46,934 bases of DNA from a bacterium (GCA_040757115.1 JBFLYA010000004.1:1-46934); one strand, 5' to 3'; positions 1 to 46,934 are shown, numbered from the stretch's first letter. Numbers and translations are program-made. Notes: a model not told the origin generated them from the letters alone.

Positions 1-52
1 TTATCTCCTTATCCCCTTTCTTACACTTTTGATATATAGCCTGAACGGTTAC
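1..52 (-). mobile_element. End of a GTAA-ended MITE (IS66-type termini), cut by the window edge
   Basis: Bases 1-52 are the exact reverse complement of 44487-44538 (GTAACCGTTCAGGCTATATATC...). Confidence 0.85.
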
Positions 53-105
53 AATTTTATTATACTAAACATTTTATCTGCTGTCAAGTTATATTTGAAT
101 TTTTG

Positions 106-2505
106 TTACTGAAGTGCCATTAAACTGCTTCTTGCGGGTTGATAAGTTGGGTCTATGGAAAGCACCTTTTGAAAGGCAGAAATTGCCTCAACTCTATTTC
201 CTGATTGTGAATAAGCCACACCCAAATTATAAATGGCGGCAATATTTTGTGGGGATAAGACAATTGCCTTTTGAAAACAAGCCACCGCCTCATTGTGCAT
301 TCCTTTAGAAATATAGGCACTGCCAAGATTTACAAGGATAAAATCACGCTCTGGGTCTAACTCAACCGCTTTTTTATATTCTGAAATTGCCTCATCAACC
401 TTGCCGAGCTTTTGATAGACAAGCCCTAATCCATAATAACCTTTAGCATCTCTTTTATCAATCGCAATTATCTTATTAAATTGTGAAATAGCCTTCTGCG
501 ACTTGCCCAAATCATTATAAACCATACCCAAATTATAATAACTCATCAATCGTTTTGGGTCGGCAAAAAGGGCTTCTTGATATTCGGCAATCGCTTGTGG
601 ATATTTACCCATATCCTTGAAAAACCCGCCACGATTGTTATATGCGGTTGCATAATTAGAGATGTTACTTTCTACCCGCTCTTCTTTATATATCTTTTTG
701 TCAAGTATGCCTCGATACCTGAATCGTAAATCTTCATCAATTGCACTTAACTGTTCTTTTAGAGGTGTCCCCTTTTTAAAGACTCGATGACAGATACTGG
801 TTGGAACCAGGGTGTAATCCCTGGCAATGTCCTCATCATAAGGCAAATAAATAGCTCGATGTTGGTTCTTCTCGAAAATAGCATCAAACCGTGTCTTGAT
901 AATTTGTGCCGCCTCATTAGTTAATCTCTTGACTCTGTTCTGCGGCTTAAATTCAAAATTTAATTCTTTCTTAATCTGATTAGCATACCAATCAAGGTAT
1001 AGCGAGTGCTGGTCAATAAGTGTAATATCTTTGCGGATATTTTCGACATAATGAAGATACCATAATGGAAAGGCAAAGGTATCACCTTTGATGTAAAGGA
1101 TTGATTTTTCTTCTAGAGGAAATAAGATATTCATTCCATAATCATAAGAATAATAATTTTTGCGATGGTCTCCATAATAATGATTACAAGCCCAGGAAAT
1201 AACCGGGATAAGGGAAATAAACAGGGTCAGACCTTGATTGTAGAATGCAGGTAATCTGCATTCTACAATCAAGGTCTGACCCCATTTTACCCCGTAGCCC
1301 ATAAATATACTGAAAATAATATAAGCCGGGATATAATAATCTTCTATGTTGTGAATACCATATCGACTGGAATGAAGGATATCGGCGAGGATGATTAAGG
1401 TCAAGAAAATGAAGATTTTTAGCCTTTGTTTATATAAGAAAAACAATCCGATAAATCCAATCCAGATAAGATATGGAGTAAACTGCTGGATGAAAAATAC
1501 AGGATGTTGGACAAATATCCGTTTAAGCAAGGTTGGAAGTGAGGTAGCGAAATAAGTGCCATATTCCTTAGCCGTGATGTGGTCCAGGAATCTTTCAAGA
1601 TTATCCGGACAACCCCAGTTGATAATTGGATGAGCAGAGGCTCGAATAGGCAGATAGGCATATAAAATAATAATTGGCAGGAAAAACAAAATAGCCATTT
1701 TAAGTAGAGAGTTAAGACTTAAGAGTTTAGGGTTTGGACGCCAAATTATGATGATAAGAAATATCGCCGCAGGAACTAAAAATATCGTTTGGAGATGGTG
1801 GGTGAAAGATAGACCAAGGATGAAAGAGAATAGGTAGAGATAGTTTTGAGTTTTGAGTTTTGAGTTTTGAGTTTTTTCTCCGTGCTTCGTGCTCATTGCT
1901 TCAGCCCACTTTAGGATGATGAAAATCAGGAGTGTTGCAAACAAGGCATTTAGTGTATATTTTTCAGCAATGACTGCCTGTTGCCAGAATACCCGTGCAA
2001 AACAAAGCATCAATGCCGCAACTACAGCAGGTAAAATAGGTGAGAAGTGAGAAGTAAAAAGTAAGAACTTACCATCTTGTTTCCTACTTCCTACTTCCCA
2101 TTTCCTACTTCCCACTTTTAATGTGATAAAATAGACCATCATTACCGCTAAACTCGCTGATGTAGCAGAAAATAAATTATAGCGATAGGCAATATTCCCA
2201 AGTGGGATAAAACTAAAAAGCTTACCTAATAAACAATATAGTGGATAACCAGGTGGGTGAGGAATACCAAGGACAAAAGAGGCACTGATCATATCACCAG
2301 AATCATGCAGGTCAATGCTCGGGGTTAAGGTATGAAGATAGACAAAAAAGGCAAAGAAAAAGACACCAATGCCTATCAAGTAGTCATAGAGCGTAAAAAC
2401 TCCTGGTGTGATTTCTTCAGTCTCTGGCTTTATAAAATTTAAAAATTTATTCTGCTTAGCATGAATTGGTGTTTTTGTTTTCTTGTCTTTCTTTTTCTTT
2501 CCCAT
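106..2505 (-). CDS. DUF2723 / TMEM260-like GT-C membrane glycosyltransferase with C-terminal TPR repeats
   Basis: DSGD...LGIPHPPGYPLY motif, many TM helices, GDT-FPLWY motif and several TPRs. ATG at 2505 is preferred because the TTG at 2544 is part of the -35 box. Confidence 0.88.
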   Translation of the reverse strand: MGKKKKDKKTKTPIHAKQNKFLNFIKPETEEITPGVFTLYDYLIGIGVFFFAFFVYLHTLTPSIDLHDSGDMISASFVLGIPHPPGYPLYCLLGKLFSFIPLGNIAYRYNLFSATSASLAVMMVYFITLKVGSRKWEVGSRKQDGKFLLFTSHFSPILPAVVAALMLCFARVFWQQAVIAEKYTLNALFATLLIFIILKWAEAMSTKHGEKTQNSKLKTQNYLYLFSFILGLSFTHHLQTIFLVPAAIFLIIIIWRPNPKLLSLNSLLKMAILFFLPIIILYAYLPIRASAHPIINWGCPDNLERFLDHITAKEYGTYFATSLPTLLKRIFVQHPVFFIQQFTPYLIWIGFIGLFFLYKQRLKIFIFLTLIILADILHSSRYGIHNIEDYYIPAYIIFSIFMGYGVKWGQTLIVECRLPAFYNQGLTLFISLIPVISWACNHYYGDHRKNYYSYDYGMNILFPLEEKSILYIKGDTFAFPLWYLHYVENIRKDITLIDQHSLYLDWYANQIKKELNFEFKPQNRVKRLTNEAAQIIKTRFDAIFEKNQHRAIYLPYDEDIARDYTLVPTSICHRVFKKGTPLKEQLSAIDEDLRFRYRGILDKKIYKEERVESNISNYATAYNNRGGFFKDMGKYPQAIAEYQEALFADPKRLMSYYNLGMVYNDLGKSQKAISQFNKIIAIDKRDAKGYYGLGLVYQKLGKVDEAISEYKKAVELDPERDFILVNLGSAYISKGMHNEAVACFQKAIVLSPQNIAAIYNLGVAYSQSGNRVEAISAFQKVLSIDPTYQPARSSLMALQ
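1224..1282. repeat. Perfect 27-bp inverted repeat (REP-like) inside the CDS
   Basis: GGGTCAGACCTTGATTGTAGAATGCAG, 5-nt loop GTAAT, CTGCATTCTACAATCAAGGTCTGACCC. Confidence 0.9.
1842..1875. repeat. Heptamer tandem repeat (AGTTTTG)n in the CDS
   Basis: Four full units plus a partial unit; encodes KTQNSKLKTQN. Confidence 0.85.
2040..2115. repeat. Imperfect hairpin of heptamer repeats in the CDS
   Basis: GTGAGAA-like units face CCTACTT-like units; encodes VGSRKWEVGSRKQDGKFLLFTSHFS. Confidence 0.7.
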
Positions 2506-2515
2506 CTTAATTAGT

Positions 2516-2544
2516 ATTATATCCCAAAAGTGTATTTTTGTCAA
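2516..2544 (-). promoter_or_regulatory. sigma70-type promoter of the DUF2723 gene
   Basis: TTGACA-N17-TATAAT, 10 nt upstream of the ATG. Confidence 0.8.
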
Positions 2545-2709
2545 ACTTTTTATCTCTACAATGGAGTTAAATTCTAATTGAAATTGGCTCTTCTATCAGT
2601 TTAACAGTGCTTTCTGTAAAGCGATAATAAATCTGTGGACTACTTCAGAATCAAATTTACTACTAAAGAAAAAAAGGAAGACTTTTTTCGTAGAGAAGAG
2701 ATGATAACC

Positions 2710-2757
2710 TAACTATATGTGAATCATATAGTTACAGAATTTGGCTTATGCTCTGCT
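2710..2757 (+). promoter_or_regulatory. Candidate sigma54 promoter with an upstream IHF-like palindrome
   Basis: TTGGCTTATGCTCTGCT (GG-N10-GC) at 2741-2757, preceded by TAACTATATG-N5-CATATAGTTA at 2710-2734. Confidence 0.5.
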
Positions 2758-2789
2758 ATAGTTTTTTTAAAAAAATTAAAAACTTTTAG

Positions 2790-2818
2790 TTGACACATTC
2801 AAGGCTATATGATAAAAT
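2790..2818 (+). promoter_or_regulatory. sigma70-type promoter
   Basis: TTGACA-N17-TAAAAT. Confidence 0.65.
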
Positions 2819-3192
2819 AAAAATTTAAAGACTCACACCATAGTAAGCTTTAACAATAGAAGGTAAATATGGGTAGTCAATTATTCTATCTTTCTTTCCA
2901 TCCTTGCAAAATAATCGTTTTGGATACAGTTCAATAAATTGCTTATTTGTTGTAAGAAAATAGTTAGTATGATTTTTGCTACTTTTAATTTTTAGAAGAG
3001 AGATAATATACCTGTAAAAAATAGATTAAGGAAGCGTAGTGAGAAGTAGAATGAGGGATTTTACTCTATGTGGGGAAGAAAGATAAGTGTTTAATAAGTG
3101 AATATGTCTAAATAAGAGACATTGTATCCTGTTATCCTGCTCAAGAAAAGATGAAAAGGTGCCGATAAATATATTAAGGAATAAATAAGATA

Positions 3193-3675
3193 ATGAATAA
3201 TAAGGGGTTCCCATTTAATATTGTGTGTGACAAATTAGATAGTTTTTTACCAGGAAGAGACCTTTCTGATATTGAGTCAGCTATTGAAAAAATCCGAAAA
3301 GAAAGAAATCTTCCAGTTTCTGTTTTTGCCTCTGAGGCTCTCCTAAATGGATTAGTCGAGCATAAGAGCCCATATCAACTCACGGAGGAAGCACATCAGT
3401 TAATAAGAGACTTCAAAGGGAAATTTACTCCTGAGTTCATTGAGAATCAGATTATGCATAGTCTAAGAGGGAAGTTCCCTCTTCTATATCACAAACTTCT
3501 TTCCAAAATGATGTCTACTTTTTGGACACTTATCGATGAAAAAGTTTTTATAAAAGAAACTATTGAGGAAAAAGCATCTGAGAAACTAATTAGACCTGCC
3601 ACCTTCCTATTCCTCCTGGTCATTTACGGAGTGATAAAAGCAACTGAGGAGCGATTTATTGTTTGGGTAAAATAA
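3193..3675 (+). CDS. Hypothetical, probably helical protein
   Basis: 160-aa ORF closely followed by the next gene; no motif recognised. Confidence 0.65.
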   Translation: MNNKGFPFNIVCDKLDSFLPGRDLSDIESAIEKIRKERNLPVSVFASEALLNGLVEHKSPYQLTEEAHQLIRDFKGKFTPEFIENQIMHSLRGKFPLLYHKLLSKMMSTFWTLIDEKVFIKETIEEKASEKLIRPATFLFLLVIYGVIKATEERFIVWVK

Positions 3676-3722
3676 GTCTGCCGTATCGACAAACCAGGAT
3701 TGAAAAGAATAAAGGGAAAAAT

Positions 3723-4622
3723 ATGGAAGACCTAAATGAATGGAGTATTAGACTCCTTTTTTCAGTATTTAAAAATGGAATGAGTAATACAGTTAGTGCA
3801 GTTCTAGAAAAAATAGAATCAGCATTTAGATTAGATGAAAACGATGATAAAGATAAAATTTCAATGATAGAAAAAGAACCGGATAACTTTAAAAATGAAC
3901 TATTGAATCGCCTAACGAGGTATAAAACAATAGCAATAAGATCTCCTATTCCAATTATTCCATTAGTGAAATATGCAACTGAGGTTATAGAAGAAGTAGA
4001 AAAGAAAGAAAGGATGGATGTGAGAGAATTTTTAAATTTTATGAGCGATAAGTGTGCCTCCTTAAGGCAAGATATGGAGACGAAAAGGAAGAACGCTATT
4101 GAATGGGCAGGAAGTCTGGTAGAAAGAGGAGTAGTATTTCTGAGTGGAGAAGAAAGTGATTTCCCAACGAAAATTATAGAAAAATCAAGAAAAAGTTGGC
4201 ATAGCACACGAATTATATTTCCTATTCATCGAGAAGGAGAAGACTCTATTCCCTTTAAATTGAAAGGCGAGCGATATGAGGAAGAGTATGAACCAAAAAG
4301 AGAAATAGATTCTGATATAGACAGACTTAATGAAATTATTATCGCACCTATAGTTAAACATGTTATTACAGAGGCTTATATAGGGAGTAAAGAAGGAGGT
4401 GTACTCTGTATCTATGGTATGAAGAAGATAGCATCTATGATAAATGAAAGGGAAATTCCTTTCTATATTTTAGAGGATTCTTTTTCTAATGATTACCGTG
4501 AAGATATTTTAAAGAATATGGTTGAAGAATTTCCTGTAATGAGAAAATTTTGTGATTTTCTTCCTTCAGAATACATTACGGGAATAATTAATGAGAATGG
4601 CATTAAAACTCTGAGATTTTAA
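3723..4622 (+). CDS. Divergent eIF-2B alpha/beta/delta (IF-2B / MtnA / R15P isomerase) superfamily protein
   Basis: C-terminal CDFLPSEYITGIINENG resembles FDxTPxxLITxIITExG. VITEAYIGSKEGGVLCIYG...EIPFYIL resembles VxVGADxxxxxGxxxNKxG...xVPFYV. Helical N-terminal domain. Alternative start is TTG 3663. Confidence 0.62.
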   Translation: MEDLNEWSIRLLFSVFKNGMSNTVSAVLEKIESAFRLDENDDKDKISMIEKEPDNFKNELLNRLTRYKTIAIRSPIPIIPLVKYATEVIEEVEKKERMDVREFLNFMSDKCASLRQDMETKRKNAIEWAGSLVERGVVFLSGEESDFPTKIIEKSRKSWHSTRIIFPIHREGEDSIPFKLKGERYEEEYEPKREIDSDIDRLNEIIIAPIVKHVITEAYIGSKEGGVLCIYGMKKIASMINEREIPFYILEDSFSNDYREDILKNMVEEFPVMRKFCDFLPSEYITGIINENGIKTLRF

Positions 4623-4688
4623 AAGAGAAACAAGAAAAACTCATTTACCCAGCTTATAAATTTTTCCTCTTCCCACCTGGTAAAATAA

Positions 4689-5795
4689 TTAGTATAGATT
4701 TCTTCTCTCGTAATAATATTGTCCACCAATCAATTGTTTTAATTCTTCAGGTCTTGGTGAGTATTTCAAAGCATCTTCATAAGTAATTAATTTATTATCA
4801 TAAAGTTCTTGTATCGACATATTCATTGTTTGCATCTTATGTTCTTTTCCTGTCTGCATACAAGTATAGATTTGTGGAAGTTTTTTGGGGTCTTCATCAC
4901 GAATTAGACTTCGGACCGCTTCTGTAGCAGATAGAACTTCGCAGGCTAATATTCTTCCCGTGCCAGAGATATGAGGTAATAATTGCTGTGAAATTACAGC
5001 CTTTAGTACAAAGGATAATTGAGTCCTTACCTGCCTTTGCTCATTTTTAGGAAATACATCAATGATACGGTTGATTGACTGGACAGCATCCGAAGTATGT
5101 AGAGTAGAAAAGACTAAGTGTCCTGTCTCAGCTATATTCAGAGTAACTCTGATAGTTTCTAAGTCACGCATCTCTCCTACCAGGACTATATCAGGGTCTT
5201 GTCGCAGTACATACTTTAGAGCATTAGTAAAAGATTTAGTATCAGCAACTATCTCCCGCTGGTGGACAATGGATTCCTTGGACCGATGAAAAAATTCTAT
5301 TGGGTCTTCAACAGTTATAATATGTTCTTTACGATTAGTATTTATATAATCAATCATAGAAGCTAATGTAGTTGTTTTTCCTGTACCAGTAGGACCTGTT
5401 ACCAAAACCAATCCAGGAGATTTAGGAGGTAGGTTTACTATGTCATTTACAATAGAAGGAAGGCGTAATCTTTCAAAATTGGGTACCTCATCTGGAATAC
5501 TTCGTAACGCAGCACATACTGTCCCTTTCTGACGAAATACATTCATCCTTATTCTAGCTGTATCTTTGACTCCAAATGATAAATCTAATTCATTATTCTC
5601 TTCAAATTTCATCTTCTGATCATCATTTAAAATAGAGTAGATAACTTGCTGAGCTCTTTCTGCACTGATTTTCTCTTCCTTCTCTACAGGAGTTAGAACA
5701 CCATCAATTCGTAGCATTGGTGGTTTTTCTATCCCAATATGTATATCAGAAGCTCCTCTATCTTTCATTAGTTGCACTAAGTGAACAATATCCAT
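4689..5795 (-). CDS. pilT: Type IV pilus retraction ATPase PilT
   Basis: GASDIHI, Walker A GPTGTGKTT, TVEDPIE Asp box, LRQDPD-VGEMRD, ETGHLVFSTLH His box and AVRSLIRD (AIRNLIRE-like). Confidence 0.93.
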   Translation of the reverse strand: MDIVHLVQLMKDRGASDIHIGIEKPPMLRIDGVLTPVEKEEKISAERAQQVIYSILNDDQKMKFEENNELDLSFGVKDTARIRMNVFRQKGTVCAALRSIPDEVPNFERLRLPSIVNDIVNLPPKSPGLVLVTGPTGTGKTTTLASMIDYINTNRKEHIITVEDPIEFFHRSKESIVHQREIVADTKSFTNALKYVLRQDPDIVLVGEMRDLETIRVTLNIAETGHLVFSTLHTSDAVQSINRIIDVFPKNEQRQVRTQLSFVLKAVISQQLLPHISGTGRILACEVLSATEAVRSLIRDEDPKKLPQIYTCMQTGKEHKMQTMNMSIQELYDNKLITYEDALKYSPRPEELKQLIGGQYYYERRNLY

Positions 5796-5831
5796 CTTAG
5801 AAAACCTCCTTCTATGTGAAATATAAAACTT

Positions 5832-6746
5832 TTAAAATAATCTCCTTTTTCCAATCTTACCAAGAATTTCTTTTATTGTCTCCCGGATATTATCAGGAGA
5901 ACCTAAGAAAACCTTAACTTGACAACCTGTTATAGTCTCAATGAGTTCAAGACTTTGGGAATCATTAGGGTCAGCTGTAACTACTGTAAGTTGATTATCT
6001 ATTTTGGCAATAGGTATTAAGCAACAGACTCTAAGAATTTCTTCAGGGATCTTCTGGACAACTTCGGTGTCAATTGTCTCTGGAATTAAGTAGATGTAAG
6101 GGACATTAAGTTGCTTACTTAATGTCCAATTTATAGACCCTTCCTCAACCCTATTATTAATTAACGCCTCTTCCAAACTTATTTTCTTTTCCTCTTGTTC
6201 TTTCAACGCATTTTCTAACTGTTTTTCTGTAATTAATCCTTCTGGAATGGCGTACTTCTTCACGCCTTCTAACAATGCCATCTCAGTTTCTAAAGACCTT
6301 CTATATTCTTTCTTCACCTCAGGAATTTCTTCCTTTGGTCTACCTAATAGTCTTTCAAGTATTAGGTTTTTATGTTCCAGAGCCTTTTCCACTTCTGAAT
6401 ATAAAATATCATTAGCACTTTCTCTCGTTTTATCAATATACTGCCAGATGCCAAATTCCATTGCTTTACGAACATTCTCTAATGAGCCATAGGCGGTTAA
6501 GACAATTATCTGTGTAAATGAGTCTTTGAGTCTAACCACTCTTACTACTTCTAATCCTCCTTCTTCATCTTCTTCCCTCAATTTCATATCAACTACCGCG
6601 ACATCAAAAGCAGGACTTTTTTCAATAATATCAATTGCCTCCTCCTTGTTATCTACTCCCTCTATTTCATACCCTTTTTCTTTACTCTTTTCAACTATTT
6701 CTTTTAATGTAGTTAATTCATCATCAACTATCAAGATTCTCGCCAT
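5832..6746 (-). CDS. Response regulator: REC fused to an MshEN / GspE-N (T2SSE N-terminal) domain, with no ATPase
   Basis: REC motifs ILIVDDE...DMKL...LTAYG...YIDK. C-terminal GLITEKQLENALKEQ...LSKQLNVPYI...IP...LTVVTADP resembles the PilB/GspE N-terminus. RBS AGGAGGA before ATG 6746. Confidence 0.85.
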   Translation of the reverse strand: MARILIVDDELTTLKEIVEKSKEKGYEIEGVDNKEEAIDIIEKSPAFDVAVVDMKLREEDEEGGLEVVRVVRLKDSFTQIIVLTAYGSLENVRKAMEFGIWQYIDKTRESANDILYSEVEKALEHKNLILERLLGRPKEEIPEVKKEYRRSLETEMALLEGVKKYAIPEGLITEKQLENALKEQEEKKISLEEALINNRVEEGSINWTLSKQLNVPYIYLIPETIDTEVVQKIPEEILRVCCLIPIAKIDNQLTVVTADPNDSQSLELIETITGCQVKVFLGSPDNIRETIKEILGKIGKRRLF

Positions 6747-6780
6747 TAATTTTTCCTCCTTTATTATTTCGGATAACTTT

Positions 6781-7797
6781 TTATTTAAAAACCTCATCTT
6801 CTAAGAGGTCTACTATTCGTGGGTCATGACATCCAAAGTATTTGGAGTCTGGATTATTTTTATCACCTTTAATCATGGATAATGCATCCTGTTTAGTTTT
6901 TGCCTCGTGATATGGCCGCTTTGAAGTTAAAGCATCAAATGCATCAGCAACAGCAATTATCCTTGCCTCTATAGAAATATTATCTCCTGTGACTTTACCA
7001 GGATACGGTCTTGGTCGTCTGTCTTGAATCCCTTCTGGAGGGTTATACCATTCATGATGTTCTCGCACTATATGAGCTATGGGTGGAAGTTCAGAAGGGG
7101 TATTTAGAATACGAAAACCTTCCTCAGGATGTACCTCTATCATTCCCCAGTCTGCGTTAGATAAGCCTATTGGTTTATGAAGTACACTTTGATTTATACC
7201 AATCTTACCAATATCATGGACCGCTGAAGCTATTTCGAGTTTGTCAATATCAACTTTCTCTTCTGGATAAGTCTTATTCCATTTTATCCCAATTTTTTTT
7301 GAATAGTTTACTACGCGTTGAGAATGGCCATGGAGATATGGGTCACTTGAATCAATAGCTACCTTTAAACATTCAATAAACCCTTTTTTAAAAGTTACTT
7401 GCTCTCTCTGTATTCCTACATAGGTTAATGCCTTTTCTACCTCAACATCCAAAGTTTGATTTGCATCATCCATATTTCTATTAATATAACCCCATAATCG
7501 TAATAATTTCATAGCCTCACAAACTTTTTCATAATCTCCGTGGGCAGTTAGAACTATTATCTCAGTCAATGTATCTTTTTCCCTAACCGCTTTTGCTACT
7601 TCCATGCCACCCTTCTCATCTCCCTCCCTCAATTTCATATCAACTACCACAACATCAAAAGCAGGACTTTTTTTAATAATATCAATTGCCTCCTCCTTGT
7701 TATCTACTCCCTCTATCTCATACCCTTTTTCTTTAAACCTCTCAACAATCTCTTTTAATGCAGTTAGGTTATCATCAACTATTAGTATCTTAGACAT
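6781..7797 (-). CDS. REC + HD-GYP response regulator (cyclic dinucleotide phosphodiesterase-like)
   Basis: HGHSQRV, HDIGK, HP, HHE and ARIIAVADAFDALTSKRPY motifs. Confidence 0.9.
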   Translation of the reverse strand: MSKILIVDDNLTALKEIVERFKEKGYEIEGVDNKEEAIDIIKKSPAFDVVVVDMKLREGDEKGGMEVAKAVREKDTLTEIIVLTAHGDYEKVCEAMKLLRLWGYINRNMDDANQTLDVEVEKALTYVGIQREQVTFKKGFIECLKVAIDSSDPYLHGHSQRVVNYSKKIGIKWNKTYPEEKVDIDKLEIASAVHDIGKIGINQSVLHKPIGLSNADWGMIEVHPEEGFRILNTPSELPPIAHIVREHHEWYNPPEGIQDRRPRPYPGKVTGDNISIEARIIAVADAFDALTSKRPYHEAKTKQDALSMIKGDKNNPDSKYFGCHDPRIVDLLEDEVFK

Positions 7798-10700
7798 TAA
7801 TCTCTCCTCCTTTTCTCTGCCTCACAGGCAGAAAGATTACAAATCTTGCTCCCTTACCAAAAATTCCTTCTTCCTTTATAATTCCTTTATGATGATTGAT
7901 AATAAGCTCTATGATAGAAAGTCCCAAACCAGTGCCATTTTTCCTTGTAGTGACTAAAGGCTCAAATATCCTTGATTTATCTTTTTCTGCCACACCTATA
8001 CCTGTATCAATAAATTCTATCATAATGTAGTCCTCTGCTTTTAAATTATAAGAATTACTTTCATTAGAAGGAATAAATTTGGTATTAATTTTGAGTTCTC
8101 TTTTCCCATCCTTCAAGTCTATTTTTGATAATAAAGTATTAAAATAATCTGGTGCCATATCCAGCATAAATTGGTCTTTTATCATCCTTCGTAATTCTTC
8201 TTCCTCTTTTTGCTCCATCTTTTGTTCCCTGATGAATCTTTTTATATTCATAAAATATTTAGCATTTTGAGCTAATTCTGAAAATGCATCCTTTAGTTTT
8301 TCTGAGTCTCCTTCTATAGAATCTAACTTCTCATCAAAATTGAAACTTATTTCTATCTGTTCATTTTCAGGAGAAGGGAATATAGCACTAACTGCTTTAT
8401 TCAAAATAGAATTTACATTTACTGAGCTAATTCTTATCTCTAAAGGCTTTGCAAACTCAGTAATTTCTCGCACAATTCTCCTTGCAGATTCAATTTCCTC
8501 TTTCATATCTTTTATCTTATTTTGAATTTCATTAAGATTATTCTTTGATGAGATTGACTTTCGTAGTTCCTCTAATGCATAAATCTTATTCCCTATCTTA
8601 TGAGCAACTCTTGCGGCAAGGTCTCGCCATTCAAAGAGTTTCCTTGCTATAAAACTTTCCCGAGTTTCGTCTAATTTTCTATTTGTCTCTCCAAGTTGAA
8701 GTTGTATCTTTTCAAATGTCTGAAGATGTAAAATAGGACTTGTTATAGGGTTTATTATTCCATTCAGAAATTCCCTATCTTCCTCAGTAAACTCATTACC
8801 TTCCTGAAATCTATTTAAGCCAATTACTCCCCACAGGTTTCCATTATCCATAATAGGAAAACCGAGATAGAATTTTTTTGGTATTACTAATTGCTGTTGT
8901 GCTGTTTCTCCTATATCCCCTTCACCAATGTTACACTTATTCTTTACTATATAATATTTATCGTAAGGTATTACATCAGATGGTGTCTTAATCTTCTCCA
9001 AAAATAATATATCGTCTTTTTTATCATAAAGATATATAGTACAAACTGCTTTGAAATAATCAGCAAGGGTAGTAGATATATCTTCCAAAAGGTCAACAAG
9101 GTTATAAGATTTTATCATTATGTTATTGAATACCTTCAACATCCTTTCTCTTTCCAACTTTTGAATAGCAATAGATATTTGACTACTGAGTATTTCTAAT
9201 GCTTGCCTATCAAGGTCAGTAATAGAATTGTTTGGATAACTATACTTTTTATCTGCTAACATTATTCCTTTTACCCTACCTGTGATAATTAAAGGGATAA
9301 TGATAAAGTCATCTGAGCTTAACTCTCCTAAGAGATTTTTCACTGCTGCAATTATATTCTCATCTATATTCCTAATATGAAGTGATTCTTTTTTAGAAAT
9401 ACATTTCTCTCTTAGCACATATGGACAGTTTTTAAGAGGAATTTCTATCTTTTTAAGTTCCTTTGTTATCTTTGTTTCTATTGGGTAATTTTTAATGCTG
9501 TTCTCCATAGAGACTCCCATTGAAATTGTCTCCTCCCATTCTTCCTCATTAATTGGTCCAATTCCTTTCTCCCCTATTAACTTTTCCTCCTTTATAAGAA
9601 AAATCATTGCTCTATTAAATCCTAATCCTTCACTATGAGTAACACCGGTTAAAAAAATATGGAGTAATTCATTCAAGTCTCTTGCATTATGTAAGTATGT
9701 AATTATGTTCTGAATTATCTTTATTTTTTCATCCCACCGAGATGCTGTGATTTTTAATTCATAGAGTTGCAAATTTAATTCATAGAGTTGCAAATTATTA
9801 AGGATACCTCCTATATGGTTACATAATTCAAGAAGAATTTCTAACTCTTCTTCAGTATAATAAGGTTCTTCTATCTTCTTCTTTAATCCTAATATCCCCA
9901 ATAACTCATCTCCATATACTATAGGCACAAATAATTCCATTTCCATCTTTTCAAGGTTTTCTTTAAAATTCTCCCATCTCTTTTTTCCGATCAACCATTT
10001 TTTAAAGGCTGGCCATCTTTCTAATCTTTCTTTTAATATCACCTTCTTCTCTTTTTTAAGCCATTCAACAATAATCTCATTTAGTCCAAATATCTCTTCC
10101 TTTACCAAAGTATCTACCCCAATACTCCAATTTACTTTATACCTACTTTCCCCCTCTTCTAATAACAGTATAACAATCTTATCCAGAGGCACTACCTGTT
10201 TAATGGTGTTTTCAATTATAACAAATAAGGCTTGTTTATTATTTACAGAAAGGGTTTTACTCTTAAAGGCTTCAATTATTTGTTCTAACTCATACCTTCG
10301 ATAGAATACCCATTTATCAATGAATCTTTTTACCTTCTCATTTTCAAGTAGTTGAAAGGCAATTGTTATTAAAATAGCAGAAACAAAAACAAGGATTATT
10401 CCCCATCCTGGAGGAATGAGGAATAATCTTCCGATGCCAATTACAAAAAAAATAATTAAAAAGGATAATAAAAGATAAATACTACCCTTTCTAACTACGA
10501 TTTCCATTAATCTATATTTAAAGATGGCATAACCGACCATCAAAGGGAAAAAGACAGCCATTAAATGTTCTATTATTAAAGCAGGGAGTTTAAAGATATA
10601 TACTAACAAAACATTAACTATCCCTCCTATCATAGCTACAACTACTCCAACACTTAATAATATTAATTTTCTCTTCTCCGCTCGTTTTTGTGTTAAAAAA

Positions 10701-11236
10701 CCTTTTCTGACCATTAATACAGTCCCATAGGCTGGAAAAATAAAAAAAACTATAAGAAAGAGGATAAGGATATATAGTGGGGCACTTACTTGGGGATAAT
10801 AGTATTCAGAAGAAGGAAAATGAACAAGGTCTACATTTATATACATTAGTCCAAGAATTGCTAAAACAACGCTGAAAATATATCCTGCTCTTGATGCCCA
10901 GCGATGAATACCTTTATAATTATTTGTAATAATTAATATAAAATGAAAAAAGGTAGAGTAGATAAATGGTATAGCTATTTTAGGGAGTGCCAAATAAAAA
11001 GTTTTGGGAAATCCAAAAGATAGAATTGCTAAAAAAGGATTAAATTCTTCTTTAGTTTCAATAAGAGAGACTCCTGCATATTCCAATCCCCAGATGCCTA
11101 AACAAAGCCCTAATCCTGCAAATACCCAATTTATAACTCTTTTAGGATTTTGAACCCACACAAAAATAGCTAATCCAAAATTGATGAAAGCGGTAAGGAA
11201 ATAAAAATTAGCGTAATGAATATTTTGTATATCCAA
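7790..11236 (-). CDS. Membrane sensor histidine kinase (multi-TM N-terminus, about three GAF domains, HisKA-HATPase)
   Basis: About nine TM segments, GAF-like blocks (GLGFNRAMIFL), H-box AARVAHKIGN, DTGIG, IFEPLVTT and GTGLGL. Confidence 0.9.
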   Translation of the reverse strand: MDIQNIHYANFYFLTAFINFGLAIFVWVQNPKRVINWVFAGLGLCLGIWGLEYAGVSLIETKEEFNPFLAILSFGFPKTFYLALPKIAIPFIYSTFFHFILIITNNYKGIHRWASRAGYIFSVVLAILGLMYINVDLVHFPSSEYYYPQVSAPLYILILFLIVFFIFPAYGTVLMVRKGFLTQKRAEKRKLILLSVGVVVAMIGGIVNVLLVYIFKLPALIIEHLMAVFFPLMVGYAIFKYRLMEIVVRKGSIYLLLSFLIIFFVIGIGRLFLIPPGWGIILVFVSAILITIAFQLLENEKVKRFIDKWVFYRRYELEQIIEAFKSKTLSVNNKQALFVIIENTIKQVVPLDKIVILLLEEGESRYKVNWSIGVDTLVKEEIFGLNEIIVEWLKKEKKVILKERLERWPAFKKWLIGKKRWENFKENLEKMEMELFVPIVYGDELLGILGLKKKIEEPYYTEEELEILLELCNHIGGILNNLQLYELNLQLYELKITASRWDEKIKIIQNIITYLHNARDLNELLHIFLTGVTHSEGLGFNRAMIFLIKEEKLIGEKGIGPINEEEWEETISMGVSMENSIKNYPIETKITKELKKIEIPLKNCPYVLREKCISKKESLHIRNIDENIIAAVKNLLGELSSDDFIIIPLIITGRVKGIMLADKKYSYPNNSITDLDRQALEILSSQISIAIQKLERERMLKVFNNIMIKSYNLVDLLEDISTTLADYFKAVCTIYLYDKKDDILFLEKIKTPSDVIPYDKYYIVKNKCNIGEGDIGETAQQQLVIPKKFYLGFPIMDNGNLWGVIGLNRFQEGNEFTEEDREFLNGIINPITSPILHLQTFEKIQLQLGETNRKLDETRESFIARKLFEWRDLAARVAHKIGNKIYALEELRKSISSKNNLNEIQNKIKDMKEEIESARRIVREITEFAKPLEIRISSVNVNSILNKAVSAIFPSPENEQIEISFNFDEKLDSIEGDSEKLKDAFSELAQNAKYFMNIKRFIREQKMEQKEEEELRRMIKDQFMLDMAPDYFNTLLSKIDLKDGKRELKINTKFIPSNESNSYNLKAEDYIMIEFIDTGIGVAEKDKSRIFEPLVTTRKNGTGLGLSIIELIINHHKGIIKEEGIFGKGARFVIFLPVRQRKGGEINV

Positions 11237-11253
11237 ATTATAGTCCCCTAAAT

Positions 11254-11413
11254 TTAACTATATGATGATGCATCAAAAGAGGTTATTCTACCTCCCCCAG
11301 ACCTACCTTCCAGAATTCCTTCCCCAAAGGTTTCTTTACCAATACCAATAGGTGAAATTATTCCTCTTCCCGTAATTACTACACGACGCTTTTTTATCAG
11401 TTTCTTCTATCAT
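11254..11413 (-). pseudogene. N-terminal fragment of a beta-ketoacyl-ACP synthase (FabF-like)
   Basis: Minus strand reads KKRRVVITGRGIISPIGIGKETFGEGILEGRSGGGRITSFDAS followed by a stop. The ATG at 11413 is out of frame by one A in an A run. Confidence 0.75.
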
Positions 11414-11601
11414 TGAAGTTCACTTATAAATTTACTAATGCTTGATATAATAGTTGACTATTCCTTTCTGCAATCTTTTTTATTTTAAGTGTATAAAAGC
11501 ATTTGGGGTTTTAAAATAAAAATAGCAGGTTAAATTTATAATGTCCTATCATAATTACATATAATTTAATTTGCCTCAAAAACTACATTTACAATATCAT
11601 A

Positions 11602-11678
11602 ATTATAAAACATATTATAAAAAAGTCAAGAAAAATTATAAAAAAATTGTTGCATAAATTGAAATTATGTTGTAAAAT
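11602..11678. promoter_or_regulatory. Divergent sigma70-type promoters
   Basis: Minus strand TTGACT-N16-TATAAT (11602-11629); plus strand TTGCAT-N17-TAAAAT (11650-11678). Confidence 0.5.
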
Positions 11679-11713
11679 ATAAAAGTTGATATTTGATGAT
11701 AGAGGAGATAAAT

Positions 11714-12361
11714 ATGGATAGGTTAGATAGAATAGAAAAAATATTGAATGAAACTACCAAAGGCTTAAAACTATTAAAAGATAGACAATTAAAGACCGAT
11801 GAGCAATTAAAAAAGACCGATGAGCAATTAAAAAAGACCGATGAGCAACAGAGAAAGACCGATGAAGAATTGCGAAAGACCGATGAACAGCAAAGAAAGA
11901 CTAATGAAGAAATATCTCGTGTATCCAGAGAAATCGGTGGAGGATTAGGGAGAATGGCGGAAGGATTAACCGCACCTTCTATCCCTAAGTTATTCGCAGA
12001 ATTAGGCATAAAAGTAAAACATGTCTTTCAAAGGGTAAGAACTATTGAGGATGGCAAATGTATTGGTGAAATAGATTTGGTCTGTCCCGCGAGAAGAAAT
12101 GGGAAAGAAGTAGTATTACTTGGAGAGGTAAAGGCACATCTTACCTCAACCGATATAAAAGACTTTTTGCCTTCTATTGAGCATTTCAAAGAATACTTTC
12201 CTGAATATAAAGAAGCAGAAATTATCACTTTGGTCTCGGGTATGTATGTGGCTGAAGAGGCAAAAAGATTTGCTTATAAAAAGGGGTGTTATATCCTTGC
12301 TCCAGCAGAGGATACAATGCAAATTCTAAATCCTAAGGATTTTAAACCAAAAGTATATTAA
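11714..12361 (+). CDS. Coiled-coil repeat protein with a C-terminal PD-(D/E)XK-like domain (DUF3782-like)
   Basis: KTDEQLK heptads, then G...E...GEIDLV...GEVK. RBS GAGGAG before ATG 11714. Confidence 0.8.
   Translation: MDRLDRIEKILNETTKGLKLLKDRQLKTDEQLKKTDEQLKKTDEQQRKTDEELRKTDEQQRKTNEEISRVSREIGGGLGRMAEGLTAPSIPKLFAELGIKVKHVFQRVRTIEDGKCIGEIDLVCPARRNGKEVVLLGEVKAHLTSTDIKDFLPSIEHFKEYFPEYKEAEIITLVSGMYVAEEAKRFAYKKGCYILAPAEDTMQILNPKDFKPKVY
11791..11916 (+). repeat. In-frame 21-bp tandem repeat, about six units
   Basis: AAAGACCGATGAGCAATTAAA-type units. Confidence 0.9.
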
Positions 12362-12394
12362 CTAATGAAATACTTACAAAGAGGAGGTTTTTAA

Positions 12395-13396
<1,002 letters not shown>

Positions 13397-13417
13397 ACAA
13401 ATTTAAGGAGGACAAAT

Positions 13418-14617
13418 ATGGATTTTAATAAATTAACTATTGAGGATGTGGAGATAAAAGGAAAACGCGTATTAATTCGTGTGGATTTTAATGTACCTTT
13501 AGATAATGGAGGGAATATTAGTGATGATACAAAGATAACCGCTTATCTACCCACAATAAATTATGCCTTATCCCACGAGGCAAAAGTTATCCTGATGTCG
13601 CATTTAGGCAGACCTAAAGGAAAGGTGGTGGAAAAATTAAGTCTGGCACCTGTAGCTTCAAGATTGAGTGAACTACTTAAAATAAAGATCAATTTTGTAA
13701 ATGAATGTCTAGGAGAAAAAGTAAGAGAGGTGGTGATGGCGATGCACCCCAAAGAGATAGTTCTTTTAGAAAATTTGAGGTTTCATCCAGAGGAAGAAAC
13801 AAACGACCCAAATTTTGCAAAAGAATTAGCCTCTCTGGGTGAAGTATATGTTGATGATGCCTTTAGTGCCGTCCATCGTGCCCATGCATCTATTTCTGCT
13901 ATTACTCAATATTTCCCACAAGCGGTAAGTGGATTTTTGCTAAAAAACGAGATAGAATATCTAAGTCGTGTTTTCCTTCATCCAGATAGACCAATTTGTA
14001 TTGTTCTTGGTGGTGCAAAGGTATCCTCTAAAATTGGCGTTATTGATAATCTTCTGAATAAAATTGATAAATTAATTATTGGCGGCGGTATGGCATATAC
14101 CTTTTTAGCCGCTCAAGGTAAAAAGGTTGGAAATTCACTATTAGAAAAGGATAGAATCGAAGATGTAAATAGGATTCTAACAGATGCCACGAAATACAGG
14201 GTAGAAATTCTGCTTCCATCTGATAACCTCATAGCCGATGCGATTAAAGAAGAGGCAAATACCCAAATAGTAAATTTGGAAGATGGTATTCCTGATGGCT
14301 GGATGGGAGTGGATATAGGGCCACAAACTATGGAAAAGTTTGCTAATGCCTTGAAAGGGGCAAAAACTATATTCTGGAATGGGCCAATGGGTGTTTTTGA
14401 GATTGATAAATTTAATACTGGAAGTGCTACTATCGGAAAGGCAATTGTAGATACAGGTGCACTGACTATTGCCGGCGGCGGTGATACAGATGCGGTCATC
14501 GACAAATTAGGATTAATGAATCAAATAACACATATTTCTACTGGTGGCGGTGCCTGTCTGGAATTCCTTGAAGGTAAAGAGTTACCCGGAGTTAAAGTAT
14601 TGACAAATAAAGAATAG
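13418..14617 (+). CDS. pgk: Phosphoglycerate kinase
   Basis: RVDFNVP, SHLGRP, LENLRF, WNGPMGVFE and HISTGGGA. Confidence 0.98.
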   Translation: MDFNKLTIEDVEIKGKRVLIRVDFNVPLDNGGNISDDTKITAYLPTINYALSHEAKVILMSHLGRPKGKVVEKLSLAPVASRLSELLKIKINFVNECLGEKVREVVMAMHPKEIVLLENLRFHPEEETNDPNFAKELASLGEVYVDDAFSAVHRAHASISAITQYFPQAVSGFLLKNEIEYLSRVFLHPDRPICIVLGGAKVSSKIGVIDNLLNKIDKLIIGGGMAYTFLAAQGKKVGNSLLEKDRIEDVNRILTDATKYRVEILLPSDNLIADAIKEEANTQIVNLEDGIPDGWMGVDIGPQTMEKFANALKGAKTIFWNGPMGVFEIDKFNTGSATIGKAIVDTGALTIAGGGDTDAVIDKLGLMNQITHISTGGGACLEFLEGKELPGVKVLTNKE

Positions 14618-14628
14618 AGGTAAAATCA

Positions 14629-15393
14629 ATGCGAAGACCAATTATTGCGGCAAATTGGAAGATGAATAAAACAACTAAAAAGGCAATCCAATTTGTGACT
14701 GAGTTAAAGGAACAATTAGCTAATTATACAGGTGTTGAAGTGGTTGTATGTCCTCCTTTTACAGCTTTAAGTGGAGTAAAGGAAGTCTTGCAGGATAGTA
14801 AAATAGTTATTGGCGCCCAGAATATGTATCCAGAACCAGCAGGGGCAGTTACCGGTGAAATATCCCCTTTAATGTTGATTGATGTTGATTGTGAGTATGT
14901 AATTATTGGTCATTCTGAAAGACGAATACTATTTAATGAGACGGACGAAATAATTAATAAGAAACTTAAAGTCGCTTCTACTTATAGACTTAGACCTATA
15001 CTGTGCATTGGAGAACACATCGAGGAAAGAGATGCGGGTAAAACTGAAAAGGTAGTCTATCAGCAATTGATTAACGGATTGGCGGATATAGGTAAAGATG
15101 ATATTTTAAAAATGGTCATTGCTTATGAACCAATCTGGGCAATTGGCACGGGTAGAACCTCTACTCCAGAGGATGCCAATGCTATTCATAAATTTATTCG
15201 TCAGACTTTAAACGATATTTATGATGAAAAAGTTGCTTCAAAAATCAGGATTCAATACGGTGGTAGTGTTAGACCGGATAATATCGATGCCTTGATGTCC
15301 CAATCTGATATTGATGGGGTCTTGGTCGGTGGGGCAAGTTTAGATGTGCGGTCTTTTGTTAGAATTGTGAAGTTTAAAAGAGAGATTGTGTGA
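14629..15393 (+). CDS. tpiA: Triosephosphate isomerase
   Basis: ANWKMNK, GHSERR, AYEPIWAIGTG and YGGSV. Confidence 0.98.
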   Translation: MRRPIIAANWKMNKTTKKAIQFVTELKEQLANYTGVEVVVCPPFTALSGVKEVLQDSKIVIGAQNMYPEPAGAVTGEISPLMLIDVDCEYVIIGHSERRILFNETDEIINKKLKVASTYRLRPILCIGEHIEERDAGKTEKVVYQQLINGLADIGKDDILKMVIAYEPIWAIGTGRTSTPEDANAIHKFIRQTLNDIYDEKVASKIRIQYGGSVRPDNIDALMSQSDIDGVLVGGASLDVRSFVRIVKFKREIV

Positions 15394-15407
15394 ATCGTAA
15401 CATTTTA

Positions 15408-15600
15408 GTAACTATTCACCGCAGAGACGCGGAGACACAGAGAAAAAATTAAAATCTATTGGCTATACACTTAATTCCATTTCTAATAGACCTGGACCTA
15501 ATGTCTTATGTATTTCAATTACTGCACCAATATTTTTTCTGTTATCTGATTTATTTCCATGTTTTCTCTGTTCCTCTGCGTCTCTGCGGTGAATAGTTAC
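15408..15600. mobile_element. 193-bp MITE with GTAA ends and an 8-bp TSD, carrying a deleted GxxExxY gene
   Basis: TIRs GTAACTATTCACCGCAGAGACGC...GCGTCTCTGCGGTGAATAGTTAC; ACATTTTA on both sides (15400-15407 and 15601-15608). Confidence 0.88.
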
Positions 15601-15646
15601 ACATTTTACCCAAAATCTTTATTAAAGACTTAAGGAGGTAAAAATA

Positions 15647-16399
15647 ATGTCTGGACATTCAAAATGGGCTGGAATTAAACATCGTAAGGGCGCATTAGAC
15701 GCTCAACGAGGTAAGATTTTCTCTAAATTAATTCGCGAAATCACCGTTGCCGCAAGAAGTGGTGGAGGTAATCCAGAAAATAATGCTCGACTTCGTATGG
15801 TTTTAGAAAAGGCAAAAGGTGAAAATATGCCTGCGGATAATATTAAACGCGCCATTCAACGAGGCACAGGTGAATTACCAGGAATAGTTGTTGAAGAGGT
15901 AACCTATGAAGGTTATGGACCCGGTGGGGTGGCAATGTTAGTCGAGGCAATGACGGATAATAAAAATAGAACTACCTCTGAAATAAGAAGAATTTTTTCA
16001 CGAGGTGGCGGAAATATGGGTGAATCAGGCTGTGTCTCCTGGATGTTCCATAAAAAAGGTTGTCTATCGGTTGATAAAAAGGAGATAGGCGAAGATGAAT
16101 TGTTAGAGATGATTATGGAAGCAGGGGTAGAAGATATGAAATTGGAAGATGAGGTCTATGAAATTACTACTGACCCACAAAGTTTTGAAGAAGTGAAAAA
16201 CATCTTAACTAAAAATGGTCTTAAATTAAAATTCGCTGAGATTTCAATGGAACCCCAAAGCTATATTAAGATTGACGCAAATACGGCTCGAAGTGTCTTA
16301 AAACTGATTGAAGCATTAGAAGAAGACGAGGATGTTCAAGAGGTTTATTCTAATTCTGATATTCCAGATGAAGTTATGCAAGAATTACAACAAGGATAA
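15647..16399 (+). CDS. yebC: YebC/PmpR family protein
   Basis: MSGHSKWAGIKHRK, YEGYGPGG and TDNKNRT. Confidence 0.96.
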   Translation: MSGHSKWAGIKHRKGALDAQRGKIFSKLIREITVAARSGGGNPENNARLRMVLEKAKGENMPADNIKRAIQRGTGELPGIVVEEVTYEGYGPGGVAMLVEAMTDNKNRTTSEIRRIFSRGGGNMGESGCVSWMFHKKGCLSVDKKEIGEDELLEMIMEAGVEDMKLEDEVYEITTDPQSFEEVKNILTKNGLKLKFAEISMEPQSYIKIDANTARSVLKLIEALEEDEDVQEVYSNSDIPDEVMQELQQG

Positions 16400-16440
16400 A
16401 AGGGTGAGAATGAGAAACACTCAAACCTTAATCTCAAAAT

Positions 16441-16968
16441 ATGATTGTATTAGGCATTGACCCGGGATTAGCCACAACAGGCTACGGAATAATTAAAGAC
16501 AATGAAAAGTTAGAACTGATTCATTATGGTTCTATAGAAACGAAGGCAAATCAACCTTTCATAATACGCTTACAGATGATATACAAGGAGATGAAAAAAC
16601 TCCTGCGGCTATACAAACCGGATGTAGTTGTTATTGAAGAGATATTTTTCTGCAAAAATGTAAAAACTGCTTTACAAATTGGACATGTTCGAGGTGTAAT
16701 AATGTTAGCCGCGATTGAGGCGAATAGTGAAATAGCAGAATACACCCCACTTCAAGTCAAGCAAGCACTTACCGGCTTTGGCAGAGCACAGAAAAAACAA
16801 ATTCAGCAGATGGTTAAAATATTATTAAACTTAAAAACTATCCCAAAACCTGACGATGCCGCAGACGCATTAGCAGTAGCAATATGCCATATTCATTCCT
16901 CAAAAGTAAGCGTTCAGGCTGTAAGTAAGGGAAAATGGAAAAGTAGGGAAAAAGGGGGAAAATATTAA
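16441..16968 (+). CDS. ruvC: Holliday junction resolvase RuvC; the residues after base 16905 come from an inserted element
   Basis: ILGIDPG-like start, E in VIEEIFF and PDDAADALAVAICH. Confidence 0.95.
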   Translation: MIVLGIDPGLATTGYGIIKDNEKLELIHYGSIETKANQPFIIRLQMIYKEMKKLLRLYKPDVVVIEEIFFCKNVKTALQIGHVRGVIMLAAIEANSEIAEYTPLQVKQALTGFGRAQKKQIQQMVKILLNLKTIPKPDDAADALAVAICHIHSSKVSVQAVSKGKWKSREKGGKY

Positions 16969-17236
16969 AGAATTTCATTTCAAATTTTTGGAGTCCTCAA
17001 TTCCTGAAGCTGTCAGGAACAGGTTTATTGAAGATTGTGTGCTTTGTCAGTATCACAGAAACGAAGATCAAGCGAAGCGTCTAAATCTGGGACTCCGTTA
17101 AAAAAAAGGAACTTATTTTTGCAAAAACTATAATGCGGGAACGAGCAGAACAACTTTTAAATTCCTATACATAAGAATAAATTCCCCATTTTTCCATTAT
17201 TTCCCCTTTTCCCTTCATTACACTCTGAACGGTTAC
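16906..17236. mobile_element. GTAA-ended MITE-like element without a matching TSD
   Basis: GTAAGCGTTCAG...CTGAACGGTTAC; flanks CCTCAAAA and GACACCAG differ. Confidence 0.75.
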
Positions 17237-17665
17237 GACACCAGCACTTGACCACTCATATTCCCACGCTGATTCTACCATCTTTACCCTGACTGGATTT
17301 AATTCTACATACCTCACCGCTGATAAAAGATGCTGCCCATCCATCGGAAATGAGGCAAAACGCCCCTGCCATAAATATCCTCGCCACCCTTCGCGCAAGT
17401 TTATCATCCGGCTGTAGCGACGATGTGTCTCTCCTATGCCTCGAGCAAAACTTTCTTCTATCTTCGGTACCGCAATCAAATGAACATGATTCGGCATCAA
17501 ACAATACGCCCAAATCTCTATACCACTTCGATTGCACCATTCTCCCCGCAATTCAATATAATATTCATAATCTTCTCGATAAAAGAAAACCTGTTGCCCC
17601 CGATTACCTCGCTGGGTAATGTGATGTGGTACCCCTAAAACAGCAACTCTTGCTATCCGTGCCAT
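17237..17665 (-). pseudogene. REP-associated tyrosine transposase (RAYT, Y1 HUH), 3'-truncated by the MITE
   Basis: MARIAR...HHITQRGN, CLMPNHVHLI, WQGRF, YVELNPVR and WSSA, after which the frame enters the MITE end. Confidence 0.85.
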
Positions 17666-17891
17666 AAAAATATTATACCAAAATAACACATTACTGGCAA
17701 CTTAAAATTTAGTATTGTGTCCCCGGAATTGTCGTTTATTTTTGAAAGAACTTGTAAAAGCATTCAATATCTGGTGAAAACTTGCCGATAAATATAATAG
17801 GTTCATCTCTTCTCCTCCCATTATAGATTTAAATTCTTTCTTATTATCTTTAATCGGCTGGAGAAGAGATTTTTTTAGCTCTTTCTGAAAA

Positions 17892-18299
17892 ATGACGAAA
17901 CTATAGTTGTTTATGTGATGAAATTTTAAAAGCACTGGCGGTAAAAGATGATCCTCAAACACAAATGACCACGGCTGAAGTCATGACCACCGCCATAGTA
18001 GCAACTACTTTCTTTGCTGGAAATATCCAAACAAGCATGGACTTTCTTAAAGAGTATCATTATCTTCCAAATATGCTTAGCAAAAGTCGTCTAAACCATC
18101 GCCTCCAGGCTATCCCTAAGGATATTTGGAAAAGTTTTCCACCTGTGCAATTAGAAATAAAGGGATAATATTTTGGGGACGCAACATCTTCCTTAATTTT
18201 CTACCTGCACAGGTCGAAAGTTTTTTCCAAATACTTGCCGAGATTAACAAAAGTTCAAGTTCCACTCAATCAAATGAATATATCATTAGCACTTATTAA
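17892..18299 (+). pseudogene. IS982-family transposase remnant
   Basis: DDPQTQMTTAEVMTTAIVA...GN...PNMLSKSRLNHRL. The frame continues as FFQILAEI...NEYII once the 78-bp insert and one TSD copy are removed. Confidence 0.7.
18139..18216. mobile_element. 78-bp mini-MITE with an 8-bp TSD
   Basis: CCACCTGTGCA...TGCACAGGTCG flanked by AAAGTTTT at 18131-18138 and 18217-18224. Confidence 0.8.
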
Positions 18300-18411
18300 C
18301 CAAAAACTTTACTTAGAATGGATAAAAGTCGACAACTACCATAGTGAATTAGGGGGTAGCGTGAGATTGAAACGCAGACTAAAGTCTGCGACTACCAATT
18401 ACTCCTTATTT

Positions 18412-19806
18412 CTATTTTCTCACCCAGCGCAAAAGTGTAGGTTTAGAAATACCTAATACTTCAAGTGCTTTATTCTTACTTCCTACTTTTTCTACAGTTC
18501 TCTTAGCTAAAGACCGCAGAGTCTCATTCCATAATGAATTTCCTTTATATACTTTGATTAAATTATCAATTACCTCATCAAAGGTATTTACCCGTGATGA
18601 TAAAGATGCAGGAAAGCTACATATCTCAGCAGGGACATCTTCTACATCCAGATATTCACCCTTTCCTCGAATAATCATCCTCTGAATAATATTTTTCAGC
18701 TCCCGGATATTGCCAGGCCAATCATATTCTATCAACAAGTCTATCGCCTTTTGAGAAATACCTTTAAATTTTTTGGGAATTTCTCTCTCATATCTTTTAA
18801 TAAAATAATCGGCCAGGGATGGAATATCATCCTTCCTTTCTCGTAAAGGAGGAACATAAATAGGGTAGACATTTAAGCGATAGAAAATATCTACACGGAA
18901 CTCACCTTTAGATATAGCTTCCTCTAATTTCTTATTAGAGGCTGCAATAATTCGCACATCCACTTTTATTGGTTTTGTTCCACTAATCCGCTCGAACTCT
19001 TTATTTTCCAGCACTCTCAATAGCTTTGCCTGGAGAGGAAGACTCATATCACCTACTTCATCCAGGAATATTGTACCTCTGTCTGCCAGTTCAAACTTAC
19101 CTGGTTTGCCTTTAGGGTCTGCACCTGCAATTCCAGATCTTGGGGCATAACCAAATAATTCGCTTTCCAATAGGGTTTCCGGTATCGCAGCACAGTTTAC
19201 TACAATAAATGAGTTGTCTTTTCGGCGGCTATTCTCATAAATAAGTTTAGCTACAATCTCTTTACCTACTCCATTTTCTCCTCTGATCAAAACTGATGCA
19301 TCAGTCGCGGCTACCTCATTTATATTATCCCTGACTTTCTTAATACCCTCACTATTTCCCACCATCTCATCAAAACTACTCTTAATCTTTTCTCTTAAGT
19401 ATTTATTTTCATTAGCTATTTGGTATTGATCAAGCGCCTTCTGGACTCTAATCCTGATTTCATCTATAGAGAAGGGTTTAGTGATATAATCAAAAGCACC
19501 TTCTTTCATTGCATTTACTGCATTCTCAATAGTACCATAACCAGTAATTACAATCACCATCGTAGATGGATTTATCTCTTTTGCCCTCTTAACAACTTGT
19601 AAGCCACATTCTTCATCTAAAGGACCGTCTTCTTCACAAGGCATTTTCATATCAGTAATGATTAGATCAAATATCTCTTCTTTTATCTTTGTTACTGCTT
19701 CAGTCTCAGTAGCTGCCTCCTTCAGTTGATGTCCCATCTTCTGTAAAGTAATACAGATACTCTCACGAGCACTGCTTTCATCATCAACTACTAATATTTT
19801 ACTCAA
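18412..19806 (-). CDS. NtrC/PilR-like response regulator (REC-AAA+-HTH) with a non-canonical GAFTGA loop
   Basis: REC domain, GENGVGKE, NCAAIP...ESELFG, FLDEVGDM, WPGNIREL and a Fis-type HTH. Confidence 0.93.
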   Translation of the reverse strand: MSKILVVDDESSARESICITLQKMGHQLKEAATETEAVTKIKEEIFDLIITDMKMPCEEDGPLDEECGLQVVKRAKEINPSTMVIVITGYGTIENAVNAMKEGAFDYITKPFSIDEIRIRVQKALDQYQIANENKYLREKIKSSFDEMVGNSEGIKKVRDNINEVAATDASVLIRGENGVGKEIVAKLIYENSRRKDNSFIVVNCAAIPETLLESELFGYAPRSGIAGADPKGKPGKFELADRGTIFLDEVGDMSLPLQAKLLRVLENKEFERISGTKPIKVDVRIIAASNKKLEEAISKGEFRVDIFYRLNVYPIYVPPLRERKDDIPSLADYFIKRYEREIPKKFKGISQKAIDLLIEYDWPGNIRELKNIIQRMIIRGKGEYLDVEDVPAEICSFPASLSSRVNTFDEVIDNLIKVYKGNSLWNETLRSLAKRTVEKVGSKNKALEVLGISKPTLLRWVRK

Positions 19807-19828
19807 ACTATTAAACCTCCTTAAAATT

Positions 19829-21454
19829 TTAACCTTTATCTTCTACCTTAAATGGAAGAAGAACAGTAAAACTTGTTCCCTTTCTCTCCTCTGATTCAAA
19901 GTATATCTCTCCTCCATGACTGGTAATAATCTTATGGACAATCGCCAGTCCTAACCCTGTTCCTATCCCATTTTTGGTAGTAAAGAAAGGTGTAAAAATT
20001 TTATCCTGGATACTTTTGGGTATCCCGGAACCTGTATCACTTATCACAACTTTAATATATGAGTCTTTCTCATCATCTAAACTCAATAGAGTAGTACTCA
20101 CTTTAAGTGTGCCTCCATTAGACATTGCTTGAATAGAATTAAGAATAATGTTTAAGAATGCTCCCTTCATCTGATTATAATCAAGTTCAATTTTAGGCAA
20201 GTCAGGGGTTAACTCACGCTCAATTTTAATCTTAGTATTCTTCCCTGCCTCTGCAACTAATAGGGTGTTTTTTAAGAGGTTATTTACATCTGTTTGGATT
20301 AGTTCTAATGAGAGTGGTTTAGAGAAATCTTTCAATTGGGTAATTTTATTCGTTAAATTATTTACCTCAGATAAGATTTTTCTTGTATATCGGTGTTTTG
20401 AATCATCAGGATTTAACTCCTCACTTAAATTCTCTGTAAATAACCTGATTCCTACCAATGAGTTCCCAACTTCATGCCCAAACTTTGCCGCTATCATCCC
20501 TATATCTGCCAATCTTTCACTCAACCTTGTTCGTTCCTCTAATTCTGAAATTTGAGTTATATCATTAAATATTCCTATGGCACCAACTATATTACCTGCA
20601 CCATCGCACAATAAGGATGTGTTTACCTCTAATAATATCTTTCTGCCAGCATTCTCCACTAAAGTAATCTTTTTATTTCTAATCTTTTTTCCATTCTTCA
20701 AAGTCTTTATTAATATTTCAACAACGGACTTTTTAGATTCCGGAAGCACTTCGGTTATAAATCTTTCTTCCACATCTTCACTAAGCCCTATTATTTCACA
20801 GGCCCTTTTATTAATGGTAGTTATTCTCCCATCAGCATCTATCGTTAGAAGCCCACCTTCCATATTCTCAATAATATTCTCAGTTTCTTTCTTTAGATAC
20901 CCGGCTAATTGTTCGCTTACTTTATCTTTCTGCCTTACAATATATCCACTTGTTATTGCAATAATATAGAGAACCAATATTCTGTCAATCACCAGAGAAG
21001 AAGCAAATGTTTTACTTATATCTTGTGAAGAAAAAAAACTCTTACTCTCCAGGGTTCCTGTATAATCCAGGAAGATTAATAATCCGTAAAGGATGGAGAA
21101 AATAGTAGCAATTATAACACTTGCAGGTAAGGATAATACTATACTGGTAACTATTACTGTAATAAAAGAGGCTAAATAAAAGGGGCTTTGAACACCATCA
21201 GTATAATGGATAGTCAAGAGATGAACCAGAATATCAACTAATAAGGTGCAAAAACAGACCTCCCTTAACCACTTTTTCCTTTTAACCAGAGCTATTGCTG
21301 TCAAATTTGAGAGAATGGTAACACCTGTACCTATAAAATATGCGGCCCATGGAATGGTCTGTTTCTCTATCATTACTGTAAGCCATACAACTACATTAAC
21401 TGCCACGATCATAGTCCATCTTATGTTTATTAACAGCCATGCTTTTTTATCCAT
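19829..21454 (-). CDS. PilS-like membrane PAS sensor histidine kinase
   Basis: About six TM helices with D...TDGVQSPF, a PAS domain, H-box GHEVGN, DTGSG, FTPFFTTK and GTGLGL. Confidence 0.9.
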   Translation of the reverse strand: MDKKAWLLINIRWTMIVAVNVVVWLTVMIEKQTIPWAAYFIGTGVTILSNLTAIALVKRKKWLREVCFCTLLVDILVHLLTIHYTDGVQSPFYLASFITVIVTSIVLSLPASVIIATIFSILYGLLIFLDYTGTLESKSFFSSQDISKTFASSLVIDRILVLYIIAITSGYIVRQKDKVSEQLAGYLKKETENIIENMEGGLLTIDADGRITTINKRACEIIGLSEDVEERFITEVLPESKKSVVEILIKTLKNGKKIRNKKITLVENAGRKILLEVNTSLLCDGAGNIVGAIGIFNDITQISELEERTRLSERLADIGMIAAKFGHEVGNSLVGIRLFTENLSEELNPDDSKHRYTRKILSEVNNLTNKITQLKDFSKPLSLELIQTDVNNLLKNTLLVAEAGKNTKIKIERELTPDLPKIELDYNQMKGAFLNIILNSIQAMSNGGTLKVSTTLLSLDDEKDSYIKVVISDTGSGIPKSIQDKIFTPFFTTKNGIGTGLGLAIVHKIITSHGGEIYFESEERKGTSFTVLLPFKVEDKG

Positions 21455-22127
21455 TTATCTTCACCGTTGCCTTCTTTTGGTCAATTACCCTCTGCCAAAC
21501 TCGCAATGTTGTAAAACAAAGTATCGCAATACCAGGATATCCAATGATAACTTCATAGGGAATTCCAAGAGGCGAAATAGGAAAGACAATCGCATGGTAG
21601 TCCCACATATTCCAGGCCTTATAGCATAGTGTTTCATGAATACTACCGATAATACACATTGAGCCAGCATCACAGAGTAATAATAAAGGATCAAAAGGAT
21701 TTATTTGAGGCTCCCCTTTTACCCCTCTATAAAACTCTTCTGAAACTACCTGGGAGAGAACCATTACAAAGAGCCAGCCGAAGAGTATTGATAGCGGAAG
21801 ATCACGCCAGATTGGCATTGGACATTTGTATGTCCAGCACTGTTCTGTAAGAATCTCCCAACCAATTGCAAAGATAAGAACAGGTATCACCATTACCGGA
21901 ATATTATATCTTTTTAGTAAAGAAATAACACTTACACATATAAGAAATTCCAGATAGATGATGAATTCACCATCAATAAGATAGCCCAAATTCCAGTAAT
22001 ATACTACTACCCCAATAAACGCCCCGAGTATCCCCCATCTCACCTCCCATTTATCTCCTTTAATAAACAGAGAAAGCACAAACAAAAATGCAATTCCAAT
22101 AAAAAGGTATGTGTGTGACTGTAACAT
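21447..22127 (-). CDS. Integral membrane protein with a duplicated E...WxY...P motif (lycopene-cyclase/CruF-like)
   Basis: WEILTEQCWTY...DLPL and HETL...WDY...GIPYE; the family assignment is tentative. Confidence 0.55.
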   Translation of the reverse strand: MLQSHTYLFIGIAFLFVLSLFIKGDKWEVRWGILGAFIGVVVYYWNLGYLIDGEFIIYLEFLICVSVISLLKRYNIPVMVIPVLIFAIGWEILTEQCWTYKCPMPIWRDLPLSILFGWLFVMVLSQVVSEEFYRGVKGEPQINPFDPLLLLCDAGSMCIIGSIHETLCYKAWNMWDYHAIVFPISPLGIPYEVIIGYPGIAILCFTTLRVWQRVIDQKKATVKING

Positions 22128-22143
22128 TTTTCATTCACCTCTT

Positions 22144-23469
22144 TTAAAATTTATATTGGCAGTCAATGATGTAGGTATCACTACCCCACCCATATTCTAC
22201 TCCATTCAATGTTTCTGTATCACAATTGTGGAGATAGCAGATATCACACATCCATGAGTCCCTTTCATATCCCACCCCTAAAGAAATATATTTCTTATCT
22301 ACATCTATAATCTTCGCAAAATCTACTCCTTTGGTTGGGACAGGAGATGGATCGCTAAAAGCTCCTATGCGTAGTGCCCATTGCTCATTAGCCCTGAACT
22401 CAAGCCCAATCCTCAGTCGATCAGTATTGTCCCAATTTGACCTCTTAGGCTCAACATCCTTTAGAAGTAAAGTACCCGTTCCTGGATCAATCTCAAAATC
22501 CACATCTTCTTTCATATCTACCCAATATGTCCTTACCCACTCTCCTGTAATAGTGAGTTTAGGGTTTATTCTGTATGCTATTCCCATACCAAGGGTTGCC
22601 GGATAAACAAACTTTTGGGTATAATCACTCTTCTCCACAACTGAAATCAAAAGTGGTGGAGGGGTAGTACTGGTTCCAATAGGGGATTGAATTTCAGCCG
22701 AACCAGCCAGGCTAAGAATAGAACCACTTCGATATACTCCACCAATTCTAATGTTTGCTCCCGGCTCGAACAATAGACCTAAAATCCCCTCTACCCCCAT
22801 ACCATTACCTCTCATATTGGAGTCAAAAATATAGTTATATAAAGCAGGAAGGGTAGGATGAGAATATTCCTTTTTAGCTTTAATTTCAAGACTTCCATAA
22901 ACTAAGTTCAATCCTGTCCCGATTGAAAGCTCAGGCAGGAGTTTTTTAGACAGAGAGATATTGGACACAAGAATAAACAACTTATTAAAGTAGGAACCAT
23001 AAATATCAGCATTAGAAGAGGCATCCTTCATTCTATCCTCCCACTCAAAGGCATAAGCATTTGGGGTGTATAAACCAGCACCAATAGTAAAGTTGTTATT
23101 ACGCTGGTATCCTCCTACACCAATCAGATAATCATCTCCCCTAACTTTCTCCTTATTAAACCTGGAAGGTTCGGTGGGATAGGCAAATCCAAAAGGACCA
23201 TCTGTCCCATTTGCTATCGAATTCTTATCTGTAAATTTTATTATGGGATACCCAATACTTATTCCTGCTTTCCTTTTATGAAGAGTAGCTAATCCGGCAG
23301 GATTCCAGTAGATAGCTGTCCAATCATCAGCCAGACCAATAAAGGCACCACCCATACTTACAGCCCTTGCTCCTAATCCACAGAACTCATAGCCACCAGC
23401 ATGAAGCACAGGAATAGCTGCCATTATCCAAAATATCCCCCATATTACTACTAAACCTCTTTTCCTCAT
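22144..23469 (-). CDS. OmpP1/FadL family outer-membrane transporter
   Basis: Signal peptide, GARAVSMGGAF...ADD...YWNPAGL hatch motif and C-terminal Phe. Confidence 0.9.
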   Translation of the reverse strand: MRKRGLVVIWGIFWIMAAIPVLHAGGYEFCGLGARAVSMGGAFIGLADDWTAIYWNPAGLATLHKRKAGISIGYPIIKFTDKNSIANGTDGPFGFAYPTEPSRFNKEKVRGDDYLIGVGGYQRNNNFTIGAGLYTPNAYAFEWEDRMKDASSNADIYGSYFNKLFILVSNISLSKKLLPELSIGTGLNLVYGSLEIKAKKEYSHPTLPALYNYIFDSNMRGNGMGVEGILGLLFEPGANIRIGGVYRSGSILSLAGSAEIQSPIGTSTTPPPLLISVVEKSDYTQKFVYPATLGMGIAYRINPKLTITGEWVRTYWVDMKEDVDFEIDPGTGTLLLKDVEPKRSNWDNTDRLRIGLEFRANEQWALRIGAFSDPSPVPTKGVDFAKIIDVDKKYISLGVGYERDSWMCDICYLHNCDTETLNGVEYGWGSDTYIIDCQYKF

Positions 23470-24807
23470 TTATAACCTCCCTCCACCATCTTCTATATAT
23501 CTGGCAATACATTTAATTTCCTCTATAGTATAACATGTTGCTGGGGCAGAATAATCCCTTTTTACTATAAAGGTAGCGACCTCCCTTGCTGGCCAGGGTC
23601 TCTTCACTGTCTGAATTTCCCAGGAGCCATCTCCTTTTATCTTTGCAAAGGTAAATCCTTCTCCTCCATCTGCATAAGGATGGATGTACCATTTATCGGT
23701 TTTAACATACACCACCACCTTATACTGGCTGTATTGGCTCTTATCTAAACCAAATACCCTTCCACGAATATAACTATCTGGCACTATCTCATCTATTTTT
23801 ATCGACACCTCTTCTTCTTCAATAACTTTTAGTGACAGATAATCCCAGAATAGCCATCTACCAGAATTTGGAGGACTTGCATTCTCTAAGATGAGTGTAT
23901 TTGTACCGGATTTTGTCTTCGCGTTATCTATTTTGATCTCATGCGTCTTCTCTTTATCCAGGATACTCTTAGAGGTAGAAAATTTGTATACACCAAGCGA
24001 TTGTGGTTTTTCACCATTAGCCAGGGTAATTACTCTTATTGAAAAATCATCTCCAGCTCCACCACAGGTGTCAAGGATTAGGGCTAAATCTTTATCTGCC
24101 TGTTCCTCAGTAAGAGAATAGTGAATATAGATTGGGGTTCGTTCTCCATCATTTATCTCTTTAGGGAATTCATCCGGCGGGTCCCCTCCATTATAATGCC
24201 AGGGGAAAGGACCAGGGAATTTTGGTAATTGATTAAACTCCCCAAAGCTATTATCATCCTTACCAATTTCCCAGATTAAGGGAGATAATGGAGGAAGAAT
24301 CTCAGAAAATAACTGACTTCCTAAACAATCAATCTTCTCAGGAATATTTTTATCTTGTTCTTCAAAGGTAATAATCTTAGATGTTCTTATAGTAAGCTCT
24401 ATCATATTTATGAGTCTCACAATCACTATTATTTGCTTATTCAACTTTGTAATCTTGCCTGTGGCATAAAAATTTGCCCCTAATCCTTTCAACTCTATTA
24501 TAGTTTTAGAATCTATTATCCCTTTCATCTCTTCATTAAATGCTATCACATCCAAAATCTCTGGTATGCTTTCTCTTTCAATAATTTCTATTCTATCTCC
24601 TCCATACTTCTTAAACGCAGTGGTTAATAAATCAGGGATTGCCCACTGCTCAACTTCTTTAACCCCTGAGATATTTTTAAATTCTGGGGCTACCAGTATC
24701 CGAATCTGGTCTCCTTGAGCAGAGGATGGGACTGAGCAGCTAAAGAACAAGATAGCCGCTGCACATAAAACAGTAAATCTTTCTTTTGATATATTTAATC
24801 TACACAT
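23470..24807 (-). CDS. Secreted protein: CsgG/HfaB-like domain, CBM-like domain and a C-terminal beta domain (paralogue A)
   Basis: Signal peptide, IEIIERE...LGA...GKI...VRLI (CsgG-like) and IWEIG..DNS..EF...GTNTL...WDYLSL (PL4 domain III-like). RBS GGAGGTG. Confidence 0.75.
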   Translation of the reverse strand: MCRLNISKERFTVLCAAAILFFSCSVPSSAQGDQIRILVAPEFKNISGVKEVEQWAIPDLLTTAFKKYGGDRIEIIERESIPEILDVIAFNEEMKGIIDSKTIIELKGLGANFYATGKITKLNKQIIVIVRLINMIELTIRTSKIITFEEQDKNIPEKIDCLGSQLFSEILPPLSPLIWEIGKDDNSFGEFNQLPKFPGPFPWHYNGGDPPDEFPKEINDGERTPIYIHYSLTEEQADKDLALILDTCGGAGDDFSIRVITLANGEKPQSLGVYKFSTSKSILDKEKTHEIKIDNAKTKSGTNTLILENASPPNSGRWLFWDYLSLKVIEEEEVSIKIDEIVPDSYIRGRVFGLDKSQYSQYKVVVYVKTDKWYIHPYADGGEGFTFAKIKGDGSWEIQTVKRPWPAREVATFIVKRDYSAPATCYTIEEIKCIARYIEDGGGRL

Positions 24808-24850
24808 CTTAACACACCTCCTATAATATTTTTGTAGGGACAACCTGACA
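23831..24850. repeat. About 1-kb direct repeat, copy 1 (copy 2 at 26943-27967)
   Basis: Near-identical DNA covering the upstream leader and shared domains of paralogues A and B. Confidence 0.92.
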
Positions 24851-24904
24851 GAGGTGCTACCTCCTTGTAGTTGTCCATTGGTTCAAATTTCGGCTTAAAT
24901 CCTT

Positions 24905-25069
24905 TCACCTCCTTGCATCTAAAACTCTCCTCAAAGTTTTTACTTCTTGTTCAGCTTCTTCAATAGTTTCCGGTCCTAATTCCGGTTGAACACCATGACT
25001 GACCAGTATATCTTTCATCTGTTCTGCACTTACTCCAGCAATAATAGCTGCCTTACCTACAGAGATTCC
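24905..25069 (-). pseudogene. UPF0175-like antitoxin C-terminal fragment
   Basis: GISVGKAAIIAGVSAEQMKDILVSHGV..., in frame behind the TGA of 25070-25261. Confidence 0.55.
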
Positions 25070-25261
25070 TCAAGGAAGATCAAACAATCCTTCAATAGTT
25101 TGGGGACAGTCTTTAGCTTCAGTATTTCCATGAATAACTAAAATCCCTTTTCCTTCTTCTACTAATAGTTCCTGGTGAGGCAAAAAGCCACATTTTTCAT
25201 AGATCACCTCAGGAATGTGCACCTTTTGTCCCTCTCCTTTTTCCAGAATTAATCTCTCCAT
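25070..25261 (-). CDS. Small AbrB/MazE-like protein, copy 1
   Basis: GQKVHIPEVIYEKCGF...LLVEEGKGILVI pattern. Confidence 0.5.
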   Translation of the reverse strand: MERLILEKGEGQKVHIPEVIYEKCGFLPHQELLVEEGKGILVIHGNTEAKDCPQTIEGLFDLP

Positions 25262-25365
25262 AAATTGACACTTCCTTTGCTATTTGGAATACTTTGGATA
25301 GTGTTATTCAAACCAGGCCGTTACTTTTAAATCCTTTATTTCACCTGACCCAAAGACAAATCCTA
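25072..25365. repeat. 294-bp direct repeat, copy 1 (copy 2 at 26266-26559)
   Basis: Near-identical DNA including the last ~19 codons of paralogue B and the AbrB-like ORF. Confidence 0.92.
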
Positions 25366-25379
25366 AAAATTCTCCTTTT

Positions 25380-25907
25380 TTAGTCGGGAGCATTCTTTAT
25401 AATCTCCTGTTTTGTTTCTGTATAGATAACATTCTCTCTCCAGTTCCTTTCTGTCCGTAATTTCTCGATCAGTTCTAACACATCATCATAGTTTAACAAA
25501 CTTAACAAGAACAAGGTAATGAGGAAGAATGTGCTATAATAGGTAAGAATTTTATCCCCAATACGCTTAATTGCCTTCAGGTCATCTGTAATTAGAGGAA
25601 GTTCTTTATCTCTTGCCAAATTATAGCACTCATTATCTACTGGGTCTAAGTACCGGATATTTTCTTTCAATCTTACCTCTTCTATAATAAAATTTTCTTG
25701 ATAAGTAAGAATTTTTTTAGCTATCCTGCCTAATCTATCCTCATACCTTGTAAAATCTTCCAATTCTCCTATTACACCTTTAGGGACTACAATTTCAGCA
25801 ATAGAAAGGACTGGCTCAATCATCTCTATTAACCCTAAGGAGATTAAAGCTGATGTATCAATGATAAACCTATCTTTTGTGAATTTGCTTTTTGAGTTTT
25901 TCTGCAT
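25380..25907 (-). CDS. PIN-domain (VapC-like) toxin
   Basis: FIIDTSALI, V..EL, D...LA and LITDD acidic PIN pattern. Confidence 0.8.
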   Translation of the reverse strand: MQKNSKSKFTKDRFIIDTSALISLGLIEMIEPVLSIAEIVVPKGVIGELEDFTRYEDRLGRIAKKILTYQENFIIEEVRLKENIRYLDPVDNECYNLARDKELPLITDDLKAIKRIGDKILTYYSTFFLITLFLLSLLNYDDVLELIEKLRTERNWRENVIYTETKQEIIKNAPD

Positions 25908-26190
25908 ATCTAATTCCACCTTTAACACTCCTTTTTGCAATTGTCTTTAAATCTTCTACCTCTTTGACAAACTCATCTCCTAACAGGCTCTGTAGACCAT
26001 CTTTTGTAATAATTCCTTTGAGGTAAAGATTACACACCTCCGAGAGTAATCTATCTTTTTCATAGTGAATTAAATTAGTTAACGCTGTAGTTGTCCATCT
26101 ATCAGGAGTCGAATCATTCAGTTTAGAGATAATAGTTATATCTCTTAATATCTCCTTTGGAACTTTAATTTCTAATTCTGTTACTTCCAT
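25870..26190 (-). CDS. Putative antitoxin of the PIN toxin
   Basis: Small ORF overlapping the PIN gene start; RBS GGAGGTG before ATG 26190; LYLKGIIT motif. Confidence 0.65.
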   Translation of the reverse strand: MEVTELEIKVPKEILRDITIISKLNDSTPDRWTTTALTNLIHYEKDRLLSEVCNLYLKGIITKDGLQSLLGDEFVKEVEDLKTIAKRSVKGGIRYAEKLKKQIHKR

Positions 26191-26455
26191 TTTGCAACAC
26201 CTCCTTTTCTTCATTGAAATCTCCACTTCCGTATCCTCCAAGTGCTCTGGATATTAATGAGCCAGAAGGAAGATCAAACAATCCTTCAATAGTTTGGGGA
26301 CAGTCTTTAGCTTCAGTATTTCCATGAATAACTAAAATCCCTTTTCCTTCTTCTACTAATACTTCCTGGTGAGACAAAAAGCCACATTTTTCATAGATCA
26401 CCTCAGGAATGTGCACCTTTTGTCCCTCTCCTTTTTCCAGAATTAATCTCTCCAT
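26165..26455 (-). CDS. Small AbrB/MazE-like protein, copy 2
   Basis: Near-identical to copy 1 up to FDLP, then a different tail. Confidence 0.5.
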   Translation of the reverse strand: MERLILEKGEGQKVHIPEVIYEKCGFLSHQEVLVEEGKGILVIHGNTEAKDCPQTIEGLFDLPSGSLISRALGGYGSGDFNEEKEVLQNGSNRIRN

Positions 26456-26497
26456 AAATTGATACTTCCTTTGCTATTTGGAATACTTTGGATAGTG

Positions 26498-27919
26498 TTA
26501 TTCAAACCAGGCCGTTACTTTTAAGTCCTTTATTTCACCTGGACCAAAGACAAATCCTACCTTTCGTAAAACTCCGTTAGAAACTACTTTTTCCGGAATC
26601 TTGTAACTAAATGTTCCATCAGCTTTGTAAATAAATTCCGGATCATCCGCCCGTACATTTCCATCCTCACAGTGTAGTCCAAAATCTTCAACTCCAACTA
26701 TTATCTTAAGCATCTTATTCATATTGAAGAATTCAGACTTATTGCTTCCTTCGATCCTGACGGTTAGAGTTCTTCTTTCTCCTATCTCAAAATAACCAGC
26801 TTTTGTATATCCTCTATAACTACTACTCAACCCATTTGCAACAAAGTAACTTCCATCTGGAGATGGTTGTATTTTTATGTTTCCAAATGGATAGAATCCT
26901 ACACATCTTATTGGAACTGGTTTTGCTTTTTCATCAATTATAAGTGACAGATAATCCCAGAATAGCCATCTACCAGAATTTGGAGGACTTGCATTCTCTA
27001 AGATGAGTGTATTTGTACCGGATTTTGTCTTCGCGTTATCTATTTTGATCTCATGCCTCTTCTCTTTATCCAGGATACTCTTAGAGGTAGAAAATTTGTA
27101 TACACCAAGCGATTGTGGTTTTTCACCATTAGCCAGGGTAATTACTCTTATTGAAAAATCATCTCCAGCTCCACCACAGGCGTCAAGGATTAGGGCTAAA
27201 TCTTTATCTGCCTGTTCCTCAGTAAGAGAATAGTGAATATAGATTGGGGTTCGTTCTCCATCATTTATCTCTTTAGGGAATTCATCCGGTGGGTTCCCTC
27301 CATTATAATGCCAGGGGAAAGGACCAGGGAATTTTGGTAATTGATTAAACTCCCCAAAGCTATTATCATCCTTACCAATTTCCCAGATTAAGGGAGATAA
27401 TGGAGGAAGAATCTCATAAATTAACTGACTTCCTAAACAATCAATCTTCTCAGGAATATTTTTATCTTCTTCTTCAAAGGTAATAATCTTAGATGTTCTT
27501 ATAGTAAGCTCTATCATATTTATGAGTCTCACAATCACTATTATTTGCTTATTCAACTTTGTAATCTTGCCTGTGGCATAAAAATTTGCCCCTAATCCCC
27601 TCAACTCTGTTACAGTTTTAGAATCCACTATTCCTCTCATCTCTTCTTCAAATGCTATCACATCCAAAATCTCTGGTATGCTTTCTCTTTCAATAATTTC
27701 TATTCTATCTTCTCCATACTTCTTAAACGCAGTGGTTAATAAATCAGGGATTGCCAACTGCTCAATTTCTTTAACCCCTGAGATATTTTTAAATTCTGGG
27801 GCTACCAGTATCCGAATCTGGTCTCCTTGAGCAGAGAATGGGACTGAGCAGCTAAAGAACAAGATAGCCGCTGCACATAAAACAGTAAATCTACCTTTTG
27901 ATATACTTGAACTAAACAT
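26498..27919 (-). CDS. Secreted CsgG-like + CBM-like protein with a different C-terminal domain (paralogue B)
   Basis: Near-identical to paralogue A up to WDYLSL, then an unrelated ~145-aa domain. Confidence 0.75.
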   Translation of the reverse strand: MFSSSISKGRFTVLCAAAILFFSCSVPFSAQGDQIRILVAPEFKNISGVKEIEQLAIPDLLTTAFKKYGEDRIEIIERESIPEILDVIAFEEEMRGIVDSKTVTELRGLGANFYATGKITKLNKQIIVIVRLINMIELTIRTSKIITFEEEDKNIPEKIDCLGSQLIYEILPPLSPLIWEIGKDDNSFGEFNQLPKFPGPFPWHYNGGNPPDEFPKEINDGERTPIYIHYSLTEEQADKDLALILDACGGAGDDFSIRVITLANGEKPQSLGVYKFSTSKSILDKEKRHEIKIDNAKTKSGTNTLILENASPPNSGRWLFWDYLSLIIDEKAKPVPIRCVGFYPFGNIKIQPSPDGSYFVANGLSSSYRGYTKAGYFEIGERRTLTVRIEGSNKSEFFNMNKMLKIIVGVEDFGLHCEDGNVRADDPEFIYKADGTFSYKIPEKVVSNGVLRKVGFVFGPGEIKDLKVTAWFE

Positions 27920-27987
27920 TTTAAAGCACCTCCTATAATATATATTTTTGTAGGGACAGCCTGTCAGCTGATGTATCAATGATAAAT

Positions 27988-28626
27988 CTATCTTTCGTGA
28001 ATTTGTTTTAACCTTCTTTGTTCTAACCTTCTTTCTAAATTATTCTGTCCCCTATCTATTGCTTTATGAAGTATATCCAAAAATAACTGACTTGCTAATA
28101 ATTTAAACTGACCTGCTAATAATTTAAATTGTGTCGTAATATCCTGTCCATTAATCTTCATAGTTCTGCATGTGTCTATAGTAAGTTCTGGGATATATAC
28201 AATCTTTGCAATCACTATTATTTGTTCTCCTAACCTTATAATTTTGCCAGTGGTATAATAATTCGCTCCTAATCCCTTCAACTCTGGTATAGTTGTAGAA
28301 TCTATTACCCCGCTCATTTCTTCACTAAAAGCTATCTCATTTAAAATTTTTGTTATGTTCTCTCTTCCAACAATGCTAATCATCTCTCCTCCATACTCCA
28401 TAAAACCCTCAATTAATAAATCAGGAATATTTCTTACCAGCTTATCAAGTTCTTCAGTCTCTGTACCATGTTCAAATTCTGGTGTTACCAGCATTCGGAT
28501 ATTAATTAACGTTCGGATATCAATCTCTTGAGCAACACTAACCCGTGAAATCAAACAGCTAAAGAATAAAAGAACTACTATCCATAAACCGCAAAACTTA
28601 CTTTTTGATGTGTTTGAACTATGCAT
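27988..28626 (-). CDS. Stand-alone secreted CsgG/HfaB-like protein (paralogue C)
   Basis: Signal peptide; IPDLL...RE...ELKGLGANYYTTGKI is shared with paralogues A and B. Confidence 0.72.
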   Translation of the reverse strand: MHSSNTSKSKFCGLWIVVLLFFSCLISRVSVAQEIDIRTLINIRMLVTPEFEHGTETEELDKLVRNIPDLLIEGFMEYGGEMISIVGRENITKILNEIAFSEEMSGVIDSTTIPELKGLGANYYTTGKIIRLGEQIIVIAKIVYIPELTIDTCRTMKINGQDITTQFKLLAGQFKLLASQLFLDILHKAIDRGQNNLERRLEQRRLKQIHER

Positions 28627-28656
28627 TTTAAACTACCTCCTCCTACTTAAAAGATT

Positions 28657-29319
28657 CTATCTTTCTTTCTTACCTTTGCTTTTGTCCTCTTCGGGATGTC
28701 TAAATGTGAATTCCACTCCATCCTCGGTTATCTTAATTTTTCCTCCTACTCTCACTATCACTATCACTAACCCAAGGATTATCACATACATTAATATTAA
28801 TAATAACCCAACTGGATGTTTTTCAGTATCTTGGGAAGATTTCCCCTTTTCGTCCTGATGAAAACTTTGGTCTGTTGTAGGAACAATTAGTTTTATTTCA
28901 TTCTCTCCTTTTTCCAATTTTTCCAAGTAATATTGAAAGTGGAAACAAATATCCTCACCCTCCTCTGTTAGAATCTCTTCTTCCTTCTGAACCATAATAT
29001 AGAGACAATATCTATCATAATTCTTACCTATACACTCCTCAAAGTATTTTTGCATTTTAGTCCTTTTGACAAATGTATAGCCAGTTGCATCAGTTGGAGG
29101 TAAGGGATAAATATAACTTATATCTCTTTCCTGGATATCCCAATACCCTATTTTAACTTTGGCATTTGGAATTGAGAATTCCCGACCATTAACTGATTTA
29201 ACTATCCGTATTCCTATAATATCCTCCATGGAAATGATATAAAATAACATTATAGCCATGACTACATTAAGAATTATAGAAATTATAAGGAGATATACTA
29301 CTAAAAATTGTTTTTTCAA
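28657..29319 (-). CDS. Hypothetical membrane protein with N- and C-terminal TM helices
   Basis: Hydrophobic segments at both ends; TTG start with a GAGG RBS. Confidence 0.65.
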   Translation of the reverse strand: MKKQFLVVYLLIISIILNVVMAIMLFYIISMEDIIGIRIVKSVNGREFSIPNAKVKIGYWDIQERDISYIYPLPPTDATGYTFVKRTKMQKYFEECIGKNYDRYCLYIMVQKEEEILTEEGEDICFHFQYYLEKLEKGENEIKLIVPTTDQSFHQDEKGKSSQDTEKHPVGLLLILMYVIILGLVIVIVRVGGKIKITEDGVEFTFRHPEEDKSKGKKER

Positions 29320-29410
29320 ATTTTTACCTCTGTTAAATATCGTTGAATCTGGTCAATCACTAAGGATTTAGTATCCAAGATAGAAAATCGTCTCCATCTT
29401 TTGAGAGAGA

Positions 29411-30466
29411 TTATCTGGATAGTACATAACACGGGGTATACCAATTGATCCTGTCCCCTTCTTCTATTCTTTTGATATCTTCCATCTCCTTATACCCTTC
29501 TTTTTTCAATATCAGAGTATGTCTTCCTGAAGAAATACTTAGTGTCGTGGGGGTTATTCCTCTAAAGTATTCTCTATCTGGCTCTGAGCACCTCAAATAT
29601 ATCTTAGCTCCTGGTGGATCTGAAGTAACGGTGAGATTATACCTTTCATTTAAAGGTGTTAGTGGTGCACTAATACCTTCTGGGGCTTCACCCTCTGTGA
29701 TAGTAATTTCCTTTCTCCAAACTTCATAACTATCTTTAGCTATCTCTATTAAATGTATTCCTACAGAGACATTTATAGATTTAGGTGTCTTGCCCTTCAT
29801 TTCTCCATCTAAATATATTTCAGCCCCCGGCGGTATAGAGCTAATAGTTAGAGTCTGCTCTGTTGGTGGGCTTGGTGTTGTTGATGGCTCTGATGGTTGC
29901 GGAGGTGGTGTAGGAGAAGGTATCTCTTTTCGTATTTTCACTGCTAATGTCCCTATCTTAGACTTATATGGTATATGTTGCAGGGTAGTATATGCATCCT
30001 TTATTTCTCCTTTAATCATTATGGCTGCAACTTCAAATTCTTCACCATCTCTTGGAGGATACCCTTCGCCACCTAAGTATACTTCTTTAATCTCCCACTC
30101 TTTTGCAGGGACAATCCCTGGCTTTTGGGTTTGCCAGGTCTCCCATCCTACAGAGCGGTTAACTATAAATATCCTCCAGTCCCGAAATTTCTCCACATCT
30201 CCTTTTATCTCTCCTTTAATGGGAATACTTATTGTTTTTTCTCTTGAAAGAATTTTACTCGGAAGGTCTGTTATGGTCAATTCTACTGGCCGAACATACA
30301 TTATTACAGGAATAATTATACCTATTGAAATACATAGTGTTATACAGATTCTCCAGACCATTTCGAGCATTCTACCCTTTTCCCTTTTTTCTTTAATAGT
30401 AATCATTGCTGCTATGGCTGCTGGAATTGCAAGAATAGTACGAATAATGCCAATAATTATTTCCAT
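29411..30466 (-). CDS. Membrane-anchored protein: beta repeat domain, Pro-rich linker and two PEGA domains
   Basis: LTISSIPPGAEIYLDG...GKTP and LTVTSDPPGAKIYL...GITP. Confidence 0.82.
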   Translation of the reverse strand: MEIIIGIIRTILAIPAAIAAMITIKEKREKGRMLEMVWRICITLCISIGIIIPVIMYVRPVELTITDLPSKILSREKTISIPIKGEIKGDVEKFRDWRIFIVNRSVGWETWQTQKPGIVPAKEWEIKEVYLGGEGYPPRDGEEFEVAAIMIKGEIKDAYTTLQHIPYKSKIGTLAVKIRKEIPSPTPPPQPSEPSTTPSPPTEQTLTISSIPPGAEIYLDGEMKGKTPKSINVSVGIHLIEIAKDSYEVWRKEITITEGEAPEGISAPLTPLNERYNLTVTSDPPGAKIYLRCSEPDREYFRGITPTTLSISSGRHTLILKKEGYKEMEDIKRIEEGDRINWYTPCYVLSR

Positions 30467-30484
30467 CCTTTCACCTCATATATC

Positions 30485-30513
30485 AATCTATCACATTCTT
30501 ACAAAAAAGTCAA
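30485..30513 (-). promoter_or_regulatory. Internal sigma70-type promoter
   Basis: TTGACT-N17-TAGATT. Confidence 0.5.
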
Positions 30514-30516
30514 GAA

Positions 30517-31431
30517 TTATTCATTTTTTATAAGAGGGACCTGGTTATGAGGAATACCATTGAAACCATCAAATGACATAACATAGATGTCTTTCTCTTT
30601 ACAGCCTCGTTGGAGGAAATATTGTTTCCAGAAGTCATGGATACAGTTCTCTTTTTCGGGTGGTTTAACTACACCAGCCGGATAGACCAGCCAAACTTTT
30701 ACCGTGTGAAAGATATTTTGCTCTTCGGCTATGGGAAGTGGAAGATGTGTGAAAGATTTTGATTCTGGTTCCTGCTGGTATAAGTCATCAGGTTGCCATT
30801 GATGCATGTCACCAACAACAATAATAAATTTTTCTTTCATATCCTTATGTTCTTGAAGATATCGGAACCGTTTTGAAATATAATTTAGTGCACCTAAATA
30901 TGCGCTAAATCCTCCCTCAGCTGGATGTAATTCCTGAATCTTTTCTCTATACTCTTTTACGACCTTTTCAACTGTTACCCATCGCTCCTTTAAACCTTTC
31001 TTCCATTCTTGTGGCAGGTCTTTTCCCTCTATCAGGCATTTAAGAACATTCTGAGGTACTGGAGGTAGTTTTTTAGATTGTTGGTTTTTGAAGATTGAGT
31101 TGTTGAATTCATCGAATGTTGATGTGCCGATAGTGTAACAAAATATCTGGTCACCTGGTCCCAGAGGAGCGAAGTCAATATATTCCAAATTATGCAGTTC
31201 AGGGAAAATATGGTCTATAATAAGGTACTTTGCCTTATCCAAAAATGGTGCTATTCCGTCCATTGAGGCAGTTGTGTCAATCAAAATATAAATCTCACGG
31301 GCATAAATCTCCTGACCTTGTTGAAGAGGTGGATGAGTTCCTCGCCAGAAGAGCCATAAAACGCTTCCTACTATACCAACTGGAAGCAAGATTGCAAATA
31401 AGGTTACAATTATTTTTTGTATTTTTTTCAT
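30517..31431 (-). CDS. Membrane-anchored vWA-like protein
   Basis: N-terminal TM; MIDAS-like ILIDTTASM, SAYLGAL and IIVVGDM. Confidence 0.65.
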   Translation of the reverse strand: MKKIQKIIVTLFAILLPVGIVGSVLWLFWRGTHPPLQQGQEIYAREIYILIDTTASMDGIAPFLDKAKYLIIDHIFPELHNLEYIDFAPLGPGDQIFCYTIGTSTFDEFNNSIFKNQQSKKLPPVPQNVLKCLIEGKDLPQEWKKGLKERWVTVEKVVKEYREKIQELHPAEGGFSAYLGALNYISKRFRYLQEHKDMKEKFIIVVGDMHQWQPDDLYQQEPESKSFTHLPLPIAEEQNIFHTVKVWLVYPAGVVKPPEKENCIHDFWKQYFLQRGCKEKDIYVMSFDGFNGIPHNQVPLIKNE

Positions 31432-31562
31432 TTCCTTTTCCTCCTTAATTTTTATTAAAGAACTGAAGAACGATAGAATATGAATTTCATGACTTAAGAC
31501 GAATCTCAGAAATATTCTAATTTACTACTTTAAAAAATTATAAAAAATCTGTGTTCATCCGT

Positions 31563-32231
31563 CTAAATCTGTGTCATCTGTGTTCTATTCTTACAGCTAT
31601 TTTTAGATGGAATAGCTTTGAACAGCTTTTCTAAAAGACGAAATATCTTTGCCAAAATATAAGTTGGTGCAATCAAGATAGCATAGACGAAAACCCAGGT
31701 AATGAAATCAAAAGTTAGGTGGGTAGCCCAAAAGAACCCCAGGGTCTCTATTCCCGCGATAAAGGCGGCCGCTGCACCCAATGCAAAAGGTATCAAAGAT
31801 TTCTCCTGGGCAATATCTGTGTAAAATTGATAATACAGGATTGCCTGGAAACCCCATAGACATATAGTTACCAGGAAAAGCATAAAAATAAGGGAGGCGA
31901 AAAAGAAGTAATATGCAAGAGACTTATCTTTAATACCCGTTGATTGGGGGGTATCTTGTATATCCCCAGTATATTGAATGGTTATGTGGAAAAGCATACC
32001 TGCCAGTCCTATAAAAATGATTAGAAGCAACGCTAAACTACGACTTTCCCTAACAGGTAAACCAAGCACTTCTTGAAGGACATGAGTGTAGATTGGGAAA
32101 TAACTGACTATCCCAAAGAGCATTAATCCAAGAATGATGAGTCCCACAACTGACTTTACAGCATGAGGTTTTGGTACAGATTGAATCTGCATACGAATCC
32201 CACCATTTGTTAATCCTAATTCTTTATTCAT
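31563..32231 (-). CDS. Hypothetical integral membrane protein (4-5 TM)
   Basis: Hydrophobic segments; overlaps the end of the upstream gene. Confidence 0.7.
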   Translation of the reverse strand: MNKELGLTNGGIRMQIQSVPKPHAVKSVVGLIILGLMLFGIVSYFPIYTHVLQEVLGLPVRESRSLALLLIIFIGLAGMLFHITIQYTGDIQDTPQSTGIKDKSLAYYFFFASLIFMLFLVTICLWGFQAILYYQFYTDIAQEKSLIPFALGAAAAFIAGIETLGFFWATHLTFDFITWVFVYAILIAPTYILAKIFRLLEKLFKAIPSKNSCKNRTQMTQI

Positions 32232-34206
32232 TATTTATCACCTCTCTTTTACCATAAATTGACTCAAAAGTCTCTGCTAAATACCCTGATAGAATGGAAG
32301 GTATCTGAAAGAAATATTCCAATATAGCGAGCACCAGGAGTGATAGCAAAGCAATAATTATCCAGAAGAGCCATGATTTCCAACTATTGCTCTCTCCTTT
32401 TTTACTTACAGATACTTGAAGCTTATTGATTCCTGTTTTAGTTTTTTCAGATACATTCACTCCATATATAGTTGGAGAGGCTTCCAGGGTGTAGTTTCTC
32501 CACCAGGAGTATGGTCCGTATTTTCCCGGAAGCATCCCTTTTGTAACAATAGCGATGATTTCATATTCCTTCAGGGTGTCTTCTTCTTTTTTATTTTCTC
32601 CCTGAAAGATGGCATTTGGCACTTCCCATGTGTTTTCACGCACGAGTGCAGGACCATAGAAACTCCAAATTCCTCTCCCCCTCTTATGAATTCCTACCCA
32701 TATCTGTGTGCCATTTGGTAGATTCTCCACTTTCCCTTCAATATATCCATTATTTGGCACCTGTATCTTACGACCAGGATGTACTTTTATTCCTGCAATT
32801 CGGGAAATAGAAAGTGTAATCTGGGATATTGGATTTTTTCTCTTACCAGTTATCTTTATGATCAGAGAAGGAGAAACCGCAAGAGCACTTTGTCTCAACA
32901 AATCGTAGCCAACTACACCAAGAGGTAGAGTTGCGTTAGATACAACACAGATTAGTTCAAAACAATTTGTTTTATTATTGCCCATTGATATGGAATTCAA
33001 ACCTTTTAGAGTCCATGTGCCGTTACATACAAAAGCCGGTCCATCCTGAACTATCCATTCTCTGGTATCCAGGGGAGATAAGATAGTCCATAAAGATGCT
33101 CCCTGAGGAAGGTATTTAACTGTTCCTTCTATTTCTATTATATCCTCCAGAAACGGTAATTCGAGAAATCTGTCTACATTTACTACATATGCATCTACTA
33201 TATCAGCCGGGCTCCTTCCATAAAAAGTTTGTTCTCTTCGTTCAATTCGCTTGATTCGTTCGATGGTAACCTTTGGAATTCTTTCAGGATCATCCAACAA
33301 TGGCAATTTTTTAACAAACACATGAATTTTAGGAGAAGATACAATAAAACTTTCTCTCCATGTCGGACGATTAACAGTACCAGTATCCAATAGCTCTTTA
33401 GAAACAATAGCGAATATATCAAAATCTGTCCAGGTAGGATTTGCTTGATCCGCAATGAGAATTCCCTTCATTTCCCATTTAACACCATTTACCTCAGCAG
33501 GGCCAAAGATTCTCCATTTATCTGTTCCTGGAGCATGAACAATTATGTATATAAAAGTTTCTCCAGATTGTGGGCTATGAGGAAGTCTTACTGTGCCAGC
33601 TACCCCAGCCGCAGGTGGTATAACTGCGGGGTCTTCTGGAGTAACACATTGACCATTGATAGTGGAAATCCAAATACCATGAATATCTTCTGATAAGACT
33701 TCCCGTGCAGGTATTGTTACATTAACAGGCGCAGAGATAGCATTAGCTTTCTTTTTCCATTCATCAGCATAAACTTCATTGCTCGATAGGCTCTCCCCTT
33801 CCTTTAACACTATGGCACGGAGTGTGACATTCCTTCCTTGATAAGCTCCCTCACCTAACCGAACTCCAGGAAGCGTCCATATTCCTTTATCATCTTCCCT
33901 TGCATGACTGTAGCAACGCCAGAGATGTGTTCCCTGAGCATTTACCAGCACCCAAATTCTTGAGCCTTCTTCACAATCCCATACATCAATCTTTACATCT
34001 ACTCCTCCAGCCTCATCAAGGGTATCCAGAATAATATCACTTTTATCTTCAACCTTAATGTTTGCAACCGATACAATAGAGATAGATATAGGTTCTGAAG
34101 TTGGTATCGCGGTATCCTGTCCCCAGACCATGGAGTATAAGGTAAGAAATATTCCTATCCAGTAAACAAAATGTTGAATTACCTGCAAAATAACCGCCTC
34201 CTTCAA
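32224..34206 (-). CDS. Secreted, C-terminally anchored protein with four internal ~120-130-aa repeats
   Basis: Signal-like N-terminus, repeated G.V...W/Y.....W...A....W...F/Y.I.AIV...S pattern and a C-terminal TM. Confidence 0.8.
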   Translation of the reverse strand: MKEAVILQVIQHFVYWIGIFLTLYSMVWGQDTAIPTSEPISISIVSVANIKVEDKSDIILDTLDEAGGVDVKIDVWDCEEGSRIWVLVNAQGTHLWRCYSHAREDDKGIWTLPGVRLGEGAYQGRNVTLRAIVLKEGESLSSNEVYADEWKKKANAISAPVNVTIPAREVLSEDIHGIWISTINGQCVTPEDPAVIPPAAGVAGTVRLPHSPQSGETFIYIIVHAPGTDKWRIFGPAEVNGVKWEMKGILIADQANPTWTDFDIFAIVSKELLDTGTVNRPTWRESFIVSSPKIHVFVKKLPLLDDPERIPKVTIERIKRIERREQTFYGRSPADIVDAYVVNVDRFLELPFLEDIIEIEGTVKYLPQGASLWTILSPLDTREWIVQDGPAFVCNGTWTLKGLNSISMGNNKTNCFELICVVSNATLPLGVVGYDLLRQSALAVSPSLIIKITGKRKNPISQITLSISRIAGIKVHPGRKIQVPNNGYIEGKVENLPNGTQIWVGIHKRGRGIWSFYGPALVRENTWEVPNAIFQGENKKEEDTLKEYEIIAIVTKGMLPGKYGPYSWWRNYTLEASPTIYGVNVSEKTKTGINKLQVSVSKKGESNSWKSWLFWIIIALLSLLVLAILEYFFQIPSILSGYLAETFESIYGKREVINNE

Positions 34207-34214
34207 AGGGATTT

Positions 34215-35456
34215 TTATTTAAAACGATCCTCCAGTATAATATACACCTCACGGGAGAGAGCAATAACATTTTCATCATTTGGCTGTTCAACCTCTCCTC
34301 TGGAAACTGCGGCTATAACCATAAGGTGTTGGTCAGCATTTCCAAAATTGACAGGGGGTAACTTCCAATAATAATCACCTACTCGGCTTGCTCTTCCCTT
34401 CAGTATCCATGTTCCTTCTCCATTACTGAGTTTAATAAATACCCACATTATATAATCCCTTGGAACAGCATGACCATCAGTCATTTCAATTGTTCCTTCT
34501 ATACTGTTAACTTTACATACCCGATATTCTTTTTTACCATCTACTGGTTTATCATCAATCATAGTAATGACAATATTTATCCTATCTACTCGTATCACTT
34601 TGACTTCAGGTGATAGAGCAAGTATTGAGTCTTGTTTATATTTCTCCCATAGAGAGGGAAGGACATGTCCCTCTGGTAACCGTTCTTTTGACACAATGCT
34701 ATATACTAAAAATTTCTTTCCTGTATCAACGAGTCCCTCACGACCAAAGTAGCCAATCCCTTTCCAAATTTTACCTTCTCCTTTACCTATATCGGACATA
34801 ATCCAGCGGTCAGAGCCCTCTACAGGCTGGACGACTACCTGCACAAATGCATCTTTTGTTTTACATACCTCACCACTCAGAGTTTCCTTGTGTGCTACCG
34901 GGATAAATTTCCCTGGTATATAAGGCTGTTCTGCTACAGATTGTTCCCCTATGTAGTCAATCCGTATATGTGACACTATTGATTGAGTACCCTCTATTGG
35001 ATTGCGTACCGCATCCACCTGGTTAGAAAGTGCAACAGAATATCTCTGTAATGTATCGTAGTCTATTACACCTTCCCGTATAAGTTTATTTTTAGAGACT
35101 ACGAGAGTAACTATCTTAAACCGCTTCCCATAATCTGACTTTTTCCCAAACCGAAACCTTGCTATTTTCCAATTACCTTCTCTTTCAGGTCCAGTTACTA
35201 CTTCTTGCACTCTCCATGCCTCATTCCCTTCTTGCTGTATAGCAACTTGAACCTTCATATTTACTGATTCATTACTATTAAGGTTGAATATCTTACCTCT
35301 TATATCTTCAATATGACTCACTGAGATTTCTCCTGGGTCTATTTCCTTCTGACCGATTGAGGAAATCTCTATCCTGAGCTGAGCAAGAACGATAACTGGC
35401 AGTAAGAAGATTAACAGCCACCCCAGAATGATAGAATAAGCTATCTTCTTCATCAA
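34215..35456 (-). CDS. Secreted protein with three copies of the same repeat
   Basis: Signal peptide ending VLA-Q; GGAGG RBS. Confidence 0.8.
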   Translation of the reverse strand: MMKKIAYSIILGWLLIFLLPVIVLAQLRIEISSIGQKEIDPGEISVSHIEDIRGKIFNLNSNESVNMKVQVAIQQEGNEAWRVQEVVTGPEREGNWKIARFRFGKKSDYGKRFKIVTLVVSKNKLIREGVIDYDTLQRYSVALSNQVDAVRNPIEGTQSIVSHIRIDYIGEQSVAEQPYIPGKFIPVAHKETLSGEVCKTKDAFVQVVVQPVEGSDRWIMSDIGKGEGKIWKGIGYFGREGLVDTGKKFLVYSIVSKERLPEGHVLPSLWEKYKQDSILALSPEVKVIRVDRINIVITMIDDKPVDGKKEYRVCKVNSIEGTIEMTDGHAVPRDYIMWVFIKLSNGEGTWILKGRASRVGDYYWKLPPVNFGNADQHLMVIAAVSRGEVEQPNDENVIALSREVYIILEDRFK

Positions 35457-35509
35457 ATACCTCCATCTTTATTACCTTATCTATAAAACTGTTTTTTACT
35501 GAAATATAT

Positions 35510-35526
35510 AGCAATTTTCATGCCAA
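35510..35526 (-). promoter_or_regulatory. sigma54 (-24/-12) promoter
   Basis: Minus strand TTGGCATGAAAATTGCT, about 55 bp upstream of the first gene. Confidence 0.8.
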
Positions 35527-35972
35527 CTTTAATCCAAATTCAATTAACTTCATCTATTACATACAGTTAGTTCCCTTTTCCCTTATGTCTAACTTCTTCT
35601 CAAATATCTTTTGTGTATCCAAAAACTTCTTTTCTAACTATACATTTTAGTAAGTATAGTGAACTACTTTAAAATTAAGTTGATAAATTTCATTATCACC
35701 TTAATCCTTTCTTCTATCAAAGAAGGAAGGGAAAATAAATATGTCTCCCTTTCCTTTGGGTAAAAATAGTTGGGATGAGAAAGTATTTCACCTTCCCTTC
35801 ACCATATTTTATAGCAAAAAACATGCTAACATACGAGAAATTAGTTAAGAAGGTTCTTAGATGGTTTAATTTCAATAGGTTATAAATTACAGGCTAAGTG
35901 AGGATACTTTTTCCTTCTTGCTCTAAAAAGTAACGATTTGTTACCACTATGAGAAAGATTCGTTACTATCCC

Positions 35973-36375
35973 AGGGGCTCTACTTTAACTGATGTTTCCA
36001 AAGGAGGGAGGGACAGTAGATTCGCTCCGATAAGGTTGTGTTGTCCTTATCCTTATCGCTCCTATGAGCTCCTCCGACTGCTTATAAAACACCTTGCTAC
36101 TTCTTATCGTTACCCACAAGTCCAAATATAGTTAATTGACAATTATCAATTAGCCATTATCAATTCACAATTAATATTTGATGTTGACAAAATTAACAAA
36201 TAATGGTCAATTGTTAATTGTAAATTGTCAATTGTTAATTATTGGGGGCTGCATATCTCTGTTATTTCGCAGTACTTCCCCTCAAAAATCTTCCCTTTCA
36301 AGATGTAGGTAACGATAAATTGCTACTTCGGGTTTCCCCTTATAAGTAAGCTGAGCATGTCCCACCAGTCCTGAA
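35973..36375 (-). ncRNA. Probable group II intron ribozyme remnant, interrupted and partly inverted
   Basis: Minus strand AGTCGGAGGAGCTCATAGGAGCGATAAG...GGACAACACAACC...GGAGCGAA resembles the domain II/III junction and domain III. No RT ORF. Confidence 0.45.
36103..36319. mobile_element. 217-bp MITE with IS4/IS50-like ends and a 9-bp TSD
   Basis: CTTATCGTTACCCACA...TGTAGGTAACGATAAA with TTGCTACTT on both sides. Confidence 0.8.
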
Positions 36376-36655
36376 GAGTAAAAAATCTTCGCACAAAAAC
36401 TCTTTGTAATAATCCAATTTTTTATCCCTCCAAAATTTTTTAAAAAAATATTTGTATTTTTACACTTTTTATGGTATAATCATAATATATACTATTATGA
36501 TTTATTAGACTTCTGCAAAATGAGAATTTTTGCTTTATTTGTCATTCATGCGTTCTTTATGTCATTCCTGCGGAAGCAGGAATCCAGAGGTACAAAGAAT
36601 GGATTCCCCCTGATTAAGCCTATTCTCCCTGAATTTAGCTTCACATATATTATCA

Positions 36656-37363
36656 ATGTAAAGGAAATAAAGAAGGATTGGGTAGAAGAATATAAGATAG
36701 AGCCTGTATTAATAGAGACATTTGTAGATAGAGAGCGATTTAGTGGAGTTTGTTATCGAGCGGCTAATTTTGAATATATTGGTGAGACAAAGGGGCGTGG
36801 TAGGCAAGATTGTAAACATGAGCATAAGGTGTCAGTGAAAGGGATATATCTTTATGCATTATGTAAGGATTTTCAAAGGTTGTTATGTGGAGGGCAGGTA
36901 TTAGAGAGAGAAGAGGCGAGTGTGTCTGAAGATTGGGCAGAGGAGGAATTTAGGAAGGCACGATTAAGAGATTTGAGATTGAAGAAGCGGTTGATGAAGA
37001 TAGCGAGGGATTTTTATGCCAATCCCCAGGGGAATATACCCCTTAACAAAACTGGGGCGTGAAGTTCCGGATGTGTCCTGTAGCGTATTTTTCGAGGAGG
37101 CAGAATGAAAGGTATTAGTTGCATATAAGACCCAAAATCCACATCCACCAGTAACTCCACCGAGTTTAAGAGAAGCGGTTCGGATGGTAGCAAGTTTGGG
37201 AGGGTTTTTAGGGCGTAAAAGTGATGGTGAACCTGGAACAAAAACACTATGGTTTGGTCTTCAACGTCTTGATGATATCACTGCTATATGGAAAATTTGT
37301 AATCTGATATGTACTTCTATTCCACCTTAGTTTTGTCCAGCAAAAGATGTGGGTAAAGATCAG
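36656..37363 (+). mobile_element. Internally deleted IS4-family (Tn5-like, DUF4338-fused) element
   Basis: PVLIETFVD...YRAANF..IGETKGRGR, then DWAEEEF...D.RL.KRL, then LGGFLGRKSDGEPG..TLW.GLQRL. Terminal sequence ATGTGGGTAAAGATCAG. Confidence 0.82.
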
Positions 37364-37440
37364 GCTGGGGGATGGGGCATTCCCTTTGGGAAAGGAGGTT
37401 CCCCCAATGGGAGCTGGGGCAAAGCCCCAGAACATCTTCC

Positions 37441-38085
37441 TTAATTTTCTAATTGCACAGGTGGAAATTTTTCAATCGCTAATTCTAATTCCTTTTTTAT
37501 CTCCGGGTCATTTTCTTCAACTACCCATTTCTTAAATTCGTTAATGACTGTTTCTTTCCGTAATTCACCTAATCCATAGATAGCGGCTAATTGCAATTTT
37601 TTATTATTACCTTTAGCCATTTTTAATAAAGGGTCAATGACTTCATCGAATTTTAAGTTAGCCAGTGCCACTGCCGCGGCGATACGCATATTTTCATCCT
37701 CTGTTTCATCGGTTAATATCTTTTTCAGTGGAGCAATTACCTTTTTAGTTTCCATTTTAGATAAAAGTTGGGCTAAGACAAATCTAAGTTTCCAATCCTT
37801 ATTTTTATCTACCAATACCTCAATTATCATTGGTGCCGCGGGTTTACCCACAAATCGTAGGTAGGATATTTGAGGTTTTCCAATAGTAAATATTTGATTG
37901 ATATCATTTGTGGAATTACAGGCTTTTTCTAATAATCCAATCTCACGCCAGATTTCCTTTTTTATATCATCCCTAATTTCCTGTTTTTCTGTCCTTTTAA
38001 AGGTATGACTAATCCACAGAAACATAGTGATTAAAATTATGGCAAAGATAAGAATTCTTACAAGTGGATTTTGTGGCTTTTCCAT
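37441..38085 (-). CDS. Membrane-anchored HEAT-repeat protein
   Basis: N-terminal TM and LR..LA..L / R.AAA.AL repeats; the last residues derive from a MITE end. Confidence 0.8.
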   Translation of the reverse strand: MEKPQNPLVRILIFAIILITMFLWISHTFKRTEKQEIRDDIKKEIWREIGLLEKACNSTNDINQIFTIGKPQISYLRFVGKPAAPMIIEVLVDKNKDWKLRFVLAQLLSKMETKKVIAPLKKILTDETEDENMRIAAAVALANLKFDEVIDPLLKMAKGNNKKLQLAAIYGLGELRKETVINEFKKWVVEENDPEIKKELELAIEKFPPVQLEN

Positions 38086-39321
38086 CTAAAACTTCACCTT
38101 TGTTGCAAATGATGAGGTTTGGGATTTATTCCCAATGTTATCATAGACTTTTTGATAGATATAACTTAAAGATATGTTTTTTGATAACTCAAAATTTATT
38201 TTTTCTGTAAGCGTACTATTCGGCGCATTAAAATCAAGCAAGTGATACCCTTTTTGCCTTCTTTCATGGTCATAACAGAAGAGAACAGAGATGTTTTGTT
38301 TAATAATAAGTTGAAACAACTCTTTTTTTAAGAGTAATTCCAGATGTAATCTTGGGGCTATTGTTTCTTTCAGGTCTTCATATCCTGAAGAGAGCAAGAT
38401 TAATCTGGCTATATCCAGATTAGCACCTGAATACCATCCTGTCTGGCTTTCTGCCTGCTGGATGCTGGAAGTCCCATTTCTTCTTACTTCATATAACGGA
38501 TTAAATAGAGCCGGGACAAAATTAGAATCTAAGTCTCTAAATTCTGTTTTATAACCCAGGATAGTATTAACTGAAACAAGGTTTAATTTTCCTCCCAATC
38601 CTACAGATAATCCATCACCAAAACCAGATATTTTCGCATAATCTGTGTAAAAACCTAAAACCTTCTCATAAATTGGCAACTCAAAATCTAATCCATAAAC
38701 ACTCAAATTATCTTTGTCCCCAACTTGAGGTTTTGTGTCATTAACATAGGTTGCTCCAATAATAATTTTGCAAAGTAAAGGATTATTTAGATTTTTTAAT
38801 GGTAAAAAGTAAATTCTACCTCCATAAAGTCGTGGGTCAGTAATATCATTAATCAATGTTTCTACGCCACCGTTTTTAAAATTAATATCTATATTTGCCC
38901 CGAGAAAATTTTTGCTTGTATCTGTTCCTTGATTAGAATATCTATCCACAATGAACCCATGTCCTAATGTTGCTTCTGATAATTTTCCCAGATAAATGTA
39001 TAGCGGACTGTCTTCCTTATTTGCCCAACGAATATAATGGACGATATTACCCACTTCATCCCAATCTTCCTCCCGAAAGCCATCTTCCTCATTCCACCGA
39101 CACAATAGATTTAATCCAATTCCAAATTTACCCCGCTTAAATTCAGGATGGAAAACTATTTCATTATAATAATCTCCATCAATCATTCTGACGCCAATTA
39201 CACCAGCCCACCGCCATTCTTTTTGTTTGCCTTCACCATAACAAATTAGTGGAAAAAAGAATAAAGAAATAATCATTGACAACCAAATAAATTTTTTATA
39301 ATTCATTTTATCTTCCTCCAT
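38086..39321 (-). CDS. Putative outer-membrane beta-barrel protein
   Basis: Signal peptide, amphipathic strands, TLGHGFIV..YSN motif and C-terminal Phe. Confidence 0.65.
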   Translation of the reverse strand: MEEDKMNYKKFIWLSMIISLFFFPLICYGEGKQKEWRWAGVIGVRMIDGDYYNEIVFHPEFKRGKFGIGLNLLCRWNEEDGFREEDWDEVGNIVHYIRWANKEDSPLYIYLGKLSEATLGHGFIVDRYSNQGTDTSKNFLGANIDINFKNGGVETLINDITDPRLYGGRIYFLPLKNLNNPLLCKIIIGATYVNDTKPQVGDKDNLSVYGLDFELPIYEKVLGFYTDYAKISGFGDGLSVGLGGKLNLVSVNTILGYKTEFRDLDSNFVPALFNPLYEVRRNGTSSIQQAESQTGWYSGANLDIARLILLSSGYEDLKETIAPRLHLELLLKKELFQLIIKQNISVLFCYDHERRQKGYHLLDFNAPNSTLTEKINFELSKNISLSYIYQKVYDNIGNKSQTSSFATKVKF

Positions 39322-39327
39322 TGAAGT

Positions 39328-39412
39328 TGGTAATTGGTAATTGGTAATTGGTAATTAAATATCGTTTGGATGAGTTCACGACGAAGCCATTCAACCAATT
39401 ACCAGTTACCAG
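39328..39412. repeat. Heptamer-repeat hairpin (TGGTAAT units facing TTACCAG units)
   Basis: Same heptamer family as in carA. Confidence 0.7.
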
Positions 39413-39415
39413 ATT

Positions 39416-39808
39416 TTACTCATGATATTCCCGTATGACCTTTACGGCTATTCCACCACGGATATTCCAGACTACCTCGATTTTTGCCCATTTAGGTTGG
39501 ACTATGGTAACAAAATCATCAAGTATTTTATTGGTAGCGTGTTCTTGAAATATTCCAATGTTCCGATAGCCCGTAAGATAAAGTTTCAATGCCTTTTGCT
39601 CTACCAGAAATTTATTAGGTTTATACGCAATTGTCAAGGTCGCAAAATCTGGCAGACCTGTCCTGGGACAAACAGTAGTCAATTCATCGGTGCTTAATTC
39701 CACAATGTAATCTCTATCCGTATATTGATTTTCCACCACCTCTAATTCAGGTGTAATTTTCAAACCCCGTATTTTATCCTGTTTTCCTTCATAACCTGTT
39801 TTTGCCAT
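39416..39808 (-). CDS. queF: NADPH-dependent 7-cyano-7-deazaguanine reductase (short type)
   Basis: CPRTGLPDFA, EQKALKLY and RGGI. Confidence 0.9.
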   Translation of the reverse strand: MAKTGYEGKQDKIRGLKITPELEVVENQYTDRDYIVELSTDELTTVCPRTGLPDFATLTIAYKPNKFLVEQKALKLYLTGYRNIGIFQEHATNKILDDFVTIVQPKWAKIEVVWNIRGGIAVKVIREYHE

Positions 39809-39828
39809 ATTATTTTATTTCCTCCGTT

Positions 39829-40107
39829 GTAACGGTTCACCGCAGAGACGCAGAGAAAAAATTAAAATCTATTGGTAACTATTCAGCCACAGATGAACAC
39901 AGATGAAACACTGAGAATTCGTGAATCGCGTCCGTAATCAAGCTGAAGGTTTTTGCTCCTGTTGTCCTCTGCCTTCTGCCCTCTGCCCTCTGCCCTCTGT
40001 ATTTATCCGTGCTAATCCGTGTTAATCCGTGGCTGAATAGTTACTTTATTTCTATGTCTTCTCTGTTTCTCTGCGTCTCTGCGGTAAAAGATTACCTGAA
40101 CGGTTAC
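39829..40107. mobile_element. GTAA-ended MITE with a second GTAA-ended MITE nested at 39875-40044
   Basis: Outer TSD CCTCCGTT / CCTCCTTT (one mismatch). Inner TIR GTAACTATTCAGCCAC...GTGGCTGAATAGTTAC. Confidence 0.8.
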
Positions 40108-40114
40108 CCTCCTT

Positions 40115-42841
40115 TTACCCTTTCCTGGTCAATTGGACTATTTTATCTGTGACGACATCTTTAATAAATAATGCCCCATTTTTAGAATAGGCAATTTTAT
40201 TTTTAAACGGTAACCAATTAAAATCATCAATCAAATCCTCAAGTTTTTTTTCTTTTTTATCCATTATCCAGAGATTTCCATTCTTTAAATAAGCAAGAAT
40301 CTGTCCATCACAAGACCATTTAGGGCATCTACCTTTAACTAATTTAGATTCTCCCTCTTCATTTACATCTTTTATCCAGAGCATGTCATTGCGTTCAAAG
40401 GCTATTTTGCCCGTGATAGAAATATTGGGATTTTTCCCGTGATTTATCAATTGGACATAGTTAGTGCCGTCTTTATTGATAATCCCAATATTTTCTTTAA
40501 AATCAGTCGGCTGAATGACATCCAATAAATATTCATTAGCTATTTTACCTTTTTCCTGGTGTATTTTTTGATTTACCTTAAGGTGAAAATTCCACCAATT
40601 TAAAGAAGTTTTCTCATATTGTTCAAATATTATTCTGTCTTCAAACCAATTTGAGCAGCAACCGCCCAGTAATGTAAGTTGAAATTTGTTGGTTCCATCC
40701 GTTAACATAACATAGATATTATCTGCGTTTTCATAAGCGAGGTATTTTTTATTCCGGGACAAAACAGGATTTTTGCCGCCTTTTAAGGTCAGAAGATATG
40801 GAGTTTTATCCTTTAATCTGGCAATATTTCCACCAAGATTACCAAAGATAGAAATCTCATCATAAGATTTTGGGACAAAGATTAAACCTTTAAACGAGGC
40901 TAATATCTCTACCGGAGTTCCCTGATAGACCTGTTGTTTTCTTGTATTATTAATTATAAAATAACTCTTTGAATCATAACACAGGATTTTTGAATCCAGC
41001 CATTTTAATGGGGTTACTTTTGAATAAGATAATAATTTATCTCCAAGAAATAATCTTCCTTTTGAATCATTATAAGCAATTAATTTACCATTTGGGAGTG
41101 GATTGTGGCCTTTGTATATTACTTGTTTAATTTTTCCTTTTAAATCTAAAACCCTATAAATGAAAAAATCCTTTCTCTTAGTTATGCCGCATAGGGATTG
41201 ATTAGATTTCCATTGAAGGCAAATTAGGATGATATTGGATAAATGTTGCCAATTTTTGCCGTTTGCATCTATGATTGATGTTCCTCGATAGTTTGAATAT
41301 GCGATTTTAGATGAATCAGGAGACCAACAAATATCTCTGGCACTGTCATAAACCACTGTATGCACCATACCCCGTTGGACATCCACTATTTTTACCTCTT
41401 CAGATATACCCCTTACCCATTTTCGAGTTATGCCATAGGCAATTTTATTACTATCCTTTGACCAGCGAAATCCTTGTGATGTCGAAAAGCGAATTTGCTT
41501 ATCGAAAATCTTGTTTATCCTTTTTCCTGCATTGCCATTAGAATCAAATATCACCAGGTCAGCGACACTACCATCTTTACTCCAATCTAAACAGACAAAT
41601 TTTGTCGAATCATAAGACCATACAGGGGAAAAAGAACCAGCCGAAAGGGATTTTACAAGAAGTTTAGTCAACTTATTATCTTGAATCAGGAAAAGCGTAT
41701 CTTCGGTTTCATAAATAATCCCTTTTCTGTCAAAAGACCAGTGAATATTCACTTTTACCCCTTGTTGTTTTACCAGTTTTGTTTTTTTGACTCCATCAAT
41801 ACCTACCCGCCAGAGATAATCACCACTTCCAACTATAAATTCATTCCCCCCTGGTGAAAAAAACATTTTGGTATTAAAAGGGAAAATATCCATATTATTG
41901 ACATCTTCTTTCGTTAAATTTATTAAAACTAATGAATCTTTATTATTGTAAATAATCCCTTTATCAAGACATAAAAAATAGGTTTTGGGCTGATTTTCGT
42001 TCTGGATTATGCGGATTTGAGGAGACATTTTCCGAATAAACTCCTGAATATCATTTTTAAGAGTGGTATAGGGATAATTGAATAGGACTTTTAAAAACTC
42101 ATCTTTTGCCTTATCGTTTTGGCGTTGAAGATACAGGCAAAATCCTATCATTGCTTGAGAGTAAGGGGTTATTTTACCTTTAAAAAATTTTTTAGTAACT
42201 CGTTGAAATTGCGAGATAGCACGCTGATAATTTCCCTGGGATAGATACACCTCTCCTATTCTAAATAGTCCTTCATCGACTAAATCCTCATTCGGGTAAT
42301 TCTTAACGATTAATTTATATGCCTGTTTAGCCTTGCCAAATTTACCGCAAGCCCAGTAAAGTCGGCCAATATTATACTGAGCCTCATCGGCAAGATCACT
42401 GTTGGGAAACATCTTCAGGAATTTTTTAAACCTAACAATAGCCGCTGGATAATCTTTGTTTTTAGCATAACAAAATGGAATAAAAAAACTAATAGATTCT
42501 AAGTATTTACTATTGGGATAATCATTTAATAATTTAAGGTAGGCTTTTAGTGGTTTATCCCAATTTTTGTCTGTATTGGCGCATTCTTTAAATTTAATCT
42601 TGCAAATCTGATAATAGGCATCCTCGACATAGTCAGAACCAGGATATTTATTAATAAATTTTTTAATCCTAACAATAGCCATTGGATTAGATAATTTACG
42701 ACTTTCGCTTATCGTTTGCCAGTAAATCTCGCCAATGCTTCGTCTGGTCTGTTTTGTAATTATTATCGTACTTCCCACACCAAAAAATATGCCGATAATA
42801 AATATTAGACAAAACAATAGAACCTTCTGAGTTAATCTCAT
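40115..42841 (-). CDS. Periplasmic TPR (BamD/CpoB-like) + TolB-like beta-propeller protein
   Basis: N-terminal TM, YPxS...A.Y repeats and WSPD..KIAY repeats. Confidence 0.8.
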   Translation of the reverse strand: MRLTQKVLLFCLIFIIGIFFGVGSTIIITKQTRRSIGEIYWQTISESRKLSNPMAIVRIKKFINKYPGSDYVEDAYYQICKIKFKECANTDKNWDKPLKAYLKLLNDYPNSKYLESISFFIPFCYAKNKDYPAAIVRFKKFLKMFPNSDLADEAQYNIGRLYWACGKFGKAKQAYKLIVKNYPNEDLVDEGLFRIGEVYLSQGNYQRAISQFQRVTKKFFKGKITPYSQAMIGFCLYLQRQNDKAKDEFLKVLFNYPYTTLKNDIQEFIRKMSPQIRIIQNENQPKTYFLCLDKGIIYNNKDSLVLINLTKEDVNNMDIFPFNTKMFFSPGGNEFIVGSGDYLWRVGIDGVKKTKLVKQQGVKVNIHWSFDRKGIIYETEDTLFLIQDNKLTKLLVKSLSAGSFSPVWSYDSTKFVCLDWSKDGSVADLVIFDSNGNAGKRINKIFDKQIRFSTSQGFRWSKDSNKIAYGITRKWVRGISEEVKIVDVQRGMVHTVVYDSARDICWSPDSSKIAYSNYRGTSIIDANGKNWQHLSNIILICLQWKSNQSLCGITKRKDFFIYRVLDLKGKIKQVIYKGHNPLPNGKLIAYNDSKGRLFLGDKLLSYSKVTPLKWLDSKILCYDSKSYFIINNTRKQQVYQGTPVEILASFKGLIFVPKSYDEISIFGNLGGNIARLKDKTPYLLTLKGGKNPVLSRNKKYLAYENADNIYVMLTDGTNKFQLTLLGGCCSNWFEDRIIFEQYEKTSLNWWNFHLKVNQKIHQEKGKIANEYLLDVIQPTDFKENIGIINKDGTNYVQLINHGKNPNISITGKIAFERNDMLWIKDVNEEGESKLVKGRCPKWSCDGQILAYLKNGNLWIMDKKEKKLEDLIDDFNWLPFKNKIAYSKNGALFIKDVVTDKIVQLTRKG

Positions 42842-42927
42842 AACAAAATACGCCTCGCTCTGGAATTCAGGTAAATGAACCTTGTGAGTCACAAAGGAGA
42901 ATGAAAATATTGTGGCTAAACACTTAC

Positions 42928-44109
42928 CTACAAATCAACCACTGAGATAATCCCTTCATAATCTACAAATTCCTTGCTAACCACATAGCACTCCGGTAAT
43001 CCTATTGTTGTCGAGATAGTTTTTAGCCTTTCAAAATCACCTGGGATTCCTTTGAGTTTAACCTCAATACCAATCCTGCTATCAAGGATAAAGTCAATTT
43101 CTCTGCCGGATCTCCTTTGATAATAATGGATATTATTAAATTGCGATAAAGCATTGAAGACCGCATTCTCAAAGAGTGCACCATCAGAAACCTTTGCAAA
43201 CTCACTCACTATCCCGGTATCACAAAAATAAACCTTTTTGGCTTTACTCACCAGTTTATCCATACTCCCGGTAAACGGCGGAACCAGGGTAATAAAAAAT
43301 GTATCTTGTAAGAAAGAGAGATAGGAATATATAGTCTCCCGAGAGGTGCCCAACTCAGAAGCCAACCTGGCAATATCAAGTTTTGAGCCTACGCGAGCAA
43401 TTAACAAAAGCAATAAGTCCCTGAATAACTGCACTTCTCTAAACTTAGCAAGGTTCTGCACCTCTTTTTCAAAATAGGATTTAAGGATATCATGAAGATG
43501 CATCTTCTTCCTGGTAATATCTTCCTCCAGAACAACCTGTGGGAAACCTCCGTAATTAAGATATTCTTCATAAGCCCCCTTTAACCTCTGATATCGAATA
43601 AAATTTTTATACCTATCTCTTTGGATTAAATCTACAAAAGATTCTTTTTCTCTACCTTTAAATGTCAAAAATTCCTCAAAATCCAAAGGACGGAGATTAA
43701 AGACAAACTTTCTACCCGCTAAGCTTTCTGGAAAAAGATTCTTTAGATAGAAACTACTTGAGCCAGTAAGGAAGAATTTAAAACCAACATGGTCATAAAG
43801 ATACTTGACTACCTTTACAATGCTGGGCATAGCCTGAATCTCATCAAGAAAGATATAAGCCTTTTCCGCTGAGGTAATACCATATTCCTTTAAATTTAGA
43901 ACGATATTGTTATAATCTATTTCCTCAAATATCTTTTGCACAATTGGATTTTCCAGGTCAAAAAAGGCTTTGTTTTTGCTTTCAATACTATTAAATATGG
44001 ATTGATAGAGGGTTGTCTTACCTACCCGGCGCATACCAGTAAGCACAATAATCTCGGGTGAAAAGACATATTTTATTAATTCCTTTTGTATCTTTCTTGG
44101 GAATATCAT
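42928..44109 (-). CDS. AAA+ ATPase (AAA_14) with DUF4143
   Basis: GMRRVGKT, FLDEIQ, TGSS, GGFP, KVYFCDTG, FEN and EIDF...IEVK. Confidence 0.9.
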   Translation of the reverse strand: MIFPRKIQKELIKYVFSPEIIVLTGMRRVGKTTLYQSIFNSIESKNKAFFDLENPIVQKIFEEIDYNNIVLNLKEYGITSAEKAYIFLDEIQAMPSIVKVVKYLYDHVGFKFFLTGSSSFYLKNLFPESLAGRKFVFNLRPLDFEEFLTFKGREKESFVDLIQRDRYKNFIRYQRLKGAYEEYLNYGGFPQVVLEEDITRKKMHLHDILKSYFEKEVQNLAKFREVQLFRDLLLLLIARVGSKLDIARLASELGTSRETIYSYLSFLQDTFFITLVPPFTGSMDKLVSKAKKVYFCDTGIVSEFAKVSDGALFENAVFNALSQFNNIHYYQRRSGREIDFILDSRIGIEVKLKGIPGDFERLKTISTTIGLPECYVVSKEFVDYEGIISVVDL

Positions 44110-44164
44110 AAGTCATAGTCTACACAAATAATAACAATTTGTCAAGTATTATTTGACAGAAGAT

Positions 44165-44472
44165 GTGATTCAGACAGTAGACTATAGACATCAGACCTCA
44201 GACTAAAGTGGGCAGAAATTGCAGAAGAATGAAGGCTTGAGAGACCTGCCTATACTTCTGCTGGAAGAGTTGAAAGAGTAGAAAGAGTTGGAAGTGTTGG
44301 ATGAGTTGAAGGAGTTTCTTCACTGACACTGACACTCCCACTGTCACTGATATAGGTAAGACTTAGGAAAAATTCAGGGAGTGAAGTTTTGAGGATGGTT
44401 TCCCAAAAGTCACTAATTTCCTGCATAAATAGAGTCTATAGTCTTGTGTCTGATGTCCAGTGTCTGAATCAC
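44165..44472. repeat. Inverted-repeat-bounded element with internal short repeats
   Basis: GTGATTCAGACA...TGTCTGAATCAC; no TSD seen. Confidence 0.6.
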
Positions 44473-44486
44473 TGGTTTCACTTTTT

Positions 44487-44723
44487 GTAACCGTTCAGGC
44501 TATATATCAAAAGTGTAAGAAAGGGGATAAGGAGATAAGAGTGATATGGAGATAAGATAATAGAAATAGATTGAAATTTATAGAAATAGGTAGAAATTGA
44601 TTGTGGAAAACAACAAATTTCCATAAATTTCTATTAGTTTCTATTAATTTCAATTTTTTTAATAATATCTCCCTATCTCCTTAATCTCCACATCTCCTTT
44701 TGTTACACCACCTGAACGCTTAC
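44487..44723. mobile_element. 237-bp GTAA-ended MITE with an 8-bp TSD
   Basis: GTAACCGTTCAGG...CCTGAACGCTTAC with CACTTTTT on both sides. Confidence 0.9.
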
Positions 44724-44736
44724 CACTTTTTTCCTC

Positions 44737-44765
44737 TTGACAAAATTGACTCAATAATGTAAAAT
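44737..44765 (+). promoter_or_regulatory. sigma70-type promoter
   Basis: TTGACA-N17-TAAAAT, 10 nt before the ATG. Confidence 0.7.
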
Positions 44766-44775
44766 AATAACCAAT

Positions 44776-45378
44776 ATGAGTGGTTTTGAAACAATATATT
44801 ATACATTTACCAAACCTGTTGTCAGTATGAAAGCACTTCAAGGGCAGAAACCCGTAAGTTGGGCGTTTTTTGTGGTGCTTTTAGCCACTATCAGTAGCCA
44901 TGTGGGAGGAGTATTAATAAGCCCGGTTGAGCTAAATGTGGCTAAGGCTATCCTCACGGTAGGATTACTGGGAAGATTAATTTTTATCATTGGTATCTGG
45001 ATAGTTGGAACGGCGATTCTCCATCTATTTGCTGAATGGTTTGACGGAGAAGGTAAAGTAAGTAGTTTGTTCACGGCATTAGGCTTTTGTTTTTTACCCG
45101 CAATATTAATTACCCCCTGGTCATTATTAATTCAAAATACCCCACACACAATAAAATTCTCACTCTATCTCCTTTTTAATTTAATCATCCTCCTGTGGAT
45201 AGTCAAATTAGAAATTATCTCTATCCGTGAGATTTATCAGGTCTCAAATTTTAGGGCAGTGATGATATTAACCACACCTGCTACTCTCATTATTCTTGGT
45301 GTTTTTATACTTATCCTCCTTGCCTTAGTGCTGAGTTTTTCCATTATCCCTGCTTCTTTTCCACATTCCCTGTTTTAA
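44776..45378 (+). CDS. Yip1-domain membrane protein
   Basis: P...., five TM helices, H.FA..F.GEG, LP and W...L...SI...Y.VS..RA pattern. Confidence 0.8.
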   Translation: MSGFETIYYTFTKPVVSMKALQGQKPVSWAFFVVLLATISSHVGGVLISPVELNVAKAILTVGLLGRLIFIIGIWIVGTAILHLFAEWFDGEGKVSSLFTALGFCFLPAILITPWSLLIQNTPHTIKFSLYLLFNLIILLWIVKLEIISIREIYQVSNFRAVMILTTPATLIILGVFILILLALVLSFSIIPASFPHSLF

Positions 45379-45428
45379 GAGCATTTTAGATTTTGGATTT
45401 ATCTAAAATCGAAAGAAGGATAAAAAAG

Positions 45429-46568
45429 ATGAAGGCAATTATTGCTTTAGAAGATGGAAAAATATTTGAAGGACAGGCATTTGGCCACTCTGGAGAAAAA
45501 TATGGCGAGATAGTTTTTAATACCAGTATGACCGGGTATCAAGAAATTCTAACTGACCCTTCCTACAAAGGTCAAATAGTGACAATGACTTATCCCTTGA
45601 TTGGCAACTATGGGGTAAACGATGAGGATATGGAATCTCAAATGCCTCATGTTGAGGGTTTTGTGGTTAAAGAATACAGTCAAATTTATAGCAATTGGCG
45701 AGCACAAAAAACATTGGCTGAATTTCTGAAAGAGCATAAAATTATTGGAGTAGAAGGGGTAGATACAAGGGCACTTACCAAACACATTCGGACTTGTGGT
45801 GCAATGAAAGCAGTTATCTCAACTGAGGATTTAGATAAAGAAAGTCTTGTGGCTAAAGCCATCTCTTCTCCTGGCTTAATTGGTCGGGACTTAGTTAAAG
45901 AAGTTACTTGCCAAAAGGCGTATCATTGGCAAACCAATCCCCAGTCCCCAATCCCCAATCTAAAATACAAAATTGTGGCGATGGATTTTGGTGTAAAACA
46001 TAATATCTTACGGATGCTGGAAGATGTTGGTTGTGAAATGATTATTGTGCCAGCGAACACCTCGGCAGAAGAAATACTTTCCTACCATCCTGATGGCATT
46101 TTTTTATCCAATGGTCCCGGCGACCCCGCTGGTGTCCCTTATGCGGTTGAAACCGTTAAAAAACTCATCTACCAATTACCAATTACCAATTACCAGTTAC
46201 CAGTTACCAATTACCAATTGTCAATCTTTGGCATTTGCTTAGGCCATCAGATTTTAGGATTAGCCTTTGGTGGTAAAACCTACAAACTTAAATTCGGACA
46301 CCGAGGTGGAAATCAACCGGTGAAAGATTTAGCCACCGGTAAAATAGATATTACGGCACAAAATCATGGCTTTTGTGTGGATATTAATTCTTTGAACAAA
46401 GATGAGGTTGAAATTACGCATATCAACCCTAATGACCAGACATTAGAAGGAATGAGGCATAAAAAACTGCCGATTTTCTCGATTCAATACCATCCTGAGG
46501 CTTCACCAGGTCCGCATGATGCAGGTTATTTATTTAAGAAATTTGTTGAAATGATGAATAGAAATTAG
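45429..46568 (+). CDS. carA: Carbamoyl-phosphate synthase small subunit
   Basis: [28 protein letters not shown] and [12 protein letters not shown]. Confidence 0.97.
46170..46218 (+). repeat. (TACCART)x7 heptamer repeat inside carA
   Basis: Encodes [16 protein letters not shown] just before the catalytic Cys motif. Confidence 0.9.
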
Positions 46569-46934
46569 AAATTAGGGAAAGATAGGAAAAAGTTCTCAAA
46601 AGCGTCAAAATGTAATGGGTCAGTGAAATGAGGGATTTTCCTGAAAATAGGAAGTAGAGAGTAGAGAGTAGAAAGTAAGGAAAACATCACTCCTCACGCC
46701 TATCTCCTTACCTCCCACCTCCTATCTCCTACCACTATTTTCATCCTCCTCGTATAATATATATTGTTGGTCATTTTGAATGCCACAATCCTAATTCCTT
46801 ATTAAATCCCCCAAGATTGGGGGGTGGGGGTTGAAAATAAAATTAAAAAATTAATTATTAGTAGTGGTAGTGGTAGTGGTAGTGGTAGTGATGTGGAGAA
46901 TGTGGGTAACTCCAAAGGAGTTATCCAAGCGATT

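Follow-up and report, generated by a model that had tools for sequence, protein, structure and literature searches.

The IF-2B-like gene, its partner and the signalling genes

The window analysed in this study is a whole stretch of 46,934 nucleotides of bacterial DNA (GCA_040757115.1, JBFLYA010000004.1:1-46934), which is AT-rich (GC 0.31-0.40) and in which a tRNA search found none. An intact frame of 299 codons runs on the + strand from exactly 3723 (ATG) to 4622 (TAA) and encodes a 299-aa IF-2B-fold protein without the catalytic residues, here called P0002. Upstream of the ATG, at a distance of 6-7 nt, stands the Shine-Dalgarno-like word AAGGG. An alternative TTG start at 3663 would lengthen the frame and make it overlap with the upstream gene. 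The ATG at 3723 is the supported start, because the motif M-x-x-L-x-x-W also opens the close and the distant relatives. An antisense ORF at 3656-4207 was of low complexity.

A 160-aa ORF (3193..3675) lies upstream of the IF-2B-like gene on the same + strand. A partner of 154-161 aa was found directly upstream and on the same strand in all five genomes that carry the IF-2B-like gene, with 28-32 % identity across lineages, and in genome G008 (locus L027) the partner stop and the IF-2B-like start overlap (ATGA). With the partner profile, these five of the 25 genomes were recovered at E <= 1e-60, together with one extra weak match (E 0.007) that contains a stop. In a set of 5.8 billion proteins, the profile returned those same five proteins only. 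The IF-2B-like gene and the gene of the 160-aa protein make up a two-gene cassette, in which the latter comes first. The partner ORF had no match in Pfam, NCBIfam or PADLOC (Pfam match in 0/5 members), and its atlas features and a structure search led to unnamed clusters only (TM <= 0.41). A defence-system reading was considered and rejected, as none of five proteins matched PADLOC. The C-terminal part of the partner is hydrophobic (Kyte-Doolittle 19-residue mean 1.35-2.16), and this stretch may or may not be a membrane anchor.

The IF-2B-like gene stands tail to tail with a PilT/PilU-family ATPase gene (4689..5795, - strand; PF00437 157.8 bits; TIGR01420 456.4 bits, cut-off 319.1), with 66 nt between the two opposite strands. 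This convergent gap folded no better than shuffles (z +1.78). Three more genes lie on the - strand. The first encodes a response regulator with a receiver and an MshEN domain (5832..6797; PF00072 58.6 bits, PF05157 51.2 bits); the MshE-related c-di-GMP-binding motif model scored 29.3 bits on this protein, below its cut-off of 38. The second encodes a response regulator with a receiver and an HD-GYP-type (HD_5) domain (6781..7797; PF13487 84.5 bits, PF00072 58.1 bits). At the DNA level, its receiver duplicates that of its neighbour with 79 % identity (repeat D1), and the gene is absent in genomes G010 and G011. The third encodes a histidine kinase of 1148 aa (7790..11236) with a hydrophobic N-terminus, three GAF stretches and HATPase_c (Pfam). 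HD-GYP-type domains degrade c-di-GMP, and MshEN domains bind it. The neighbours of P0002 are signalling genes and a PilT ATPase, together with a glycosyltransferase-TPR protein. The remainder of the window yielded no recognisable pilus structural gene. Across the genome, 16 matches to T2SSE-type ATPases and four PilC-like genes were counted, so that the PilT of the window is one of many paralogues.

The original prediction described the gene as standing next to a pilus signalling operon. It does adjoin the kinase, response regulator and PilT operon, but it lies on the opposite strand and is co-oriented with the 160-aa ORF instead. The opposite strands exclude co-transcription of the cassette with the signalling operon. 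The cassette was tail to tail with a cluster of histidine kinase, response regulator and HD-GYP-type genes in 4/4 neighbourhoods with enough flank, which represent three lineages at 28-36 % identity and are not an independent fivefold observation. The window cluster comprises the kinase (three GAF, HATPase_c), REC-HD_5, REC-MshEN and the PilT/PilU ATPase, and the G010 cluster is the same minus the REC-HD_5 gene. The G018 cluster consists of a PocR-GAF kinase, REC, GAF-HD_5, GAF-GAF and a PilT/PilU-family ATPase (322 bits against 319), and that of G008 consists of a PocR-GAF kinase, REC and GAF-HD_5 without the ATPase. The G018 and G008 kinases resemble the window kinase in the GAF region only (~30 % identity). 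The fifth neighbourhood, in G011, is a 2.2-kb contig that ends inside the PilT gene. In the co-occurrence with a kinase-pilT operon that had been proposed as a check, the kinase and response regulator recurred in 4/4, and the ATPase in all but G008. No salvage genes were found in any of the four neighbourhoods, and a place in salvage operons, which would have spoken against the original prediction, was not seen.

A block of about 9 kb that is present or absent as a unit

The six genes described above (partner, IF-2B-like, PilT, two response regulators and kinase) form an island of ~9 kb at 2600..11635. The ends are approximate, and the left end lies between about 2510 and 2600. In genome G009, 133 nt separate the GAPDH gene from the TMEM260-like gene, the two flanks of the island, which is absent there. 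G008, which belongs to the same genus as the genome of the window (G000), also lacks it at this site. Contig C385 of G008 carries the TMEM260-like gene (window 98-2507, 88.7 %), 88 unmatched bases and then window 11636-11766 (93.9 %). Contig C357 starts at window 11641 and runs on into GAPDH with 97.9 % identity. In G010 the block is present at the same site. The region ~2600-11635 of the window is one block that is present or absent as a unit. No target-site duplication, flanking repeat, tRNA or integrase was found at the island ends.

The DNA identity to G010 was 88-90 % within the block (window 3125-11366) and 74-81 % in the flanks. The dS values against G010 were 0.09-0.29 for five island genes, 1.25 for GAPDH and 1.49 for the TMEM260-like gene; the flank omega values were 0.05 for GAPDH and 0.12 for the TMEM260-like gene. 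Because the dS of the island is far below that of its flanks, the block was exchanged between genera far later than the genus split. G008 has a cassette of its own at a different locus, ~30 % identical, which fits mobility of the whole module. The predicted link to a signalling island was supported by the adjacency in three lineages and by the presence or absence of the genes as one block. The adjacency of cassette and operon could also reflect shared mobility only.

Relationship to the IF-2B superfamily and the state of the active site

P0002 alone reached E 0.012 and 15.3 bits against Pfam PF01008, over residues 268-294 only, and this is below the cut-off of 22.4 bits. The best scores against the MtnA-type models of NCBIfam were 14 and 13.1 bits, far from the cut-offs of 521 and 185.85. 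A phmmer search of P0002 alone against the PDB gave chance matches only (E >= 1.8). When 1.84 billion representatives were searched exhaustively with phmmer, 5 proteins, the query among them, reached E <= 0.001, and the word-indexed set of 5.8 billion proteins added two further close copies, which made a family of seven. P0002 is the query, P0003 and P0004 are 82 % and 80 % identical to it, and P0005-P0008 share 28-36 % identity. A profile search of the 5.8-billion-protein set gave nothing new beyond P0007. Scanning metagenomes with the family alignment yielded 21 loci; each was of the canonical IF-2B/MtnA type (41-61 bits to the family profile), and the scan brought no new member. Full-length members were present in 5 of the 25 genomes of the phylum (G000, G008, G010, G011 and G018), and the other matches in the 25 genomes were canonical MtnA or one e2b2-like protein. 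The family thus extends over five of 25 genomes of one uncultured phylum plus two metagenome proteins.

The relationship to IF-2B became visible at the level of the family. Four of the seven members passed the PF01008 cut-off (26.7, 53.4, 60.7 and 63.3 bits), and two of these four span profile positions 28/29-280 of 280. In a profile-profile comparison (hhalign), the family alignment A2 matched A4, in which 20 canonical IF-2B proteins of this phylum and of metagenomes are aligned, with 99.2 % and E 1.1e-19 over 242 columns, covering family positions 54-296. At E <= 0.01, the A2 profile (HMMER) also hit 40 different PDB sequences, each named as eIF-2B subunit, R15P isomerase or MTR-1-P isomerase, and the best of them was 1vb5_A (E 2.4e-16). 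In a language-model atlas, the nearest clusters of P0002 carry PF01008 (scores 0.90, 0.90 and 0.89), which we took as a lead only. By these sequence comparisons, the likeness of the P0002 family to IF-2B exceeds chance. Membership in the superfamily (PF01008) was obtained via the family profile and not via P0002 alone; the profile search proposed in the original prediction was positive for the family and negative for the single protein. The atlas also contains other poorly recognised bacterial IF-2B-like clusters from Actinomycetota, in which PF01008 is found on only 11 % of members, and on this account the phenomenon may reach beyond the P0002 family.

An AlphaFold model from the three closest sequences only was unusable (pLDDT 40.9). 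A model of P0002 from a 27-row alignment, made of the seven family members and the 20 canonical IF-2B proteins, reached pLDDT 78.1 and pTM 0.79. Its fold partly rests on the canonical rows, of which the sequence-profile evidence is independent. The pLDDT was below 50 only at residues 169-177 and 182-195, a lineage-specific acidic insert. The model has the two-domain fold, with an N-terminal helical and a C-terminal Rossmann-like domain, as modelled from an alignment that includes canonical members. Foldseek gave 126 PDB matches at E <= 0.001, all from the IF-2B family among the matches listed, and the top match was eIF2B-alpha (7kma_C, E 8.3e-10). With VIA-align, the best 45 entries (Z 14.3-17.8) were all eIF2B alpha/beta/delta, R15P isomerase or MtnA and cover model residues 1-299. 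The next match, at Z 9.6, comprised CoA-transferase and RpiA chains over the C-terminal domain only. The IF-2B fold that had been claimed for this protein was recovered by both the profile-profile and the structure comparison, and a different fold was not seen.

A maximum-likelihood tree built from the 27 rows joined the seven members in one clade (support 100/100, stem 1.58) and put the window clade on an additional stem of 1.56. The family grouped apart from the MtnA of the same genome, and where it branches with respect to the e2b2-like and MtnA groups is uncertain because of possible long-branch effects. That genome (G000) encodes a regular MtnA on another contig, C416, which scored 302.5 bits against PF01008 and passed TIGR00512 with 452.9 bits. 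Its motifs are intact (T-H-C, the G-A-L-A-T-G-G-I loop, E-T-R-P, G-A-D and N-K-I-G-T-Y). P0002 and this MtnA align by BLASTP across the last 63 residues, at 26 % identity (E 0.003). The 8-residue MtnA loop G-A-L-A-T-G-G-I is missing in P0002, and also in three T-H-S-x-S proteins (L010, L034 and L038) that are eIF2B-alpha/e2b2-like. Judged from its sequence, P0002 is nearest to the eIF2B-alpha/R15P-isomerase type, without the MtnA-specific loop.

To map the active site, the family profile was aligned with HMMER to chains 5yfs/5yft, and the MAFFT alignment A5 was used as well. According to the excerpted text of PMC5789824, the catalytic residues of the Pyrococcus horikoshii R15P isomerase are C135 and D204; the 1-phosphate is bound by R22, R65, Q166 and K215, the 5-phosphate by S137 and K240, and the sugar by D204, N214 and K215. 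In P0002, C135 corresponds to E143 (hhalign shifts this by one, to G142) and D204 to Y219. R65 corresponds to P75, Q166 to K181, N214 to C229, K215 to I230, K240 to S255 and the adjacent K138 to D146. R22 would correspond to N18, a column inferred from the R-G-A-P of A5 without direct alignment. Only S137 is kept, as S145, so that one of the nine ligand and catalytic side chains named in that excerpt is retained. The segment E217-A218-Y219 aligns with the canonical G-A-D and C229-I230-Y231-G232 with N-K-I-G, and the T-H-C column reads S141-G142-E143, without Cys or His. The original prediction that G-A-D reads EAY, that N-K-x-G reads CIYG and that Cys is missing at the THC position was correct in both the MAFFT and the HMMER alignments. 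The catalytic residues are not intact, and in this sequence sense, with the roles given in the excerpt, the name pseudo-enzyme is apt.

The pocket of eIF2B-alpha was compared in the same way. In eIF2B-alpha, the excerpt of PMC5789824 states, the 5-phosphate and sugar residues are kept and C135 is replaced by Ala or Gly. The pocket of the human protein is formed by G196, A129, Y130, E198, N208, R132 and K234 (PMC8187479, as excerpted). With a register offset of 6, confirmed from the family-profile match ranges, these positions read E217, E143, E144, Y219, C229, D146 and S255 in P0002, and none of the seven residues in that excerpt is kept. Both basic phosphate ligands of eIF2B-alpha, as named there, are D146 and S255 in P0002, and the loop reads S-G-E-E-S-D. 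As both phosphate-binding basic residues are lost and the pocket reads S-G-E-E-S-D, an eIF2B-alpha-like sugar-phosphate site is unlikely in P0002, and the ligand-sensing version that had been proposed was not supported for this protein. P0002 has the IF-2B fold without the catalytic Cys, as the eIF2B regulatory type does, and lacks the sugar-phosphate pocket of the alpha subunit. None of the marks of a catalytic isomerase was found in it, whether the Cys/Asp pair, the phosphate and sugar side chains apart from S145, a match to the curated models or a salvage setting. With the Cys, the Asp and nearly all ligand side chains lost, P0002 is, by its sequence, very unlikely to isomerise MTR-1-P or R15P or to sense sugar phosphates in the manner of eIF2B-alpha.

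Across the seven members of the family, the Asp column is occupied by Y, Y, Y, H, H, F and H, with Asp in 0/7. The Ser at the 5-phosphate column is kept in 6/7, P0005-P0007 have a Lys at the K240 column, and P0006 and P0008 have one at the K138 column; by these columns, the distant members look less degenerate than the window clade. Only L81, C111, G225, A237, P271, P281, I285, I288 and G293 are invariant in all seven members, and they coincide with none of the nine R15P isomerase or seven eIF2B-alpha columns. P0002 might still be an enzyme for another substrate with migrated residues, for example with E143/E144 as a base together with Y219 or C229. The Cys column and the next one hold acidic residues in P0002, the Asp column holds Tyr or His, P0007 has a Cys one column off, and catalytic residues can migrate in pseudoenzymes, as the abstract of a review notes (PMC10211241). 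However, no candidate residue is conserved across the seven members and the substrate-binding residues are lost too, and the absence of a conserved candidate makes such an enzyme highly improbable in our opinion.

By analogy, the interdomain pocket may bind a metabolite or nucleotide and signal to the kinase, c-di-GMP and PilT module as a small-molecule sensor. The interdomain cleft is kept in the model, the retained Ser and Lys columns of the family agree with this idea, and HD-GYP-type and MshEN domains are among the neighbours. Nevertheless, P0002 has none of the seven eIF2B-alpha pocket residues, the positions of the two phosphate ligands read D146 and S255 in it, its loop S-G-E-E-S-D would form an acidic surface that should repel phosphate, and the pocket columns vary within the family. 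We consider such a sensor rather improbable. A sugar-phosphate sensor would seem, from the retained columns, to fit the distant family members better than P0002.

Selection, possible role and known systems

The omega values against G010 were 0.56 for the partner, 0.53 for the IF-2B-like gene, 0.28 for PilT, 0.26 for REC-MshEN and 0.92 for the kinase. Against G011, the IF-2B-like gene had an omega of 1.20. Its differences were spread nearly equally across the codon positions, with 29/21/37 against G010 and 28/25/22 against G011. When substitutions were placed at random 2000 times, the IF-2B-like frame stayed open in 8-10 % of the placements. The probability of no stop is about 0.08, and the intact frame is therefore weak evidence of constraint. 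For the kinase, ~12.8 stops were expected at random (0/500 trials were stop-free) and none was seen. Changes were then assigned to branches by the odd one out among three copies. The window branch of the IF-2B-like gene had 2 synonymous and 19 non-synonymous changes, where about 4 synonymous changes are expected under neutrality, and these numbers are small. The G011 branch had 9 and 37 (omega about 1), and the G010 branch had 22 and 31 (omega 0.35). The window copy shows little purifying selection, a point absent from the original prediction.

It is conceivable that function is being lost in the window lineage, where P0002 and its two close relatives would drift near-neutrally and the protein would be idle. 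The omega values against G010 and G011 and the ratios of 2:19 and 9:37 agree with such decay, and the open frame says little against it. In the G011 copy, TGG has become TAG at codon 7, and the frame restarts at M20. The G011 kinase is frameshifted near codon 616, where an error of the MAG is possible. The window clade has lost the Lys of the K240/K138 columns that distant members keep, and it stands on the long extra stem of the tree. On the other side, G000 and G010 both carry an uninterrupted frame, omega on the G010 branch is 0.35, and the C-terminal motifs are invariant in the three close copies (P0002-P0004). In addition, omega is raised in all island genes, including the clearly maintained 1148-aa kinase, so a raised omega may be a trait of a recently transferred island and not of decay. 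We regard loss of function as unlikely on balance and treat it as a serious rival.

From the homology, the fold, the residue losses, the cassette and the island, all of which were observed, we infer a role in signalling for P0002. It has kept the two-domain fold and lost the catalytic Cys, the Asp and nearly all sugar and phosphate side chains, and the cassette and the operon of kinase, response regulators, HD-GYP, MshEN and PilT-type ATPase are inherited together as the ~9-kb island. P0002 may work by binding or scaffolding without catalysis. It probably acts with the 160-aa partner, which may be held in the membrane by its C-terminal hydrophobic helix, and would serve the neighbouring signalling and PilT module. 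We believe, with somewhat better than even confidence, that P0002 is a fast-evolving IF-2B member that acts in binding or as a scaffold, without catalysis, and is linked to the signalling module of the island. It is doubtful, in our judgement, that this represents an independent bacterial co-option, parallel to the eukaryotic one in eIF2B, in which a dead IF-2B protein and a small, possibly membrane-anchored partner form a scaffold that tunes the kinase, c-di-GMP and PilT module of a mobile island.

If the favoured reading is true, this would be a second, independent loss of catalysis with regulatory reuse of the IF-2B fold, in bacteria, and the family would be a tractable case for how this fold is reused. 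Its weight is limited by the tiny size of the family and by the possibility of relaxed selection on the window copy. A literature search of open-access full text and bioRxiv returned no bacterial non-catalytic IF-2B protein and none linked to HD-GYP/PilT. IF-2B members without catalysis are already known, namely eIF2B alpha/beta/delta and, among the archaea, Cys-less proteins like 1VB5. For a sugar-phosphate isomerase fold turned into a non-catalytic regulator, the textbook example is the regulatory core of eukaryotic eIF2B. In eIF2B, alpha2 and (beta-delta)2 assemble with the gamma and epsilon subunits and act on eIF2; bacteria are not known to have eIF2 or eIF2B-epsilon.

MtnA (C416 of the same genome; PDB 2YVK) belongs to the same superfamily as P0002, and all MtnA motifs are missing in P0002. 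The R15P isomerases (PH0208, 5YFJ; TK0185, 3A11) have the same fold and domain order and matched the family profile at E about 1e-9 to 4e-10 over residues 38-301. These isomerases require C135 and D204 by the excerpt of PMC5789824, whereas P0002 has E143 and Y219. The P. horikoshii 'eIF-2B' protein PH0440 (1VB5) tied for the top VIA-align match (Z 17.8, rmsd 3.8, 243 aligned). With 276 aa it is similar in length to P0002, and Ser replaces its catalytic Cys (T-H-S). It keeps G-A-D and N-K-x-G-T-Y, whereas P0002 has E-A-Y and C-I-Y-G-M-K. Human eIF2B-alpha/beta/delta (PDB 7KMA/7KMF/3ECS) have the two-domain IF-2B fold in common with P0002, both lack the catalytic Cys and the 8-residue MtnA loop, and in both a metabolic-enzyme fold is found outside metabolism. 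According to the excerpt of PMC8187479, the sugar and 5-phosphate ligands are retained in eIF2B-alpha, which binds sugar phosphates, whereas P0002 has 0/7 of these pocket residues. P0002 further differs from eIF2B in being bacterial, in having no eIF2/eIF2B partners, and in being encoded with a 160-aa ORF beside a two-component/PilT operon.

Divergence and state of the island in related genomes

The island was compared with its counterpart in G010, a genome of the same phylum (locus L026, G010:C77). The results showed that dS was 0.09-0.29 across the whole island (window 3125-11366), whereas it reached 1.25-1.49 for the flanking GAPDH and TMEM260-like glycosyltransferase genes. This implies that the island was swapped recently between genera via recombination in the conserved flanks. 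The TMEM260-like glycosyltransferase, which carries TPR repeats (106-2544, minus strand), is a member of a large paralogue family: each of the three related genomes G007, G008 and G009 has 4 to 15 matches at E <= 1e-30.

In G011, another genome of this phylum, codon 7 of the IF-2B-like gene reads TAG, a premature stop (L004, G011:C292, about 1011-1013). The island kinase of G011 changes frame near codon 616, and two TAA codons follow further on (L049, G011:C133). The G011 island may be decaying, or the TAG and the frame switch may be errors of the MAG.

Histidine kinase and response regulators of the island

The histidine kinase (1148 aa; 7790-11236, minus strand) had an omega of 0.92 against G010, and its differences were spread flatly over the three codon positions (111/76/85). 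The pN/pS of the hydrophobic N-terminal 350 residues was 1.8-2.5. Yet the gene contains 0 stops, compared with about 13 expected. Together, these values point to selection that is either diversifying or strongly relaxed, though not absent.

The two response regulators share a duplicated receiver domain, seen as a 300-nt direct repeat with 79% identity (window 6454-6753 and 7505-7804). In G010 and G011 the REC-HD-GYP gene is missing, and REC-MshEN occurs as a single gene. This pattern is consistent with deletion or insertion through recombination between the repeats.

Window genes outside the island

Just beyond the island, a 222-aa ORF (11693-12361, plus strand) contains five tandem 21-nt units at 11770-11907, which encode heptads of the K-T-D-E-Q-L type. 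A Pfam search of this ORF gave no significant family, and G008, of the same genus as the window's genome, keeps it at about 94% DNA identity. Farther along, 11 ORFs of 186-660 aa each run on the minus strand (23470-35456). The Pfam scan took in these 11 and left out a twelfth (123 aa, 25870-26241). At E <= 1e-5, 10 of the 11 had no match; the sole exception was a PEGA-domain protein. The Pfam-negative ORFs are adjoined by a FadL/TodX-type outer-membrane protein. The window also encodes an IS200-like Y1 transposase (17165-17689, minus strand) and a 180-aa ORF (36520-37062, plus strand) with weak matches to DruA and transposase DNA-binding families.

Other bacterial IF-2B and possible IF-2B-like proteins

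In three other bacterial IF-2B proteins, at loci L010 (G016:C96:321-1232), L034 and L038, T-H-S-x-S replaces T-H-C, and both G-A-D and N-x-x-G-T-Y are kept. None of the three reached an NCBIfam cut-off; the best match was ribulose_e2b2, at 188 bits against 314. All three resemble proteins of the eIF2B-alpha-like or e2b2-like kind, with no assigned role. The ESM Atlas clusters nearest to P0002, the product of the island's IF-2B-like gene, include Actinomycetota clusters of 249-262 aa annotated as 'hypothetical protein', in which the share of members with PF01008 is no more than 11% or zero. These clusters are possibly further unrecognised, divergent families of bacterial IF-2B-like proteins.
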